A stretch of 64,000 bases of DNA from Escherichia coli (GTDB taxonomy: Bacteria; Pseudomonadota; Gammaproteobacteria; Enterobacterales; Enterobacteriaceae), in NCBI RefSeq assembly GCF_044647545.1, contig NZ_CP172818.1. The stretch is one strand, 5' to 3'. Under the pieces are notes generated by a model. It was not told where the DNA came from. It was given only the letters and a program-made list of their open reading frames with translations, and did not search any database. Made by a program: the position numbers and the translations under genes. Positions 1-64,000 of the stretch are shown here, piece after piece; positions within the stretch are counted from its first letter, which is position 1; the number at the start of each line of letters is the position of its first letter.

Positions 1-8
1 TAATAAAA

Positions 9-920
9 TTAATTGTGCTGCCCGTGAATATTAAAAAACAGGCGGTGCGTTTTTCCTGGTTCCAGTAATAATAAGTCGATACCTGAATTAAAGGCGTTAG
101 GCGGGCAACTCATAGGTTCAACTGCCAGTCCCTGACGCTGTAATTTTTCTCCGCTATAAACCTGCACCCAGGGTTGATCGGAACAGAGGCTCACCGAAAG
201 CGCCTGTTGTGGATGGGTAATGGTTATTTCCCACAGATCATTAGCGGTTTTAAAGGTATGGTCTATTTTTGTCGCGGCTATTTTTGTCGCCCGCGTGAAA
301 TTTAAATTCAGCTCATCAACGTGGTGAAGCGTTGTCGGATTTGCGTGCTCATCGACGGCATAAACCTGTTCTGCCGGAAGCTGGAAAAGATAGTCATCAA
401 CAGATGTTAAGTTGCAGGTTAAATAAGGATGAATACCCACACCATAAGGTGCGGTCACAGTACCAATATTCTGGCTTGCGATCTCAACGGAAAGGCCCGT
501 GCGAGCGTTGAGCGAATAAACAACCTGCGAAGCCAGCATAAACGGATAGCCGTAACTGGGCGGCAGAAAAGCTGTCAGGGTAACGCTGGTGGCGGTTAAT
601 TCGCTAATTTGCCAGTCACGCCAGGCAAGCAGCCCGTGAATAGCGGCTTTTGAACCATGTTCATTAATGGGTAACTGATATTCCTGCCCCTGATAGCGAT
701 AACAGCCGTTGGCGATCCGGTTCGGCCACGGAATAAGCACTTTACCCAGATGCGCCAGCGGCATCTCTTCGGGTTTGTGCGGGATGACTAAATGACAACC
801 CTGAAAGGTTAATTCAGCCAGACCAGCACCAACCGTCACGATAGTCGCGTGATAATCCCCCGCGGCAAGTGAAACGGTTTGTCCACTGCAATGCATGTTG
901 GTGATTTGCATACGAGGCAC
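9..920 (-). CDS. yihR: Aldose-1-epimerase family protein (sulfoquinovose mutarotase); start codon uncertain (GTG at 920 or ATG at 911)
   Basis: ORF track 303 aa; position immediately downstream of yihS in the sulfoquinovose cluster; stop TAA at 9-11. Confidence 0.8.
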   Translation of the reverse strand: MPRMQITNMHCSGQTVSLAAGDYHATIVTVGAGLAELTFQGCHLVIPHKPEEMPLAHLGKVLIPWPNRIANGCYRYQGQEYQLPINEHGSKAAIHGLLAWRDWQISELTATSVTLTAFLPPSYGYPFMLASQVVYSLNARTGLSVEIASQNIGTVTAPYGVGIHPYLTCNLTSVDDYLFQLPAEQVYAVDEHANPTTLHHVDELNLNFTRATKIAATKIDHTFKTANDLWEITITHPQQALSVSLCSDQPWVQVYSGEKLQRQGLAVEPMSCPPNAFNSGIDLLLLEPGKTHRLFFNIHGQHN

Positions 921-978
921 CTTTATTGAATAACGACATACCCGGCATGTAGCCTGATATGCCGTTATTTCAGCTCAG

Positions 979-2220
979 TTATTTCGCATTCACGTCCAGC
1001 AGACCCGCCGCAACTGCCGGAGCCAGGCCTGGCGCTAACGGGATACGCGGGATCACCAGGCAATGCAGCAGGTGATAAATATCCTGTTTGCCGTCCCAGA
1101 CTTTGGTGGTGACCTTATTGTCCGCATCCAGCTCCTGCCACCAGGAACCATTTTCATAGTCCATCAGGTACTTAATGCAGTACTCCCACCATGTCTGATA
1201 CCAGGTTTCGTACTGGCGATCGCCGGTGACGGTGTAGAGCGCGTAAGCCGTACCCATCGCCTCGACGATAGGCCAACGCACACGTTCGCGAACGACCGGT
1301 TTTCCTTCCCAGTCAACGGTATAAACAATCCCGTCCGCACCATCGGGCGCCCAGGCATCGCGCACGGTGGCGTTGAACAGACCTTTGGCATCTTCTAACA
1401 GCCAGGCTGGCGGCTGTTCGCCGCGGGCTTCCAGGGCGGCATGGATGTGCAGCATTAAACGACCCCACTCGATCCAGTGGCCTGGCGTGCCTCCGAATGC
1501 GCGGAAGCGGTGCGCCGGGTTATCTTTGTTGTAATCCGGCAGCGGATTCCACTGGGTATCGAAGTGCTCGTTAACGCGATAATGATTATTTCTGGCGACG
1601 TCGTGGATAATGACGGAAGCCACGCGAATCGCGCGATCCAGCCATTTTTTGTCATGGGTGACGTCATAGACAATCAGGAAGGCTTCCACCGCGTGCATAT
1701 TGGCATTGCCGCCGCGATACTCTTCGGTTTTGCTGAAGGCTTCATCCCAGGACTCCAGGCACATCTGCTCTTCTTCGCTCCAGAAGTATTTCTCGATAAT
1801 TTCAATGGTGTAATCGAGCAGCTTGCGCGCTTCCGGGTGACCCGTTGTGACGGCACTGGCGGCACCCAGCAGGGCAAAGAAATGTTGATAGCCCTGTTTG
1901 GAGGCATCCACCACGCCCTCGTCATTCACACAGGCATACCAGCCGCCATATTTTTTATCGCGCAGTGCGCCATTCATGGCTTTGATACCGTGATCAACCA
2001 ACGAGTAAGCGCCAGGGCGGCCCATCGCCGCAGCAACGGAATAAACGTGCAGCATACGGGCGGTGATCCACAGATGCGTGCCCATCTCTTCTTTGATTTG
2101 CCCTTTATTGCCCAGCCAGCCAAAGCCAGTCGGCACCACGGCATTCTTACCAAAATCAAAGATGCGATCGGTTTCCTGTTCCAGCCAGCGGTTGTGACTT
2201 AAGGTGTTAAACCATTTCAT
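979..2220 (-). CDS. yihS: Sulfoquinovose isomerase
   Basis: 413 aa ORF with ATG start, length matches E. coli YihS; conserved synteny. Confidence 0.9.
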
Positions 2221-2235
2221 TTTTGTATCCCCATC

Positions 2236-3114
2236 TTAACGGCGTTTAGCCATCATTTCGTCGACGATATCGCCAAGTTGTTGTAATTTCGGTGCGCAAA
2301 CGTCACGCAGCATCAGCTCGTTGTCTGGTAAACCGACAACCGATGCCCAGACGGCACGACCAGCCAGGAAGCCCGATGCACCCGCTGTCATTGCCACGCG
2401 TACGGCACGCGGGAACAGTTTTTCGTCGACACCGGAAGAAAGTATCACCCACGGCATATTGATATGGTCATTCAGACGTTGTGAAGCACTGAGAAGCTCT
2501 TGTTGCGGACCTTTACCGTAAAGCGGCATTTCAACTTTGTAGAGGTCAGCGCCACTGTCGCCCAGCTCTTTGGCAGCATCGATGATCGCTTGTTCGCGAT
2601 CGAATTTATCGCCACGACGTGGTGGGCGGACGACTGGCTCAATAATGCTTACCAGGCCGTGTGAGTGGCACAGTTCGTTAAACTCTTTCACCATATCCAG
2701 ACGTTGCTGCGCATCTTCATCACTACGCCACAGCACCAGCAGTTTTAAGGCTTTGCCACCGTCTTGTTTGATTTGTAGCGGATTGATTTTGCGGTCAATG
2801 ACCACGCTATCTACCGGAATACCGTTGCCAGGAATGAACTCATCGGCGGCGACAATCATGGCGCAACTTTTGGCAATCGCGTTTTGCTCAACCACCTGGC
2901 GGTAACAGAATTGTTGATCTACCAGAATCGCCGAGGCATAAGGCGAGAGGGTCTTCGCCGCGTTAACTTTGAAATCAGTTAAAACGCTATCGGCTACCGG
3001 AGCGGGTGCGCCAGCCGCGGCAAACATCATGCGCATGGCTTCGCGCTGATCGACCGCCAGCATGGCAAAACCGCCCGATGCGCGCGTAATGTCGTTGATG
3101 GTGTACTTATTCAT
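2236..3114 (-). CDS. yihT: 6-deoxy-6-sulfofructose-1-phosphate aldolase
   Basis: 292 aa ORF, length and synteny match YihT. Confidence 0.9.
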
Positions 3115-3137
3115 TCATTTATTCCTTTATCCAGTCG

Positions 3138-4034
3138 TTACATTTTTACTTTGGCAGTCATCCCGGCACTGACACGGACCTGTTCCAGAATGGCGGACCA
3201 GTCCTGGCGACCGCGACCCGCTGCGCGCGCCTGGCTATAAACCTCCCGTGAGGCGGCCCCCAGCGGCATTGGCACATGCAGCTGGTTGGCGACATCAAGG
3301 GCGATACCAAGATCCTTATGGGCAAGATCGATCATGAAGGCGGGAGAAAGATCCCCGCTGAGGACTTTGTTTGGCCAGGAAGTGGTGAAGTGGCCTTTAC
3401 CGGCGGCGGTACCGCTCATCACCTTGACGGCAACATCGAAGGGAAGATTCAGGGCTTCGCACAAAACGGCGGCTTCTGCCGAAAGCGCATTGAGCGCGAT
3501 GCTCATGTAGTTGTTGATGAGCTTAACGCGGATCCCCATGCCCGGACCGCCCGCGTTGATCAACTCACTGCCCATCGCCATCAGGATCGGTGTGGCGCGT
3601 TCAACTTGTTCAGCGGTGCCGCCAGCCAGCAGTAACAGAGTACCGGTAATGGCATTTGCAGAAGTACGGCCTACCGGAACATCCATCATGCTGAAGCCTC
3701 TGGCCTGCATATCAGCAATCAATTTATCGGTTTGCAGTGGGTGGATGGTCGACATATCAATGACCAGCGCATCGGAAGATAAGCTCTCACAGACACCGTT
3801 TTCACCGAACAACACGTGACGCACCAGATCGCCATTCGGCAACATGGTAATGATAAATTCGGCACCTTTAGCGGCCTGCGCCGGGTTGGCGGCGGGAGTC
3901 GCACCTTTGTCTACCAGATGCCGCACAGCTTCGGCGTTCACATCAAAGACGCGAAGTTGATGCCCTTGCTGCAATAAATTGCTCGCCATTGGCGAACCCA
4001 TTTGCCCTAAACCGATAAACGCGATTGCTGCCAT
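3138..4034 (-). CDS. yihU: 3-sulfolactaldehyde reductase (NAD-binding, GxGxxG at N-terminus)
   Basis: 298 aa ORF starting [13 protein letters not shown] (Rossmann motif); synteny. Confidence 0.9.
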
Positions 4035-4201
4035 AACCCTCTCCTGAATACAGTAATGTCACTTTTTGTCATTTATGACATGCCTTGCTTGTCTGTTTTT
4101 GATCGTATTTGTAATTTATCGTCAAAAAATTGACAGCCGTCACTTTTTAAACAATTGGTGAAATTAAAATGAACGCATCCCAAAATGCTTAAGGAATGAC
4201 C

Positions 4202-5098
4202 ATGATTCGTGTTGCTTGTGTAGGAATTACCGTGATGGATCGCATCTATTACGTGGAAGGATTGCCGACGGAGAGCGGTAAATACGTGGCGAAAAATTAT
4301 ACGGAAGTTGGCGGCGGGCCAGCGGCTACAGCAGCAGTTGCGGCGGCCAGACTAGGTGCGCAGGTCGATTTTATTGGTCGCGTCGGTGACGACGACACAG
4401 GCAACAGCCTGCTGGCAGAGCTGGAATCCTGGGGCGTTAACACCCGTTATACCAAACGGTATAACGAGGCGAAATCTTCGCAATCCGCCATCATGGTGGA
4501 TACCAAAGGCGAGCGGATAATCATTAACTACCCCAGCCCGGACTTGCTGCCTGACGCAGAGTGGTTGGAGGAAATTGATTTCTCTCAGTGGGATGTTGTG
4601 CTGGCGGATGTACGCTGGCACGAAGGTGCTAAAAAAGCCTTCACCCTGGCCCGGCAGGCGGGCGTGATGACTGTTTTGGACGGGGACATTACGCCGCAGG
4701 ATATCAGTGAGCTGGTGGCATTAAGCGATCATGCGGCCTTTTCAGAACCGGGTCTGGCGCGCTTAACGGGGGTGAAAGAGATGGCCAGTGCGCTAAAACA
4801 GGCACAAACGCTCACAAATGGTCATGTCTATGTGACCCAGGGCAGTGCAGGCTGTGACTGGCTGGAGAATGGCGGGCGACAGCATCAACCGGCCTTCAAA
4901 GTTGATGTGGTAGATACCACAGGAGCGGGTGATGTTTTTCACGGCGCATTGGCGGTGGCGCTGGCAACAGGTGGGGATTTAGCGGAGTCAGTCCGCTTCG
5001 CCAGCGGAGTAGCGGCGTTGAAATGCACGCGTCCCGGTGGACGAGCCGGGATCCCTGACTGTGATCAAACCCGATCTTTTTTGTCACTTTTTGTATAA
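4202..5098 (+). CDS. yihV: 6-deoxy-6-sulfofructose kinase (PfkB/ribokinase family)
   Basis: ORF track 4196-5098; trimmed to ATG at 4202 with AAGGA RBS at 4191-4195; C-terminal GAGD motif. Confidence 0.85.
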   Translation: MIRVACVGITVMDRIYYVEGLPTESGKYVAKNYTEVGGGPAATAAVAAARLGAQVDFIGRVGDDDTGNSLLAELESWGVNTRYTKRYNEAKSSQSAIMVDTKGERIIINYPSPDLLPDAEWLEEIDFSQWDVVLADVRWHEGAKKAFTLARQAGVMTVLDGDITPQDISELVALSDHAAFSEPGLARLTGVKEMASALKQAQTLTNGHVYVTQGSAGCDWLENGGRQHQPAFKVDVVDTTGAGDVFHGALAVALATGGDLAESVRFASGVAALKCTRPGGRAGIPDCDQTRSFLSLFV

Positions 5099-5131
5099 AA
5101 TGCCAGGGTGATGGTTTTTCGAGGAATTTTC

Positions 5132-5917
5132 ATGAGCCTTACCGAACTAACCGGTAACCCGCGGCACGACCAACTCCTCATGCTGATCGCCGAGCGTGGG
5201 TATATGAATATTGATGAGCTGGCAAATCTGCTGGATGTCTCCACGCAGACGGTCCGCCGGGATATTCGTAAATTAAGCGAGCAAGGACTGATTACGCGCC
5301 ATCACGGTGGCGCGGGTCGGGCCTCCAGCGTCGTTAATACGGCGTTTGAGCAGCGTGAGGTTTCGCAAACTGAAGAGAAAAAAGCGATTGCCGAAGCGGT
5401 GGCAGACTATATTCCTGATGGATCGACAATATTTATCACCATCGGTACGACTGTTGAACATGTTGCCCGGGCGTTACTTAACCACAATCATTTGCGGATA
5501 ATCACCAACAGCCTGCGTGTGGCGCATATTCTTTACCACAACCCGCGCTTTGAAGTGATGGTGCCTGGCGGAACGCTGCGTTCCCATAACAGTGGGATCA
5601 TTGGCCCTTCAGCGGCGTCCTTTGTGGCCGATTTTCGCGCCGATTATCTGGTAACAAGTGTAGGCGCAATTGAGAGCGATGGCGCGTTGATGGAGTTTGA
5701 TGTAAACGAAGCTAACGTGGTGAAAACGATGATGGCGCACGCGAGAAATATTCTGCTGGTCGCCGATCACACTAAGTATCATGCTTCGGCGGCGGTTGAA
5801 ATTGGTAACGTGGCACAGGTTACCGCGCTCTTTACCGACGAGCTGCCGCCCGCTGCGCTAAAATCACGCTTACAAGACAGCCAAATTGAAATCATCCTTC
5901 CCCAGGAAGACACGTAG
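5132..5917 (+). CDS. csqR: DeoR-family transcriptional regulator of the sulfoquinovose operons
   Basis: ORF track 5108-5917; trimmed to ATG 5132 (GAGGA RBS at 5121-5125) giving 261 aa; N-terminal HTH, DeoR C-terminal domain. Confidence 0.85.
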   Translation: MSLTELTGNPRHDQLLMLIAERGYMNIDELANLLDVSTQTVRRDIRKLSEQGLITRHHGGAGRASSVVNTAFEQREVSQTEEKKAIAEAVADYIPDGSTIFITIGTTVEHVARALLNHNHLRIITNSLRVAHILYHNPRFEVMVPGGTLRSHNSGIIGPSAASFVADFRADYLVTSVGAIESDGALMEFDVNEANVVKTMMAHARNILLVADHTKYHASAAVEIGNVAQVTALFTDELPPAALKSRLQDSQIEIILPQEDT

Positions 5918-6015
5918 AATTTTGTGACCGTTGACCTGCCTTCATACCTGGCCACATAGCCAAACCCATCCTTTCCCGCTACAGTTAATTTCTTGTGGCG
6001 CGAAAGGAGGCAAAA

Positions 6016-6615
6016 ATGCTCTATATCTTTGATTTAGGTAATGTGATTGTCGATATCGACTTTAACCGTGTGCTGGGGGCCTGGAGCGATTTAACGCGTG
6101 TTCCACTGGCTACGCTTAAGAAGAGTTTCCACATGGGCGAGGCGTTTCATCAGCATGAGCGTGGGGAAATTAGCGACGAAGCGTTCGCAGAGGCGCTGTG
6201 TCATGAGATGGCCCTGCCGCTAAGCTATGAGCAGTTCTCCCACGGTTGGCAGGCGGTATTTGTTGCGCTACGACCGGAAGTGATCGCCATCATGCATAAA
6301 CTGCGTGAGCAGGGGCATCGCGTGGTGGTGCTTTCCAATACTAACCGCCTGCATACTACCTTCTGGCCGGAGGAATACCCGGAAATCCGTGATGCTGCTG
6401 ACCATATCTATCTGTCGCAAGACTTGGGTATGCGCAAACCTGAAGCACGAATTTATCAGCATGTTTTGCAGGCAGAAGGTTTTTCACCAGACGATACGGT
6501 CTTTTTCGACGATAACGCCGATAATATAGAAGGAGCTAATCAGCTAGGCATTACTAGTATTCTGGTGAAAGATAAAACCACCATCCCGGACTATTTCGCG
6601 AAGGTGTTATGCTAA
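6016..6615 (+). CDS. yihX: HAD-superfamily alpha-D-glucose-1-phosphate phosphatase
   Basis: ORF track 5995-6615; trimmed to ATG 6016 (AAGGAGG RBS 6004-6010) giving 199 aa; N-terminal DxG HAD motif. Confidence 0.85.
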
Positions 6616-7481
6616 AAACCATTCAGGACAAAGCCAGGCATCGTACCCGTCCACTATGGGCCTGGCTAAAACTACTCTGGCAACGCATTGATGAGGACAA
6701 CATGACAACCCTGGCAGGTAACCTTGCCTATGTGTCGTTGCTCTCATTAGTGCCGCTGGTTGCCGTTGTTTTTGCGCTTTTCGCCGCTTTTCCCATGTTT
6801 TCCGACGTCAGCATTCAGTTGCGTCACTTTATTTTTGCCAACTTTCTGCCTGCTACTGGCGATGTTATTCAGCGGTATATCGAACAATTTGTTGCCAATT
6901 CCAACAAAATGACCGCCGTCGGGGCGTGCGGGCTGATCGTCACGGCGTTATTGTTGATGTACTCCATCGATAGCGCGTTGAATACCATCTGGCGCAGCAA
7001 ACGAGCGCGACCAAAAATTTACTCGTTTGCCGTGTACTGGATGATTTTAACGCTGGGGCCGCTGCTGGCAGGGGCCAGTCTGGCGATCAGTTCCTATCTG
7101 CTCTCCCTGCGCTGGGCGAGCGATCTCAATACTGTCATCGACAACGTGCTGCGTATTTTTCCGCTGCTGTTGTCGTGGATCTCCTTCTGGTTGCTGTACA
7201 GCATTGTTCCTACCATCCGCGTACCTAACCGCGACGCGATTGTCGGCGCGTTTGTCGCTGCACTCCTGTTCGAAGCAGGAAAGAAAGGTTTCGCGCTTTA
7301 TATCACCATGTTCCCGTCATATCAGCTCATTTACGGCGTGCTGGCGGTGATCCCCATTCTCTTTGTCTGGGTCTACTGGACATGGTGTATCGTCTTGCTT
7401 GGCGCGGAAATTACTGTCACTCTCGGGGAATACCGCAAATTAAAACAAGCTGCTGAACAAGAAGAAGACGACGAACCATGA
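6609..7481 (+). CDS. yihY: YihY/BrkB family inner membrane protein
   Basis: 290 aa ORF, multi-pass hydrophobic; overlaps yihX stop (coupled). Confidence 0.85.
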
Positions 7482-7915
7482 TTGCATTAATTCAACGCGT
7501 AACCCGTGCCAGCGTCACCGTGGAGGGAGAAGTGACGGGCGAAATTGGCGCGGGACTTTTGGTGTTATTGGGTGTCGAAAAGGATGACGACGAACAGAAA
7601 GCAAACCGTCTGTGCGAGCGTGTGCTCGGCTACCGCATCTTTAGCGATGCCGAAGGCAAGATGAATCTCAACGTGCAACAGGCGGGCGGCAGTGTACTGG
7701 TGGTTTCCCAGTTTACTCTCGCCGCAGATACCGAACGGGGGATGCGCCCAAGTTTCTCCAAAGGCGCATCACCGGATCGCGCAGAGGCGTTATATGACTA
7801 TTTCGTCGAACGCTGCCGTCAGCAAGAGATGAACACGCAAACAGGACGCTTCGCTGCGGATATGCAGGTATCGCTGGTCAATGATGGCCCCGTGACATTC
7901 TGGTTGCAGGTATGA
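7478..7915 (+). CDS. dtd: D-aminoacyl-tRNA deacylase
   Basis: 145 aa ORF starting [12 protein letters not shown] overlap with yihY. Confidence 0.9.
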
Positions 7916-8901
7916 GCCAGCTTCCAGGGTTGTCACGGGAAACAAGAGAGAGTATCGCTATGTATCACCTTCGGGTTCCACAAACAGAAGAAGAATTAGA
8001 GCGTTACTATCAGTTTCGCTGGGAAATGTTGCGTAAGCCCCTGCATCAACCGAAAGGTTCGGAACGCGACGCGTGGGATGCGATGGCGCATCACCAGATG
8101 GTCGTCGACGAGCAGGGTAATCTGGTGGCGGTAGGCCGACTGTATATTAATGCCGACAATGAAGCGTCCATTCGCTTTATGGCCGTTCATCCCGACGTGC
8201 AGGACAAAGGGTTAGGAACGCTGATGGCGATGACCCTCGAATCTGTGGCGCGTCAGGAAGGTGTTAAGCGCGTGACCTGTAGCGCCCGCGAAGACGCGGT
8301 GGAGTTTTTCGCCAAGCTGGGGTTTGTTAATCAGGGAGAAATCACCACGCCAACCACCACGCCGATTCGCCATTTTTTGATGATTAAACCCGTTGCCACT
8401 CTGGATGATATTTTGCATCGCGGCGACTGGTGCGCGCAGCTGCAACAGGCGTGGTATGAACACATCCCGCTGAGTGAAAAAATGGGCGTGCGCATTCAGC
8501 AATATACCGGGCAAAAATTTATCACCACCATGCCGGAAACAGGCAATCAGAATCCGCATCACACGCTGTTTGCCGGGAGTTTATTCTCGCTGGCAACGCT
8601 CACCGGTTGGGGGCTTATCTGGCTGATGCTGCGCGAACGCCACCTCGGCGGAACGATTATTCTGGCGGATGCGCATATCCGCTATAGCAAGCCGATTAGC
8701 GGCAAACCTCATGCGGTAGCCGACCTTGGTGCCTTAAGCGGCGATCTCGACCGTCTGGCGCGTGGACGAAAAGCACGGGTGCAGATGCAAGTAGAAATCT
8801 TTGGCGACGAGACGCCGGGTGCAGTGTTTGAAGGCACGTATATCGTTCTGCCCGCGAAGCCATTTGGCCCGTATGAAGAGGGCGGGAACGAAGAAGAGTA
8901 G
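7912..8901 (+). CDS. yiiD: GNAT acetyltransferase / thioesterase fusion protein
   Basis: 329 aa ORF; overlaps dtd stop; length matches YiiD. Confidence 0.85.
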
Positions 8902-9750
8902 CGTTGGCAGGTGCATTGCACTCCTTGCCCCTGTCATGCGGTGATACAACGCTTCACCTTCATCGCAAAGTGGGTCGTATTCAGCGGTAATGATATGTAC
9001 AGGTGGCAAGCCATTGAAATCATCGCGCCAAAGAGGGCTGGCTTCAGGATGCCTGCGTTCAATGCCTGGCAGGTACATCTCAAAGCCGCTCAGTAAAGTG
9101 TCGCGTGTGATGATGTAATCGTGACGATTGCGTATGTAGCTTTCGAAATGCGCAGTCGCATCAAGCATGGGATAAATTAAGATGACCGAGTTGTGCCGGT
9201 TGCCACTCGCCAGCACGCTTTAATCGCAAAGCAGTTACCAGCGCCAGATGTCCGCCCGCACTGTCACCGGCAAGAGTTATCCGTTGTTTATCAACGCCGA
9301 GTCGTTCGGCGTGTTGCCGACTGAATTCTGCACCTCGTTGCGCATCATCATGGGCGGCGGGGAAAGTATGTCCGGTGCCAGCCGATACTGGACGGCAATA
9401 ACCCGACATTGCCCGTAATAGGCTAACTGGCGCAGCTGGTTGTCGTGAGTTGCGAACCCGCCGCTAACAAAACAGCCACCGTAGTAATAAATTATCGTCG
9501 GGAGTAATGTCGGGGCATTCAGCGGTGACACTATTCGTAAGGTCATCGCTTCAAGTTCGATAGTCTGAATATCTACCCGCGTTTCTGTCTCACCCGCAAG
9601 GACAGCGCTGGCGATATAGCCCTCCCTGCGCTGCGCAATACTTTGTTGACGCGATGAGGGGCGACCCGCAGCGATAAACTCTTCGACTAACTCTGCAATT
9701 CCTTTTTCAGTGCCATAGTAGAACTCATTTTGCTGTATGAATGTACAGTT
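8734..9750 (-). pseudogene. Alpha/beta-hydrolase (Aes/HSL-family esterase-lipase) remnant, frameshifted at ~9372 and ~9188, no start codon in the N-terminal frame, 3' end overlapping yiiD
   Basis: HGGG-region (IIYYYGGCFVSGG) in ORF 9277-9546, GDSAGG nucleophile motif in ORF 9161-9409, DPLCDEGE acid motif in ORF 8734-9216, each in a different frame on the minus strand. Confidence 0.6.
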
Positions 9751-9945
9751 TTATACACCCGTTTTTACTGGATGGATACAGGGAAATTCACGGGCGTGAA
9801 AAATCTGGAAAGCGCCTCGCAAATGTAAAGACAAACCCGGCAGAGATGTGGTTTTGCTGGAGCACTATCAGTAAGCTAGTGGTTTCAAGGGTACGTCAAT
9901 GACGTACAGAAGGGGTTTATTTATCTAAGCCAATGGCGTATAATT

Positions 9946-10256
9946 ATGCTCTTCATCGAAACGGAAATTTTTACTGAAGATGTTCAAAAACTGCTGACCG
10001 ACGATGAATTCAGTCGTTTTCAGTTTTTCCTGGCCTTGAATCCTGACTATGGTGAGGTAATACCTGAAACTGGTGGGTTAAGAAAGGTTCGATGGGTGTC
10101 AGGAGGAAGGGGAAACGTGCTGGTGTCAGGGTTATTTACTTTCATCAGGTTAAACATTATGAGATCAGATTACTGCTTATTTATCGTAAGGGTATTAAAG
10201 ATAATATCTCTCCCCAGGAAAAAGCAATGCTCCGGTTGTTAAATACGAGGTGGTAA
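9946..10256 (+). pseudogene. HigB/RelE-like type II toxin, inactivated by a 1-nt deletion in an A-run at ~10113-10116
   Basis: ORF 9946-10242 turns to nonsense after GGRG; shifting +1 at the A-run restores KRAGVRVIYFHQVKHYEIRLLLIYRKGIKDNISPQEKAMLRLLNTRW ending at TAA 10254-10256, 0 nt before the antitoxin ATG. Confidence 0.6.
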
Positions 10257-10547
10257 ATGGATAAGGCACTTTTTGAGCGGTTGACTCACAGCATGGCCCA
10301 GATGAATGAAATTATTGAAGGAACGCGACAGCCTTCGCGGACTTTTGAAGTTGATGCTATGAAAATCAAAGAAATACGCCGCGCTTCAGGGTTGTCACAA
10401 TCTAAATTTGCCGATCTTATTTCTGTAAGCGTAGACACGTTGCGTAACTGGGAGCAGGGGCGACGTTCGCCGACCGGGCCTGCAAAGGCTTTGCTGCGAG
10501 CGATTGCCAATGATCCGCAACATGTGCTGCAAGCACTTAACCGTTAG
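10257..10547 (+). CDS. XRE-family HTH antitoxin-like DNA-binding protein (HigA-like partner)
   Basis: 96 aa ORF; HTH region IRRASGLSQSKFADLISVSVDTLRNWEQGRRSP; immediately downstream of the toxin remnant. Confidence 0.65.
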   Translation: MDKALFERLTHSMAQMNEIIEGTRQPSRTFEVDAMKIKEIRRASGLSQSKFADLISVSVDTLRNWEQGRRSPTGPAKALLRAIANDPQHVLQALNR

Positions 10548-11150
10548 AGGCATGGTTATGCCATACAGAAAGCACCAGCATTCAGAACTCCTGTGAAAGC
10601 GGCGTAGTGCCACCTGCTCAGGAGTTTTGCTATGACCCGTAATCAGTGCTGACCGTTGCCACCCTATGATGCGATTAAAAAAACTCATCGTCGCGCCGAT
10701 GATTGACGTCAATGCTATCGGATGATACCGGGGGTGTTCCAGAAAGATCCAACTTTCCCGAACTGTTACCAACAAAATTATAACGATGAGCAAGTTAAGA
10801 CCGGTTGGTAGCAGTACTGACCGGTCTGTGATGGATGATTAATTTCACCTTAAATCCGGGTGCTGTTAGGATGCTGACATTTTTCGGCTACACCATTCAG
10901 ATTATGCAAATAAAGATCCAATCAAAAAATAAACATCCCTGTATATAATATATTTATAGCACCCATATCTCATCCTGGGCGATAACCCAACCATTTTTGA
11001 TTAACAAATGAAACAACTGCAACGTTCTTATTATTTCTGGAAAACGTCTCGCAAAAACAAAACAGCATGCAAAAATCCGCTTTTTTTAAATGATTTTTCG
11101 GCGTAATTTTCGCACATACATTAATGAGTAATATATGTAAGGTATTGGTA

Positions 11151-11369
11151 ATGGCGATGAATACGGTTTTTCTTCATTTATCAGAAGAGGCAATTAAACG
11201 GCTGAACAAGCTTAGGGGCTGGCGTAAGGTTTCACGATCTGCAATTTTACGCGAAGCGGTTGAGCAATATCTGGAGCGGCAGCAATTTCCGGTGCGTAAA
11301 GCAAAGGGTGGCAGGCAAAGGGGGGAGACAGTAGTTGTTGATGATCAGTGTAAGGAGCATAAGGAATGA
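11151..11369 (+). CDS. Small ribbon-helix-helix (CopG-like) protein, 72 aa, yiiE/yiiF family
   Basis: ORF track 11124-11369; trimmed to ATG 11151 to give 72 aa; N-terminal VFLHLSEEAIKRLNKL resembles RHH beta-strand/helix. Confidence 0.55.
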   Translation: MAMNTVFLHLSEEAIKRLNKLRGWRKVSRSAILREAVEQYLERQQFPVRKAKGGRQRGETVVVDDQCKEHKE

Positions 11370-11578
11370 CAAAAAATTTATTATTCTTGAATATAAAAAC
11401 CAGATGCCCTTATTCTGGTATTAATACAAGGCTGTTTTACTTGAACTTATAATAACTGCAACTGTTACATCATATCTGGAAAACGCCTCGCGAAATACGA
11501 GAGTTTGGAATAGCAGGTGTCGTCATACCCTATGAACTGTAATCCGGGCGACCAGCGCCACCCGGAAAACGTCAGAGA

Positions 11579-12508
11579 TTACTCCCCTTCACCCGGAAAC
11601 AGGAACGGGTTGATGGAACTACGGGCATAGCCTTCTTGCTCCATTCGCGCGTCCAGTACCAGAGAGGCGAGGTCATCTGCCACGGCTTCAACTTTCGGTT
11701 CTTTTTCCTGATAAAGAATCTTCAGGTAAGTGCCGCAGTCATCGCAGCTTTCGGCTTTAATCGCGGCCTGTTCGTCATCCAGCGACCAGTAATGCAGTTT
11801 GCCGCTTTGTTCACAGTTGCTGCATTTTACGCGTACTACGTGCCATTCAGTTTCACACAGGTTGCAGTGCAGGTAACGCAGCCCCTGAGTGGTGCCAATT
11901 TGCACCATGCTGGACACCGGCATAGAACCACAAACCGGGCAATATTGACGTTGTTCGCCATATTCCGCACGCGCTTTGCCGGGGATCAGATTGGCCATCT
12001 GCGCCCAGTAGAGCGACAGTGCAGCCCAGATAAACGGCGCTTTATCGCTGCTGACGGACGAGAAATCAGAGGCAAACAGTGCGCTGGCCATATCTTCCAG
12101 CTCCTGAGTCGATGCCTTCTCCAGATTCTCAATCACTGCCAGCGCCGGGCCGCTCATTTCAGGTTTCAGCTCAGCAATCAGCGCCATCAGCAGCTTTTGC
12201 CAGTGCTTATCACGCGGCAGAACGTGAATATCCAGCGGGGGCTTGCCTTGTGCGCTGGCTTCTTTAATGCGCGTGGTCAGATCCATCTCCAGCGGATGGT
12301 CGTACAGCACCACTTCCTGGGCGTGGGCGATAAGCGCAGCAAAGCGCAGGTAATCACCCAGCGGATTATTTTCTGCCAGCTCGCGCAGACGCTCGGCGCG
12401 GCGGTTGTATAAATTCTTGAGCCGAGGGAACAATAACGGCGGAATCATATCCGCCGTACGTTTCTCGCTCGAACCCAGCTCATCTTGCGGGATTATGCGA
12501 ATACTCAT
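11579..12508 (-). CDS. fdhE: Formate dehydrogenase accessory protein FdhE
   Basis: 309 aa ORF with paired CxxC motifs; synteny downstream of fdoI. Confidence 0.9.
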
Positions 12509-13140
12509 TCAGCTTTCTTTTCCGTTGTCTTGCGGACCTCACGGTACCAGCGCGGGTGATGTTTCTTCGCCCAGGCGCTGGTAACCCATCCTTCCACCAT
12601 GGCGGTAATCGTGCCTTTCACCCAAAGGGCGGCGTAGATATGCACCATGATAACCACAATTAACGCCACTGCGGCAAATGAATGCAGCATTAACGCGAAT
12701 CGGATCACCGGGATTGAGAAAGCAGGTGCAAAATAAGGACGCCAGATAATCACGCCGCTCACCAGCAGCAGAACCAGGAAAATAATCGCCGCCCAGAAAA
12801 CGCATTTCTGACCGAAGTTATAACGCCCGGTGTCACCTACTTCCTCGTTGACGACGATCTTACGAATATTCTTCGCCCAAAAGATATCATCCCGATTGAT
12901 TAGGTTGTGATGCCAGTAACGGAAAAACATGATGATGAACGAGGCAAACATAACCACGCCGACAAACGGGTGCAGAATGCGCGCCAGCTGCGGTGTGCCC
13001 ATGATTTGCATCAACCAGTTGAAGGACGGGAACAAAAAGCCCAGCCCGCTCACCGCCGCCAGGATGAAGCAGAAGGCGGTGATCCAGTGGTTGATACGTT
13101 CCGGCGCGGTGTAGCGCACGATGGTGTCACGTCGTTTCAT
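12505..13140 (-). CDS. fdoI: Formate dehydrogenase-O cytochrome b556 subunit
   Basis: 211 aa membrane ORF; 4-nt overlap with fdhE and fdoH. Confidence 0.9.
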
Positions 13141-14039
13141 TTGCGCTCCTCGTCTTTCTCTTCGTGCAGATTATTCTCTTCCTCATCCGCACGGTTCGGA
13201 CCGACACCCACGTAGTGGAAGATACTGGCCGCAAAGGTAGCCGCAAAGCCAACAGCCGCGAGCGGTTTCCAGATGCCTTTCCAGAATTTCACGGTTTCGC
13301 TGATTTCCGGGTTCTCCGGCAAGCCATGATACAGATTTGGCTTGTCAGCATGGTGCAGCACGTACATAACATGTGTACCACCGACGCCTGCCGGGTCGTA
13401 CAAACCCGCATTGTCGTAACCACGGGTTTTCAGCTCCGCCACGCGCTCGCTCGCCAGCGTTTTCATCGACTCTTTCGTACCGAAGTGAATCGCGCCCGTT
13501 GGGCAGGTCTTCACGCAGGCCGGTTCTTGCCCAACCACCACGCGGTCAACGCACAACGTACATTTGTAGACGCGGTTGTCTTCCGGGTTGAGGCGCGGAA
13601 TGTCGAACGGACAGCCCGCAATGCAATAACCGCAGCCGATGCACTGCTCGGACTGGAAGTCGACGATACCGTTGGCATACTGAATAATTGCCCCTTCCGC
13701 CGGGCACGCTTTCAGGCAGCCTGGATCGGAACAGTGCATACAGCCGTCTTTGCGGATCAGCCATTCCAGTTTGTCGTTCTGCTCCACTTCCGAGAATCGC
13801 ATCACCGTCCACGATTTGGCACTTAAATCATTGGGGTTGTCGTACACCCCAATGTTATTGCCGACGGTATCGCGAATGTCGTTCCACTCTGAACACGCCA
13901 CCTGACAGGCTTTACAGCCGATACAGGTGGTAACGTCGATGAGTTTCGCCACTTCTTCCTGGAAGTCCCGCGCCTGAGGCGCGGGGGTCAGACCGTTAGT
14001 CGCGGAACGACGAATGATATCTTGCGATTGATAAGCCAT
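13137..14039 (-). CDS. fdoH: Formate dehydrogenase-O iron-sulfur subunit
   Basis: 300 aa ORF with multiple CxxCxxCxxxCP ferredoxin motifs. Confidence 0.9.
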
Positions 14040-14051
14040 ATGTCGTCTCCG

Positions 14052-17000
14052 TTACACCTTTTCCACATTCACAAGGAAGGACTTAAACTCCGGCGTCTGC
14101 GTGTTCGCATCACCCACGAATGGCGTTAACGTATTGGCAATAAAGCCTTTTTTCGCAACGCCTTCATAGCCCCAGTGAATCGGAATACCGATGGTATCGA
14201 TATCTTTGCCGTTCGCTTTCAGCGTGCGAATACGTTTGGTCACCACCGCTTTGGCTTTGATATAGCCACGGTTGGAGGAGACTTTCACAGTATCGCCCTG
14301 GGCAATGCCAAGTTTATTCGCCAGCGACTCCCCGATTTCCACAAACTGCTCTGGTTGCAAAATCGCATTCAACAGCGCGTGTTTGGTCCAGTAGTGGAAG
14401 TGCTCGGTCAGACGATAGGTGGTTCCGACATACGGGAACTTATCGGCTTTACCCAATGCTTCGGCGTCGTCTTTAAAGATACGCGCAGCCGGGTTCGAGA
14501 TAACGTTTGGATGCAGCGGGTTAGTTCCCAGCGGCGTTTCAAACGGCTCGTAGTGTTCCGGGAACGGACCTTCCGCCATCTTATCGAGGGCAAACAGACG
14601 TCCCATGCCTTCCTGCTGCATGATAAACGGCCCTACGCCGCTGCCCGGAGGCGCTGCGCTGTAGTCCGGAATATCCCAGCCGGTCCACTTAGTGCCGTCC
14701 CATTTCAGCAACTGACGCTTCGGATCCCATGGGTTACCCTGCGGATCTGCGGAGGCGCGGTTATACAGAATGCGGCGGTTAAGCGGCCATGCCCATGCCC
14801 AGCCCAGCGTGTTACCGAGGCCAGACGGATCGGCGTTATCACGACGCGCCATCTGGTTACCTTCTGGCGTCCAGCTACCGGCGAAAATCCAGCAGCCACA
14901 GGAGGTCGTACCGTCATCGCGCAGTTGGGCGAACGAGCTAAGTTGTTGGCCTTTCTTGACGATAACCGCACCGGTTGCCGGATCGGTAATATCGGCCAGC
15001 GCCTTACCGTTGCTCTCCATCGCCACTTCTTCCGACTTCGGCTCATGCGGAATGGCGTAGTTCCAGGTCATATTCAGCACCTGGTCCGGGTTTGCGCCAC
15101 CCTGTTCGGCATACATCTTGCGCAAGCGCAGGAAGATACCGGAGAGGATCTCGCCATCAGTCAGCGCAATCCCTGGGGCGTCCGCACCTTTCCAGTGCCA
15201 CTGTAACCAGCGACCGGAGTTAACGATTGAACCGTTCTCTTCTGCGAAGCAAGTCGATGGCAGACGGAACACTTCGGTCTGGATCTTCGACGAGTCAACT
15301 TCGTTCAGCTCACCGTGGTTCTGCCAGAAGTTAGAGGTTTCAGTGTTCAGCGGGTCGATGGTGACGAGGAACTTCAGTTTCGACAGACAGCCGATCACTT
15401 TGTTTTTGTTCGGGAATGAGGCAACAGGGTTAAAGCCCTGGCAGATATAGCCATTGACCTTGCCCTCTTTCATCATCTCGAAGTATTGCAGGACGTCGTA
15501 GCCTTTATCCCACTTCGGCAACCAGTCAAAGCCCCAGTTATTTTCCGCCGTCGCTTTATCACCAAAGAAGGCCTTCATCATGGAGACGAAGAATTTCGGG
15601 TAATTGCCCCAGTAGTTAACCTGGCCTTCCAGCAGTGGTTTCGGCGTGTTGGCGGTAAGGTAAGTTTGCAGATCGGTCTGCTTCTCGCTTGGCAACGTCA
15701 TGTAACCTGGCAGACTCTGCGACAGCAGCCCCAGGTCGGTCAGCCCCTGAATATTGGAGTGACCGCGCAGGGCGTTAACGCCGCCGCCAGCCATCCCCAT
15801 ATTGCCGAGCAGCAGCTGGATCATCGCCATCGTACGAATGTTTTGCGCACCAATGGAGTGTTGCGTCCAGCCGAGGGCGTAGAGGAACGACGCTGTTTTA
15901 TCGTGAGCACTGGTTTCGGCGATGTATTCGCAGACTTTCAGGAACGCGTCTTTTGGCGTACCGCAGATGTTTTCAACCACATCTGGCGTATAACGGGAAA
16001 CGTGCTGTTTCAGCAAGTTCCACACGCAACGTGGATGTTGCAGCGTGGTATCGCGTTTGGCGAAGCCGTTTTCGTCCAGTTCGTAAGTCCAGGAGGATTT
16101 ATCGTACTTGCGTTTTTCCGCGTCGTAGCCGGTGAACAGGCCATCTTCAAAGCCGTAATCCTCACGCACGATCAGGCTGGCGTTGGTATAGGCTTCGGTG
16201 TATTCGCGGTTGAATTTTTCATTGTTCAGCAGGTACAGCAATACGCCTGACAGGAAAGCAATGTCAGTCCCGGAACGAATAGGGGCATAGTAGTCAGCCA
16301 CCGCCGCCGTACGTGTAAAGCGAGGATCGATCACAATCAGCTTCGCGCCGTTGTGAATTTTGGCTTCCATCGCCCAGCGGAACCCGACCGGGTGAGCTTC
16401 AGCGGCGTTACCGCCCATCACCACGACGAGGTTGGCATTCTTGATGTCGACCCAGTGGTTGGTCATCGCACCGCGACCAAATGTTGGAGCAAGACTTGCT
16501 ACCGTTGGTCCGTGTCAGACACGCGCCTGGTTGTCGACCGCGAGCATACCCAGCGCGCGGGAGAATTTTTGCGTTAAATAGCCGGTTTCGTTACTCGACG
16601 CGGAAGCACACAGCATCCCGGTGGAGAGCCAGCGGTTAACAGTCACGCCTTCGGCGTTTTGCGCAATGTAGTTCGCATCGCGGTCTTCTTTCATCAGTTT
16701 GGCGATGCGATCAAACGCCTCTTCCCAACTGATTTGTTGCCATTTATCAGAACCTGGCGCACGGTATTCCGGAAACTTCAGGCGGCTTTCGGAGTGGATG
16801 AAATCCACCAGGCCAGCGCCTTTCGGACAAAGTGCTCCGCGGTTGACCGGGTGATCCGGGTCACCTTCGATATGGAAGATAGATGCTTTGGCGTTTTTTG
16901 CTCCGTCACCGAGGCTGTACATCAACAGCCCACAGCCTACGGAACAATAGGTGCAGGTATTACGGGTTTCGCGGGTGCGCAGCAGTTTATACTGCCGGGT

Positions 17001-17102
17001 TTCCGCGAGTGCTACGCTGGGTGCAAAACCCAGTGCCGCTGCCGTGGTGCCTGCCATACCGCCAGCGCAGATCTTAAAGAACTGCCTTCTGCTGACCTGC
17101 AT
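14052..17102 (-). CDS. fdoG: Formate dehydrogenase-O catalytic subunit, selenocysteine-containing (in-frame UGA at 16515-16517), Tat signal
   Basis: ORFs 16515-17102 and 14052-16466 are in the same frame separated only by TGA; context ARV-U-HGPTVA; N-terminal RRQFFK twin-arginine motif; total 1016 aa. Confidence 0.9.
16470..16514 (-). promoter_or_regulatory. Putative SECIS stem-loop immediately 3' of the fdoG UGA
   Basis: mRNA CACGGACCAACGGUAGCAAGUCUUGCUCC follows UGA and contains the inverted repeat AGCAAG/CUUGCU; position expected for bacterial SECIS. Confidence 0.45.
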
Positions 17103-17295
17103 GGATTGCTCCTTGTTTCGACATTGTCACGTCCCATTTACATTCGCTTGCTGCGTGTGCAGGGAGTGGGAGTTATTTTTCTTTGCGGAAGGGGCCGCAA
17201 AGGTCCAGAATTGGCTCAATTTCCCTCCATCCAGGAAGGGTTTGTAACAGAATACCATAATGTTGGTGTGTGTGTTCTTATCTGGTTAAGAGAAA

Positions 17296-18129
17296 GTGAA
17301 AAAAACACAGCAAAAAGAAATCGAAAATGTGACAAGTGTCACAGGTGTTCGTCAAATTGAGTTATGGCGGCGTGATGATTTACAACACCCACGGTTAGAT
17401 GAGGTGGCGGAAGAGGTTCCCGTTGCGCTGGTCTACAACGGCATTTCGCATGTAGTGATGATGGCGTCACCCAAAGACCTTGAGTACTTTGCGCTCGGTT
17501 TTTCGCTTTCCGAGGGGATTATCGAAAGTCCGCGCGATATCTTCGGTATGGATGTCGTTCCTTCCTGTAATGGTCTGGAAGTGCAAATTGAGCTTTCCAG
17601 CCGCCGCTTTATGGGGTTGAAGGAGCGTCGCCGGGCACTGGCGGGACGTACGGGATGTGGCGTGTGCGGCGTGGAGCAACTTAATGACATCGGAAAACCG
17701 GTGCAGCCGCTACCGTTCACCCAGACGTTTGATCTCAACAAACTGGATGATGCATTACGTCATCTCAATGATTTTCAGCCAGTGGGGCAACTGACCGGTT
17801 GTACTCACGCCGCCGCCTGGATGTTGCCATCTGGCGAACTGGTCGGCGGGCATGAAGACGTGGGTCGCCATGTGGCGCTGGACAAACTGTTAGGCCGCCG
17901 GTCACAAGAAGGGGAAAGCTGGCAGCAAGGTGCGGTGCTGGTTTCCAGCCGTGCCAGTTATGAAATGGTGCAAAAGTCAGCGATGTGTGGCGTAGAGATT
18001 TTGTTTGCGGTGTCTGCCGCGACCACGCTTGCCGTAGAAGTGGCTGAGCGCTGTAATCTGACACTGGTAGGTTTTTGTAAACCGGGTCGGGCAACGGTTT
18101 ATACCCATCCGCAGCGTTTGAGCAATTAA
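17296..18129 (+). CDS. fdhD: Formate dehydrogenase sulfurtransferase FdhD
   Basis: 277 aa ORF divergent from fdoG. Confidence 0.9.
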
Positions 18130-18136
18130 TTAAAAT

Positions 18137-18180
18137 AAGTCCTGCGAGATATATTAAATTGCAGGACTTATTCATTTCGT
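18137..18180 (+). terminator. Rho-independent terminator after fdhD
   Basis: Inverted repeat AAGTCCTGC...GCAGGACTT followed by T-rich run. Confidence 0.5.
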
Positions 18181-18281
18181 GAATTTTATTATTTTATTTA
18201 TAAACAAAACGCGTGTAGTGGCGTTTTCTTTTTTCATTTATTATGTTCACTCTCTTATCTATATATTTATAAGGCAATTAA

Positions 18282-19337
18282 ATGAAAAGGAATTTATTAT
18301 CTTCCGCTATTATAGTCGCCATCATGGCCCTCGGTCTCACGGGTTGTGATGATAAAAAAGCCGAAACAGAAACGCCCCCGCCTGCCAATAGTCAACCTGC
18401 CGCACCAGCTCCTGAAGCGAAACCTGCTGAAGCTCCCGTTGCAAAAGCAGAAGTTAAACCTGAAACGCCTGCCCAACCGGTGGTCGATGAACAAGCGGTT
18501 TTCGACGAAAAAATGGATGTCTATATCAAGTGCTACAACAAGTTACAGATCCCGGTACAGCGCAGTCTGGCGCGTTATGCTGACTGGCTGAAAGATTTTA
18601 AACAGGGGCCTACCGGTAAAGAGAGTACTGTTTATGGCATCTACGGCATTAGTGAATCCAGCCTCGCTGAGTGTGAAAAAGGCGTAAAAAGTGCTGTGGC
18701 GTTAACGCCTGCGCTGCAACCTATTGATGGCGTAGCGGTGAGTTATATCGATGCTGCCGTGGCGTTGGGTAATACCATTAACGAAATGGATAAATATTAC
18801 ACCCAGGAAAATTATAAAGACGATGCGTTTGCGAAAGGGAAAACGCTGCACCAGACATTCTTAAAAAATCTGGAAGCCTTTGAACCTGTAGCCGAATCTT
18901 ATCATGCGGCGATCCAGGAAATTAATGATAAGCGTCAGCTTGCGGAACTGAAAAATATTGAAGAAAGAGAAGGGAAAACATTCCACTACTATTCTCTGGC
19001 AGTCATGATTTCAGCGAAACAAATTAATAACCTGATATCGCAAGAGAAGTTTGATGTTGATGCGGCAATGAAGAAAGTGTCTGAACTGGAAACGCTGGTG
19101 GCGCAGGCCAAAGAAGCGGATAAAGGCGGCATGAATTTCTCGTTTATTAATTCGGCAGGCCAGTATCAACTCGAGGCTAAAAAATACGTTCGCCGCATCA
19201 GAGATAAAGTCCCGTACTCTGACTGGGATAAAGAGCAACTTCAGGACGCAAACTCAAGCTGGATGGTCGAAGACTCTTTCCCGAGAGCATTACGCGAGTA
19301 CAACGAAATGGTCGATGATTATAATCGCCTGCGTTAA
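18282..19337 (+). CDS. yiiG: Lipoprotein of unknown function (signal peptide with LTGC lipobox)
   Basis: 351 aa ORF; N-terminal MKRNLLSSAIIVAIMALGLTGC; synteny. Confidence 0.8.
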   Translation: MKRNLLSSAIIVAIMALGLTGCDDKKAETETPPPANSQPAAPAPEAKPAEAPVAKAEVKPETPAQPVVDEQAVFDEKMDVYIKCYNKLQIPVQRSLARYADWLKDFKQGPTGKESTVYGIYGISESSLAECEKGVKSAVALTPALQPIDGVAVSYIDAAVALGNTINEMDKYYTQENYKDDAFAKGKTLHQTFLKNLEAFEPVAESYHAAIQEINDKRQLAELKNIEEREGKTFHYYSLAVMISAKQINNLISQEKFDVDAAMKKVSELETLVAQAKEADKGGMNFSFINSAGQYQLEAKKYVRRIRDKVPYSDWDKEQLQDANSSWMVEDSFPRALREYNEMVDDYNRLR

Positions 19338-19358
19338 ACGTTTTTGATGATAAATGCA

Positions 19359-19383
19359 GTGTCGGATGCGGCGCATCCGACAC
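19359..19383. terminator. Bidirectional hairpin terminator between yiiG and frvR
   Basis: Perfect inverted repeat GTGTCGGATGCG/CGCATCCGACAC between convergent genes. Confidence 0.5.
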
Positions 19384-19386
19384 AGT

Positions 19387-21135
19387 TCACCCCTTGTGAA
19401 GTAACTCCATAAATGCCTCATATCCTGTTAACCCGGCAATAACCTCTGCCGGATGCTGACACAATACGCTTGCCAGATAGCTAAATATTTTTAGCTCATG
19501 ACGCGCATCGGCGGCGGCGCAGGCGATCAAAACATGGTTAATGACTTCGTTATTCACCTCAACTGATTGGGCGAGGGTAATAAAAAATCCACGAAAACGT
19601 CGCTCCTGTTCGCTCCAGCAATGTGGGATGGCGAGGCGATTAACAATCAGGTTTTCACCTTCGCCTTCGCGGGCGATGATCCGTTGCGCTTCATCGGCGG
19701 TAATATGGTGTTGTGCGACTAATTGAGCACAAATTTGCCGGGTAATATGTTGCCAGCTTTCACCGCGTACATTCGAATAATGAAAACTTCCGGGGGCAGA
19801 GAAAAAACGCTCCGGTTGCCGGCGAATAAACGCCGTCGCCAGAAAATGTTTTATTTGTTCGATACCGGCGGCAGTAATAATGTTTTTTACGGTGATGCAA
19901 TTATTGACCGCATCATCCAGTAAATAATGGCTGTTATTAATGATCAATAACGGCTCAATCTCTTCGCGAATGGCAACCAGTTCGCTTACGCTGCGGGCAA
20001 TAATCACCCGACAATTCAGGACATCGCGCTCAATGGCGAGCTGATTAATAGTAGCAATCGCGTTCTGATCAGAGAGCAAAATGATCGGCTGGCGTTCGTT
20101 TTGATGCCGTTCCAGCGCACAGGCAAAATACAAACCAATCAGATCGCTGTCGAAAAGGGGAATATCGAGTTGTTCACGCAGTAGCGTAATAAAGTGCAGA
20201 CTCATATCAAAGGCCGCAGGCCAGGCGGCTTTCAGGTTATTCATGCTGCTTTGGCGGTGCTCGGCAATCCACACCGGTGCGGCAAGGCAACGTAATAAAT
20301 GCCCGGTAATATTCTCAACCAACTGCGTATCAATAATATTCAATGACGCGATGCCTGGCACCCTTTGCAGCAACCCCAGCACATGATCGGCAGAAATTAC
20401 CTGCGCTTGCTGATGCTGTTTCTCTATCAAACCTGTCAGGGTTCTTACAGCGTTATCACCAAGAAACAGGCCGCTCTGTTCAACGATTTGTTTTATCTCG
20501 TCACCGGGATATTGCGGCCACTCATCGGTCAGTTGATTACGCAGGGCGTAAATCGCCAGAATCAGGCTTGAGAGATAGTCGCCTTGCATCAGCGGCCAGC
20601 GACGTTGCTTTTCGCAGGCGGTGGTTAATTGTTGAAAATTGTCTCGTGTTACGCCCGACAGCGGAATTAAAAACGGATCTTTGCGTAAAAGATTCGCCAG
20701 CAAAATAATGCGTTTCTCTTCTGTCTCATCAATGAAATGGCCCAAACCAGGGCGACTAGCGAGACAAAAACCGCGTTCATAGCGCTGTTTCAGGCGGGGC
20801 AGGCGCTCTGCTACCCACGTTTCTGGCAAATTAAGCGCCGAGGCGAGTTGCGCACGGGGAGTGAAGGTATTCAGTAATAACAGCGCCAGCAGCCGATCGT
20901 CGTTATCGTGCTTTTGCAGCAACTGAAAAAAGCTGCGGCGCTCGAAGATTTCCAGCTGATAGCCCGCGTTGCCACTGGCGGAAATGCGGGCTTTGCCGTT
21001 AAGGGTAAAGTTGAGATAGTCAATATCACGCAGGATGGTCCTGCCGGAAACGCCAGTCTGTTGCGCCAGCTCGCCAGGCGTGCGTGGCTGTTGCTTCAGC
21101 AGATCGACAATCTTTAACTGGCGTTCGTTTAGCAT
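19387..21135 (-). CDS. frvR: Frv operon transcriptional regulator (HTH plus PTS regulation domains)
   Basis: 582 aa ORF; synteny with frvXBA. Confidence 0.85.
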   Translation of the reverse strand: MLNERQLKIVDLLKQQPRTPGELAQQTGVSGRTILRDIDYLNFTLNGKARISASGNAGYQLEIFERRSFFQLLQKHDNDDRLLALLLLNTFTPRAQLASALNLPETWVAERLPRLKQRYERGFCLASRPGLGHFIDETEEKRIILLANLLRKDPFLIPLSGVTRDNFQQLTTACEKQRRWPLMQGDYLSSLILAIYALRNQLTDEWPQYPGDEIKQIVEQSGLFLGDNAVRTLTGLIEKQHQQAQVISADHVLGLLQRVPGIASLNIIDTQLVENITGHLLRCLAAPVWIAEHRQSSMNNLKAAWPAAFDMSLHFITLLREQLDIPLFDSDLIGLYFACALERHQNERQPIILLSDQNAIATINQLAIERDVLNCRVIIARSVSELVAIREEIEPLLIINNSHYLLDDAVNNCITVKNIITAAGIEQIKHFLATAFIRRQPERFFSAPGSFHYSNVRGESWQHITRQICAQLVAQHHITADEAQRIIAREGEGENLIVNRLAIPHCWSEQERRFRGFFITLAQSVEVNNEVINHVLIACAAADARHELKIFSYLASVLCQHPAEVIAGLTGYEAFMELLHKG

Positions 21136-22205
21136 TAATCCACCTGACGGAACTGGCTAAACGCGTTGACTTTCTCCGCGGTTAAGGTGGTCAGAAAATC
21201 CCTTATCAACGTGAGCAGAGCATCGTAATCGGCTTTTGAAATCATACCGCTATTGGCGTGCAGATAACGCGTTGGCAGACACAGCGCGACAACTGGACGC
21301 CCGCCGCCCATCACGTTGTAGCGCCCGCCATCCGTCGCTCCGGTTTTCATGGTGGAAAATTGCAGCGGTAAATCGTTATGTGCGGCACAGCTTTTTAACG
21401 CCGCCACCAGTTTCTGGTTGGGGAAGTAGCGCTTGTCAAACAGCATCAGCCCCGGCCCCTGGCCCAGTTTCAGCGGGTATTTTATGTTATCAATGCCCGG
21501 AACATCGCCCGCTACGGCGGTATCCAACACGATCACGACGTCCGGTTTAATGTGTTCCGCCGAGGTTTGTGCCCCGCGTAGCCCAACTTCTTCTTCCACG
21601 CTGCCGACGCCATACAGCGTAATTTCGGGGTTATTTACTGTCTGTAGTAGCTCAGCCATCATCGCGCAGCCGATGCGGTTATCCAGCGCCTTGCCGACCA
21701 CTTTATCTTCGCCCCAGCAGGCAAAATTGGCTTCCGGGCTAATAAAATCGCCAATTTCCACGCCGCGCTTTTCCACCTCTTCGCGACTGTTCGCGCCAAT
21801 ATCAATGAACATCTCATCAAATGACAGCGGTTGTTGCTTTTGCTTTTCGGTTAACGCATGAGGCGCGACGGAACCAATCACACCAGGGATTTTCACTCCC
21901 TTGTGTGTGCGTATGGTTACCCGGTGGTTGAGCATCGACTGATTCCACCAGCCACCAATGGTGGTGAAACGCAAAAAACCGCTCTCGTCGATGTGGGTGA
22001 CCATAAAGCCGACTTCATCCATATGCCCGACAACGGCAACTTTTGGCCCTTTATTCCCCTTACGGGCAACAAAGCTGCCCAGACCATCAAAGGTGATCTC
22101 ATTAACGCAAGGTTCCAGCGTGTTTATCAGAATGTCGCGAACTTCCTGTTCATCGCCGCTGACGGCGCTGGCTTCGCACAACTGTTGCAGTAACTCAATG
22201 TTCAT
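21135..22205 (-). CDS. frvX: M42-family aminopeptidase/endoglucanase-like protein
   Basis: ORF track 21135-22211 (TTG); trimmed to ATG 22205 giving 356 aa. Confidence 0.85.
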   Translation of the reverse strand: MNIELLQQLCEASAVSGDEQEVRDILINTLEPCVNEITFDGLGSFVARKGNKGPKVAVVGHMDEVGFMVTHIDESGFLRFTTIGGWWNQSMLNHRVTIRTHKGVKIPGVIGSVAPHALTEKQKQQPLSFDEMFIDIGANSREEVEKRGVEIGDFISPEANFACWGEDKVVGKALDNRIGCAMMAELLQTVNNPEITLYGVGSVEEEVGLRGAQTSAEHIKPDVVIVLDTAVAGDVPGIDNIKYPLKLGQGPGLMLFDKRYFPNQKLVAALKSCAAHNDLPLQFSTMKTGATDGGRYNVMGGGRPVVALCLPTRYLHANSGMISKADYDALLTLIRDFLTTLTAEKVNAFSQFRQVD

Positions 22206-35614: not shown

Positions 35615-36988
35615 TTAACTCCGCTTATACAGCGGCAACCAAATCACCAGCCGTAAACCGCCCAGCGGGCTGTCTTCTGCTTTAACCCAGCCGCGATGCT
35701 GCTGAATGGCGGTTTCAACAATCGCCAGCCCCAAACCTGTACCGCCAGATTCACGATCGCGTGCTTCATCGGTACGATAGAACGGACGGAAAATCTGTTC
35801 GCGATCTTCCGGGCTAACGCCAGGACCATCGTCGTCCACCGTAATGGTGATACCGTCTTTATCTACCGCAAAGCCCACTTCAATCTTCGTATGGGAATAA
35901 CGCAGAGCATTACGAACAATGTTTTCCAGCGCACTTTCCAGGGCGTTCGGATTGCCGTACAGCGGCCACGGCCCAGGCGGGAAGTTAACTGTCAACGACT
36001 TGCCCATTTGCTCGGCTTCGAACGCCGCGTTATCCAGCACTTCACTCCACAACTGATTGGCTTTGATGGTCTCGCTAACCAGCGCGTTTTTTTGCTGATT
36101 ACGTGACATCACCAACAGGTCGTTAATCATGCTGTCCAGACGTTGCGCTTCGGTTTCAATACGCTCCAGTTCCTTGCTTTCACCGCTACGACGGCGCAGT
36201 AACGCCGTACCCAGTTGTAGACGCGTCAGCGGGGTGCGCAGCTCGTGAGAGATATCAGAAAGCAGACGCTGCTGAGAGGTCATCATGCGCTCCAGCGCGG
36301 TGACCATCTGGTTAAAACTGGCACCAGCGGCAAGGAATTCCTGTGGCCCCGCTTCAAGTTCCGGGTGCTGGCGTAAGTTTCCCTGGGCAACTTCATCGGC
36401 AGCGTTTTTCAGCTTACGCGCCGGTTTTGCCAGACTCCAGGCCAACCACAACAGAAGCGGCGTACTGACCAACATGGTGACAATCAGCAGTAATAGCGGG
36501 CGGTCAAACAGTAAGTTAATGAAATCGGATTGAGAACTGCTGGCCGGACGAATCAGATAAAGTTGGTAATTATCTTCGCCATCACGCACGGAGAACGGAC
36601 CGACCAGTTCCACGCGGCCATACTTTTTCTTCTGCGGATGATCGGCGTTATCGGCCTGACCAATAAAGTTACGAATGATCTGCATTTCGCTGCGTTCAGC
36701 GCCGATCACGCGGCCTTCGGTGGTCACCAATAACAAACGCTGTCCTGGCGGTGCCCACTTATCAATCGCCCGGAACAGACGCCGCCACCACATTAAATCA
36801 TTGGGCGGATCGTTCGCCAGCTCCGCTTCGACATGCTGCTCAATCATCAGACCCTGACGCTGTTCGCTATCCAGAAGCTCGGTCATCTGGCGTGAATCGA
36901 GCTTGGGTAACATCAAAACCAACATCAACACCAGCGCCAGCGTCAGCCAGAAGATGGCGAAGATGCGCGCGGTTAAGCTGCCTATCAT
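35615..36988 (-). CDS. cpxA: Envelope-stress sensor histidine kinase
   Basis: 457 aa ORF with HisKA H-box (SHELRTPLTRL) and ATPase domain. Confidence 0.9.
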   Translation of the reverse strand: MIGSLTARIFAIFWLTLALVLMLVLMLPKLDSRQMTELLDSEQRQGLMIEQHVEAELANDPPNDLMWWRRLFRAIDKWAPPGQRLLLVTTEGRVIGAERSEMQIIRNFIGQADNADHPQKKKYGRVELVGPFSVRDGEDNYQLYLIRPASSSQSDFINLLFDRPLLLLIVTMLVSTPLLLWLAWSLAKPARKLKNAADEVAQGNLRQHPELEAGPQEFLAAGASFNQMVTALERMMTSQQRLLSDISHELRTPLTRLQLGTALLRRRSGESKELERIETEAQRLDSMINDLLVMSRNQQKNALVSETIKANQLWSEVLDNAAFEAEQMGKSLTVNFPPGPWPLYGNPNALESALENIVRNALRYSHTKIEVGFAVDKDGITITVDDDGPGVSPEDREQIFRPFYRTDEARDRESGGTGLGLAIVETAIQQHRGWVKAEDSPLGGLRLVIWLPLYKRS

Positions 36989-37683
36989 GAAGCAGAAACC
37001 ATCAGATAGCCGCGACCACGCAAGGTTTTAAACCACGGGTGACCATCTTTACGATCCGGCAGTTTACGACGCAGGTTGGAAATGTGCATATCAATAGCGC
37101 GGTCGAAAGGCGTCAGGCGTTTGCCCAGCACTTCCTGGCTTAAATGCTCACGGGAAACCACCTGACCCAGATGCTGTGCCAGCAAATAGAGCAGGGTAAA
37201 CTCAGTGCCGGTTAACTCCAGCGTTTGCCCGTCGAAGCTGGCTTCCTGACGGCCTGGATTCAGCACTAAGGCATCAACTTCCAGTGTCGGTGAACCGTTG
37301 TCGTTGTTTTGCTGTTGCTCGCTCCAGTGCGAACGGCGCAGGATCGCGCGAATACGTGCCACCAGCTCACGATCATTAAACGGTTTCGGGAGATAGTCAT
37401 CTGCGCCCAGCTCAAGGCCGAGAACGCGATCAAGTTCACTGCCGCGCGCCGTCAACATAATGACAGGCGTCTGGTGTGTCTGGCGAAGTGCTTTTAATGT
37501 GTCGATACCATTTTTCTTCGGCATCATTACATCAAGCAAAAGTAAATCAATGCTGTCGTCCAGAAGATCAAGCGCCTGTTCCCCATCGTGGGCAACAATC
37601 ACGTTGAAGCCTTCCATCTCGAGCAGCTCCTTTAATAGGGAAGTCAGCTCTCGGTCATCATCAACTAACAGGATTTTATTCAT
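36985..37683 (-). CDS. cpxR: Envelope-stress response regulator (OmpR family)
   Basis: 232 aa ORF starting MNKILLVDDD; overlaps cpxA start. Confidence 0.9.
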   Translation of the reverse strand: MNKILLVDDDRELTSLLKELLEMEGFNVIVAHDGEQALDLLDDSIDLLLLDVMMPKKNGIDTLKALRQTHQTPVIMLTARGSELDRVLGLELGADDYLPKPFNDRELVARIRAILRRSHWSEQQQNNDNGSPTLEVDALVLNPGRQEASFDGQTLELTGTEFTLLYLLAQHLGQVVSREHLSQEVLGKRLTPFDRAIDMHISNLRRKLPDRKDGHPWFKTLRGRGYLMVSAS

Positions 37684-37738
37684 TGTTTAAATACCTCCGA
37701 GGCAGAAATTACGTCATCAGACGTCGCTAATCCATGAC

Positions 37739-37753
37739 TTTACGTTGTTTTAC
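37739..37753 (-). promoter_or_regulatory. CpxR box GTAAA-N5-GTAAA in the cpxRA/cpxP divergent region
   Basis: Minus-strand reading of 37739-37753 is GTAAAACAACGTAAA, an exact match to the published CpxR consensus. Confidence 0.55.
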
Positions 37754-37832
37754 ACCCCCTGACGCATGTTTGCAGCCTGAATCGTAAACTCTCTATCGTT
37801 GAATCGCGACAGAAAGATTTTGGGAGCAAATG

Positions 37833-38333
37833 ATGCGCATAGTTACCGCTGCCGTCATGGCCTCAACGCTGGCAGTCAGTTCATTAAGCCACGCTGCTGA
37901 AGTCGGTTCAGGCGATAACTGGCATCCGGGTGAAGAACTTACGCAGCGCAGTACGCAGAGCCATATGTTCGACGGCATAAGTTTAACCGAACATCAGCGT
38001 CAGCAGATGCGAGATCTTATGCAACAGGCCCGGCACGAACAGCCTCCTGTTAATGTTAGCGAACTGGAGACAATGCATCGCCTTGTCACCGCAGAAAATT
38101 TTGATGAAAACGCTGTGCGCGCACAGGCAGAAAAAATGGCGAATGAGCAAATTGCTCGTCAGGTTGAGATGGCAAAAGTCCGCAACCAAATGTATCGCCT
38201 GTTAACGCCGGAGCAGCAAGCGGTTTTAAACGAGAAACATCAACAACGAATGGAGCAGTTGCGCGACGTGACGCAATGGCAAAAAAGTTCATCGTTGAAG
38301 CTATTGAGTAGTAGCAACTCACGTTCCCAGTAG
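37833..38333 (+). CDS. cpxP: Periplasmic Cpx pathway inhibitor/adaptor
   Basis: 166 aa ORF with signal peptide and LTxxQ motifs. Confidence 0.9.
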
Positions 38334-38342
38334 TAAACCCTG

Positions 38343-38400
38343 TTTTCCTTGCCATAGACACCATCCCTGTCTTCCCCCACATGATGTGGGGGTTTTTTTT
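38343..38400 (+). ncRNA. cpxQ: Probable CpxQ sRNA (processed cpxP 3' UTR ending at the cpxP terminator)
   Basis: 3' UTR of cpxP ending in a strong terminator; assignment rests on published knowledge of CpxQ, boundaries approximate. Confidence 0.4.
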
Positions 38401-38401
38401 A
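38374..38401 (+). terminator. Rho-independent terminator of cpxP
   Basis: Hairpin CCCCCACATGATGTGGGGG followed by TTTTTTTT. Confidence 0.65.
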
Positions 38402-38481
38402 TCCTCAATTTGCCTGCTGCTTAATGTATTGCAGATGATTTGCTTCCGTTATACTACCGTCAGTTGATAGCGGGAGTATTT

Positions 38482-39384
38482 ATGAATCAATCTTATGGAC
38501 GGCTGGTCAGTCGGGCGGCGATTGCTGCGACGGCGATGGCTTCGCTGCTATTGCTGATTAAAATTTTTGCATGGTGGTATACCGGGTCGGTGAGTATTCT
38601 CGCCGCGCTGGTGGATTCGCTGGTGGATATCGGCGCGTCGTTGACGAATTTACTGGTGGTGCGATATTCCCTGCAACCTGCCGACGATAATCACTCGTTT
38701 GGTCACGGTAAAGCTGAGTCCCTCGCGGCGCTGGCGCAAAGTATGTTTATCTCCGGTTCGGCACTATTCCTGTTTTTGACGGGTATTCAACATCTGGTAT
38801 CTCCAACACCGATGACAGATCCAGGCGTCGGGGTTATCGTGACAATTGTGGCGCTAATTTGTACGATTATCCTTGTCTCGTTTCAGCGGTGGGTGGTGCG
38901 CCGGACGCAAAGCCAGGCGGTGCGGGCTGATATGCTACATTACCAGTCTGATGTTATGATGAACGGCGCAATTCTGCTGGCGCTGGGGTTGTCCTGGTAC
39001 GGCTGGCATCGCGCCGATGCTCTGTTTGCATTGGGAATCGGCATCTATATTTTATATAGCGCGTTACGCATGGGATATGAGGCGGTACAGTCATTACTGG
39101 ATCGCGCATTGCCTGATGAAGAACGGCAAGAAATTATTGATATCGTGACTTCCTGGCCGGGTGTTAGCGGCGCTCACGATCTTCGCACGCGGCAGTCAGG
39201 GCCGACCCGCTTTATTCAGATTCATTTGGAAATGGAAGACTCTCTGCCTTTGGTTCAGGCACATATGGTGGCGGATCAGGTAGAGCAGGCTATTTTACGG
39301 CGTTTTCCGGGATCGGATGTGATTATCCATCAGGACCCCTGTTCCGTCGTACCCAGGGAGGGTAAACGGTCTATGCTTTCATAA
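38482..39384 (+). CDS. fieF: Cation-diffusion-facilitator iron/zinc efflux protein
   Basis: ORF track 38440-39384; trimmed to [13 protein letters not shown] start giving 300 aa. Confidence 0.85.
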
Positions 39385-39564
39385 TCAGTATAAAAGAGAG
39401 CCAGACCCGCATTTTGTGTATAAAATACCGCCATTTGGCCTGACCTGAATCAATTCAGCAGGAAGTGATTGTTATACTATTTGCACATTCGTTGGATCAC
39501 TTCGATGTGCAAGAAGACTTCCGGCAACAGATTTCATTTTGCATTCCAAAGTTCAGAGGTAGTC

Positions 39565-40527
39565 ATGATTAAGAAAATCGGTGTGTTGACAAGCGGCGGT
39601 GATGCGCCAGGCATGAACGCCGCAATTCGCGGGGTTGTTCGTTCTGCGCTGACAGAAGGTCTGGAAGTAATGGGCATTTATGACGGCTATCTGGGTCTGT
39701 ATGAAGACCGTATGGTACAGCTAGACCGTTACAGCGTTTCTGACATGATCAACCGTGGCGGTACGTTCCTCGGTTCTGCGCGTTTCCCGGAATTCCGCGA
39801 CGAGAACATCCGCGCCGTGGCTATCGAAAACCTGAAAAAACGTGGTATCGACGCGCTGGTGGTTATCGGCGGTGACGGTTCCTACATGGGTGCAATGCGT
39901 CTGACCGAAATGGGCTTCCCGTGCATCGGCCTGCCGGGCACTATCGACAACGACATCAAAGGCACTGACTACACTATCGGTTTCTTCACTGCGCTGAGCA
40001 CCGTTGTAGAAGCGATCGACCGTCTGCGTGACACCTCTTCTTCTCACCAGCGTATTTCCGTGGTGGAAGTGATGGGTCGTTATTGTGGCGATCTGACGTT
40101 GGCTGCGGCTATTGCTGGTGGCTGTGAATTCGTTGTAGTTCCGGAAGTTGAATTCAGCCGTGAAGACCTGGTAAACGAAATCAAAGCGGGTATCGCGAAA
40201 GGTAAAAAACACGCGATCGTGGCGATTACCGAACATATGTGTGATGTTGACGAACTGGCGCATTTCATCGAGAAAGAAACCGGTCGTGAAACCCGCGCAA
40301 CTGTGCTGGGCCACATCCAGCGCGGTGGTTCTCCGGTGCCTTACGACCGTATTCTGGCTTCCCGTATGGGCGCTTACGCTATCGATCTGCTGCTGGCAGG
40401 CTACGGCGGTCGTTGCGTAGGTATCCAGAACGAACAGCTGGTTCACCACGACATCATCGACGCTATCGAAAACATGAAGCGTCCGTTCAAAGGCGACTGG
40501 CTGGACTGCGCGAAAAAACTGTATTAA
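39565..40527 (+). CDS. pfkA: ATP-dependent 6-phosphofructokinase I
   Basis: ORF track 39469-40527; trimmed to [25 protein letters not shown] start giving 320 aa. Confidence 0.95.
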
Positions 40528-40583
40528 TGATTTCGGAAAAAGGCAGATTCCTTTAGCCTGAAACCGATGACAGAAGCAAAAAT

Positions 40584-40684
40584 GCCTGATGCGCTTCGCT
40601 TATCAGGCCTACATGAATTCTGCAATTTATTGAATTTGCAAACTTTTGTAGGCCGGATAAGGCGTTCGCGCCGCATCCGGCATG
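40584..40684. repeat. REP element pair between pfkA and sbp
   Basis: GCCTGATGCGCTTCGCTTATCAGGCCTAC and GTAGGCCGGATAAGGCGTTCGCGCCGCATCCGGC units. Confidence 0.6.
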
Positions 40685-40846
40685 GACAAAGCGCACTTTG
40701 TCAGCAATATGAGGTGGATTTCTTCCGCCTTTTTAATCCCTCAACATATACCCGCAAGTTATAGCCAATCTTTTTTTATTCTTTAATGTTTGGTTAACCT
40801 TCTGGCACGCTTTGCTCATCACAACACAACATAAGAGAGTCGGGCG

Positions 40847-41836
40847 ATGAACAAGTGGGGCGTAGGGTTAACATTTTTGCTGGCGGCAACCAGCGTTATG
40901 GCAAAGGATATTCAGCTTCTTAACGTTTCATATGATCCAACGCGCGAATTGTACGAACAGTACAACAAGGCATTCAGCGCCCACTGGAAACAGCAAACTG
41001 GCGATAACGTGGTGATCCGTCAGTCCCACGGTGGTTCAGGCAAACAAGCGACGTCGGTAATCAATGGTATTGAAGCTGATGTTGTCACTCTGGCTCTGGC
41101 CTATGACGTGGACGCAATTGCGGAACGCGGGCGGATTGATAAAGAGTGGATCAAACGTCTGCCGGATAACTCCGCACCGTACACTTCCACCATTGTTTTC
41201 CTGGTGCGTAAAGGCAATCCGAAGCAGATCCATGACTGGAACGATCTGATTAAACCGGGTGTTTCGGTGATCACGCCTAATCCGAAAAGCTCTGGTGGCG
41301 CGCGCTGGAACTACCTGGCTGCCTGGGGCTACGCGCTGCATCACAACAACAACGATCAGGCAAAAGCACAGGATTTTGTTCGGGCACTGTATAAAAACGT
41401 CGAAGTTCTGGATTCTGGCGCGCGCGGCTCCACTAACACTTTTGTCGAGCGCGGAATTGGCGATGTACTGATCGCCTGGGAAAACGAAGCTCTGCTGGCA
41501 GCGAATGAACTGGGGAAAGATAAATTCGAAATCGTCACGCCGAGTGAGTCTATCCTCGCAGAGCCAACCGTGTCGGTGGTCGATAAAGTGGTCGAGAAAA
41601 AAGGCACCAAAGAGGTGGCGGAAGCCTACCTGAAATATCTCTACTCGCCAGAAGGTCAGGAAATTGCCGCGAAAAACTACTACCGTCCGCGCGATGCTGA
41701 GGTGGCGAAAAAGTACGAAAATGCGTTTCCAAAGCTGAAGTTATTCACCATTGATGAAGAGTTCGGCGGCTGGACGAAAGCGCAAAAAGAGCATTTTGCT
41801 AACGGCGGTACGTTCGATCAGATCAGCAAACGCTGA
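40847..41836 (+). CDS. sbp: Periplasmic sulfate-binding protein
   Basis: 329 aa ORF with signal peptide. Confidence 0.9.
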
Positions 41837-41857
41837 TTTCTCCAGGATAATTATCAA

Positions 41858-41891
41858 ACCCGGTGGTTTCTCGCGACCGGGTTTTTTATTT
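41858..41891 (+). terminator. Rho-independent terminator after sbp
   Basis: Hairpin AACCCGGTGG...CGACCGGGTT followed by TTTTTTATT. Confidence 0.55.
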
Positions 41892-41942
41892 GTCACGATT
41901 TTGCGTTACCCTTGCATCTCTTTGAGGTACAGGGAAAAAAAG

Positions 41943-42698
41943 ATGAAAAAAGCGGGTCTTCTTTTTTTGGTGATGATAGTTATCGCCGTTGTGGCTGCCG
42001 GTATTGGTTACTGGAAATTAACCGGTGAAGAGTCGGATACATTACGTAAGATTGTCCTTGAGGAATGTTTGCCCAATCAGCAGCAAAATCAAAATCCTTC
42101 GCCATGTGCGGAAGTCAAACCCAACGCCGGATACGTGGTTTTAAAAGATCTTAATGGCCCACTGCAATATCTGTTGATGCCAACGTATCGTATTAACGGT
42201 ACTGAAAGTCCTTTGTTGACCGATCCTTCAACGCCGAACTTCTTTTGGTTGGCCTGGCAGGCGCGTGATTTTATGAGCAAAAAATACGGCCAGCCGGTTC
42301 CCGATCGCGCGGTTTCTTTGGCAATCAACTCTCGCACCGGGCGTACGCAAAACCATTTTCATATTCATATTTCTTGTATTCGTCCTGATGTGCGCGAACA
42401 GCTGGATAACAATCTGGCGAACATCAGTAGCCGCTGGTTGCCACTGCCAGGTGGTTTGCGTGGGCATGAGTACCTGGCGCGTCGGGTAACGGAAAGCGAA
42501 CTGGTACAACGCAGCCCATTTATGATGCTTGCAGAAGAAGTGCCTGAGGCGCGGGAACATATGGGAAGCTACGGGCTGGCGATGGTACGGCAGAGTGATA
42601 ACTCATTTGTATTGCTGGCGACACAACGAAATCTACTGACGCTGAACCGTGCTTCAGCCGAAGAAATCCAGGATCATCAGTGTGAGATTTTGCGTTAA
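41943..42698 (+). CDS. cdh: CDP-diacylglycerol pyrophosphatase
   Basis: ORF track 41751-42698; trimmed to [16 protein letters not shown] start giving 251 aa. Confidence 0.85.
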
Positions 42699-42720
42699 GG
42701 CGAAGAGTTAAGGAAAGTAA

Positions 42721-42743
42721 GTGCCGGATATGAAATCCGGCAC
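42721..42743. terminator. Bidirectional hairpin between convergent cdh and tpiA
   Basis: Inverted repeat GTGCCGGAT...ATCCGGCAC. Confidence 0.5.
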
Positions 42744-42752
42744 CTGCCAGAC

Positions 42753-43520
42753 TTAAGCCTGTTTAGCCGCTTCTGCAGCTTTAACGATCACGGCGAAAGC
42801 GTCAGCTTTCAGAGAAGCACCGCCAACCAGCGCGCCGTCGATGTCTGGCTGAGCAAACAGTTCTGCAGCGTTAGACGCGTTTACAGAGCCGCCGTACTGG
42901 ATGATCACTTGTTCAGCGATGTTAGCGTCAACTTTAGCAATGTGGTCACGGATGAATTTGTGAACAGCCTGTGCCTGAGCCGGAGTTGCAGATTTGCCAG
43001 TACCGATTGCCCATACGGGTTCGTAAGCGATAACCGCACCTTCGAATGCCGCAGCACCCTGAGTTTTCAGTACCGCGTCGATCTGACGTGCACAAACTTC
43101 TTCAGTTTTGCCCGCTTCGTTTTCCGCTTCGGTTTCACCGATGCACAGAACCGGAGTCAGACCCTGCTCTTTCAGCACCGCGAATTTTTTCGCGATCAGT
43201 TCGTCAGACTCTTTGTGGTAAGTACGACGTTCAGAGTGGCCGATGATGATGTACTGTGCGCCGATGTCTTTCAGCATAGCAGCAGAGGTTTCACCGGTGA
43301 ATGCGCCGGACAGGTTCAGGTCCACGTTTTGCGCACCCAGCATGATGTGGCTGCCTTCAGCTTCGCGCTTCGCCATATCGATGTACATTTCCGGTGGTGC
43401 GATTGCAACCGCACAGCCAGCAACACCTGCCAGCTCTTTACGCAGGTTAGAAACCAGCTCGTGAACCATGTGGCGGCTGCCGTTCAGTTTCCAGTTACCC
43501 ATCACTAAAGGATGTCGCAT
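42753..43520 (-). CDS. tpiA: Triosephosphate isomerase
   Basis: 255 aa ORF starting [14 protein letters not shown]. Confidence 0.95.
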
Positions 43521-43627
43521 TTTAATTCTCCACGCTTATAAGCGAATAAAGGAAGATGGCCGCCCCGCAGGGCAGCAGGTCTGTGAAACAGTATAGAGAT
43601 TCATCGGCACAAAGGCTTTGCTTTTTG

Positions 43628-44227
43628 TCATTTATTCAAACCTTCAAGCGATTCAGATAGCGCCAGCTTAATCGGTTCAACAGCGAAGGTCAGCCCCTTT
43701 TCGCCGTTGTCCGCGACAACATAACGCAGTGCACCTTCTGTCTCGGTGTAATAACGTTTGTTTTTCCCCGCCGTTAGTAGCGACTGCAGTTTTTTCTGGC
43801 TTTGTGTTTTGGTCATTAATGGGGTGAGTGTGCGGATCACCGCTGCCATGTATTCCTGAGCTTTCGCTTTCGCGGCTTTTTGCTCTGGCCCCTGGATGGG
43901 TAGCCAGGTCATTTGAATGCTTTTGATTTTTAAGGTACCGCGCTCCAGCGCTGTAGAAGCATACAAGTTCTCATTAATTTTACTGGCAGCACGAGTGAGA
44001 TTGGCTTTGTCGGGACTGCTGTCGATGGCACGAAATTCGTTCAGTGGCAGGCTGGGATTCTGGCTGTTAAAGTCTTCTCTAAACTGGCTGATGGAGAGAT
44101 CGAAAGTAGGGGCTCCAGCCAGCAGATAAGGCGCGGTCGTTGCCGTATCTGGTGTTTGTGCATGCGCCGTTGTTGTAACGGTTAATGCAGAACATAAGAG
44201 AAAAAACAGCGTACACCCTGGCTTCAT
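43628..44227 (-). CDS. yiiQ: DUF1454 periplasmic protein
   Basis: 199 aa ORF with signal peptide; synteny. Confidence 0.8.
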   Translation of the reverse strand: MKPGCTLFFLLCSALTVTTTAHAQTPDTATTAPYLLAGAPTFDLSISQFREDFNSQNPSLPLNEFRAIDSSPDKANLTRAASKINENLYASTALERGTLKIKSIQMTWLPIQGPEQKAAKAKAQEYMAAVIRTLTPLMTKTQSQKKLQSLLTAGKNKRYYTETEGALRYVVADNGEKGLTFAVEPIKLALSESLEGLNK

Positions 44228-44327
44228 TGACAGTACCTTTTGTTATGACTGGCTCCGATTAAAACGATATCTGTCGCCCTTGTCAAAAGGGTAGAATCCT
44301 GGAAAAGACAACCATCAAGGAACTTAC

Positions 44328-44768
44328 ATGACCATACAGCAATGGTTATTCTCATTTAAAGGGCGTATTGGACGCCGTGATTTCTGGATTTGGATAGGCC
44401 TGTGGTTCGCAGGCATGCTGGTGCTTTTCTCACTGGCGGGTAAAAATTTACTCGATATTCAGACCGCGGCGTTTTGCCTTGTGTGCTTGCTTTGGCCAAC
44501 AGCGGCAGTAACCGTTAAGCGCTTGCATGATCGCGGGCGTTCCGGCGCATGGGCATTTCTGATGATTGTGGCGTGGATGCTGCTGGCGGGTAACTGGGCG
44601 ATTTTACCGGGTGTCTGGCAATGGGCGGTGGGGCGTTTTGTCCCGACATTGATTCTGGTGATGATGCTTATCGATCTTGGTGCGTTTGTTGGCACACAAG
44701 GCGAAAATAAATATGGTAAAGATACCCAGGATGTGAAGTATAAAGCCGACAATAAATCAAGTAATTAA
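44328..44768 (+). CDS. yiiR: DUF805 inner membrane protein
   Basis: 146 aa hydrophobic ORF; synteny. Confidence 0.8.
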   Translation: MTIQQWLFSFKGRIGRRDFWIWIGLWFAGMLVLFSLAGKNLLDIQTAAFCLVCLLWPTAAVTVKRLHDRGRSGAWAFLMIVAWMLLAGNWAILPGVWQWAVGRFVPTLILVMMLIDLGAFVGTQGENKYGKDTQDVKYKADNKSSN

Positions 44769-44979
44769 CCTTTAATATATCTCTTATCGCTATTTTTTTC
44801 CGGGATTGTTATTTCCACGATGCAAGTGACAATGCCCGGAAAATCCTTCTGAACTCTTCACCTTAAGCAATATCAAAAAAAATGGTAATCCATAAGATCA
44901 TTACTTGTTTGTTCTTCCTTTAACGGCGCATTATTCTTAAGTCGTAATCGACAGAGAGGCGAATATACAGAGGTGCCCT

Positions 44980-45279
44980 ATGAAAGATGTCGTAGATAAA
45001 TGCAGTACTAAAGGATGTGCGATTGATATCGGTACGGTGATTGATAACGACAACTGTACCAGTAAGTTTTCGCGCTTTTTTGCCACCCGCGAAGAAGCAG
45101 AGTCCTTTATGACCAAACTGAAAGAGCTTGCCGCCGCTGCATCCTCTGCAGATGAAGGGGCCAGCGTAGCCTATAAGATTAAGGATCTGGAAGGGCAAGT
45201 TGAGCTTGATGCGGCCTTCACCTTCTCATGCCAGGCCGAGATGATTATTTTTGAGTTATCACTGCGTTCGTTAGCTTGA
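44980..45279 (+). CDS. yiiS: UPF0381 small protein
   Basis: 99 aa ORF upstream of uspD. Confidence 0.75.
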
Positions 45280-45305
45280 TGGAGTTGCTTTAGAAGGAGT
45301 TAAAC

Positions 45306-45734
45306 ATGGCTTATAAACACATTGGCGTGGCAATTTCCGGGAATGAAGAAGATGCCTTACTGGTGAATAAAGCCCTGGAGCTCGCCAGACATAATGACGC
45401 TCACCTGACGTTAATTCATATTGATGATGGCTTAAGCGAGTTGTATCCGGGTATCTACTTCCCTGCAACAGAAGATATTCTTCAATTGTTGAAGAATAAG
45501 TCGGATAACAAGCTGTATAAACTGACGAAAAATATTCAATGGCCGAAGACAAAACTGCGTATTGAACGCGGAGAAATGCCGGAAACACTGCTGGAAATTA
45601 TGCAAAAAGAGCAGTGCGACCTCCTTGTCTGTGGTCATCACCACTCATTTATCAACCGTTTGATGCCGGCATACCGCGGGATGATCAATAAGTTGAGTGC
45701 GGATTTGCTCATCGTGCCGTTTATCGATAAGTAA
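45306..45734 (+). CDS. uspD: Universal stress protein D
   Basis: 142 aa ORF, Usp fold-like. Confidence 0.85.
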
Positions 45735-45738
45735 CCGC

Positions 45739-46485
45739 TTACCAGTAATGCTCCGCTGTCATATGGCCCGGTCGACGACGTAAATGTTTCGTCATCTGCC
45801 GGGTCTCCTTCAGCAACTGTTGTGTATCGCGCACCATCTGTGGATTGCCGCACAGCATCACATGGCTGGTTTCTTTATTCATCGGCAGGCCAACCGCGCT
45901 TTCCAGTTCACCACTTTCAATTAACGCCGGTATCCGCCCAGTGAGCGAACCCGCAGCCGTTTCCCGACTGACCACCGTCTGAATGCGCAGTTTGCCTTCG
46001 TAGCGTTTTTCCAGTTCTTGCATCAGTGGCAAATAGCTTAAGTCGGCGGCATAACGTGCGGCGTGAACCAGGACCAGATTTTTGAAGCGATCTAAATCTT
46101 TACCCAGTTGCAGAATCGATAGATAAGGGCCAATCGCTGTACCGGTTGCCAGCATCCATAGCGTTTCGCAATCTGGTACTTCATCCAGAACAAAGAAGCC
46201 AGCTGCTTCGCTAACCACCTGCACTTCATCGCCCGGTTTCAGTGCCGCCAATCGTGGGCTTAATTTGCCATCGGGGACGGTGACCAGGTAAAACTCCAGA
46301 TCGGGATTATCGGGCGAGTTAACATAGGAGTAGGCGCGCTGGACGCGTTCACCGTCGATTTCAAGGCCAAGCTTGGTAAATTGCCCGGCGGTAAACGGAA
46401 GCACGGGGGCGTGAACGGTGAGACTAAACAGGGCGTCGGTCCAGTTCTGCACTTTAGTGACTTTGCCTGTTACCCAATCAGCCAT
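45739..46485 (-). CDS. fpr: Ferredoxin/flavodoxin-NADP+ reductase
   Basis: 248 aa ORF starting MADWVTGKVTKVQNWTDALFSL. Confidence 0.9.
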   Translation of the reverse strand: MADWVTGKVTKVQNWTDALFSLTVHAPVLPFTAGQFTKLGLEIDGERVQRAYSYVNSPDNPDLEFYLVTVPDGKLSPRLAALKPGDEVQVVSEAAGFFVLDEVPDCETLWMLATGTAIGPYLSILQLGKDLDRFKNLVLVHAARYAADLSYLPLMQELEKRYEGKLRIQTVVSRETAAGSLTGRIPALIESGELESAVGLPMNKETSHVMLCGNPQMVRDTQQLLKETRQMTKHLRRRPGHMTAEHYW

Positions 46486-46530
46486 GTTTTTCTCCTGTTT
46501 TGATTGACTTGCCTTATCTTCGTTCTCCGA

Positions 46531-46560
46531 ACAAAAAAATTCCAGTCCCGAAGGACTGGA
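46531..46560 (-). terminator. Rho-independent terminator after glpX
   Basis: Hairpin CCAGTCCTTCGGGACTGG followed by U-run on the minus strand. Confidence 0.5.
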
Positions 46561-46581
46561 AGGCTCAATCGATCAAATCAC

Positions 46582-64000: not shown

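Follow-up and report, generated by a model that had tools for sequence, protein, structure and literature searches.

The yihU/yihV spacer and the nearby csqR promoter probably (we would put it at about 0.7) form the known operator-promoter module of the yih cluster, in which CsqR reads arrays of TGTCA-N-TTTTT boxes laid over all three promoters. Judging from the letters themselves, the recognition unit is most likely this asymmetric box (TTTTTGTCAY in its 10-bp register), with no dyad palindrome. The earlier note had recognised here a divergent control region, which gene annotation and published CsqR binding bear out, and had offered two inverted repeats within it as candidate CsqR operators. 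The observation is confirmed and its interpretation is in part supported, in a system that is already known: the GTCA-type half-site is indeed over-represented, but the palindrome is neither conserved nor beyond chance. Because the literature already covers the region and its regulator as well as effectors and mechanism of repression, our analysis adds only a refinement, namely that the palindrome is not the conserved element. All positions are those of the window, the whole 64-kb stretch of DNA analysed, in which the locus is laid out as follows.

3138-4034, minus strand: yihU, with its start at 4034 (open reading frames and annotation)
4035-4201, 167 bp: divergent yihU/yihV spacer, the main CsqR target (open reading frames, annotation and published binding)
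ATG at 4202, plus strand: yihV, its start as placed by the K-12 annotation
ATG at 5132: csqR (yihW), downstream of yihV and adjoining it

Several complete E. coli genomes, with yihT, yihU, yihV and csqR annotated, match the window at 100% identity from 3000 to 6000, and the reading frames from yihR to csqR are all open, in keeping with the claim that the cluster is intact from yihR to yihW. The spacer had been given as 160 bp; this is corrected to 167 bp because yihV starts at 4202, as in the K-12 annotation, the alternative ATG at 4196 in the list of open reading frames being absent from most other genera. It is equal in length to that of K-12 and differs from it by 3 substitutions in 167 positions, none of them within the repeats. 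YihU reaches the cut-off of the NCBIfam model for sulfolactaldehyde reductase; CsqR matches the GlpR, AgaR, SrlR, UlaR and DeoR models, best of all GlpR (256.6 bits, below the cut-off of that model), and this DeoR/GlpR-family regulator is encoded beside its own target. The yihV-csqR segment of the strain (4202-5917) is a minority haplotype, found at 99% identity or more in only 59 genomes; that of most E. coli, K-12 included, is about 96% identical to it. The yihR/yihS spacer also differs in length (928-967 in the window, about 40 unaligned nucleotides, against some 110 in K-12, at about 6394-6504 of the extracted locus), which points to an indel or a small inserted element in one strain or the other.

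Sulfoquinovose is among the most abundant organosulfur compounds, and the model pathway for sulfoglycolysis is that of the yih cluster, with CsqR as its switch. An exact operator grammar would help to predict the CsqR regulon in other bacteria and to design sulfosugar-responsive reporters.

CsqR (YihW) is a repressor of the DeoR family for which genomic SELEX found one strong target, the yihU/yihV spacer (PMC8249747). Binding to the spacer is also described in PMC12608037, and gel shift and AFM show it to be highly cooperative along the spacer DNA (PMC8006165). It requires a large molar excess of the protein and leads to aggregates (PMC8006165, PMC12608037), and sulfoquinovose, sulfoquinovosyl glycerol and sulforhamnose release CsqR from DNA (PMC8006165, PMC10991401). 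The protein binds its own promoter region as well (PMC12608037, PMC10991401). In Salmonella, deletion of yihW raises yihU expression about 100-fold, and the same study cites 'three yihW binding sites' in E. coli (PMC7922415). Transcription starts have been mapped at -25/-27 from the ATG for yihV, at -27/-28 for csqR and at several positions between -15 and -92 for yihU; RNA polymerase makes two complexes on the spacer fragment, and CRP binds the csqR region and, in vitro, this fragment (PMC5816610).

The position of CsqR on the chromosome is given by ChIP-exo (Gao et al. 2021), which detected a single dominant YihW site with a signal/noise of 168 at 4071641-4071681 (PMC8464067, supplementary file 5). 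We took these coordinates as U00096.2, because version 3 would put the interval inside yihS, because PMC5816610 gives the -25 start of yihV as 4071737 in U00096.2, and because the glpA peak of the same table fits only with the version-2 offset. Converted through the K-12 record, the peak extends from -121 to -81 from the yihV ATG, that is, over 4081-4121 of the window. It starts one base past the end of the palindrome (4080), ends 10 bp before the second candidate, TGACAGCCGTCAC, and overlaps neither, within the limits set by cooperative spreading and by peak calling. By the yardstick of the earlier note, footprint data that map elsewhere in the spacer, these positional data give its candidates no support, the interval adjoining the palindrome; for the spacer as a whole, gSELEX, gel shift, AFM and ChIP-exo all place the candidates in CsqR-bound DNA. 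The ChIP-exo table also lists a second YihW peak, weak at a signal/noise of 13.7, immediately before glpA, where the GlpR operators lie (NC_000913.3 2352300-2352800, at about 332-337 of that stretch). Together with GlpR being the best family match, this hints at a weak cross-recognition of GlpR-type operators by CsqR.

In a full-text literature search for the candidate sequences the only relevant match was a Salmonella cloning primer, and reviews and citing papers yielded no footprint coordinates for CsqR. Shimada et al. 2019 (Microbiology 165:78-89), which lay outside this search, reportedly holds DNase I footprints of CsqR; a box architecture at the nucleotide level, of which we saw none in the accessible literature, may be described there.

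Both strings quoted in the earlier note are present, and they share their ground with a direct repeat.

4067-4080, no strand: TGTCATTTATGACA, the first candidate, a perfect 6+2+6 inverted repeat; its left arm is the second conserved TGTCA box, its right arm (4075-4080) is lineage-specific
4057-4071, plus strand: direct repeat TGTCAC-TTTT-TGTCA (TGTCA-N5-TGTCA), two TGTCA boxes 10 bp apart
4131-4143: TGACAGCCGTCAC, the second candidate, at the junction of two back-to-back boxes, TGTCAATTTTT (minus) and CGTCACTTTTT (plus)

To follow these elements across species we scanned one genome per species and retained about 58 loci with the yihU / yihV-csqR arrangement, in genera from Escherichia, Citrobacter, Salmonella, Klebsiella and Enterobacter to Rahnella, Yersinia, Hafnia and Chimaeribacter. 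Fifty-three spacers were aligned (54 with the short-cassette spacer described below), and the four-fold-degenerate sites of yihV, which are 42% identical to E. coli and so close to saturation, served as the reference. Of the 54 spacers, 36 carry the direct repeat unaltered and 47 carry it when one mismatch is allowed; its mean identity to E. coli is 83% as against 42% at the four-fold sites. The palindrome, at the same tolerance of one mismatch, is found in 3 of 54 (E. coli, E. whittamii and C. amalonaticus); it is intact in the first two only and nearly so in the third, and E. albertii, which lacks it, reads TGTCATTTGTAATG. The right arm falls below even the four-fold sites (29% mean identity to E. 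coli against 42%), with a column conservation of 0-60% over the 53 aligned spacers. Since the direct repeat is widespread and the palindrome is confined to 3 of 54 spacers, the left arm is to be seen as the second tandem unit and the right arm as a recent addition, most likely an inverted TGTCA box of the E. coli/E. whittamii lineage and not an ancestral operator. Such a box may add one binding unit in that lineage.

Numbers within the window lead the same way. TGTCATTTATGACA has no other exact copy in the 64 kb, its pattern with up to two mismatches occurs 5 times where 2.7 are expected, and 1340 of 3000 dinucleotide shuffles of the spacer (45%) contain a perfect inverted repeat with 6-nt arms. 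A copy with up to two mismatches is absent from the csqR promoter (5040-5131), and the K-12 spacers ompL/yihO, yihO/P, yihP/Q, yihQ/R and yihR/S hold none with up to three; a search for the palindrome upstream of yihO and yihP, which the earlier note had proposed as a check, therefore comes out empty in the K-12 cluster.

These results bear directly on the proposal that both inverted repeats (TGTCAT/ATGACA at 4067-4080 and TGAC..GTCA at 4131-4143) are dyad operators, each taking a CsqR dimer. Some DeoR-family operators are palindromic, that of E. coli DeoR for one; both repeats do lie inside the CsqR-bound spacer, the palindrome is intact in all the E. coli compared and in E. whittamii while nearby bases vary, and TGACAGCCGTCAC is conserved. 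We nevertheless hold the proposal to be improbable. The order of the half-sites is opposite in the two repeats (GTCA-N4-TGAC versus TGAC-N4-GTCA), so that a single dimer geometry cannot suit both; neither repeat recurs at the csqR promoter or overlaps the ChIP-exo interval; and for the palindrome in particular, close to half of the shuffles produce one like it and the right arm is unconserved beyond one lineage. Among spacers with a conserved CsqR, conservation extends to TGACAGCCGTCAC and to the direct repeat at 4057-4071 but not to the palindrome; at the csqR promoter it is the 13-mer TGTCACTTTTTGT (4057 and 5082), and not the palindrome, that recurs. The second candidate sits in a nearly invariant block with its half-sites kept (the TGACA and GTCAC halves are conserved at 80-99%, the GCC linker at 50-60%).

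The preferred reading, of single boxes, takes in the following further elements.

4090-4125, plus strand: putative array of four head-to-tail 10-bp units (cores GTCT at 4091, GATC at 4101, GTAA at 4111 and GTCA at 4121), which includes TGTCTGTTTTT (4090-4100) and TTTGATCGTATTTGT (4098-4112) and coincides with the ChIP-exo interval
4125-4135, minus strand (that of yihU): box TGTCAATTTTT, a pattern match
4138-4148, plus strand: box CGTCACTTTTT, at about -38 to -28 of the yihV promoter as judged from the start in PMC5816610
5082-5094, plus strand: csqR promoter box TGTCACTTTTTGT, inside the last yihV codons and directly upstream of the -10
5096-5101: csqR -10 hexamer TAAAAT, transcription start at about 5104/5105 (PMC5816610)

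GTCA or TGAC occurs 7 times in the spacer where 1.45 are expected, a count reached by none of 2000 shuffles. The 10-mer GTCACTTTTT is present three times in the 64-kb window (4058, 4139 and 5083) as against 0.18 expected, always in one of the two CsqR-bound regions, and of the 8 matches to TGTCANTTTTT with at most one mismatch in the window, 5 fall within the 259 bp of these two regions. A repeat finder grouped TGTCACTTTTTG (4057), TGTCTGTTTTTG (4090) and CGTCACTTTTTA (4138) in one direct-repeat family, and TTTGTCATTTAT (4065) with TTTGTAATTTAT (4108) in another; direct-repeat families and pattern matches are what the putative array at 4090-4125 is drawn from. As the box pattern was derived from the very regions scored, these figures for enrichment are post hoc; independence of the derivation can be claimed only for the 13-mer common to both targets and for the conservation across species. 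The boxes at 4057/4067, 4091/4101/4111/4121 and 5083/5093 follow one another at 10 bp, about one helical turn, and would overlap the promoters. Across the window, TTTGT-N5-TTTGT is not enriched (7 against 5.4 expected), and the argument from phasing is hence one of local arrangement; T-rich words are common in promoter DNA. Division of the array at 4090-4125 into 10-bp units is our own parsing, and the units at 4101 (GATC) and 4111 (GTAA) are poor matches to the box.

The second CsqR target is the csqR promoter, where the 13-mer found at 4057-4069, TGTCACTTTTTGT, recurs exactly at 5082-5094. A shared word of this length arose in 5 of 2000 simulated sequence pairs, and the box covers about -23 to -13 of the promoter. 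In the other K-12 yih spacers (ompL/yihO, yihO/P, yihP/Q, yihQ/R and yihR/S) the 13-mer does not occur beyond chance, and an 11-mer weight matrix, to which we give little weight because it was trained on the boxes themselves, has zero matches there. This absence of palindrome and 13-mer elsewhere in the cluster agrees with the picture of a single target drawn by SELEX and ChIP-exo. Compared across about 50 species, the final 45 nt of yihV show hardly any synonymous change, whereas the codons immediately before them are free to vary; coding DNA is here clearly under regulatory constraint. Embedded in this coding end (5055-5101, GACTGTGATCAAACCCGATCTTTTTTGTCACTTTTTGTATAAAAT) are the promoter and operator of csqR. 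Yersinia and Hafnia have a degenerate TGTCAC box at that promoter.

The strongest conservation of the spacer is found in a block which contains, besides boxes, both divergent core promoters.

4088-4171, 84 bp: ultra-conserved core, with operator boxes and the two divergent core promoters
4121-4134: second perfect inverted repeat GTCAAAAAATTGAC (5+4+5), invariant across genera, which holds TCAAAAAATTG and TTGACA
4165-4170, plus strand: yihV -10 hexamer TAAAAT, transcription start at about 4175-4177

Nearly all positions of the core reach at least 90% column identity in the 53 spacers, and the core as a whole averages 90% identity to E. coli in genera that range from Escherichia to Yersinia and Hafnia. 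With 90% identity over 84 bp against 42% at the four-fold sites across genera, a GTCA enrichment equalled in 0 of 2000 shuffles, and binding shown experimentally, it is very hard to believe that the repeats are functionless accidents of AT-rich intergenic DNA. This explanation draws its support from the palindrome, which on its own is not significant; it is refuted for the region as a whole and continues to apply to the palindrome's right arm.

So invariant is the core that it carries no substitution pattern showing which bases matter, and its conservation, some of which the overlapping promoters must account for, could come from these promoters, CRP or an IHF-like site instead of CsqR. The conserved words would then be mainly signals for weak overlapping sigma-70 promoters, CRP and possibly IHF, and CsqR would read something else, or bind with little sequence specificity and spread from one nucleation site. 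The two RNA polymerase complexes, the several transcription starts and the CRP binding on the fragment (PMC5816610) fit this view, as do the large molar excess that CsqR requires and its aggregation on DNA. The yihV promoter is well placed: TAAAAT at 4165-4170 serves as its -10, promoter scoring puts the start at -25 in agreement with the published one, and every genus keeps a TAnnAT, in the form TAAAAT, TACAAT or TAAGAT. A scan of the spacer with the sigma-70 consensus gave no canonical promoter, and looser scoring gave weak candidates only, the TAAAAT at 4165 being the one that fits the published yihV start. TTGACA at 4130-4135 is a perfect -35 hexamer, but the promoter scans placed it in no strong sigma-70 pair. 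As for IHF, its core TCAANNNNTTR is matched on both strands by TCAAAAAATTG (4122-4132), which is invariant across genera and has an A/T-rich tract upstream; immediately 5' of this core stand CG (GG in most genera) where the full consensus, WATCAANNNNTTR, has WA. Involvement of IHF at the divergent promoters is possible.

For CRP we required at least 8 of 10 matches to TGTGA-N6-TCACA, with the key G/C positions and the N6 spacing, and the spacer contains no such site. The palindromes were rejected as CRP sites, since the best CRP-like matches are 7 of 10, miss the key G/C and, for the palindrome, have half-sites separated by N4 instead of N6; GTCAAAAAATTGACA has the N6 spacing of CRP with both key G/C positions mismatched. 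Adding to this that the identical 13-mer stands at the autoregulated csqR promoter, and that gSELEX and ChIP-exo are very specific for the yihU/yihV locus, we find promoter and global-regulator signals an unlikely explanation of the conserved words, if slightly less so than the dyad operators. In six loci of Yersinia, Hafnia and Buttiauxella, 20-125 extra bases separate the core from the yihV start; this insert, downstream of the yihV -10, opens with a common CATCGTGATC or CATGTGATCGG motif.

Returning to the box as the recognition unit, the specificity of gSELEX and ChIP-exo for a single locus argues for a specific, repeated recognition element. As published, CsqR binds the spacer, spreads cooperatively and blocks the divergent yihUTS and yihV promoters, and csqR itself is repressed from a related site at the yihV 3' end. 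The copies involved would be the tandem pair 4057/4067, the array at 4090-4125, the box at 4135-4125 on the yihU strand, that at 4138, and those at 5082/5092 for csqR. Published starts and promoter scoring suggest that boxes overlap the core promoters of yihV, yihU and csqR: TGTCAATTTTT would cover the -10 region of the distal yihU starts (-82 to -92, that is 4116-4126; PMC5816610), and the pair 4057/4067 would lie downstream of these distal starts and over the proximal ones. Each of the three promoters would have a box across its core, and CsqR, once bound, would keep RNA polymerase out. The large complexes of the gel shift and AFM experiments would come from arrays that contact one another cooperatively on one helical face. 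A stricter version, in which CsqR reads head-to-tail 10-bp TTTTTGTCAY units with one box per promoter and the 84-bp core is a jointly constrained module, we advance tentatively, at a little under even odds; the module would then comprise the four-unit array, the two back-to-back boxes, the two divergent promoters and possibly an IHF bend.

In the E. coli glp regulon, the operators of GlpR consist of tandem half-sites of about 10 bp that are bound cooperatively by a tetramer. The CsqR region resembles them in having several helically phased short repeats over divergent promoters and a sugar-derived inducer that frees the repressor; it differs in its repeat, TGTCA-N-T5 as opposed to a half-site of the TGTTCG type, and in its effectors, which are sulfosugars, the layout of the CsqR boxes being our reconstruction. 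E. coli DeoR, for its part, has 16-bp palindromic operators at several sites and forms loops as an octamer. DeoR, AgaR and UlaR share with CsqR the family, the multiple operators, the oligomerisation on DNA and the repression of divergent catabolic operons, whereas the true palindromes and long-range loops of DeoR contrast with the mainly direct repeats within about 90 bp of the CsqR region. The oligomeric states, an octamer for DeoR and tetramers on repeated sites for AgaR and UlaR, are as cited in PMC10991401. With the K-12 CsqR regulon (Shimada et al. 2019; Kaznadzey et al. 2018; Sharma et al. 2021; Gao et al. 2021) the comparison is one of identity: it is the same locus, with repression, effectors and cooperative binding as published, and we see no biological difference from the window.

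A natural variant of the system is offered by the short-cassette locus, of about 67% nucleotide identity, which is carried by 1327 of 5426 E. coli genomes. Its regulator in strain EC958 is 72% identical to CsqR overall and identical in the helix-turn-helix (residues 29-60), and the short-cassette regulator and K-12 CsqR bind each other's spacers (PMC12608037). An operator grammar might explain why short-cassette E. coli (Nissle, ST131) no longer respond to sulfoquinovose. In EC958 (2256-2427 and 3290-3363 of the extracted locus) the spacer keeps the central block GTCTGTTTTTGAGCATATTTGTAATTTATGTTCAAAAA and the regulator's own promoter keeps a TGTCACTTT box; toward yihU stand three TGACA boxes that point the other way, and a GTCA-N7-TGAC inverted repeat, GTCATTTAAATTGAC, lies near the kinase promoter. 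The single box thus persists while its orientation and spacing change, as expected if the box, and not a fixed dyad, is the unit.

Follow-up and report, generated by a model that had tools for sequence, protein, structure and literature searches.

In a 64,000-nucleotide stretch of an Escherichia coli chromosome (hereafter the window), the DNA immediately downstream of fabY (also called yiiD) encodes pieces of an α/β-hydrolase that are spread over more than one reading frame. This raises the question of which gene the pieces belong to, by which lesions it was broken and whether these lesions arose in the bacterium or in the making of its sequence record. Our analysis identifies an ordinary accessory esterase gene, whose breaks most likely arose while the record was being assembled and not in the cell.

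An accessory gene for a predicted esterase

The window covers the region yihX-yihY-dtd-fabY(yiiD) ... yiiE-fdhE-fdoIHG of E. coli. Within it, fabY is intact on the plus strand (7912-8901; the RefSeq start is equivalent to 7960) and 100% identical to the ST648-type reference. A megablast search with positions 8700-9800 found fabY throughout 5426 complete E. coli genomes and the stretch downstream of it in 2636 of the 5426. The downstream stretch is part of an esterase/toxin island, which comparison with K-12 delimits as a K-12-absent block at 8903-10749. Here, the esterase gene sits between fabY and a RelE/HigB-like toxin/NadS antitoxin pair. In its intact form, it is convergent with fabY at a distance of 63 bp and carries the RefSeq label "alpha/beta hydrolase" as an uninterrupted 909-bp gene. 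It was intact at all 15 loci inspected from diverse lineages, and other E. coli alleles of the esterase stretch are 97-98% identical to the window.

Its closest intact counterparts are the genes for WP_001318161.1 and WP_001162704.1 (302 aa; found in strains such as FDAARGOS_497 and KS-NP019, the former protein being that of FDAARGOS_497), which share locus, orientation and neighbours with the window copy. The FDAARGOS_497 gene is nucleotide-identical to it except for one substitution, one compensated pair of indels, four net frameshifts and a 160-bp deletion. Unlike these genes, the window copy is interrupted, and codons 273-302 are missing from it together with the stop codon and the spacer towards fabY.

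The original prediction of a broken esterase or lipase gene convergent with fabY was borne out by a Pfam search. The three open reading frame fragments of the window matched the Abhydrolase_3 family (PF07859) with 45.9, 57.5 and 74.1 bits at a gathering cutoff of 25, covering profile positions 1-43 (E = 7e-12), 43-103 (E = 2e-15) and 100-196 of 210 (E = 2e-20). The matches go well beyond what chance would give. The segments thus occupy consecutive positions of a single hydrolase family, and the test for a non-colinear arrangement was negative. Concatenation of the fragments after frameshift correction raised the match to 207.4 bits (E = 2.8e-61), compared with 232.8 bits (E = 4.7e-69) for the intact orthologue, which in relatives is a single uninterrupted reading frame of 302 aa.

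Among proteins of solved structure, the best relatives of the intact orthologue are the esterase Est8 (PDB 4ypv; E = 8.5e-51) and 2yh2, and 1evq and 1jji could also be aligned. The alignment with these hormone-sensitive lipase (HSL)-type esterases spans nearly the entire protein. The E. coli orthologue has the Abhydrolase_3 fold family in common with the HSL family IV esterases (Est8 4ypv, 2yh2, Est2 1evq/1qz3 and AFEST 1jji), and the GDSAGG, DPLxDEG and HGF motifs of 4ypv and 2yh2 align with it. By these motifs, the catalytic residues predicted from homology are Ser153 (GDSAGG), Asp247 (DPLCDEG) and His277 (HGFF). At the oxyanion-hole position, HSL esterases usually carry HGGG, whereas Y-G-G-C (within YYYGGCF) is found in the window as in all E. 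coli orthologues, so that the GG core is retained while the histidine and the third glycine are replaced. Judging from this homology, the DNA is an accessory E. coli gene for a predicted HSL-type (family IV, Abhydrolase_3) carboxylesterase, and the product in relatives should act in the cytoplasm as a serine carboxylesterase, with Ser153, Asp247 and His277 as its catalytic residues.

The intact orthologue did not reach the cutoffs of three more specific NCBIfam models: LipP1 (NF058653; 238.8 bits, cutoff 350), chloramphenicol hydrolase (NF033149; 163.8 bits, cutoff 500) and the acetyl esterase Aes (NF007547; 139.1 bits, cutoff 389). Its predicted place is therefore that of an uncharacterised relative within the HSL-type family and not that of an equivalog of any named enzyme. 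Aes (YbaC; PDB 4krx; NCBIfam PRK10162) is another E. coli esterase of the HSL family and is homologous to the intact orthologue (E = 5e-29). It is a paralogue at a different locus and belongs to the core genes present in K-12, whereas the accessory esterase gene is absent from K-12.

Lesions along the window copy

To place each lesion, we aligned the window base by base to the intact gene of FDAARGOS_497 and searched it with the intact protein by tblastn. Alignment, tblastn and Pfam matches together delimit an esterase-homologous stretch of 819 bp on the minus strand (8898-9716), which is colinear with one 302-aa esterase and corresponds to its codons 1-272. The reading frame begins with an ATG at 9716-9714, followed by codons 2 and 3 (M-A-L; 9708-9716). 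A G is then missing from codon 4 (GAA) between 9708 and 9707, where the reference reads ATGGCACTGGAAAAAGGA and the window ATGGCACTGAAAAAGGA. Translation from the native ATG consequently yields MALKKELQS, i.e., nine codons, and terminates at a stop codon at 9689-9687. The N-terminal frame had been thought to lack a start codon; the ATG is present, and it seemed absent because this -1 frameshift follows nine bases downstream of it.

The first long segment (9371-9707) encodes residues ~4-115 including the oxyanion-hole region YYYGGCF, as judged from its translation, the Pfam match and the alignment to 4ypv and 2yh2. On the minus strand its translation reads ...IIYYYGGCFVSGG...VQYRLAPD. It ends at a 1-bp deletion of an A in codon 115 (GAA; 9370-9371), where the plus strand of the reference reads GTATGTTCCGG and that of the window GTATGTCCGG, and which turns APEHTFP into APDILSP. 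The second segment (9188-9369) continues in the shifted frame with residues ~116-175 and reads GHTFPAA...LAGDSAGGHLALV on the minus strand. It contains a compensated +1/-1 pair at 9318-9323 (GCCAGACTAATTC on the plus strand of the reference, GCCGACTGAATTC in the window), which keeps the frame and changes LVW to FSR. The nucleophile elbow GDSAGG is located in the same segment at 9251-9268, with the Ser153 codon AGT at 9262-9260 by alignment to the solved esterases, and lies in a frame that is reached by no start codon.

A 4-bp insertion at 9184-9187 (GACC on the plus strand, GGTC on the coding strand) leads into the third segment (8929-9183), which encodes residues ~176-262 and reads VILIYPMLD...ITAEYDPLCDEGE on the minus strand. 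The two frameshifts predicted near ~9372 and ~9188 are thus present in the sequence as written and can be placed at 9370/9371 (-1) and 9184-9187 (+4). The third segment had been assigned to a third frame; because a -1 is followed by a +4, it returns to the frame of the first. It carries a substitution of Gly by Arg at 9126 and the acid motif DPLCDEG at 8956-8976, in which the Asp247 codon GAC (8976-8974) aligns with the DPLxDEG motif of 4ypv and 2yh2. Finally, a 1-bp insertion at 8928, which turns GGG into GGGG in coding orientation, brings about another frameshift; the window here reads MTGARSAMHLP... in place of the native residues, while tblastn of the intact protein recovers 11 native residues at 8930-8898 in another frame.

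The gene is also truncated at its 3' end and devoid of the C-terminal histidine region, as had been proposed. The cause is a deletion of 160 bp at 8897/8898, whose junction lies between two GTAG repeats (8897-8901) and reads GAAGAGTAGCGTTGGCAGG in the window. It removes codons 273-302 (LGVIHGFF..., including His277), the esterase stop codon and the 63-bp spacer, but preserves exactly the fabY stop codon TAG at 8899-8901, leaving FabY unchanged. The gene had further been described as overlapping the fabY 3' end. However, similarity to the intact protein extends no further than 8898, and the esterase stretch abuts the fabY stop codon. Only a chance reading frame (8734-9216, minus strand) continues antisense into fabY, because the native esterase stop is deleted, and its tail at 8734-8897 shows no homology to the intact protein. 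In the reference, the spacer holds a hairpin with a 13-bp stem (-28.7 kcal/mol, z = -2.8 by folding). A pattern scan of the reference spacer found no canonical terminator in the deleted DNA, and the lone terminator-like match inside the esterase stretch is within chance expectation. If the deletion were true, fabY would also be without the hairpin between the two convergent genes.

Altogether, the window copy carries four net frameshifts (~9707, 9370, 9184-9187 and 8928), one compensated pair, one missense substitution and the 160-bp deletion. The earlier list of lesions was correct for the two frameshifts it contained and missed those at 9707/9708, 9318-9323, 9126 and 8928 as well as the 160-bp deletion behind the 3' truncation. 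As a result, the nucleophilic serine, the aspartate and the oxyanion region fall on three separate fragments of 82-160 aa, and the copy lacks the His motif that HSL family IV esterases possess. Its DNA is homologous to Abhydrolase_3, but the product encoded as written is incomplete. Read as it stands, the window copy cannot yield an enzyme, given the stop after nine codons, three further net frameshifts and the loss of the final 30 codons, among them that of the catalytic histidine.

A private allele in a nearly identical chromosome

We searched for the window allele in 5426 complete RefSeq E. coli genomes and found it in none of them. The best genome matches reach 98.2% identity over 8860-9420 and 98.6% over 9760-11560, are of ST648 type and all keep the 160 bp. 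A chimeric product of 144 aa, which no allele other than that of the window could encode, was found on a single contig in a collection of ~15 billion proteins; for the intact protein, the number of contigs was at least 1000.

The surrounding chromosome presents a very different picture. Positions 1-8901 are 100.000% identical to FDAARGOS_497, positions 11511-24251 and 59299-64000 are likewise identical, and 26721-59291 differ by one substitution (34803), which amounts to 1 substitution and 0 indels in 60.2 kb of flanks. In contrast, the 2.6 kb between 8897 and 11510 contain 14 events, comprising 8 indels, 4 substitution/indel clusters and 2 single substitutions. Indels and complex events thus outnumber single substitutions by ~6 to 1, and clustering of this strength relative to the flanks has a Poisson probability of ~1e-26. 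For the 819-bp esterase stretch, the flank rate predicts ~0.03 events, while 7 are seen. None of the 14 variants was present in the 14 other loci examined, and none raised the identity to any complete genome. Within the same patch, the RelE/HigB-like toxin gene carries a -1 frameshift at 10106, and the NadS antitoxin gene is intact.

The positions of the events mirror the way in which K-12 homology is divided into blocks. Homology to K-12 extends over 968-8902, 10750-11495, 11516-24255 and from 25152 onward, and the event clusters occupy 8897-8901, the whole of 8928-10645, 10741-10753, 11503-11506 and 24252-25142. With two exceptions, the lone core substitution at 34803 and the REP array (26424-26720), all events fall into DNA that K-12 lacks or no further than ~10 bp from the edge of a block. 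The K-12-homologous block 10754-11502, located inside the patch, is free of events. Closer inspection of the island edge at 10741-10753 revealed that the window reads CCAGAAAGATCCAACTTTCCCG, compared with CCGGAAGGAATTCCTTGTTTCCCG in the island-type junction (9 of 9 island-carrying loci containing the anchor) and TTTAGAAAAACAACTTTCCCG in the island-less junction of K-12. This edge is a base-by-base mosaic, and each of its 7 deviations from the island type is to the variant found in K-12. Interleaving of two alleles base by base is beyond recombination, but can arise by consensus calling over misaligned reads or by reference bleed-through.

At 24252, the K-12 block edge that comes next, a second patch sets in, where 1-bp deletions accumulate and are followed by 589 bp of low-complexity sequence (24527-25115; ggggaagaaaaaaaaaaaaaaacatttgtttggggaggagaggg...) with a purine content of 81%. 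At this position, relatives carry a 1.4-kb carbohydrate porin gene, which by comparison with the relatives and K-12 corresponds to a K-12-absent block near 24256-25151. What likeness the purine-rich sequence still has to the real porin sequence is weak (-27 versus -57 to -78 for shuffles). The idea that this sequence might be a copy of the porin gene from which the pyrimidines had been lost was not supported (score of 181 versus 162-177 for shuffles). Two further features are suggestive of an assembly shaped by its reference. A 7.4-kb rhs island is absent from the window at 59292-59298, and the only contig that holds the allele has a length of 4,499,902 bp, which is ~0.5 Mb below that of most of the best-matching ST648-type chromosomes listed.

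Origin of the lesions

The pattern of the lesions suggests that they are probably sequence or assembly errors rather than the outcome of biological decay. A scaffold of K-12 type may have served as the basis on which an ST648-type genome was built, or as a template for patching it. By this route, DNA shared with K-12 would be recovered essentially perfectly, K-12-absent DNA, i.e., the esterase/toxin island and the porin gene, would be filled with low-quality sequence, and mixed reference and sample bases would be left at the block edges. Such a scheme would need a second source of error, possibly poor gap-filling or the insertion of raw long-read sequence, since K-12 has no homologous sequence inside the island and bleed-through cannot give the internal indels there. 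Perfect shared DNA, errors only in reference-absent segments, mixed edges and junk fill are all found in the window and are familiar from reference-guided assembly; the likeness is one of pattern, judged by what is generally known of such pipelines. Looking for a nanopore signature, we compared the Dam/Dcm methylation contexts around the indels by eye and saw no consistent motif, with one cluster (10203-10208) destroying a GATC. Some features of the patch also resemble real mutations, among them the 160-bp deletion between 4-bp repeats and the 1-bp indels in short runs, and the toxin gene next to the esterase gene is frameshifted too, as in decaying islands.

The latter features would be compatible with a genuine pseudogene, in which the esterase was inactivated and then decayed in situ, a slippage deletion also took the hairpin shared with fabY and the toxin gene decayed as well. 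Measured against its intact orthologues, the copy indeed carries disabling lesions in the form of four net frameshifts and the 3' deletion. The individual indels and the GTAG-repeat deletion are plausible as mutations, the toxin is frameshifted next to an intact antitoxin, the fabY stop codon is exactly preserved, and the island is dispensable, being missing from about half of E. coli genomes. Nevertheless, we consider this explanation possible but unlikely. Decay in place needs time, yet the ~60-kb flanks differ from ST648-type genomes by a single substitution and no indel. The excess of events over the flank rate and the predominance of indels and complex events over single substitutions also speak against it. 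There would be no selective reason for a compensated +1/-1 pair once the gene was dead. Moreover, the allele was seen only once among thousands of genomes while the gene is intact at every sampled locus, the events track K-12 block edges of which one is a single-base mosaic that recombination would not produce, and junk sequence lies within the same window. Taken together, these observations disfavour the earlier description of the copy as an evolutionary remnant: its lesions are private, dominated by indels, confined to the patch and aligned with K-12 edges, with junk nearby, all of which favours an artefact.

Confinement of the differences to one sharp-edged tract of 2.6 kb would also be reminiscent of recombination, by which a long-decayed island copy could have entered an ST648-type chromosome from a different lineage or species. 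A tract of foreign lineage should, however, bring 1-3% substitutions, whereas a single one is seen in the esterase part, which is otherwise the same as in ST648. In addition, the 14 variants recur in none of the other loci or genomes examined, and the 5426 complete genomes do not contain the allele. Such an import is therefore very improbable. We regard it as similarly improbable that the lesions are real and reflect a burst of indel-biased, error-prone DNA synthesis restricted to the accessory DNA of an otherwise clonal ST648-type chromosome. A burst of this kind, for example by break-associated mutagenesis at island junctions, would have struck the esterase gene, the toxin gene and the edges of the island so quickly that nothing else had time to change in ~60 kb. 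Least credible of all is that the interrupted gene is still expressed, either by way of programmed frameshifting or in the form of separate functional fragments; only the existence of three open reading frame fragments of 82-160 aa speaks for this. Four shifts of differing sign and size would be needed, and a slippery-site pattern common to the relatives is lacking, as these encode one uninterrupted 302-aa protein. Furthermore, the catalytic histidine is deleted and the remaining catalytic elements are divided among the three fragments. We give this last reading almost no credence.

The gene itself is already known as a routinely annotated, uncharacterised accessory esterase of a well-studied family, and a disrupted copy is nothing new in kind. 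Whether real or not, the broken copy is of little biological importance. Its value is that of a quality flag, marking positions 8897-11510 and 24252-25142 of the window as unreliable sequence. Pseudogenes, odd repeats and low-complexity features from these patches are suspect pending a read check. An annotation pipeline would call the copy a frameshifted, incomplete pseudogene and thereby inflate the pseudogene count of the strain. The same caution may extend to the rest of the source assembly.

The toxin-antitoxin pair and the esterase motif

Next to the broken hydrolase gene, an HSL-type (Abhydrolase_3) esterase gene, lies a RelE/HigB-like gene of 103 amino acids (window 9946-10256), which sits upstream of nadS and is adjoined by this NadS antitoxin gene (10257-10547). 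The RelE/HigB-like gene is frameshifted by a missing A at 10106 and carries a cluster of three substitutions at 10203-10208, in which a GATC is lost. Both lesions fall within the suspect patch that also contains the hydrolase (8897-11510); the gene for the NadS antitoxin is intact. The A/G-rich spacer that precedes the toxin gene on its upstream side shows six substitutions and a 1-bp insertion in 15 bp (9909-9923), and this cluster is private to the window's record.

The E. coli esterase family to which the hydrolase belongs carries Y-G-G-C in place of the usual HSL-type oxyanion-hole motif H-G-G-G. This variant is found in the intact orthologue of FDAARGOS_497, the ST648-type reference genome (L001 2766-3674), and at window 9460-9480; the window copy shares it with the two intact orthologues that were compared.

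Differences at structural breakpoints

At the right edge of the K-12-absent island (10741-10753), the island-type junction and the island-less junction of K-12 are mixed base by base, and all seven departures from the island-type junction are the K-12 state. This hybrid junction was found in none of the other loci examined. At 11503-11506, the window has 5 bp (AT and GCG) fewer than FDAARGOS_497; yiiF, which is present in K-12 at this junction, is absent from both the window and FDAARGOS_497. The 5-bp difference is one more that is placed exactly on a structural breakpoint.

Between rpmE and yiiX, FDAARGOS_497 harbors a 7.4-kb rhsC / IS1 island, which the window lacks. It is replaced by a 7-bp filler (TGGTCGT) at 59292-59298; the site could be genuinely empty, or it could have been collapsed.

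The purine-rich patch, the REP array and a core substitution

From position 24252 onward, 1-bp deletions build up relative to ST648-type genomes, forming a patch that extends to 25142. Its core (24527-25115) consists of 589 bp of low-complexity junk sequence, 81% of which is purine, at the place where relatives carry a carbohydrate porin gene of 1.4 kb. The patch at 24252-25142 looks like unreliable gap-fill rather than biology.

Compared with FDAARGOS_497, the array of REP elements between rhaD and rhaA (26424-26720) is ~163 bp longer and contains several small indels; its copy number also differs from that of K-12. Throughout ~60 kb of sequence shared with FDAARGOS_497, the only substitution is T>C at 34803, where the window has the K-12 base; this difference may simply reflect a SNP that is private to FDAARGOS_497, the strain used as reference.

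Follow-up and report, generated by a model that had tools for sequence, protein, structure and literature searches.

What does a 21-bp motif do that stands three times in the variable region between fabY and fdhE of Escherichia coli, once upstream of a toxin remnant, once upstream of the ribbon-helix-helix (RHH) gene yiiE and once, near the stop codon of fdhE, upstream of nothing? We addressed this question in the window, a stretch of E. coli DNA analysed over its full length of 64 kb. An earlier note had taken the repeats for a duplicated promoter/operator module, possibly the binding site of the local RHH or HTH regulator, and the third copy for the mark of a deleted paralogous gene. The reading that we favor, with a probability of roughly 0.8, is that the three repeats are CRP-S sites, i.e.: the non-canonical, asymmetric CRP sites of Enterobacteriaceae that depend on Sxy (TfoX).

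The repeats and their surroundings

With at most 3 mismatches allowed, a pattern search of the window gave three matches and no more, each of them on the + strand, against a chance expectation of 0.01 (100 dinucleotide shuffles, none of which reached three), so that the repetition is real. The settings ascribed to the copies hold as well, and so do their locations, except that the third copy had been placed off by one base and occupies 11475-11495. Copy 1 lies in a divergent region, with an esterase pseudogene leftward and a higB-like/nadS operon rightward; its end is separated by 121 nt from the ATG of the frameshifted toxin gene (9946). The corresponding distance for copy 2 is 94 nt to the yiiE ATG (11151), with the centre of the copy 105.5 nt upstream of that codon, and for copy 3 it is 83 nt to the stop codon of fdhE (11579). 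K-12 carries the counterpart of copy 2 at yiiE; in the B2-type strain NGF1 the distal half of this copy is degenerate.

The genes and other elements of the region are collected in Table 1. By tblastn, the esterase aligned over residues 4-262 (of 302) with 75% identity; a TATAAA -10 hexamer (complement of 9750-9755) lies just upstream of the LexA-box-like palindrome that stands before the gene. The papers found to mention yiiE or yiiF contribute no more on their regulation than one weak peak in RpoS SELEX and the control of yiiE by SlyA/H-NS. A Cappable-seq supplement contained no mapped start sites for these genes, and a Term-seq supplement contained only a 3' end antisense to yiiF.

Table 1. 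Features of the region between fabY and fdhE (window coordinates; site assignments are by sequence likeness)
Feature	Position	Strand	Basis or detail
Alpha/beta-hydrolase gene (hormone-sensitive-lipase/acetyl-esterase family), disrupted	8929..9716	-	broken ORFs; NCBIfam matches
LexA-box-like palindrome CTGTATGAATGTACAG	9733..9748	-	17-32 nt upstream of esterase ATG
Copy 1, putative CRP-S site	9804..9824	+	TCTGGAAAGCGCCTCGCAAAT; 1 mismatch, last base
Copy 1 core TGGAA-AGCGCC-TCGCA	9806-9821	+	10/10 vs E. coli CRP-S consensus
RelE/HigB-like toxin gene, frameshifted, two reading frames	9946..10256	+	weak Pfam RelE match of intact homologue
nadS, HTH (MqsA/Xre-like) antitoxin-type gene, intact	10257..10547	+	100% identical to WP_000356397
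AACTGCAAC..GTT block directly upstream of copy 2	11015..11035	+	paralogous to 11454-11474; part of yiiE/yiiF upstream duplication
Copy 2, putative CRP-S site	11036..11056	+	TCTGGAAAACGTCTCGCAAAA
Copy 2 core TGGAA-AACGTC-TCGCA	11038-11053	+	10/10 vs E. coli CRP-S consensus
Inverted repeat ACATA-N15-TATGT by yiiE start	11114..11138	+	conserved in window, NGF1 and K-12
yiiE, ribbon-helix-helix (CopG), intact	11151..11369	+	94% identity
AACTGCAAC..GTT block directly upstream of copy 3	11454..11474	+	paralogous to 11015-11035
Copy 3, putative orphan CRP-S site, once upstream of yiiF	11475..11495	+	TCTGGAAAACGCCTCGCGAAA
Copy 3 core TGGAA-AACGCC-TCGCG	11477-11492	+	9/10 vs E. coli CRP-S consensus
Deletion junction, ~600 bp lost	11492..11493	.	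alignment with LD26-1 and strain 500111
fdhE, conserved right-hand border of the variable region	11579..12508	-	stop codon at 11579

Copies 2 and 3 have more than the motif in common. Both had been described as preceded by AACTGCAAC(N)GTT, which we located at 11015-11023 and 11454-11462; AACTGCAAC(N0-1)GTT and the motif together form a 45-nt repeat with 78% identity between the two copies. This block was absent before copy 1 and from all other motif contexts compared. The proposed duplication of a module was confirmed for yiiE and yiiF, whose upstream regions are true paralogous duplicates over ~200 nt; YiiF and YiiE are 41% identical. The suspected loss of a paralogue was likewise confirmed: K-12 and LD26-1 have an intact copy 93 nt before yiiF, and the window has no yiiF. 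A ~600-bp deletion took the yiiF promoter, yiiF and the downstream REP-like repeats, and the last core base of copy 3 is altered because the junction falls inside the motif. Junction BLAST found this yiiF-less junction in 676 of 5426 E. coli genomes. By these alignments, copy 3 is a vestigial site, formerly upstream of yiiF and left behind by the deletion.

Likeness to Sxy-dependent CRP sites

The E. coli CRP-S consensus, 5'-TGCGA-N6-TTCCA-3', is that of Sinha et al., 2009, as quoted in PMC6728893, and the motif core TGGAA-N6-TCGCA is its exact reverse complement. CRP-S half-sites of Enterobacteriaceae carry C6 or G6 and never T6 (PMC1635313), a rule that the motif follows with TGGAA (G6) and TGCGA (C6). 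CRP-S sites are also described as Sxy/TfoX-dependent, class-I-like and orientation-independent (PMC6728893), and the presence of the motif in both orientations upstream of promoters fits this last property.

We built a weight matrix only from motif copies and scanned 179,760 positions of K-12 with it. The top three matches fell in the promoters of sxy (21.8 bits), ybaV/comEA (19.2 bits) and ppdD (17.0 bits), while the fourth, at 15.1 bits, is presumably background. At all three promoters the TCGCA half is the one nearest the gene, as it is at yiiE, yiiF and higB. Other reported or validated CRP-S promoters (hofM, sbmC and hicA) scored poorly, suggesting that the motif represents only one sub-type of CRP-S site.

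One could also suspect a canonical, Sxy-independent site at which cAMP-CRP binds alone and exerts ordinary catabolite control. The core does have the 5+6+5 architecture and retains the T, G and A of each half-site, and its TCGCA half also occurs in classical CRP sites, e.g. that of gal P1. Yet the T6 and A17 of TGTGA-N6-TCACA are replaced by G6 and G17 in all copies, the left half has no G7, and the closest validated relatives of the motif are Sxy-dependent sites. A T-to-C change at position 6 reportedly lowers CRP affinity ~80-fold and is diagnostic of Sxy dependence (PMC1635313, PMC6728893). Ordinary CRP control is, in our estimation, improbable.

The E. coli sxy (tfoX) promoter has a CRP-S site (Jaskolska & Gerdes, 2015), studied in detail by Sondberg et al., 2019 (PMC6728893), with the same 16-bp architecture and orientation as the motif and the TGCGA half nearest the gene. 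This site is identical to copy 1 at 17/19 positions, including most of the spacer and flank (CGGAAAGAGCCTCGCAAAT vs TGGAAAGCGCCTCGCAAAT), and like copy 1 it lies in a divergent region with a LexA box, in its case that of sulA. The two differ in one half-site, TTCCG at sxy and the consensus TTCCA in the motif, and in the distance from centre to ATG (136.5 nt for sxy vs 103-132 nt here). Converting the weak half of the sxy site into a second TGCGA gave Sxy-independence (PMC6728893). The function of that site has been tested experimentally.

The ppdD and ybaV/comEA sites share with the motif the conserved half and flank GCCTCGCAAA(A/T), the orientation and the upstream position, but their distal halves are degenerate (TTCGT and CCTGA) where the motif has a perfect TGGAA, and they drive DNA-uptake genes while the motif adjoins genes of toxin-antitoxin (TA) type. 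At ppdD, weak CRP binding goes with a 90-fold induction by Sxy (Cameron & Redfield, 2006; PMC1635313). TA operons under CRP-S control are represented by E. coli hicAB, with its promoter P1, and H. influenzae toxTA, both of which have an upstream Sxy+CRP promoter and, nearer to the genes, a second promoter that the antitoxin represses (PMC6957337). The higB-like/nadS operon would resemble them as a type II TA operon with an upstream CRP-S site. It belongs to a different TA family, however, and its toxin gene has already decayed to a pseudogene, while yiiE and yiiF stand alone as RHH genes; the poor matrix score of the hicA upstream region places the hicA site in another sub-type. The palindromic CRP-S site of H. 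influenzae, TGCGA-N6-TCGCA, has a TCGCA half identical to that of the motif, whose other half (TGGAA) makes it asymmetric, as E. coli sites are; both types have Sxy dependence and low CRP affinity in common. The CRP-S reading would make the motif an already known kind of element. A literal literature search for the motif sequence returned no paper.

Conservation of the 20-mer and competing explanations

Across Enterobacteriaceae, the 20-mer TCTGGAAA-RCRY-CTCGCAAA forms a near-perfectly conserved island. The only variable positions, 9, 11 and 12, all fall in the N6 spacer, and the bases conserved outside the 10 core positions are T1, C2, A8, C10, C13, A19 and A20. Its neighbours are relBE, two unrelated higBA types, vapBC-like genes, the esterase, yfhM/PTS and a 150-aa gene of unknown function, relative to which it occurs in either orientation; it thereby adjoins four unrelated TA families plus non-TA genes, and it also persists without an adjacent TA gene. 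Start codons lie 63-106 nt away in one orientation (esterase, relB, higB and yfhM) and 93-121 nt in the other (yiiE, yiiF and higB). The site orthologous to copy 1 is kept in 9 genera with a fixed 55-nt gap to the LexA box: the CTG-N10-CAG of the box stays at a constant offset, and the spacing to the esterase -10/LexA box is invariant although the intervening sequence is not conserved.

A search of 100,044 species genomes gave 58 exact matches, ~30 of them in Enterobacteriaceae. In the subset examined for context, matches from Enterobacteriaceae were intergenic, while several from other phyla lay inside long ORFs; intergenic copies beside the gene sets described above came only from Enterobacteriaceae, one of the families possessing Sxy together with Pasteurellaceae and Vibrionaceae. 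The high genome-wide frequency that the earlier note had named as evidence against a regulatory module is not seen, since each E. coli chromosome carries only 2-3 near-exact copies. The 20-mer is unusually uniform (19-20/20 across loci and genera vs 14-17/20 for validated competence-gene sites). Neither this uniformity nor the conservation outside the 10 core bases is accounted for by the CRP-S model alone.

Could the motif be a recombination crossover, or cassette junction, at which small cassettes between fabY and fdhE are gained, stacked and lost by a site-specific or short-homology mechanism? A copy precedes each cassette (higB-nadS, yiiE and yiiF), several comparisons of genera or alleles show homology ending at the 3' edge of the motif, strain MJ-T carries a precise copy 1/copy 3 hybrid from which higB-nadS and yiiE have been removed, and the yiiF deletion starts inside copy 3. 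The MJ-T junction, however, is unique among 5426 genomes, and the yiiF deletion used a mere 3 nt of microhomology (CGC) with a non-motif partner. Empty nrdG-cybC and ilvY-ilvA sites are without the motif, and occupied ones have it 75-115 nt inside the islet; it has no inverted partner and no target duplication, and is essentially absent from plasmids and phages. As the primary role of the motif we find this very improbable. Recombination at the motif is real as a secondary consequence of a conserved repeat, and leaves the conservation unexplained. A transposon inverted repeat, an integron attC and an att core were rejected for want of a partner repeat and for the empty sites without the motif. 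A plasmid or phage origin was also discarded: the plasmid matches examined were mislabelled chromosomes or chromosomal fragments, and matches in viral contigs numbered 3.

The earlier suggestion of an operator for the local proteins, RHH (YiiE/YiiF) or HTH (NadS), draws on the position of the motif in front of the genes that encode these DNA-binding proteins, on the restriction of K-12 copies to yiiE and yiiF, and on a loose direct repeat within it (YYYGSAAA, 12-nt period). The comparisons did not support this suggestion. An identical 20-mer beside unrelated TA families and non-TA genes, in either orientation, does not fit the operator of a cognate antitoxin, nor does its retention where the adjacent TA gene is missing. 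The motif is moreover non-palindromic, and the likely core promoters, at which better-suited inverted repeats sit, lie well downstream of it; it also matches the CRP-S promoters of sxy, comEA and ppdD, near which no such proteins are encoded. We give this role a very slender chance, and the inverted repeat ACATA-N15-TATGT by the yiiE start is a more plausible candidate operator of the RHH protein.

A sigma-54 promoter (-24 TGG, -12 GC) is scarcely credible: TGG and GC are spaced as in TGGCAC-N5-TTGC, with the variable positions in the spacer, but three mismatches fall at strongly conserved positions (TGGAAA for TGGCAC and TCGC for TTGC), and neither K-12 ChIP-seq, which has a site in nearby fdoI (PMC4591121), nor RpoN genomic SELEX has one at yiiE or yiiF. 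A sigma-70 promoter and terminator scan of 9600-11700 found nothing at the motif, and a scan of 9500-11700 with Rfam covariance models gave no match up to E=1. A small ORF or coding remnant was considered for the 3-nt period of the variable positions and rejected, as the frames are not open across contexts. Inspection by eye gave no convincing match to a marbox, an Ada box, PurR/LacI-family half-sites, CpxR, TyrR, a MOBQ oriT or Tn21/Tn402 ends.

Putative regulation and what it would mean

Under the CRP-S reading, CRP alone would bind these sites weakly, judging from published CRP-S work, because both half-sites lack T at position 6. Sxy would contact CRP (residues Q194/L196), and possibly also DNA within the 16-bp site, and the bound complex would recruit RNA polymerase through activation region 1 of CRP, in a class-I-like manner and in either orientation. 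The targets would be the higB-like/nadS operon for copy 1, probably together with the divergent esterase promoter and its LexA box, and yiiE for copy 2; the presumed target of copy 3 was yiiF. We infer both binding and Sxy/CRP-dependent induction at these particular sites from their likeness to characterized ones, and on the best reading the Sxy regulon would include the promoters of esterase/higB-nadS and yiiE and would once have included that of yiiF. With promoters predicted by eye, the site centre falls at -70.5 for the esterase, ~-61 for yfhM, ~-48.5 for relBE and ~-104.5 for higBA, the last two not being classical class-I values.

These assignments would propose a concrete and testable regulator (cAMP-CRP + Sxy/TfoX) for the poorly characterised yiiE, yiiF, higB-nadS and LexA-box esterase. 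They would also widen the link between TA modules and the competence regulon, so far made for hicAB and Haemophilus toxTA, to several TA families and genera. The uniform 20-mer would provide a sharper CRP-S consensus, and with it a possible guide for experiments on whether and where Sxy touches DNA.

A broader reading, which we hold tentatively and consider rather doubtful, is that the near-invariant 20-nt form is a recurrent, selected hallmark of small chromosomal TA islets across Enterobacteriaceae, wiring them to the Sxy regulon. The islets in question are relBE at nrdG, higBA at ilvY, and higB-nadS, vapBC/yiiF and yiiE at fabY-fdhE, with the LexA-box esterase in addition. If true, the Sxy competence regulon would include a considerable number of accessory TA modules, and those invariant bases that lie beyond the 10 CRP-contact positions would mark where Sxy itself contacts DNA. 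The sites, as the sole conserved stretch common to the cassettes, would then also occasionally reshuffle them by crossover. Within the window, the orphan copy 3 would offer a clean case of a regulatory site outliving its own gene.

CRP-S-like core of the motif

Searching the window with the degenerate 21-mer (up to three mismatches) gave exactly three matches, all on the plus strand, against 0.01 expected from shuffled sequence. These are the copies reported in the earlier note, although its coordinate for the third was shifted by one base. Directly before copies 2 and 3 stands AACTGCAAC(N0-1)GTT, again as described there, so that the repeat extends to 45 nt in these two (78% identity); copy 1 has only the 21-mer in common with them. 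The upstream regions of yiiE and yiiF are paralogous over approximately 200 nt, with the 45-nt block as the best-conserved portion, which bears out the duplicated regulatory module proposed before.

At its core the motif reads TGGAA-N6-TCGCA. This is the 5+6+5 arrangement of a CRP site, the variable positions lying in the spacer, and read on the opposite strand it is identical to the E. coli CRP-S (non-canonical, Sxy-dependent CRP) motif, 5'-TGCGA-N6-TTCCA-3', as quoted from Sinha et al. 2009 in Sondberg et al. 2019 (PMC6728893). The CRP-S motif is asymmetric and shows no orientation preference relative to the promoter (Sondberg et al. 2019, PMC6728893). CRP-S half-sites in Enterobacteriaceae carry C6 or G6, never T6 (Cameron & Redfield 2006, PMC1635313), and those of the motif have G6 and C6. 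A 22-nt weight matrix built from the motif copies alone was applied to six stretches of K-12 sequence (179,760 positions). Its highest-scoring hits were the sxy (21.8 bits), ybaV/comEA (19.2) and ppdD (17.0) promoters, and the fourth-best score was 15.1. The sxy site is 17/19 identical to copy 1. In all three promoters the TCGCA half lies closest to the gene, as it does at yiiE, yiiF and higB, and the site centre is 136-140 nt from the ATG, versus 103-132 nt for the motif copies. In contrast, the validated or reported CRP-S promoters of hofM, sbmC and hicA scored poorly, and the motif therefore represents one CRP-S sub-type, with a perfect asymmetric core.

Judging from sequence, we give a probability of roughly 80% to the copies being CRP-S sites, a known class. 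The motif is, however, far more uniform than validated competence-gene sites and conserved at non-core positions too, for which the CRP-S model alone is insufficient; Sxy-DNA contacts or a recent spread of the islets may account for this. What appears to be added to the class are these sites, their spread over toxin-antitoxin (TA) islets of several genera, an esterase promoter combining LexA and CRP-S, and an orphan copy. No link between yiiE or yiiF and Sxy was found in the accessible literature, the list of Sinha et al. 2009 lying outside that search.

Features of the fabY-fdhE region in the window, in gene order
Feature	Position	Strand	Remark
dtd, then fabY (yiiD)			left end of gene order
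alpha/beta-hydrolase (esterase) gene	8929-9716	-	disrupted
LexA-box-like palindrome	9733-9748		CTGTATGAATGTACAG
Motif copy 1	9804-9824	+	TCTGGAAAGCGCCTCGCAAAT
RelE/HigB-like toxin gene	9946-10256		frameshifted
nadS (HTH)	10257-10547		intact, 100% identical
Motif copy 2	11036-11056	+	TCTGGAAAACGTCTCGCAAAA
Inverted repeat	11114-11138		ACATA-N15-TATGT
yiiE (RHH)	11151-11369
Motif copy 3	11475-11495	+	TCTGGAAAACGCCTCGCGAAA
fdhE	11579-12508	-

The window is Escherichia/Shigella-like, its top match among 5426 complete E. coli genomes being 98.7% identical. The esterase and toxin genes are broken, yet the antitoxin-type nadS is intact; Shigella-like or host-restricted lineages typically show this kind of gene decay.

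Spread of the motif and other readings

The exact pattern, scanned in a single genome for each of 100,044 species, occurs at 58 loci, about 30 of them in Enterobacteriaceae. In anchored alignments it forms a sharp conservation island: positions 1-8, 10 and 13-20 hardly change, transitions account for the variation at positions 9, 11 and 12, and the flanks have no information content. Its genomic contexts are mutually unrelated. At fabY-fdhE the order is fabY, esterase (minus strand), 85-89 nt, motif, variable cassette and fdhE, the cassette being vapBC-like RHH+PIN (Franconibacter, Enterobacter), higB-nadS (Citrobacter amalonaticus), RHH remnants (other genera) or missing. Elsewhere we observed nrdG, relE-relB (minus strand), 63 nt, motif, cybC (444/5426 E. 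coli genomes, Klebsiella); ilvY, higA-higB (minus strand), 106 nt, motif, ilvA (E. whittamii, E. albertii, Salmonella Senftenberg, two E. coli genomes); infA, a 150-aa gene (minus strand), motif, optional higBA, clpA; and yfhM (minus strand), 85 nt, motif, alpha-glucoside PTS cassette (Kosakonia, Leclercia, other genera). The motif is missing from nrdG-cybC and ilvY-ilvA sites that are empty, and so moves together with the islets. Genome-wide search, as the earlier note had suggested, yields only 2-3 near-exact copies per E. coli chromosome; plasmids and phages almost never carry the motif.

The reading of the motif as a recombination site has some support, since strain MJ-T (L066, 1502-1521) carries a precise copy 1/copy 3 hybrid, with the left flank of copy 1 and the right flank of copy 3, and an exact deletion of higB-nadS and yiiE. 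This junction is, however, unique among the 5426 genomes and no att-like features were found, so that recombination at the motif is an occasional by-product of a conserved repeat, not the cause of its conservation. Binding by an RHH or HTH protein, as first proposed, or an antitoxin operator in general, is hard to reconcile with a non-palindromic sequence that accompanies, in either orientation, four TA families as well as non-TA genes. For a sigma-54 promoter the spacing alone agrees, and ChIP-seq and SELEX contradict it; a coding remnant fails for want of a consistent open reading frame across contexts, and the motif region has no Rfam match.

Better candidates than the motif for the RHH proteins' own operators are two inverted repeats: ACATA-N15-TATGT, just before the yiiE start and kept in K-12 and NGF1, and ATATAC-N5-GTATAT, around the TGnTATACT extended -10 of vapB/yiiF-like genes in other genera. 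A family of ~150-aa proteins (C-terminal ...LLHDM...), without NCBIfam or Pfam match, is encoded at a distance of ~300 nt from the CRP-S motif; it occurs in two separate chromosomal contexts, at -747..-307 (L021, L015, L007, L011) and +313..+768 (L053, L056). Three short contigs filed as uncultured Clostridiales bacterium, Bacillus coahuilensis and Robinsoniella (L008, L039, L042) are nearly identical, around the motif, to the E. coli yiiF/fdhE region and look like contamination of those assemblies. Plasmid-labelled records (L071, Salmonella Senftenberg 'plasmid 4', NZ_LN868946.1; CP125156.1, CP061233.1 etc.) contain core chromosomal genes (ilvC, ilvY, ilvA, ilvD; nrdDG) or measure 1-5 Mb, and appear to be misfiled chromosomal sequence.

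Loss of yiiF and the orphan copy

In K-12 (L002) and LD26-1 (L001), yiiE is followed by a second RHH gene, yiiF (41% protein identity), which the counterpart of copy 3 precedes by 93 nt. In the alignment, the window is missing ~600 bp here: the promoter of yiiF, the gene itself and REP-like repeats. The third copy is thus, as the earlier note proposed, the mark of a deleted paralogue. The break lies between positions 17 and 18 of the motif, with 3-nt microhomology (CGC), and accounts for the TCGCG at the end of copy 3 in place of TCGCA. Junctions of this yiiF-less type occur in 676/5426 genomes, and small tandem-repeat variation (GGAATA...GGAATA) sets their alleles apart. Copy 2 is intact in some lineages but not all: in the B2-type E. 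coli NGF1 (L068, ~3160-3185) its distal half is degenerate (TTTGGATGCCGTCTCGCAAAA), and additional ORFs lie between nadS and yiiE.

In LD26-1 the REP-like palindromic units (GCCGGATGCGG...CCTTATCCGGCCTAC) fill the yiiF-fdhE spacer (L001 3450-3760). For K-12, a Term-seq supplement (PMC7815308) records a strong 3' end of an RNA running antisense to yiiF (U00096.3, position 4079994, minus strand); if it belongs to the fdoGHI-fdhE transcript, readthrough would cross the REP repeats into yiiF.

Predicted regulation and the esterase promoter

According to published work, CRP-cAMP binds CRP-S sites weakly, Sxy contacts CRP residues Q194 and L196 and possibly DNA within the 16-bp site, and activation is class-I-like, requiring CRP activation region 1. 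By analogy, CRP-cAMP would bind the motif copies weakly until Sxy, through Q194 and L196, allowed class-I-like activation. The predicted targets are higB-nadS and probably the divergent esterase gene for copy 1, and yiiE for copy 2; copy 3 would formerly have activated yiiF, and now be a promoter-less vestige with a clipped core. CRP-S control has been described before for two TA operons, E. coli hicAB (P1) and H. influenzae toxTA (PMC6957337). With promoters predicted by eye, site-promoter distances at relBE and higBA fall outside classical class-I values.

On the esterase side, a TATAAA -10 hexamer is followed, just upstream of the start codon, by the LexA-box-like CTG-N10-CAG palindrome, also present at L026, L032, L033, L040, L044, L050, L051 and L060. 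Its offset to the CRP-S site is identical in nine genera (-71; -70 in one) despite unconserved intervening sequence, and the placement of hexamer and box, likewise judged by eye, would put the CRP-S centre near -70.5. The K-12 sulA-sxy intergenic region also combines a LexA box, differing from the esterase box at 1/16 bases, with a CRP-S site. With this architecture, the esterase gene may be under SOS and Sxy control together.

Follow-up and report, generated by a model that had tools for sequence, protein, structure and literature searches.

The window analysed here, a 64,000-nucleotide stretch of an Escherichia coli genome (NZ_CP172818.1), carries at 9946-10547 an E. coli chromosomal copy of the HigB-2/HigA-2 type II toxin-antitoxin operon. 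Its toxin gene is broken by a one-base deletion, probably an artefact of sequencing or assembly. The system is already known, whether or not the deletion is real: the HigB-2/HigA-2 family has been characterised structurally and mechanistically, and annotations of this very pair exist in thousands of E. coli genomes. Our analysis carries one caution, namely that frameshift and pseudogene calls in 8895-11507, 24253-25143 and 26425-26721 of this record are not readable as genome decay without the reads, and one small positive, that an operator-like palindrome at the E. coli locus shares its half-sites and spacing with the HigA2 operator of V. cholerae.

A HigB-2/HigA-2-type operon between fabY and yiiE

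Around 9946-10547 the genes run yihY, dtd, fabY, an accessory island, yiiE and fdhE-fdoIHG, and the backbone of the window is identical to that of ST648-lineage E. coli genomes such as FDAARGOS_497 (NZ_CP033850.1). The fabY-yiiE island is about 2 kb long, and of the 5426 complete E. coli genomes about half (2630-2645) carry it. K-12 is without it and has unrelated sequence in its place, with K-12 homology restarting at window position 10750. The features of the locus are as follows.

8902-10749, no strand assigned: accessory island that separates the fabY stop (8901) from the region upstream of yiiE and holds the hydrolase remnant, higB-2 and higA-2/nadS
8902-9716, minus strand: alpha/beta hydrolase remnant, an intact 909-nt CDS (WP_001318161.1) in relatives
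9891-9907, no strand assigned: GTACGTCA-A-TGACGTAC, a perfect palindrome and putative operator for HigA-2/NadS, 39-55 nt before the ATG of the toxin
9946-10256, plus strand: higB-2 toxin gene, PF06296 'RelE' family, frameshifted as written (ORF as written 9946-10242)
10107-10108, plus strand: missing-A site in codon 55 (AAG), AAA in all relatives and AA in the window
10203-10208, plus strand: private three-substitution patch in the toxin, D87N and L88I, GATGATCTG to GATAATATC
10257-10547, plus strand: higA-2/nadS antitoxin, 96 aa, intact, with GAGG 7 nt upstream of its ATG

In relatives (E. coli DFL.5, FDAARGOS_497) the toxin's place is occupied by an intact orthologue, a 312-nt CDS encoding the 103-residue protein WP_000897305.1, which is annotated either as 'hypothetical protein' or as 'type II toxin-antitoxin system RelE/ParE family toxin'. 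It is directly followed by 'nadS: NadS family protein' (WP_000356397.1), and upstream of it, on the opposite strand, lies the alpha/beta hydrolase gene. The sole literature trace for the origin of the name 'NadS' was nadS expression in K-12 BW25113, and because K-12 is without the fabY-yiiE island, that nadS is a paralogue elsewhere.

The toxin translation repaired at the missing base matched the V. cholerae HigB-2 chains in the PDB over residues 2-98 (phmmer, E = 1e-18 to 6e-18), and since the repaired protein finds this homologue at E = 1e-18, the reconstruction is far beyond chance. Identity to VcHigB2 was 41% without gaps over 95 residues (BLASTP, E = 1e-23). Mutagenesis of VcHigB2 identified R51, R64, Y82 and K84 as its catalytic residues (PMC5416850); these align with R49, R62, Y80 and K82 of the repaired toxin, all four of them kept. 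The profile search of the corrected translation (RelE/ParE/HigB) that the original prediction had proposed returned, next to the PDB match, a weak match to Pfam PF06296 'RelE' (i-E = 6e-4, residues 43-101). No NCBIfam model matched the toxin, and the HigB-like toxin family of the Rts1/K-12 type gave no match to it in Pfam or PDB searches. UniRef names the pair Toxin HigB-2 and Antitoxin HigA-2. The module had been predicted to be of the higBA type, and taken together PDB, Pfam, NCBIfam and UniRef place it in the HigB-2/HigA-2 subfamily.

Structures of the V. cholerae HigB-2/HigA-2 pair are available (PDB 5JA8, 5JA9, 5JAA, 8A0X; PMC5416850, PMC11006873). [quoted passage not shown] HigA-2 would also repress the operon at a single inverted repeat, which in the window would be GTACGTCAATGACGTAC at 9891-9907. 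No experimental test of toxicity, neutralisation or operator binding by the E. coli pair was found in the literature searched.

One base is missing from the toxin frame as written

The ORF that starts at ATG 9946 encodes MLFIETEIFTEDVQKLLTDDEFSRFQFFLALNPDYGEVIPETGGLRKVRWVSGG (MLFIETEIF...VSGG); beyond that point it is out of frame, and it terminates at 10242. ORF 10092-10256, in a second frame, encodes KRAGVRVIYFHQVKHYEIRLLLIYRKGIKDNISPQEKAMLRLLNTRW and ends in a TAA (10254-10256) that abuts the antitoxin ATG at 10257, bearing out the predicted toxin-first layout for the ancestral frame. Alignment to the intact orthologue showed exactly one base missing inside the toxin gene, the reference reading GGAGGAAAGGGGAAACG and the window GGAGG-AAGGGGAAACG. 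The original prediction of a single-base deletion is thus right about the frame as written, which is broken at codon 55 by one missing base, and finds no support as biology. Its position was also misplaced: the deletion had been assigned to the A-run at 10113-10115, whereas the actual loss lies six bases upstream, in the AAA run at 10107-10108, and the ancestral frame picks up after 10108. The ancestral protein accordingly reads SGGKGKRAG (K55) and not SGGRGKRAG; apart from this R55, the earlier reconstruction of the toxin was correct. From PMC5416850 and our alignment, the missing-A site falls in a loop equivalent to the disordered, basic beta2-beta3 loop of VcHigB2.

Of the four catalytic residues, the product as written would have only R49 left; R62, Y80 and K82 would be gone, together with everything from strand beta3 on. 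Judged from the alignment, the toxin as written would be incapable of activity.

An internal ATG at 10092 opens the ancestral downstream frame as a 54-aa ORF running to 10256, with a weak AAAGG 4-5 nt upstream, and its product would be a C-terminal toxin fragment. The two-frame arrangement might on this basis be functional, either by a programmed +1/-1 ribosomal frameshift at GGAGGAAGGGGAAAC or as a split toxin started from ATG 10092, and the overlap between the 9946-10242 and 10092 ORFs would suit such a scheme, as would the start codon and its AAAGG. Against it, the toxin lies in a single frame in all 2630 other genomes and the two-frame form shows no conservation anywhere; translation from 10092 would yield a product without the N-terminal helices and R49, and no frameshift-stimulating element was seen in the window. 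We consider the chance that the two frames are functional close to negligible.

The deletion was found in this record only

Using a 62-nt query against the 5426 complete genomes, we found the deletion in 0 of 2630 other E. coli genomes that carry the locus, and every best match was at 98.4% with a one-base gap. An exact 31-mer over the deletion had 0 matches in JGI metagenome contigs and 0 in GTDB representative genomes. By exact protein look-up, both frameshift ORFs were absent from a collection of ~15 billion proteins, as was the repaired toxin carrying the window's D87N/L88I (the DNIS allele); the common intact toxin is present in the same collection on at least 1000 contigs. The DNIS patch in the toxin was in no E. 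coli genome searched (best match 96.7%), and neither were the right-junction patch (10741-10753) and the upstream patch (9909-9923). The window's hydrolase fragments were likewise absent from the ~15 billion proteins, in which its fabY and yiiE products were present. Because none of the other genomes, metagenome contigs or protein records searched shares the deletion, an artefact is probable.

A different lesion of the same toxin was seen in E. coli APEC37 (NZ_CP127303.1, QRM68_RS08340; locus L006, 1770-2082), where an extra C near codon 88 independently frameshifts the gene and both nadS and the hydrolase are intact. PGAP annotates this toxin lesion as 'frameshifted'. It shows that natural inactivation of this toxin does happen, a point against an artefact in the window.

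Toxin pseudogenes beside intact antitoxins are a familiar pattern. The deletion might accordingly be real, in which case the fabY-yiiE island would be decaying (hydrolase truncated and frameshifted, toxin frameshifted) and an orphan HigA-2/NadS would be left. APEC37, with its own toxin frameshift beside an intact nadS, fits such a course, and so does the position of the lesion, since AAA to AA within a homopolymer is a natural slippage event too. The same allele, however, is missing from every collection searched, whether complete E. coli genomes, JGI metagenomes, GTDB representatives or the ~15 billion proteins. We regard a real deletion as possible and rather doubtful, and further evidence that bears on it is given with the neighbouring changes and with the antitoxin below.

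Private changes cluster in a 2.6-kb segment

We used NZ_CP033850.1 (ST648-lineage) as the comparison reference for the window. Positions 1-8901 and 11508-24252 were 100% identical to it, and 26722-64000 showed a single substitution (34803) when a REP cluster and a missing rhs element are set aside. In all, ~16 changes are private to the record and all of them fall in 8895-11507 (2.6 kb), against one substitution relative to ST648-lineage genomes in the ~57 kb remainder. Within the segment are one deletion of 160 bp, about a dozen short indels and three patches in which several bases are substituted. The 160-bp deletion, between AAG(A)GTAG microhomologies (left junction, 8895), took away the 3' end of the hydrolase gene and the fabY-hydrolase spacer, and the hydrolase frame is further broken by at least five private indels (+C at 8928, +GACC at 9184, -A/+G at 9319/9323, -T at 9370 and -C at 9707). 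The right island junction (10741-10753) is hybrid, part ST648 allele (CCGGAAGGAATTCCTTGTTTCCC) and part sequence of island-less K-12 (TAGAAAAACAACTTTCCC). At 11504-11507, private 2-nt and 3-nt deletions sit exactly at the yiiF insertion point of K-12-type versus ST648-type genomes.

Import of a divergent island allele was considered as a source of these changes and rejected. In a four-way alignment the window has the ST648 base wherever the ST648 island allele departs from two other alleles, sharing all ST648-specific bases and adding private changes only; because it keeps the ST648 base at these allele-differing sites, the extra changes are private additions and not a recombined foreign allele. 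With import from a diverged donor excluded, a real toxin deletion would have to be one of ~16 private events in 2.6 kb beside one substitution in ~57 kb, which is beyond what relaxed selection alone would give. Relaxed selection would offer no explanation here, since the flanks have kept thousands of synonymous sites without change.

Localised hypermutation over the 2.6-kb segment, for example through error-prone repair, would account for the tight clustering of the private changes and for the multi-base patches among them. It runs against the lack of any known mechanism that would place mixed indels, patches and a hybrid junction exactly at structural-variation boundaries, and against the non-biological corruption seen at other variable sites of the same record, and we hold it to be extremely unlikely. 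All of the private changes being real, with a local burst of mutation or decay destroying hydrolase and toxin while selection keeps the antitoxin and operator as an orphan regulator or anti-addiction factor, appears very unlikely.

An artefact remains the reading we favour, and the deletion being one of ~16 private changes clustered in 8895-11507 is a second reason to think it probable. The private patches all coincide with structural-variation boundaries or fall between them (8895, 10741-10753, 11504-11507, the porin gene, the REP cluster and 59291/59299). Gap filling or reference-guided joining across accessory DNA may have introduced errors at such junctions; the intact WP_000897305.1 allele would then be the real gene, and the stretch in the window would be one that the assembly resolved poorly.

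The record is corrupted at other sites

The clearest artefact in the window is at 24253-25115, where a porin gene loses single bases at a rising rate and ends in A/G-rich junk. Relatives have the carbohydrate porin WP_000749944.1 over 24253-25143, to which the junk aligns with mounting drop-outs, mostly of C and T. The A/G-rich low-complexity part spans 24527-25115 (~590 nt; 259 A, 216 G, 62 T, 52 C), and clean sequence is back abruptly at 25116. Scored as a subsequence of the porin gene, the A/G junk reached 515, a modest excess over the shuffle maximum of 505 on what is a crude measure; base drop-out is shown by the explicit alignment of junk to porin and not by this score. The stretch 24253-25143 looks like the tail of a poor read taken as consensus, and non-biological. 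Since the same record is plainly corrupted here, at 24253-25115, an artefact in the toxin gene is the more probable, and artefacts proven elsewhere in the record speak against a real deletion.

The errors in the island nevertheless differ in kind: they are mixed indels and substitution patches at ~1/150 nt, unlike the pure drop-out at 24253-25115 and 26425-26721, and this counts against an artefact in the toxin gene.

Three other sites of the record were noted. At 26425-26721, the REP/BIME cluster that separates rhaD from rhaA has lost about 20 single bases (G, T) relative to NZ_CP033850.1. At 59291-59299, a ~7.4 kb rhs element (rhsC, ybfB, RHS fragments and IS1; located rpmE-yiiX in the ST648 lineage) is missing between flanks that are 100% identical, which may reflect either a true deletion or a collapse in the assembly. 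The rhaT gene (31739-32539, minus strand) is cut to a 266-aa ORF; it is also 'frameshifted' in NZ_CP033850.1, which is identical to the window there, and this pseudogene is common to relatives, unlike the toxin frameshift.

An intact antitoxin behind a candidate operator

The antitoxin was predicted to be intact, and 10257-10547 indeed encodes the full-length protein, identical to WP_000356397.1 with one synonymous change at 10469. The exact protein is present on at least 1000 contigs in the ~15 billion protein collection, where it is named 'Antitoxin HigA-2' or 'NadS family protein'. It scored 60.7 bits against the NCBIfam NadS equivalog over residues 5-89, barely passing the cut-off of 60. 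Residues 31-90 form an HTH-XRE DNA-binding domain, of which residues 31-89 matched the PDB HigA-2 HTH (E = 1.8e-8 to 1.8e-7). Before the HTH lies a 30-residue N-terminal extension that is inside the NadS profile match, and the VcHigA2 PDB alignment stops short of it; by analogy, the N-terminal part of the antitoxin would be the toxin-neutralising region.

The palindrome at 9891-9907 does not differ between the window and intact relatives, and GTACG-N7-CGTAC occurs once in the 64-kb window against 0.02 expected. The footprinted operator of V. cholerae HigA2 is TGTACGC-N5-GCGTACA (PMC11006873), to which the window palindrome is equal in half-sites and centre spacing, and we consider it a candidate operator by sequence. 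A promoter scan of the window returned no passing site. In the intact reference it returned one 10/12 site, TTGTTA-16-TATAAT, with the -10 ending 1 nt before the ATG, where 1.7 were expected by chance. Between palindrome and toxin start, seven private changes are packed into 15 nt (9909-9923), a patch that alters the TTGTTA (-35) hexamer. Promoter loss through this patch was considered and no conclusion was drawn, the site count being no above-chance result and the geometry a misfit to the start codon.

These elements bear on the doubtful case of a real deletion. If the deletion were real, the antitoxin should still be made and repress the operon, because it has its own GAGG, the palindrome is intact and the ORF as written stops 14 nt upstream of the antitoxin ATG, so that antitoxin translation need not suffer. 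An orphan HigA-2/NadS would then go on repressing the promoter from which it is made, and it could neutralise HigB-2-type toxins that arrive from outside. In favour of a real deletion are also the single synonymous change in the antitoxin and the survival of its GAGG Shine-Dalgarno sequence along with the palindrome. Yet the antitoxin is not spared to a statistically significant degree: its 291 nt hold one change where ~2.5-4.5 would be expected from the local density (Poisson P ~0.06 to 0.3), and its intactness is not evidence for selection. An orphan antitoxin with a regulatory role, as originally suggested, is possible and finds no support in the data in hand.

Comparison with known systems

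The pair resembles MqsR/MqsA in its toxin-first order and in an antitoxin HTH like that of TIGR03830. Membership of the MqsA family (TIGR03830) was considered and rejected: the antitoxin scored 39.1 bits against a 61.8-bit cut-off, over the HTH part only, and it has no zinc-binding CxxC N-terminal domain, its N-terminal 30 residues containing no cysteines. HigB-HigA of Rts1 and E. coli K-12 shares the toxin-first order, a RelE-superfamily ribosome-dependent RNase and an HTH antitoxin (PMC5416850; bioRxiv 10.1101/2025.01.28.635273). It differs from the window pair in that its toxin belongs to a different Pfam family (HigB-like toxin) and its antitoxin neutralises by a route other than a disordered N-terminal segment.

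Among E. coli copies, the window pair has the same island, neighbours and antitoxin protein as WP_000897305.1/WP_000356397.1, but its toxin is without one A and carries three substitutions (D87N, L88I), all private to the record. With APEC37 it shares, at this locus, disruption of the HigB-2 toxin next to a nadS that is intact; there, by contrast, the lesion is an extra C near codon 88 and the hydrolase is intact.

The V. cholerae HigB-2/HigA-2 pair belongs to the Vibrio superintegron, whereas the window pair is in an E. coli chromosomal island and has its toxin frameshifted in this record. The antitoxin match to the V. cholerae structure covers residues 31-89 only, outside the N-terminal segment, and the V. 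cholerae operator spans -35 to -10, whereas the window palindrome lies upstream of the sole promoter-like hexamers found. In common, the two pairs have a toxin-first operon, a toxin 41% identical over 95 residues with 4/4 catalytic residues, an antitoxin HTH matching at E = 1.8e-8, and GTACG/CGTAC half-sites 7 nt apart.

What the first reader, a model, noticed from the sequence alone, without database searches (positions are those of the whole stretch)
10548..11150. ORF-free 600 bp AT-rich gap with a hairpin downstream of the antitoxin
No credible ORF spans this stretch (the 132-aa minus-strand ORF 10395-10793 overlaps the antitoxin and looks spurious). An inverted repeat AACTCCTG...CAGGAGTT at ~10587-10632 could terminate the TA transcript. 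The region could host an sRNA or is the scar of a deleted gene.
Basis: inference. Interest (0 to 1): 0.3.

Follow-up and report, generated by a model that had tools for sequence, protein, structure and literature searches.

The report
Gene-deletion scar upstream of yiiE
This 600-bp "empty" stretch holds the broken ends of two small genes lost in a roughly 390-bp deletion, followed by the AT-rich control region of the next gene (yiiE); it is an ordinary decayed piece of a fast-changing E. coli islet, not a hidden RNA gene.

Summary
The gap (10548-11150, 603 bp) and its hairpin are real, but only the right half is AT-rich. The window is an Escherichia coli-type fabY(yiiD)-fdhE variable islet.

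About 23% of complete E. coli genomes (1271 of 5426) carry an extra ~390 bp exactly at window 10683/10684. That DNA completes two small orphan genes: ORF-A (73 aa, one membrane helix) and ORF-B (92 aa).

The window keeps three remnants:
- the ORF-A leader hairpin and the first 17 codons, with a private +A frameshift;
- a decayed ORF-B 3' end with an in-frame TGA;
- a strong 13-bp hairpin at 10798-10827.

From 10828 to 11150 lies the AT-rich yiiE upstream region. In K-12 this region is reported as H-NS-associated, SlyA-responsive and bound by sigma-S polymerase.

It looks like an intercistronic, ribosome-site-occluding structure, not a canonical terminator.

Rfam gives no match. The fused remnant ORF is broken in different ways in different lineages, which indicates neutral decay.

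Verdict: "scar of a deleted gene" is supported; "terminator" and "sRNA" are not. Low interest.

Side observation: a 20-nt box precedes the toxin-antitoxin (TA) operon, yiiE and the deleted yiiF, and it marks a deletion junction in E. whittamii.

The parts
10549..10562 (+). Small 5-bp hairpin (GGCAT-GGTT-ATGCC) directly after the nadS stop codon.
   Evidence: RNA fold of 10545-10640.
10583..10629 (+). It has an 11-bp outer stem (CAGAACUCCUG/CAGGAGUUUUG) and a weakened inner stem. The 3' arm contains AGGAG (10620-10624), 7 nt before the ATG at 10632.
   Evidence: The outer stem is the same in all alleles except two: one substitution in ETEC and a G-to-A change at the stem top in B2-type alleles. 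The inner stem is perfect (6 bp) in B2-type alleles.
10632..10683 (+). 5' remnant of ORF-A (73-aa membrane protein in relatives, WP_001550354.1). It keeps the ATG plus 17 codons. An extra A at 10645, absent from every relative aligned here, causes a frameshift and a TGA at 10650-10652. The remnant ends in an A7 run (10677-10683).
   Evidence: tblastn places ORF-A residues 1-5 in frame +1 and residues 6-17 in frame +2.
10684..10688 (.). Deletion junction. About 390 bp present in 1271 of 5426 E. coli genomes are missing here.
10689..10790 (+). Decayed 3' remnant of ORF-B (92 aa in relatives, WP_001315112.1 and WP_001296612.1). It aligns to residues 59-90 and carries an in-frame TGA at 10704-10706.
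   Evidence: tblastn E=1e-7, 51% identity; DNA alignments.
10798..10827 (+). Hairpin 2: a 13-bp stem with a GCAG loop and no U-tail. It is present in every allele that retains this segment, including K-12. In a minimal-locus relative it sits 19 nt after the fabY stop codon.
   Evidence: 96% of cells are paired, but covariation is not significant.
10828..11150 (+). AT-rich yiiE upstream (promoter and regulatory) region, shared with K-12 from 10750 onward. The last ~95 nt are nearly invariant even in alleles that are otherwise ~75-80% identical.
   Evidence: K-12 literature.
11012..11056 (+). A 45-nt repeat containing the 20-nt box TCTGGAAAACGTCTCGCAAA (11036-11055). Further copies lie at 9804-9823 (upstream of the TA operon) and 11475-11494 (upstream of the deleted yiiF).
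   Evidence: (3 matches against 0.02 expected).

Best explanation
The gap is a composite of dead and regulatory DNA inside the variable fabY(yiiD)-fdhE islet of Escherichia.

Left part (10548-10827). This is the remains of a two-gene module, ORF-A and ORF-B, that in other strains follows the RelE-like/NadS toxin-antitoxin pair. I infer, but have not shown, that the module is co-transcribed with that pair. A ~390-bp deletion joined codon 17 of ORF-A to the last ~35 codons of ORF-B, and both remnants then decayed by frameshifts and stop codons. The module's leader hairpin survives; I infer it masks the ORF-A ribosome-binding site. The strong terminal hairpin after ORF-B also survives. In this window both hairpins are now just structured 3'-untranslated RNA behind nadS. 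At most they may stabilise or partly end that transcript.

Right part (10828-11150). This is the AT-rich upstream control region of yiiE. It includes a 20-nt box that also precedes the TA operon and yiiF.

Shown here: the homology, the deletion and the decay. Inferred: co-transcription, ribosome-site masking, and the roles of the hairpins.
For: - Same locus as E. coli. The gap matches 5408 of 5426 complete genomes; the best uninterrupted matches carry no annotation there.
- 1271 genomes carry the extra 391 bp, annotated as one or two hypothetical proteins.
- Alignments put the missing DNA at 10683/10684.
- tblastn recovers both remnants, including a frame change and an in-frame stop.
- The fused remnant ORF is disrupted differently in each lineage: +A in the window, -A in O157, -1 in the A run in ETEC, and open for 30 aa in ST648 and LD22. 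This indicates no selection.
- An Escherichia cryptic-clade genome keeps both ORFs intact, with an in-frame +AAA in ORF-A. The intact state is therefore old.
- AGGAG lies in the hairpin's 3' arm, 7 nt before the ATG.
- No promoter-like site lies between nadS and ORF-A in an intact allele.
- Rfam gives nothing.
- In K-12, which shares 10750-11150, yiiE is H-NS-associated and rises 2.5-fold when SlyA is overexpressed (PMC5797941). The yiiD-yiiE spacer is a sigma-S holoenzyme SELEX site (PMC5493296).
- The TA pair and the variability of this locus are described as relE-1/yiaG-1, TA27 (PMC7232551).
Against: - ORF-A and ORF-B are Escherichia-only orphans with no Pfam, NCBIfam, PHROG or PADLOC match. 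ORF-B shows only weak constraint, 5 synonymous against 6 non-synonymous changes versus the cryptic clade. That they are functional genes is therefore not proven.
- The ORF-B remnant is only ~78% identical to the intact allele, while the DNA to its left is ~94% identical. The junction may be a recombination between old, diverged alleles and not a simple deletion.
- No expression data exist for this allele. A residual RNA-level role for either hairpin cannot be excluded.
Confidence: 0.8

Rival explanations
1. Hairpin 1 is the intrinsic (Rho-independent) terminator of the toxin-antitoxin transcript.
For: It lies 36 nt downstream of the nadS stop codon. Its core is GC-rich (CUCCUG/CAGGAG) and is followed by UUUU. 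It is stable (-23 kcal/mol, z=-3.1) and its outer stem is almost the same across alleles.
Against: The 8-bp arms are 25 nt apart, with internal loops. Only four U's follow, they pair with an upstream A-rich stretch, and GCUAUG comes next. The pattern scan reports no + strand terminator. In intact alleles the hairpin overlaps the ribosome-binding site of ORF-A, which has no promoter-like site of its own. Efficient termination there would silence ORF-A and ORF-B.
Confidence: 0.15
2. The gap encodes a small regulatory RNA, either free-standing or derived from the 3' UTR of nadS.
For: There are two stable hairpins. The 10795-10900 segment is fairly well conserved between diverged alleles.
Against: Rfam gives no match at E<=1. 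There is no + strand promoter-like site, and promoter-like hits are below shuffle expectation (2 against 4.0). Neither hairpin has a U-tail. Lineage-specific indels occur through 10640-10750. K-12 lacks everything left of 10750, E. whittamii lacks everything up to 11035, and IS1 interrupts the region in the closest relative.
Confidence: 0.05
3. A small protein is still made here. Candidates are the ORF-A/ORF-B fusion peptide (30 aa in ST648 and LD22) or the 37-aa ORF at 10835-10948.
For: AGGAG sits 7 nt before the ATG at 10632. For the 37-aa ORF, by my own count on the alignment, 8 of 12 substitutions between the window-type and B2-type alleles in the first 21 codons fall at codon position 3.
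Against: In the window the fusion ORF stops after 6 codons, and other lineages carry different frameshifts. The 37-aa ORF has no ribosome-binding site. It has AAG in place of ATG in K-12, O157 and ETEC, a 19-bp deletion in K-12 and a 1-nt deletion in strain 1296KP. Its only relatives among 1.8 billion proteins are three short peptides; one was traced to this locus and the other two look like junction variants of it. It has no Pfam match.
Confidence: 0.04

Closest known systems
relE-1/yiaG-1 (TA27) islet between yiiD and fdhE of AIEC and CFT073-type E. coli (PMC7232551)
   Same: It occupies the same chromosomal position and carries the same toxin-antitoxin pair (RelE-like 103-aa protein plus NadS/XRE antitoxin). 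The paper describes the locus as variable and notes that K-12 and HS lack the TA genes and their neighbours.
   Different: The passage I read does not describe the two small downstream ORFs, their deletion, or the hairpins. The window's copy is further decayed: a toxin frameshift, fragmented hydrolase ORFs, and no yiiF.
Unannotated pseudogene remnants (deletion scars) in enterobacterial variable regions
   Same: There is recognisable homology to both ends of intact genes in relatives. The interior is missing, frames are broken, and the lesions differ between lineages.
   Different: The genes lost are Escherichia-restricted orphans of unknown function, so nothing can be said about which function was lost.
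Ribosome-binding-site-occluding leader hairpins of small membrane-protein genes (for example the 5' UTR folds of type I toxin mRNAs such as hok and tisB; comparison from general knowledge)
   Same: The Shine-Dalgarno sequence is paired in a stable stem immediately upstream of a small ORF with one hydrophobic helix.
   Different: No antisense RNA or processing site was identified. ORF-A is 73 aa, longer than typical type I toxins. It sits behind a type II TA pair and is followed by a second ORF. Toxicity is untested.
H-NS-silenced, SlyA-counter-silenced AT-rich promoters; yiiE in K-12 (PMC5797941)
   Same: The right half of the gap is ~90% identical to the K-12 yiiE upstream region and has 31-39% GC.
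   Different: Binding and regulation were measured in K-12 only. The window differs by a 19-bp indel and several substitutions.
Canonical intrinsic terminators
   Same: Hairpin 1 is a GC-containing stem downstream of a stop codon.
   Different: Its loop is far beyond 3-8 nt and no free U-tract follows. The scan does not detect it.

Membership tests
Intrinsic (Rho-independent) terminator | GC-rich stem of 5 or more bp | tested here: met
   The outer stem has 11 bp, including the CUCCUG/CAGGAG core.
Intrinsic (Rho-independent) terminator | Compact hairpin with a short loop (about 3-8 nt) | tested here: not met
   The 8-bp arms are 25 nt apart, and the interior is an internal loop plus a weak 3-bp stem in the window.
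Intrinsic (Rho-independent) terminator | U-rich tract (5 or more U in 8 nt) immediately 3' of the stem | tested here: not met
   The stem is followed by CUAUGACC. The UUUU belongs to the stem. No + strand terminator appears in the scan.
Known sRNA or cis-regulatory RNA family (Rfam 15) | Match to a covariance model | tested here: not met
   0 matches at E<=1 over 8500-12500 on both strands.
Gene remnant (pseudogene scar) | Sequence homology to an intact gene in relatives at the same locus | tested here: met
   The ORF-A 5' end and the ORF-B 3' end are both recovered. Intact copies exist in 1271 genomes.
Gene remnant (pseudogene scar) | Disrupted reading frame, with different lesions in different lineages | tested here: met
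   A ~390-bp deletion is shared. Private lesions: +A (window), -A (O157), -1 in the A run (ETEC), and an in-frame TGA.
Gene remnant (pseudogene scar) | The intact form is a functional, expressed gene | not testable with these tools
   The ORFs are orphans and stay open in a cryptic clade with an in-frame indel. No expression or phenotype data are available.
Type I toxin-like small membrane protein with an occluded ribosome-binding site (for the lost ORF-A) | Small hydrophobic protein with the Shine-Dalgarno sequence sequestered in the 5' leader | tested here: met
   ORF-A is 73 aa with one hydrophobic stretch (FAFVLPVFVLVGCVGIDAIIMV) and AGGAG in the stem.
Type I toxin-like small membrane protein with an occluded ribosome-binding site (for the lost ORF-A) | Cognate antisense RNA antitoxin, and toxicity on overexpression | not tested
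   The scan of L005 lists no minus-strand promoter-like hit within ORF-A or its leader. Toxicity requires an experiment.
Sigma-54 promoter (for the 20-nt box) | GG-N10-GC spacing with a TGGCAC/TTGCW-like sequence, and sigma-54 binding in vivo or in vitro | tested here: not met
   The spacing fits, but the -24 element is TGGAAA. K-12 has two perfect boxes, yet yiiE and yiiF do not appear in the main text and tables of the sigma-54 ChIP-seq paper (PMC4591121) or the gSELEX paper (PMC8743547). Supplements were not searched.

The most novel reading that the evidence does not exclude
The fabY-fdhE interval may be an array of small antitoxin-type modules: RelE-like/NadS with ORF-A and ORF-B, then yiiE, then yiiF-vapC. 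Each is preceded by a homologous ~150-nt upstream region containing the 20-nt box TCTGGAAAACGYCTCGCRAA. The box could be a shared operator or a preferred recombination site through which modules are gained and lost. The gap in this window would then be one decayed cassette end. Separately, ORF-A and ORF-B could be accessory genes of the TA system, with expression gated by the leader hairpin and by length changes in the A-tract.
Probability: 0.1. Interest if true: 0.4.

Novelty: new member of a known kind. Interest (0 to 1): 0.12.

Why it matters
The main value is for annotation. The stretch should be labelled as remnants of two small genes plus the yiiE regulatory region, not as a candidate sRNA locus or terminator. 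It also documents stepwise decay of one E. coli islet: toxin frameshift, hydrolase fragmentation, loss of ORF-A, ORF-B and yiiF. Two leads could be followed up cheaply. One is the pair of Escherichia-only orphan genes behind a TA pair, present in about a quarter of strains, including an ST131 genome. The other is the conserved 20-nt box shared by three module promoters.

Tried and rejected
- Rfam scan at permissive E-value: nothing.
- Sigma-70 promoter and terminator pattern scan: only minus-strand hits, at or below shuffle expectation.
- Sigma-54 reading of the 20-nt box: rejected. Neither the K-12 ChIP-seq paper nor the gSELEX paper mentions yiiE or yiiF in its main text and tables.
- Pfam, NCBIfam, PHROGs and PADLOC for ORF-A and ORF-B: no family.
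- The apparently 'divergent' ORF-A homologues are frame-shifted versions. The two I traced lie at this same Escherichia locus, and the rest show the same frame mosaics.
- ORF-B homologues are all close relatives; the named ones are E. coli.
- 37-aa ORF 10835-10948. The full HMMER search found only three short peptides. It is not conserved as an ORF.
- Minus-strand 132-aa ORF: no Pfam match.
- Genome-collection scan with the invariant yiiE-proximal 21-mer: only two species representatives, so a broad comparative alignment was not possible.
- Covariation test on hairpin 2: 96% paired, but only one double-sided change, and 280 of 500 shuffles do as well.
- Structure prediction of the orphan ORFs was not attempted, because the alignments are too shallow to be informative.

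Full report
**Observation.** The window around the finding is an Escherichia coli-type locus. In order it holds:
- fabY/yiiD, ending at 8901;
- fragments of an alpha/beta-hydrolase gene on the minus strand;
- a RelE-like toxin gene;
- a NadS/XRE antitoxin (10257-10547; NadS model E=1e-16);
- the 603-bp gap;
- yiiE (11151-11369; RHH_1, E=1e-11);
- fdhE (11579-12508, minus strand).

The best uninterrupted RefSeq matches to the gap carry no annotated feature; the top match has an IS1 transposase inserted in it.

The inverted repeat lies at 10586-10593 and 10619-10626. It extends to an 11-bp outer stem within arms 10583-10603/10609-10629.

The gap is not uniformly AT-rich. GC is 0.475-0.505 over 10500-10799 and falls to 0.31-0.39 over 10800-11199.

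The hairpin is real but not remarkable. Perfect 8-bp inverted repeats with 3-30-nt loops occur 0.78 times per 603 bp in this window, and the hairpin's energy is in the top 4.2% of 63-nt windows. A stronger hairpin at 10798-10827 (13 bp, -24 kcal/mol, z=-4.5) went unnoticed.

The 132-aa minus-strand ORF has no family match, spans the deletion junction, and is only 65 aa in a relative. It is spurious.

**What the left half is.** The gap matches 5408 of 5426 complete E. coli genomes, and the matches fall into three groups:
- 2098 genomes cover at least 80% of the gap.
- K-12-like genomes share only 10750-11150.
- 1271 genomes, including an ST131 genome, carry an extra ~390 bp.

Alignments place that extra DNA between window 10683 and 10684-10688.

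In strain 1296KP the full interval encodes two genes:
- ORF-A, 73 aa (WP_001550354.1): MTRNRAERRHHMARLKKSAAVIALQAMEAKKHQVFAFVLPVFVLVGCVGIDAIIMVPAYRKFVQKHAMRIKGK. It has a basic N-terminus and one hydrophobic helix.
- ORF-B, 92 aa (WP_001315112.1).

The window retains several pieces of this module:
- the ORF-A ATG (10632) and 17 codons, ending in an A7 run;
- an extra A at 10645, absent from every relative aligned here, which shifts the frame onto a TGA at 10650-10652;
- directly abutting, the last ~35 codons of ORF-B with an in-frame TGA at 10704-10706.

tblastn aligns ORF-B residues 59-90 to 10689-10781 (E=1e-7). It splits ORF-A residues 1-5 and 6-17 between two frames.

The fused remnant is broken differently elsewhere. 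O157 has -A, an ETEC strain has -1 in the A run, and ST648 and LD22 have an open 30-codon fusion. This is the pattern expected from neutral decay after one shared deletion.

An Escherichia cryptic-clade genome (E4385) keeps both ORFs intact, with an in-frame +AAA in ORF-A. The intact state is therefore old.

Both ORFs are orphans:
- They have no Pfam, NCBIfam, PHROG or PADLOC match.
- Their only relatives are close ones; every named or traced relative is from Escherichia.
- The apparently divergent ORF-A relatives are frame-shift mosaics. The two I traced lie at this same locus.

**The hairpins.** Hairpin 1's 3' arm contains AGGAG (10620-10624), 7 nt before the ORF-A ATG. Its four U's pair with an upstream AGAA, and CUAUGACC follows. 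The arms are 25 nt apart.

The scan finds no + strand terminator in the gap. It finds no promoter-like site between nadS and ORF-A in an intact allele.

I therefore infer that ORF-A and ORF-B were read from the TA promoter. On that reading hairpin 1 is an intercistronic structure that masks the ORF-A ribosome-binding site, not an efficient terminator. A partial terminator or RNA-stabilising role cannot be excluded without 3'-end mapping.

Hairpin 2 follows the ORF-B stop codon in intact alleles and is present in all alleles that retain this segment, K-12 included. In a minimal-locus relative (L017) it lies 19 nt after the fabY stop codon.

So hairpin 2 and everything to its right look like the core fabY-yiiE spacer, with islets inserted to its left. 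Its apical pair runs A-U, then G-U, then G-C across alleles. The formal covariation test is not significant, since 280 of 500 shuffles do as well.

**The right half.** The region 10828-11150 is the yiiE upstream region, and the last ~95 nt are nearly invariant even in alleles that are otherwise ~75-80% identical.

K-12 shares this DNA, and three results are reported for it there:
- yiiE is listed as H-NS-associated in two data sets;
- yiiE rises 2.5-fold on SlyA overexpression (PMC5797941);
- the yiiD-yiiE spacer is a sigma-S holoenzyme SELEX peak (PMC5493296).

The region contains a 45-nt repeat with the 20-nt box TCTGGAAAACGTCTCGCAAA (11036-11055). The box occurs three times in 64 kb, against 0.02 expected. 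All three copies are on the + strand:
- 123 nt upstream of the toxin gene start;
- 96 nt upstream of the yiiE start;
- where yiiF's upstream region would be.

The whole ~150-nt upstream regions of the three units are alignable.

A sigma-54 reading fits the GG-N10-GC spacing. I rejected it because K-12, which has two perfect boxes, shows no yiiE or yiiF site in the main text and tables of the sigma-54 ChIP-seq or gSELEX papers.

**sRNA and small-protein rivals.**
- Rfam gives nothing. Promoter-like hits are minus-strand only and below shuffle expectation.
- The region tolerates large changes. K-12 replaces everything left of 10750. E. whittamii lacks everything up to 11035. In the closest relative, IS1 sits at 11070-11079.
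- The 37-aa ORF at 10835-10948 shows a suggestive excess of third-position substitutions between diverged alleles. However, it lacks a start codon in K-12, O157 and ETEC, is hit by indels in K-12 and 1296KP, and has only three short relatives, the one I traced lying at this same locus.

**Comparison with known systems.** The TA pair and the variability of this site are already published as relE-1/yiaG-1 (TA27) in AIEC and CFT073 (PMC7232551). The gap is an unannotated deletion scar plus a promoter region, which are both known kinds of feature. It fails two of the three defining features of an intrinsic terminator and matches no RNA family.

**Verdict.** 'Terminator' and 'sRNA' are not supported. 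Interest is low (0.12). The most novel reading not excluded is that the box-preceded modules form a recombining cassette array, or that ORF-A and ORF-B are accessory TA genes. I rate that at probability ~0.1.

Noticed in passing
window 9804-9823, 11036-11055, 11475-11494: The 20-nt box TCTGGAAA(A/G)CG(C/T)CTCGC(A/G)AA occurs three times in 64 kb (0.02 expected). All copies are on the + strand, upstream of the TA operon, yiiE and the deleted yiiF. The surrounding ~150 nt are paralogous. Function unknown; a sigma-54 reading was rejected.
   Followed up: partly
L016 (E. whittamii) 3173-3192, equivalent to window 9823/11036: E. whittamii joins window 9689-9823 directly to 11036-11698, with a single hybrid box at the junction. 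The TA cassette and most of the gap were therefore lost by recombination between box 1 and box 2.
   Followed up: partly
window 11495-11516: yiiF is missing. About 600 bp present in strain LD22 (L001 3599-4199, containing yiiF and a REP-like element) are deleted immediately after box 3. ST648-type strains share this loss.
   Followed up: partly
window ~10106 (toxin) and 8734-9546 (hydrolase, minus strand): The RelE-like toxin gene has a 1-nt deletion in an A run, which frameshifts it into 98-aa and 54-aa ORFs. The alpha/beta-hydrolase gene is split into three ORFs and lacks its 3' end (156 bp of L001 are missing). No complete RefSeq E. coli genome is more than 98.8% identical over 8700-11700, so the source strain is not in that set.
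   Followed up: partly
L018 (Escherichia sp. E4385) 5428-6045: In this cryptic-clade genome yiiF is followed by a split PIN-domain (VapC-like) gene (Pfam PIN, 4e-5 and 7e-9). This suggests yiiF is an orphaned VapB-type antitoxin, and that the yiiF-fdhE spacer of E. coli is a vapC remnant.
   Followed up: partly
window 10835-10948: A 37-aa ORF (MINFTLNPGAVRMLTFFGYTIQ...). Between alleles that are ~78% identical, 8 of 12 substitutions in the first 21 codons fall at codon position 3. The ORF lacks a start codon or is hit by indels in K-12, O157, ETEC and 1296KP. It may be the remnant of an older coding region.
   Followed up: partly
L002 2733-2955, L005 1733-1954, L018 4001-4225 (ORF-A A-tract; window 10677-10683): The A-run in ORF-A varies: A7 in 1296KP, A8 in SCU-124 and A10 in E4385. 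This switches between a 73/74-aa membrane-protein frame and a 70-aa Arg/Cys-rich frame that RefSeq annotates as WP_000197774.1. It may reflect phase variation or slippage, or simply decay.
   Followed up: no
L019 (strain 500111), equivalent to window 11070-11079: In the closest RefSeq relative an IS1 element is inserted between the 20-nt box and yiiE, 72-81 nt upstream of the yiiE start codon.
   Followed up: yes
L012 (O157:H7) 620-2434; L003 (K-12) 2031-2506: The islet carries alternative cargo in other strains. O157 and ETEC replace the hydrolase and TA genes with two ~300-aa hypothetical proteins, one annotated as a transposase in another record, joining at window 10522. K-12 has 470 bp of unrelated DNA with a truncated 39-aa pseudogene, joining at window 10750.
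   Followed up: partly
window 10685-10702, minus strand: There is a terminator-like site on the minus strand (stem TCATCG/CGATGA followed by T7). It exists only because the deletion placed the ORF-A A7 run next to an ORF-B-derived palindrome. Its fold is no better than shuffled sequence (z=0.01).
   Followed up: yes
L017 (GCA_012613685.1) 3997-4652: This is a minimal version of the locus. The fabY stop codon is followed 19 nt later by hairpin 2, then the AT-rich spacer, then a single RHH gene. That gene looks like a yiiE/yiiF fusion, because its C-terminus matches yiiF.
   Followed up: partly

Follow-up and report, generated by a model that had tools for sequence, protein, structure and literature searches.

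Escherichia coli has three selenopolypeptide genes, fdoG, fdnG and fdhF (PMC4009273), and these are the three genes of the species with internal TGA codons that encode selenocysteine (Sec) (PMC11903333). The experimentally dissected prototype of the recoding hairpin is the SECIS element of fdhF (Rfam SECIS_2, RF01988), which starts UGACACGG. Published rules for recognition by SelB call for an upper stem-loop at 11 nt past the UGA, with U17, G23 and U24 as the determinants (PMC8659212), and recoding of the UGA competes with release factor 2 (RF2; PMC8124441). A selenocysteine UGA with its recoding hairpin in fdoG is thus an already known, textbook feature, and we examine here the instance at positions 16515–16517 of a 64-kb stretch of E. 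coli DNA, the whole of which we refer to as the window.

The closest described counterpart is fdoG of E. coli K-12 (b3894), the same gene with the same operon neighbours, from which the window's copy differs by strain-level polymorphism only. The paralogous fdnG carries a SECIS of the SECIS_3 family, and although the genes around the element share only 74.5% nucleotide and 77% amino-acid identity, the 71 nt from codon 195 on are identical between K-12 fdnG and the window's fdoG. The fdhF element is like that of fdoG in its opening sequence UGACACGG, its apical stem-loop beginning at nt 15 (here and below counted from the U of UGA), its bulged U17 and the G23 and U24 in its loop, but differs in sequence and in the lower stem. 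The apical stem also differs somewhat, with 7 bp and a 3-nt loop (GUC) in the minimum free energy (MFE) fold of fdoG, and 6 bp and a 4-nt loop (GGUC) in fdhF.

The fdoG frame and its internal UGA

Translation of positions 14052–17102 on the minus strand gives a frame of 1016 codons plus a terminal stop, and codon 196 is the single internal stop. A mechanical list of open reading frames halves the gene at this point, into 195 aa (16515–17102) and 804 aa (14052–16466), both on the minus strand and in the same frame; the N-terminus carries a twin-arginine signal peptide (MQVSRRQFFK...). The first-pass annotation had described a TGA at 16515–16517 in the context ARV-U-HGPTVA, and this is exact, the translation reading AVDNQARV*HGPTVASLA with the codon on the minus strand. 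The interval that it gave for the codon and hairpin, 16470–16517, is also right as the UGA and the next 45 nt of mRNA, once the minus-strand orientation of the gene, which it had left unstated, is taken into account. The features of the locus are collected in Table 1.

Table 1. Positions of the formate dehydrogenase genes and of the UGA recoding elements in the window.
Feature	Position	Strand	Basis
fdoG, catalytic (alpha) subunit of formate dehydrogenase-O	14052..17102	-	Translation, K-12 identity, TIGR01553, 1kqf_A, RefSeq CDS
fdoH, iron-sulfur (beta) subunit	13137..14039	-	TIGR01582, 478.7 bits; RefSeq agrees
fdoI, cytochrome b556 (gamma) subunit	12505..13140	-	NF007924, 453 bits; RefSeq agrees
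fdhE, formate dehydrogenase accessory protein	11579..12508	-	NF002925, 603.5 bits; RefSeq agrees
fdhD, accessory sulfurtransferase, divergent from fdoG	17296..18129	+	TIGR00129, 340 bits; RefSeq agrees
UGA selenocysteine codon, codon 196 of fdoG	16515..16517	-	Reads TCA on the plus strand, TGA on the minus strand
SECIS element, limits of Rfam SECIS_3 (RF01989)	16462..16520	-	84.3 bits, gathering score 63, E 1.4e-18, full model 1-59
Whole hairpin in the E. coli-preferred register: 8-bp lower stem with one bulge, internal loop, apical stem-loop	16472..16512	-	MFE fold of the 48 nt after the UGA
Apical stem-loop GGUAGCAAGUCUUGCUCC, putative SelB-binding part, starting 11 nt past the UGA	16486..16503	-	Folds, pairing in 66 sequences, rules of PMC8659212
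Bulged U17, counted from the U of UGA	16501	-	Unpaired in all folds; invariant in 66/66
Loop G23 and U24	16495 (G), 16494 (U)	-	Fold; invariant in 66/66
71-nt stretch with 100% identity between fdoG (window) and fdnG (K-12)	16450..16520	-	Longest perfect run; next longest 36 nt

The window's gene is 97.8% identical in nucleotide sequence to K-12 fdoG, as against 74.5% to the paralogue fdnG; it is equal in length to the K-12 gene, from which it differs by 68 substitutions and 3 amino-acid differences in 1016. The substitutions fall at third codon positions in 91% of cases and none lies in nt 429–666, the stretch that spans the UGA and the SECIS. With so many third-position changes and so few amino-acid changes, the differences point to purifying selection on both halves of fdoG. 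The order fdhE-fdoI-fdoH-fdoG with a divergent fdhD is the synteny of K-12 fdoGHI-fdhE and fdhD, and among NCBIfam models FdoI (NF007924, 453 bits) fits the gamma subunit better than FdnI (NF007558, 244 bits). These comparisons identify the gene as the fdoG orthologue of E. coli, encoding a subunit of formate dehydrogenase-O and not of formate dehydrogenase-N.

The two fragments abut on one protein profile. On the equivalog model TIGR01553 the N-terminal fragment covers positions 1–194 (271 bits) and the C-terminal fragment positions 196–1009 (1278 bits for this part alone, cut-off 814), such that the UGA falls at the lone position between them, 195. The nearest solved structure is the alpha subunit of E. 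coli Fdh-N (1kqf_A, E = 0), in which a non-standard residue X at position 196 aligns with fdoG codon 196. We take this residue to be Sec196 of FdnG, the established Mo ligand of the Fdh-N structure. In the alignment to 1kqf_A the Sec of the motif RV-U-HGPTVA occupies the position of the molybdenum ligand, and the conserved His comes next.

The hairpin and its SECIS family

The match to SECIS_3 is the sole SECIS match in the 64-kb window, and its E-value refers to a search of the whole window against all 4227 Rfam families. The UGA occupies model positions 4–6, inside the fdoG coding frame, and an element scoring 84.3 bits thus stands directly after the UGA, at the place where a SECIS had been expected in the first-pass annotation. 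Membership in the fdhF-type family SECIS_2 was rejected, its model giving 28.1 bits where the gathering score is 70; because this match is weak, the fdoG element is assigned on its family scores to the fdnG/fdoG type of SECIS.

The anatomy agrees with the published positions of the SelB determinants: the predicted apical stem-loop comprises nt 15–32 (window positions 16503–16486), U17 is bulged, and G23 and U24 lie in the loop. The comparison with fdnG and fdhF that had been suggested earlier for this hairpin comes out in its favour, the sequence being identical to that of fdnG and U17 and G23/U24 standing at the same positions as in fdhF.

Folding energy is much less informative. The 48 nt after the UGA have an MFE of -13.8 kcal/mol with pairs spanning 16472–16512, and a 63-nt segment folds in the same register at -15 kcal/mol, with no excess stability relative to dinucleotide shuffles (z = -0.02). 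Of the 45-nt windows in fdoG, 30% are as stable as the SECIS hairpin or more so, and the MFE of the 59-nt element is matched by 20% of mononucleotide shuffles. We therefore rejected folding energy as a test for a SECIS, given the z score and the 30% of the gene's own 45-nt windows that equal the hairpin. Nor is stability among the curated criteria by which the family is defined. The earlier claim of a stem-loop after the UGA holds in that the hairpin forms (16472–16512), but its stability is no better than chance, and because the fold energy does not rise above chance, the absence of a stable stem-loop is a weak discriminator as a refutation of the Sec reading. On the sequence comparisons described below, the case for the hairpin is carried, decisively in our judgement, by conservation and not by stability.

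The lower stem departs from the family consensus. When the Rfam consensus structure is threaded on the E. coli sequence the energy is only -7.2 kcal/mol, and the lower stem then contains two non-canonical pairs (A.C and A.G). E. coli and enterobacterial sequences are better fitted by moving the pairing register one base away from the SECIS_3 consensus. Across all taxa the two registers do equally well, each with 86% of the lower helix paired, and the register of the lower stem appears to be lineage-dependent.

Conservation and covariation

The fdoG and fdnG genes are 74.5% identical overall and 54.7% identical at third positions, and the perfect 71-nt run between them opens one codon before the UGA. 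Of 5433 E. coli records, 5432 have this 71-mer at 99% identity or better, with 10830 occurrences in all, usually two per genome (one in fdoG and one in fdnG).

For a broader comparison, a pattern scan of species-representative genomes gave at least 120 loci, of which 119 are of the fdnG/fdoG type and one, a Streptomyces locus (L056), was dropped as a chance pattern match; as the pattern fixed the TGA and its amino-acid context, this set informs on the hairpin and not on conservation of the TGA. At least 26 of the loci, in other Enterobacterales genera, have a 59-mer identical to that of the window; among the matches listed the genera include Enterobacter, Citrobacter, Klebsiella, Yersinia, Photorhabdus, Providencia and others. 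For 25 of these identical loci the flanks could be measured, and over 300 nt of flanking sequence their third positions match the window at only 41–86% (mean 60%). Among the matches listed, third positions are 98% identical to the window within the element, versus 59% in the flanks.

We then considered pairing in the 66 distinct proteobacterial 59-mers among the matches listed. The apical helix is 99.4% paired, and two of its base pairs vary by compensatory change: the column pair 21–33 is GC in 52 sequences, AU in 8 and GU in 6, and the pair 24–30 is AU in 46, CG in 18 and GC in 2. Double changes at these two pairs amount to 28 cells, a value reached by none of 500 shuffles, and when the partners were slid as a control, pairing fell to 26–50%. 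The exchanges, A-U to G-C at one pair and A-U to C-G or G-C at the other, are at synonymous sites, with the codons co-varying as GUA/GCU to GUG/GCC and as GCA/CUU to GCC/CUG or GCG/CUC. U17 (alignment column 20) and G23 and U24 (columns 26–27) are invariant in all 66 sequences. The amino-acid stretch HGPTVASLAPTFGRGAMTN is itself strongly conserved; codon choice within it is also restricted, with the Thr codon ACG in 65 of the 66 sequences and the Ser/Gly codon of the loop either AGU or GGU only. Taken together, these patterns argue decisively for a constraint on the fdoG SECIS at the RNA level, beyond that on the protein.

Decoding of the UGA, alternative readings and annotation

The first-pass annotation had tied its reading to the presence of selAB and selC, and at the species level this is borne out: of 5426 complete E. 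coli genomes, 5425 have selAB, 5424 have selC and 5425 have selD. Within the 64-kb window we found no tRNA, and so no selC, and the annotated neighbours include no sel genes; in E. coli the sel genes map hundreds of kb from fdoG, the K-12 copies lying elsewhere on the chromosome. Strain FDAARGOS_497 (NZ_CP033850.1), to which the window is close but neither collinear nor identical, matches the window's fdoG at 100% identity and has a tRNA-Sec (selC).

The in-frame UGA of fdoG is accordingly well supported as a Sec codon by the 1kqf_A alignment, TIGR01553, the SECIS_3 match, the identity of the gene and the Sec machinery of the species, and we consider it almost certain that the TGA at 16515–16517 (minus strand), codon 196, is read as the active-site selenocysteine of formate dehydrogenase-O by the standard SECIS mechanism; none of the observations speaks against this reading. 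The anatomy of the element, its family match, the RNA-level evolutionary constraint and the sel genes of the species are seen directly in sequence. On the strength of what is established for E. coli fdhF and fdnG, and of the literature, we infer SelB binding and Sec insertion at fdoG as follows. The mRNA directly 3' of the UGA would fold into the SECIS hairpin, and the C-terminal domain of SelB would bind its apical stem-loop through the bulged U17 and the loop G23/U24. The selC tRNA(Sec), charged through SerRS, SelA and SelD, would be carried by SelB-GTP, tethered by the hairpin at the approaching ribosome, and Sec would be delivered once the UGA is in the A site, where RF2 competes for the codon.

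Three other readings can be set against this one. If the TGA were a real nonsense mutation, with fdoG a pseudogene or two independent genes, the 195-aa and 804-aa products of a mechanical ORF call would be expected, as would the circulation of both halves as separate proteins in public collections. This is difficult to reconcile with the retention of the gene and of the 71-nt stretch with its TGA at 99% identity or better in 5432 of 5433 E. coli records, or with purifying selection on both halves, as seen in the 91% of K-12 differences at third positions and the 3 amino-acid changes in 1016. The halves are moreover contiguous on a single profile (TIGR01553), the homologous FdnG codon aligns to the non-standard residue X in the crystal structure, and RefSeq has one CDS; we regard a nonsense mutation as effectively refuted, its remaining probability being negligible. 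A different possibility is that the UGA is read through without SECIS or SelB, by near-cognate Trp or Cys, and that the downstream conservation reflects constraint on the protein or gene conversion between fdoG and fdnG. The ordinary stability of the hairpin and the high conservation of the HGPTVASLAPTFGRGAMTN amino acids are in keeping with such readthrough, and conversion would yield perfect identity between two paralogues of one genome. The constraint extends to synonymous sites, however (ACG in 65 of 66 sequences, AGU or GGU only, and 98% versus 59% identity at third positions), paired synonymous positions change jointly, and the covariance model scores 84 bits; the identical 59-mer is also found in other Enterobacterales genera, and conversion within a genome is therefore no explanation. 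Readthrough of this kind seems to us extremely improbable.

It could also be proposed that the UGA and hairpin serve mainly as a point of regulated termination or attenuation, giving a 195-aa product when selenium is scarce. Some truncated product is to be expected, since recoding competes with RF2 (PMC8124441), and the N-terminal 195 aa do include the Tat signal and the cysteines of the Fe-S cluster. The molybdopterin-binding domains sit in the C-terminal part, however, and are absent from the 195-aa fragment, and termination of this type is a side effect compatible with Sec recoding rather than an alternative to it. We give termination as the main role hardly any credence, and selenocysteine insertion at codon 196 stands as the preferred reading.

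Recognition of the UGA as Sec has the practical value of sparing fdoG an annotation as a pseudogene or as two genes, and the locus lends itself well as a positive control for methods that detect Sec and SECIS: stability alone does not reveal the element, which shows up in compensatory changes, frozen synonymous sites and a covariance-model match. The only remaining curiosities are the lineage-specific register of the lower stem, which in enterobacterial elements is one base off that of other Proteobacteria, and a slightly longer frozen stretch in Enterobacterales, where frozen synonymous sites run about 12 nt past the Rfam SECIS model, to 16450. That the longer stretch or the shifted stem represents an extra lineage-specific constraint, such as ribosome spacing or an extended helix enclosing the UGA, is conceivable but doubtful.

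Existing records of the gene vary. In RefSeq/PGAP and in the K-12 record fdoG is one intact 3051-nt CDS and not a pseudogene, and the statement in the first-pass annotation that pipelines commonly mis-call such genes as pseudogenes does not hold for these records; it is right in so far as split halves are common. The exact 195-aa N-terminal half is deposited as a separate protein on at least 1000 contigs, and the exact 804-aa C-terminal half on 487 contigs, with GenBank accessions. What usually goes wrong in annotation is that the gene is divided into two CDSs, and not that it is called a pseudogene. We also note that PGAP labels the window's fdoG as 'fdnG, formate dehydrogenase-N subunit alpha', and that some members of the 195-aa cluster carry the name 'sulfate ABC transporter substrate-binding protein'.

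Pairing register of the SECIS lower stem

In an alignment of 66 distinct proteobacterial 59-mers (A1) covering the SECIS, the recoding hairpin 3' of the fdoG UGA, the pairing register of the lower stem appears to vary between lineages. The best register for the Enterobacterales lower stem, GGACCAAC...UUUGGUCGCG, is one base off that of the Rfam SECIS_3 consensus, and the consensus register suits lower stems of the Pseudomonas/Burkholderiales type, GGCCCGAC...UUUGGCCGUG. We dropped one locus from the scan of species-representative genomes, in Streptomyces sp. ODS25 (L056:466–531), which has no formate dehydrogenase context downstream. Of the 120 matches listed for the 23-nt degenerate pattern (at least 120 loci), it is the sole one due to chance.

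Features in the window, with the basis of each assignment
Feature	Position	Strand	Basis
fdoG locus	14052-17102	-	97.8% identity to K-12 fdoG; fdoH/fdoI neighbours
195-aa N-terminal fdoG fragment	16518-17102	-	protein entries
SECIS lower stem	16472-16514	-	A1 columns 7-16 paired with 41-49
naRNA4 (RF02564)	26358-26606	+	Rfam search
naRNA4 (RF02564)	35524-35601	-	Rfam search
ES036 (CssrF) sRNA	40605-40646	-	Rfam, above gathering score
ClpQY (hslVU) heat-shock promoter element	54298-54355	-	Rfam, above gathering score
L31 ribosomal-protein leader, upstream of rpmE	58967-59019	+	Rfam, above gathering score

Distribution and naming of fdoG

With absences counted gene by gene across the 5426 complete E. 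coli genomes of the ecoli_genomes collection, fdoG/fdnG, selAB and selD were each not found in one genome, and selC in two. Copies on plasmid-labelled records were seen in the same collection at seven places for fdoG/fdnG, two for selD and one for selC.

In RefSeq/PGAP the gene name given to the fdoG locus is fdnG, and its product is called 'formate dehydrogenase-N subunit alpha'. Its neighbours carry fdoH/fdoI names in RefSeq, and the gene is 97.8% identical to K-12 fdoG; the fdnG name is a systematic paralogue mislabel, arising because a single equivalog model, TIGR01553, spans both paralogues. The 195-aa fragment ending at the UGA has its own protein entry on at least 1000 contigs, and its cluster has 195-aa members, in entries for Hafnia alvei and Cronobacter malonaticus, that go under the name 'sulfate ABC transporter substrate-binding protein', evidently an annotation error that has been passed on to UniRef.

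Comparison with FDAARGOS_497 and other Rfam elements

Between 8894 and 59291 the window is 99.6–99.9% identical to NZ_CP033850.1 (the close E. coli strain FDAARGOS_497), with many gap openings (29 in 15.7 kb and 18 in 32.8 kb); past 59291, in the rhsC region, the two cease to align. In NZ_CP033850.1, rhaT is also annotated as frameshifted. These observations suggest homopolymer indel errors in one assembly of the pair. The window at 24526-25116 is about 846 bp shorter than the corresponding FDAARGOS_497 segment, in which a 'carbohydrate porin' gene is annotated at this site, between frvA and rhaM; judged from this alignment, the gene appears to be truncated or missing from the window.

There are five Rfam matches in the window to naRNA4 (nucleoid-associated ncRNA/REP-like elements), four of which form a tandem cluster near the rhaM–rhaD region.

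Follow-up and report, generated by a model that had tools for sequence, protein, structure and literature searches.

The question raised by this locus is whether a perfect tandem of GTAAA repeats lying between the divergent cpxRA and cpxP genes of Escherichia coli is an operator through which the response regulator CpxR acts and, if so, which of the two promoters it serves. The window, i.e., the whole 64,000-nucleotide stretch of DNA analyzed, carries cpxR (36985-37683, minus strand), whose ORF, annotation, and Pfam Response_reg and Trans_reg_C domains mark its product as an OmpR/PhoB-type response regulator; cpxA (35615-36988, minus strand), coding for a sensor histidine kinase with Pfam HAMP, HisKA, HATPase_c, and CpxA_peri domains; and cpxP (37833-38333, plus strand), annotated in RefSeq and coding for a periplasmic protein with the Pfam LTXXQ domain. 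The cpxA gene is cotranscribed with cpxR, and CpxP is an inhibitor or adaptor of the LTXXQ family. The cpxP gene opens with ATGATG; its start is 37830 in the ORF list and 37833 in RefSeq. Downstream, fieF and pfkA follow in the annotated order. The 149 bp that separate cpxR from cpxP contain the tandem, termed box 1 here, whose cpxR-proximal edge is 56 nt from the cpxR ATG. The cognate regulator is thus encoded right beside it, by a CpxR-type ORF that directly adjoins the box and whose product matches the PDB CpxR entries 4UHJ (E 5e-75) and 4UHT (E 1e-62); the PDB search with this product returned isolated CpxR domains and no DNA-bound CpxR structure. E. coli FDAARGOS_497 matches the 1.6 kb surrounding box 1 at 100% identity, and 5425 of 5426 complete E. 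coli genomes contain this segment. The assignment of the box to the cpxRA/cpxP divergent region, made in an earlier note from the letters alone, is therefore borne out by both the ORFs and the annotation of a 100%-identical genome.

Our answer is that the motif is almost certainly a high-affinity operator for phosphorylated CpxR (CpxR~P) that the two divergent E. coli promoters, those of cpxP and cpxRA, have in common. Its sequence, its uniqueness, and its gene context are direct observations. Box 1 occupies positions 37739-37753, where the plus strand reads TTTACGTTGTTTTAC and the minus strand GTAAAACAACGTAAA; on the minus strand, it resolves into two GTAAA pentamers (37753-37749 and 37743-37739) flanking an ACAAC spacer. 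The pattern GTAAANNNNNGTAAA, i.e., GTAAA-N5-GTAAA, has this one exact match in the 64-kb window, and the earlier claim of an exact minus-strand tandem thus holds, strand included. When the chance level was set with dinucleotide-preserving shuffles of the window (n=100), the exact pattern was expected 0.05 times on average and occurred at least once in 5 of the 100 shuffles, so its significance over the whole window is borderline; within the 149-bp cpxR-cpxP gap, the chance of an exact match is ~1e-4 by our own arithmetic. With up to one mismatch allowed, there are four matches in the window (the perfect site included) versus 3.0 expected, a count close to chance, from which the perfect copy alone stands out. 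A weight matrix was also derived from 39 further published CpxR sites, the two at cpxR/cpxP being excluded; under this leave-out matrix, box 1 ranks first among 127,972 positions with 19.5 bits, the runner-up scoring 14.3.

The same 15-mer is already on record. Table S1 of PMC9600279 catalogs 41 known CpxR sites, among them cpxR/cpxP1 (GTAAAACAACGTAAA) and cpxR/cpxP2 (GCAAACATGCGTCAG), both of which the table entries credit to De Wulf et al. 2002. The E. coli K-12 cpxR/cpxP1 site shares its 15-mer, strand, and gene context with box 1 and differs in nothing. Box 1 is therefore the known cpxR/cpxP1 site itself and not a relative of it, and the proposal in the earlier note that it is a CpxR recognition site at known autoregulated divergent promoters is supported by this catalog entry. 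For CpxR binding, ChIP occupancy, and induction, we draw on the literature. In Yersinia pseudotuberculosis, a DNase I footprint on the cpxR-cpxP fragment protects GTCAGGGCATGTAAAGCTGA, and scrambling of the GTAAA-N5-GTAAA sequence about 55 nt upstream of cpxR weakens binding of CpxR~P (PMC3158067). The Yersinia site resembles box 1 in its pattern, its distance from cpxR (56 nt here), and its location in a divergent cpxR/cpxP gap, but differs in the bases of the spacer and the linker. The protected sequence aligns with the E. coli minus strand at 37763-37744; hence, the published footprint covers the junction of box 1 with a second box described below (GTCAG from that box, plus box 1's distal GTAAA) and not all of box 1. 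The earlier note had asked for a comparison with published CpxR footprints; made here through secondary and orthologous sources, it finds the distal GTAAA covered in Yersinia, and none of these sources excludes the site. Binding of CpxR at these exact E. coli bases is thus reported, by way of secondary citations and the Yersinia ortholog.

In vivo, the direct CpxR targets identified by ChIP-exo include cpxP, cpxR, and cpxA, and the latter two genes belong to the CpxR iModulon (PMC7657598). Activation of the Cpx response induces cpxP, the most strongly Cpx-induced gene, 19- to 60-fold; with pnlpE in a cpxR mutant, its expression drops to 0.03 (PMC9600279 Table 1). The action of CpxR is reported not to depend on which way its site is oriented (PMC5063474).

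The published cpxR/cpxP2 sequence GCAAACATGCGTCAG is located at 37759-37773, likewise on the minus strand, and constitutes box 2, a degenerate site in which GCAAA and GTCAG flank a CATGC spacer. Taken by itself, it is weak, with 8.7 bits and rank 46 under the leave-out weight matrix. It lies on the same strand as box 1, 20 bp away and in the same 10-bp register, such that the minus-strand half-sites GCAAA, GTCAG, GTAAA, and GTAAA start at 37773, 37763, 37753, and 37743, in exact 10-bp steps. The earlier note was right about box 1 itself but omitted this array of four half-sites, as well as the unequal distances that separate it from the two promoters.

For a view of how the arrangement has been maintained in evolution, loci were sampled from species-representative genomes using a degenerate pattern for the first 14 cpxR codons alone, which gave at least 120 loci. 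The box itself played no part in this search, and the sample is confined to genomes whose CpxR N-terminus matches that of E. coli. Counted among the loci listed were the 118 with at least 85 nt of upstream sequence (117 other species and the window). In 115 of these 118 listed loci, an exact box on the cpxR strand starts 67-70 nt upstream of the cpxR ATG. A CpxP homolog is detectable upstream of cpxR in 99 of the loci listed; all 99 are divergent and all have the box. The three listed loci of the 118 that are devoid of the box, from an Aeromonas sp., Thorsellia anophelis, and a Sodalis endosymbiont, are also without cpxP. Beyond these positions, just one other exact box was found on either strand in the 1.07 Mb of flanking sequence fetched for the loci listed.

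Conservation at the level of individual bases, and the rigid spacing that accompanies it, can be read directly from an alignment of 101 unique Enterobacterales intergenic sequences drawn from the loci listed. Across these 101 sequences, the box 1 half-sites are 100% invariant versus 85% identity in the spacer and a mean of 75% for the intergenic region as a whole, an invariance against background that points to purifying selection on the half-sites in the listed loci. The box 2 half-sites are 98.7% conserved in the same set, with the CTGACG that they include invariant, and the 10-bp register of the half-sites is kept in 99 of the 101 listed sequences. A TAnAnT motif lies exactly 46 nt from the start of box 1 in 97 of the 101 sequences from the loci listed, whereas the distance from the edge of box 1 to the cpxR ATG varies between 55 and 58 nt among these loci. 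Within E. coli, 5423 of 5425 genomes have the 45-mer comprising boxes 1 and 2 at an identity of at least 99%, with no difference over the aligned bases. Two of the 5425 E. coli matches to this operator 45-mer are on records typed as plasmids, which may be mistyped replicons or assembly artifacts.

Some of the sampled loci merit individual mention. The Sodalis endosymbiont of Henestaris halophilus has kept the first 14 cpxR codons, but the gene is otherwise riddled with stops and is a pseudogene, and both the box and cpxP are gone; the whole Cpx module looks to have decayed in this reduced genome. In Aeromonas sp. RU39B and Thorsellia anophelis, an intact CpxR-like regulator with an E. coli-type N-terminus is present, with no cpxP homolog within 1.2 kb upstream and no GTAAA-N5-GTAAA within 200 nt upstream, and autoregulation in these two may be different or absent. 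A further locus on NZ_SZPQ01000034.1, titled Martelella alba BGMRC 2031, an alphaproteobacterial name, has an Enterobacterales-type divergent cpxR-cpxP arrangement, with the box variant GTAAAGCTACGTAAA that is the same as that in Sodalis-like and Acerihabitans loci; this assembly may be mislabeled or misclassified.

The promoters served by the array can be placed only approximately, since both transcription starts are taken from 60-mer strings in two engineering papers and not from mapping data; accordingly, all positions given relative to them are provisional. The PcpxP 60-mer (PMC9753035 Table S10) corresponds to 37738-37797, and its PcpxP(+5) version adds GTTGA, which would put the cpxP start at the G at 37798 on the plus strand. 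On this provisional start, box 1 spans about -59 to -45, with its center near -52, and box 2 spans about -39 to -25, the position usually taken by a -35 element. The predicted -10 hexamer of cpxP is TAAACT (37785-37790, plus strand), of which T, A, and the final T are invariant and which agrees with the PcpxP(+5) string; with the start at 37798, there is no properly spaced -35 hexamer at cpxP. On the other side, a cpxR promoter 60-mer from a strain-engineering paper (PMC7041290 Table 3), the one paper turned up by a full-text search for the 15-mer, ends at 37700, suggesting a cpxRA start near 37699 on the minus strand. The candidate elements for this promoter are a -35-like TGGATT (37729-37734, minus strand), 4 bp downstream of box 1, and a -10 candidate TAATTT (37706-37711, minus strand), 17 bp from it. 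Among the loci listed, five of the six positions of TGGATT are 85-99% conserved and the fifth position is 70% conserved, and the ATTT of the -10 candidate is 99-100% conserved. With a start at ~37699, box 1 would span -54 to -40, centered near -47. It therefore falls within about 100 bp of both start sites as given by these secondary sources. A scan of 37600-38500 for the sigma-70 consensus detected no promoter, which fits activator-dependent promoters and gives no help in locating them.

Another cpxP promoter, with TTGCAG (37770-37775) and TATCGT (37794-37799) separated by an 18-nt spacer and a start at ~37806, was considered and dropped, the A of TATCGT being kept in only 8% of the sequences aligned from the loci listed, whereas TAAACT shows the TAnnnT invariance of a -10 element. 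PMC9753035, citing Yamamoto & Ishihama 2006, describes PcpxP as dependent on sigma-70 and as carrying three CpxR-P sites, one of which, the third, reaches +5. A plus-strand GTAAA at 37784-37788 overlaps the cpxP -10 and falls inside this reported third site (37784-37802 region). Its third A is kept in just 14% of the sequences from the loci listed, while T, A, and the final T of TAAACT are invariant; such a pattern is more in keeping with a -10 element than with a CpxR half-site, and this GTAAA was rejected as a conserved third half-site. The conservation of box 2 could, in part, likewise stem from promoter function and not from CpxR binding.

On the reading that we favor, a shared CpxR~P operator, these elements would work together as follows. 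CpxR, the winged-helix regulator encoded beside the site, would be phosphorylated by CpxA or acetyl phosphate, and a head-to-tail dimer of CpxR~P would occupy the two GTAAA direct repeats of box 1, as suggested by the OmpR/PhoB family. Box 2, weaker but in phase, would take a second CpxR~P dimer, located on the helix face that the first one occupies. Over about -59 to -25 of cpxP, the array would stand in for the -35 element, with CpxR recruiting sigma-70 RNA polymerase. The transcription of cpxP depends on K291 and K298 of the RNA polymerase alpha-CTD (PMC3995681), and such dependence would fit the dimer on the upstream side. On the cpxRA side, 4 bp separate the end of box 1 from what would be a weak -35 element, an arrangement that would give positive autoregulation. 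In terms of network logic, more CpxR and CpxA would mean amplification, and CpxP would provide negative feedback. Inference enters this scheme in the exact positions of the starts, in the stoichiometry of the dimers, and in the contacts with polymerase.

A stronger version of this scheme can be envisaged, in which the functional unit is not the 15-mer alone but the rigid, essentially invariant array of four half-sites, fixed 46 nt from the cpxP -10. We regard this as improbable. If the array were indeed the unit, two CpxR dimers would have to form an obligate complex, one that is read out asymmetrically, in a class II-like manner at cpxP and abutting the -35 element at cpxRA. Such a two-dimer asymmetric architecture may never have been explicitly stated or tested.

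Of the explanations that depart from a shared operator, the one that survives best accepts box 1 as a true CpxR site but makes it essentially a cpxP element, with the autoregulation of cpxRA being minor or achieved through other elements. The induction of cpxP far above that of other regulon members agrees with this, as does the fact that, among the loci listed, it is the spacing of the array to the cpxP -10 that is rigid, while the distance to the cpxR ATG drifts between 55 and 58 nt. Yet, this explanation sits poorly with the conserved -35-like hexamer only 4 bp from box 1 on the cpxR side. Autoactivation or amplification is announced in the titles of De Wulf 1999 and Raivio 1999, which also speaks against it. 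Moreover, cpxR and cpxA are themselves direct ChIP-exo targets and members of the CpxR iModulon (PMC7657598), and the authors of the Yersinia study place the box upstream of cpxR (PMC3158067). We accordingly consider a function confined to cpxP unlikely.

Less likely by a good margin is a main role of the conserved A/T-rich element as an UP-element-like alpha-CTD contact, or as a site for some other OmpR-family regulator, in place of a CpxR-specific operator. Box 1 does lie at about -59 to -45 of cpxP, the usual position of an UP element, and the requirement of cpxP for the alpha-CTD lysines (PMC3995681) could be taken in the same sense. Against this, the bases that are invariant among the loci listed are exactly the two GTAAA pentamers, while the A/T-rich spacer varies, and it is a matrix of other CpxR sites that puts box 1 at rank 1. 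CpxR binding is, furthermore, reported both in vitro and in vivo, and expression collapses in a cpxR mutant (PMC9600279); taken together, these make a CpxR-independent role very improbable. Finally, a functionless chance match to a short consensus, for which one could cite the 5 of 100 window shuffles with at least one exact match and the chance-level rate of one-mismatch matches, is refuted for all practical purposes by the conservation data, as the box falls in the sole gap, 149 bp long, in which one would look for a CpxR site, is kept at a fixed position in 115 of the 118 loci listed against one other exact box in 1.07 Mb, and belongs to a 45-mer that is at least 99% identical in 5423 of 5425 E. 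coli genomes.

The shared CpxR~P operator can be placed among related systems. CpxR and PhoB have a common Response_reg and Trans_reg_C architecture, and the array is akin to the pho boxes of PhoB and to OmpR/PhoB operators in general in consisting of ~10-bp direct repeats, recognized by a winged-helix response regulator, and would, on the provisional cpxP start, likewise occupy the -35 region. The half-site, GTAAA, differs from that of the pho boxes, and here two divergent promoters share one array, each in the opposite orientation. Other perfect boxes in E. coli, namely those of ppiA, psd, motA, ompC, tsr, yccA, yqaE, and alx, have the same GTAAA-N5-GTAAA core (PMC9600279) but are found at other promoters, at some of which CpxR acts as a repressor; among the perfect E. 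coli boxes, only box 1 adjoins cpxR and is paired with an in-phase second listed box. What the present analysis adds to the known site is the explicit register of four half-sites, its rigidity, its near-invariance in Enterobacterales, and its absence in the three sampled loci without cpxP, an increment that may already have been implicit in earlier work. Its value is mainly that of a positive control, in that a cataloged site was picked out from sequence alone with correct coordinates and strand; the conservation data furnish a clean phylogenetic footprint and no new biology. The operator is nevertheless of consequence as the element that controls the gain of the Cpx response to envelope stress, through both an amplification arm (cpxRA) and a feedback arm (cpxP and the CpxQ sRNA from the 3' end of cpxP). 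For inner-membrane stress, PcpxP is also the standard promoter in reporters and biosensors.

A few minor features of the window remain to be recorded. The cpxP 3' UTR (38334-38400) closes with a T-run preceded by a strong, GC-rich hairpin, with the terminator stem at 38374-38392 (plus strand). This is the region of the cpxP transcript from which CpxQ is reported to be cut, going by the account of that sRNA in PMC4817254; the Rfam scan of the window gave no intergenic cpxR-cpxP match and no CpxQ family at the gathering threshold. The one-mismatch matches to the CpxR consensus are at 29664-29678 (minus strand), 39294-39308 (minus strand), and 49770-49784 (plus strand). One of these three falls within the fieF 3' end, upstream of pfkA, and those at 29664 and 39294 score 12.6-13.7 bits under the leave-out matrix; all three were rejected as further CpxR sites, the four matches found against 3.0 expected being what chance would give. 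Elsewhere in the window, Rfam identifies four naRNA4 (REP-type) elements, at 26358-26606 (plus strand) and 35524-35601 (minus strand), one of which lies between yiiM and cpxA. At the Rfam gathering threshold, there are also a SECIS_3 selenocysteine insertion element (16462-16520, minus strand), the ES036 sRNA downstream of pfkA (40605-40646, minus strand), a ClpQY (hslVU) promoter element (54298-54355, minus strand), and an L31 ribosomal-protein leader (58967-59019, plus strand).

Follow-up and report, generated by a model that had tools for sequence, protein, structure and literature searches.

Several bacterial sRNAs originate from the 3' ends of mRNAs. In the case of SdhX, SroC, MicL-S, NarS and GlnZ, as in that of CpxQ, RNase E frees the 3' end of an mRNA together with its terminator, and the resulting fragment is bound by Hfq and regulates its targets through a short seed. 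These RNAs differ from CpxQ in their parental genes, their sequences and their regulons, and no sequence relationship exists between them and CpxQ.

CpxQ is derived from the tail of the stress-response mRNA cpxP. Its biogenesis by RNase E and Hfq was described in Salmonella by Chao and Vogel (2016, Mol Cell 61:352; as cited in PMC9438474 and PMC6755755). The RNA is expressed from the cpxP promoter (PMC5736990), which is the most strongly Cpx-induced one (PMC4817254). Its release from the cpxP mRNA is carried out by RNase E with Hfq, and mutation of the cleavage site abolishes CpxQ (PMC9438474). For E. coli, published work includes Northern blots showing the RNA as well as data on its stability and on its dependence on RNase E (PMC4817254, PMC6755755, PMC10250213, bioRxiv 10.1101/341578); processing is lowered in rne-3071 strains (bioRxiv 10.1101/341578), and the mature RNA, which begins with U and has a natural 5' monophosphate, is very stable, its half-life exceeding 16 min (PMC10250213). 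The mRNAs that it represses include nhaB, skp, agp, ydjN and fimA (PMC9438474), to which the 5' UTR of cfa has been added, a pairing validated by the compensatory pair C11G/G135C (Bianco et al., PMC6755755). For both nhaB and cfa it is the 5' end of CpxQ that acts as the seed (PMC6755755).

An RNA from the same position in another genus had been published two years before CpxQ was named. Hrs1 of Erwinia amylovora (Zeng and Sundin, PMC4070566) is an Hfq-dependent RNA with an intrinsic terminator, encoded between cpxP and fieF and co-oriented with them; it was detected on Northern blots, reported as 74 nt long as against 58 nt for CpxQ, and described as Erwinia-specific.

Identity and position of cpxQ

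The window considered here is a stretch of 64,000 nucleotides of Escherichia coli DNA, in which positions 38343–38400 of the plus strand almost certainly correspond to the known sRNA gene cpxQ and form an ordinary feature of the species. This gene is not new: its characterisation dates back to 2016 and it has a curated entry in the K-12 reference genome, where MG1655 carries the ncRNA cpxQ (b4716, “small regulatory RNA CpxQ”) at NC_000913 4106330–4106387, a gene of 58 nt that begins 10 nt past the final base of the cpxP stop codon. When this offset is transferred to the window, the gene falls exactly on 38343–38400 (TTTTCCTTGCCATAGACACCATCCCTGTCTTCCCCCACATGATGTGGGGGTTTTTTTT, 58 nt), separated from the cpxP stop by a 9-nt spacer (TAAACCCTG). 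The initial annotation, which had called a probable CpxQ in the cpxP 3' UTR, thereby agrees with the curated K-12 gene in coordinates, strand and context (cpxR diverging from cpxP, followed by cpxQ and fieF). It had described its boundaries as approximate, a caution that proves unnecessary, as the interval coincides with the curated MG1655 gene to the nucleotide.

Alignment to the known CpxQ had been set beforehand as a check, and it gives 57 identical positions out of 58 with b4716 (nt 1–41 and 43–58). The single difference lies at 38384, the third base of the terminator loop, which is A in the window and C in K-12. Divergence in the seed region had been named as grounds for abandoning the identification; this objection fails because the only difference is the terminator-loop base, nt 1–31, i.e., the whole seed region, being the same as in K-12. 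The A/C change is predicted to have no effect on the terminator stem. The allele of the window is in fact the majority form, since 4192 of 5424 E. coli records match its 58-mer at 99 % identity or more. ATGATG is likewise by far the most frequent loop among the 80 species compared below, and the A form also occurs in a phage attachment core. At the cpxP locus, many E. coli chromosomes match the region at 100 % identity. Since the RNA is that of K-12 apart from one loop base, we infer with high confidence that CpxQ would be expressed and behave in the source strain as it does in K-12.

Genomic context and parental transcript

The gene order in the window is cpxA and cpxR on the minus strand, then cpxP, fieF and pfkA on the plus strand. 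The cpxP coding sequence, from which the parental mRNA of CpxQ is transcribed, extends from 37833 to 38333 (plus strand) and ends with a TAG stop codon at 38331–38333. This assignment follows the list of open reading frames, the RefSeq annotation at 100 % identical matches and the length of 501 nt of MG1655 cpxP. The coding sequence is preceded by a tandem ATG ATG (37830–37835), the mechanical reading frame starting at 37830 and the 501-nt curated gene at 37833. The sRNA therefore sits in the 3' UTR of cpxP, on the cpxP strand, and ends at the cpxP terminator, as expected of CpxQ.

Two mechanical reading frames run antisense to cpxP and cpxQ, at 38086–38382 (98 aa) and 38240–38380 (46 aa) on the minus strand. 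They are unannotated in the annotated E. coli records inspected and were discarded.

The consensus and the role of the CpxR box are familiar from studies of the Cpx regulon. In the cpxR-cpxP intergenic region, upstream of cpxP, a direct repeat resembling such a box (GTAAAACAACGTAAA) is present at 37739–37753 on the minus strand. It is the only exact GTAAA-N5-GTAAA within the 64-kb window, a count that is not above chance once one mismatch is allowed.

A consensus scan of 37600–38600 revealed no sigma-70-like promoter, a result that fits the processing of CpxQ from a longer transcript better than its separate transcription. Some 3' UTR-derived sRNAs do arise as primary transcripts (bioRxiv 10.1101/341578), and CpxQ might by analogy be initiated at a promoter of its own located in the terminal part of cpxP, in the manner of MicL within cutC. 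Beside the outcome of the promoter scan, this origin is contradicted by the published RNase E-dependent processing, by cleavage-site mutants that lack the RNA and by its natural 5' monophosphate, and U is moreover a poor initiating nucleotide (PMC10250213); we give it next to no credence.

Terminator and RNA structure

The 3' end of the gene consists of a Rho-independent terminator (38374–38400, plus strand), identified by terminator scan, folding and covariation. Its stem-loop occupies 38374–38392 and its U8 tail 38393–38400. The hairpin, CCCCCACA-TGA-TGTGGGGG, comprises eight base pairs, six of which are G-C, closed by a 3-nt loop and followed by T8. It is the only terminator-like site detected by the consensus scan on the plus strand within 37600–38600. 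The terminator that the initial annotation had placed 3' of cpxP is thus borne out by the scan, with its 8-bp stem and T8. The shorthand in which it had been written, C5-ACATGATG-G5, describes a genuine hairpin but lacks one T, the actual string being C5-ACATGATGT-G5.

The plus strand is predicted to fold with a free energy of –17.4 kcal/mol (z = –2.7 relative to shuffled sequences). In this fold nt 1–13 are unpaired, nt 14–30 form a hairpin of five base pairs, nt 32–50 make up the terminator hairpin and the U8 tail completes the molecule. The 13 nt at the 5' end (UUUUCCUUGCCAU, 38343–38355, plus strand) constitute the single-stranded seed of CpxQ; they are unpaired in both the minimum free energy and the centroid structures and are invariant in 80 species save for the length of the U4/U5 run. 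The small hairpin that follows, AGACA(CCAUCCC)UGUCU (38356–38372, plus strand), rests on the fold, and its CCAUCCC loop (38361–38367) is a candidate second seed.

Comparative data also argue for the terminator stem. Among 25 distinct variants, two pairs have changed on both sides (A-U / U-A / C-G in one case and C-G / U-A / G-C in the other) while pairing was kept. Overall, 96 % of the stem cells in the alignment are paired, compared with 44–61 % when the 3' partner is slid, and the observed covariation score was reached by none of 500 shuffles of the 25-variant alignment. Covariation is uninformative on the small hairpin, because its five pairs never vary.

The minus strand folds as well as the plus strand, so that the orientation of the RNA cannot be read from the fold; it is set by where the T-run lies, by the neighbouring genes and by published work. 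The terminator hairpin with its long U tail also provides the sequence module expected of an RNA to which Hfq would bind.

Conservation across the Enterobacteriaceae

The locus was compared across species for which CpxP was found, with one genome per species. The set consists of the 80 closest species, from more than 20 genera including Escherichia, Citrobacter, Salmonella, Klebsiella, Enterobacter, Kosakonia, Kluyvera, Raoultella, Franconibacter and Atlantibacter; the more distant orthologs of Erwinia, Yersinia and Serratia lie outside it. One locus was too short, so that 79 of the 80 loci were usable along with the window.

In all of them, the stop codon of cpxP is followed by a spacer of 5–23 nt that invariably ends in CCCTG. 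Next comes T4-5CCTTGCCATAGACACCATCCCTGTCTT without a single substitution, after which a C-rich hairpin leads into a T-run. Ahead of the terminator, 31 nt are thus the same in 80 species, the U4/U5 run excepted. The sequences on either side diverge: mean identity to the window is 56 % over the last 63 nt of cpxP and 35 % over the 40 nt past the T-run. A 3' UTR conserved above the level of cpxP is the very pattern given for CpxQ in PMC9438474, where its 3' UTR was found to be more conserved than the preceding gene.

In Salmonella enterica, the RNA also follows the cpxP stop, with a spacer of 8 nt instead of the 9 nt of the window, and the sequence of CpxQ is the same as in the window in the two subspecies compared. 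Some target sites nevertheless differ between Salmonella and E. coli, for example that in nhaB (PMC10250213).

Taken together, the z-score of the fold, the covariation of the stem and the invariant 31-nt body between diverging flanks establish that the feature is more than chance. They bear equally on the alternative that the interval is only the intrinsic terminator and 3' UTR of cpxP, devoid of any function of its own. A terminator is needed at this site in any event, and the stable portion of the fold is mostly terminator. However, this explanation leaves unaccounted for the invariant 31-nt stretch that precedes the stem, and published deletion, overexpression and compensatory mutations demonstrate regulation in trans; for skp and cfa, there are already reports of complementation in trans with nothing more than the 58-nt RNA. 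The chance that the terminator is the whole story is accordingly minimal.

Processing and proposed mechanism

RNase E favours a purine at position –2 of its cleavage sites. At the mature 5' end of CpxQ, the presumed site reads CCCUG / UUUU, its upstream half CCCUG being located at 38338–38342 (plus strand) and directly abutting the sRNA. This context is invariant in 80 of 80 species, the spacer always ending in CCCTG, and cleavage here would follow from the literature on CpxQ. The base at –2 is a U, which counts against the site.

On the basis of these elements and of published work, the following course of events may be envisaged. CpxR~P would switch on the cpxP promoter, as described in the literature and as the CpxR-box-like repeat upstream suggests. 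Transcription would then cross cpxP and end at the intrinsic terminator (38374–38400), for which anatomy and covariation are documented above. According to the literature, RNase E, assisted by Hfq, would subsequently cut between G38342 and U38343 and so free an RNA some 58 nt long with a 5' monophosphate, and Hfq seated on the terminator hairpin and the U tail would probably protect CpxQ. The unstructured 5' end (UUUUCCUUGCC) would pair with the nhaB, cfa, skp, agp, fimA and ydjN mRNAs reported as targets, and the CCAUCCC hairpin loop probably pairs with target mRNAs too. Again according to published data, pairing blocks translation or promotes decay by RNase E, so that stressed cells carry a smaller burden of inner-membrane and periplasmic proteins.

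Pairing of the seed with target mRNAs

The RNA of the window was matched with MG1655 target sequences. The best duplex predicted with cfa involves U4–C11 of CpxQ and positions –128 to –135 of cfa, with 8 bp and C11 opposite G-135; the seed is therefore complementary to a validated target in the published register. With the 13-nt seed, this duplex has an energy of –14.1 kcal/mol, a value equalled by 1.6 % of shuffled seeds.

Two sites are predicted in nhaB. The first lies in the coding sequence at +306 to +315 (MG1655), its register being 1 nt off the “U7” numbering of PMC10250213. The second is in the initiation region, –17 to –5 from the ATG, and comprises 11 bp at –15.1 kcal/mol (1.4 % of shuffles equal it); according to PMC10250213 the initiation-region site of nhaB is not conserved in E. 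coli. As for skp, its ribosome-binding region is predicted to be complementary to the 5' seed at –18 to –6, and nt 18–25 of CpxQ (ACCAUCCC) to GGGAUGGU within –21 to –12 (–15.1 kcal/mol, equalled by 1 % of shuffles). When the full 31-nt sequence was used as the query, the nhaB and skp duplexes were no better than those of shuffled sequences (41 % and 49 % of which equal them, respectively). Short seeds were used for target prediction because the 31-nt query is thus uninformative for nhaB and skp.

Hrs1, Rfam and the strand of the RNA

A scan of the whole window with Rfam 15 revealed no family at gathering threshold at the cpxQ site, and Rfam has no CpxQ family. On the plus strand, matches to NsiR1, RyhB, anti-hemB and OmrA-B (E <= 10, at most 20 bits) were discarded as chance matches to a hairpin followed by a U tail. 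The only substantial match is to RF02628, Hrs1, at 38328–38400 on the minus strand (44.5 bits, E = 1.2e-7). With a gathering threshold of 56.4 and an orientation opposite to that of cpxP, it falls outside the family by the criterion of Rfam.

This resemblance is nonetheless real homology. The reverse complement of the Hrs1 consensus aligns with CpxQ, with which it has in common CCCUGUUU, CCUUGCCA, AUCCCUGUCU and the C-rich terminator, and the score of only 44.5 bits is due to sequence divergence. As an Hfq-dependent RNA with a terminator, co-oriented between cpxP and fieF, Hrs1 is the Erwinia ortholog of CpxQ. In the consensus of RF02628, a G+C-rich hairpin comes after an initial A7, as in a terminator read backwards; the family thus appears to have been modelled on the wrong strand, as the reverse complement.

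Taken at face value, the orientation of the Hrs1 match would mean that the functional RNA is encoded on the minus strand, and the minus strand folds as well as the plus strand. This possibility can be virtually dismissed, as the A-run precedes the hairpin on that strand and no T-run comes after it, so that there would be no terminator, while the source paper of hrs1 gives the strand of cpxP and fieF and a terminator (PMC4070566), K-12 has its curated cpxQ on the same strand as cpxP and the Hrs1 score is below the gathering threshold.

No feature underlies cpxQ in the PGAP-annotated RefSeq E. coli records among the matches listed for the 58-nt query; of the records inspected, only that of the curated MG1655 names the gene. 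Automated pipelines miss cpxQ because it has neither a PGAP feature nor an Rfam family, and because the Hrs1 model is apparently opposite-stranded.

Other Rfam matches are dispersed over the window. They consist of a SECIS_3 selenocysteine insertion element at 16462–16520 (minus strand, 84 bits), presumably inside a formate dehydrogenase gene; four matches to naRNA4 (CssrE), i.e., REP-type repeats, at 26358–26606 (plus strand) and 35524–35601 (minus strand), three of them in tandem and one just downstream of cpxA; the ES036 (CssrF) sRNA at 40605–40646 (minus strand); the ClpQY (hslVU) promoter element at 54298–54355 (minus strand); and the L31 ribosomal protein leader at 58967–59019 (plus strand).

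A phage attachment core overlapping cpxQ

A stretch of 47 bp at 38357–38403, made up of nt 15–58 of cpxQ and the following ATC, recurs as the attP core of Wphi-type P2-like phages, as seen from identity with phage genomes and from lysogen junctions. In phage Wphi, 47 of 47 positions are identical to the core, which lies there between ogr and int, and the phage records contain 62 matches including Wphi. A search with the 58-nt query detected 6097 places in the 5424 E. coli records, the extra copies being partial. One such partial copy is found in a 32-kb circular P2-like phage genome, where it adjoins an integrase gene.

The lysogen NZ_CP063459 illustrates the outcome of integration. Its P2-like prophage is inserted between cpxP and fieF, with a copy of the core on each side; at attL an intact cpxQ is followed by int, and at attR phage DNA is followed by the core and the fieF flank. 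Six of the 80 species representatives likewise carry a gene for a Wphi-Int-like protein directly after cpxQ. The site of the Wphi1 prophage was given as “cpxP-fieF” in the E. coli W genome paper (PMC3032704), and our literature search found no paper that links cpxQ with attB or an integrase. With an attP core identical to the bacterial sequence and attL/attR junctions in a lysogen, the locus qualifies as a Wphi-type attB, at which recombination may be expected. In the window this attB is unoccupied, since a single copy of the core is present and there is no prophage. Since the core is identical on both partners, integration leaves cpxQ intact.

It could be asked whether use as an attachment site, instead of the function of an RNA, has imposed the conservation of this sequence. 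The attP core found in Wphi and in many P2-like phages does match positions 38357–38403 exactly, and lysogens are common. Yet the invariant block reaches 19 nt 5' of the core, into nt 1–14 of CpxQ and the preceding CCCUG, and hosts are not expected to keep an attB for the benefit of the phage. Causality more plausibly runs in the opposite direction, as integrases often act at sites that were conserved beforehand, the 3' ends of RNA genes among them. The sites rybB, cyaR and ssrA are listed in PMC3032704. Conservation as an attB is thus extremely improbable as an explanation, and the function of CpxQ as an RNA remains the one that we retain.

The attP copy in the phage, or the promoterless copy at attR, could yield a truncated CpxQ-like RNA with only the second seed if it were transcribed into. 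The phage copy (nt 15–58 of cpxQ) holds the CCAUCCC loop and the full terminator, and such an RNA might bind Hfq. Through it, the phage could influence some members of the Cpx regulon, such as skp. We consider this quite unlikely, because ogr of Wphi has its own predicted terminator, a hairpin with a T-run right after the stop codon and before the core. The same element weakens the idea that the ogr mRNA of Wphi ends at the CpxQ-type terminator.

Implications

The identification of cpxQ in this strain matters little by itself. What is worth passing on is the annotation gap, the apparent strand error in Rfam and the overlap with the phage attachment core. Because of the first two, an sRNA of functional importance, invariant throughout the Enterobacteriaceae, escapes automated pipelines. 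The overlap of cpxQ with the Wphi attachment core adds another case to those in which integrases target the conserved 3' ends of sRNA genes and leave the gene intact.
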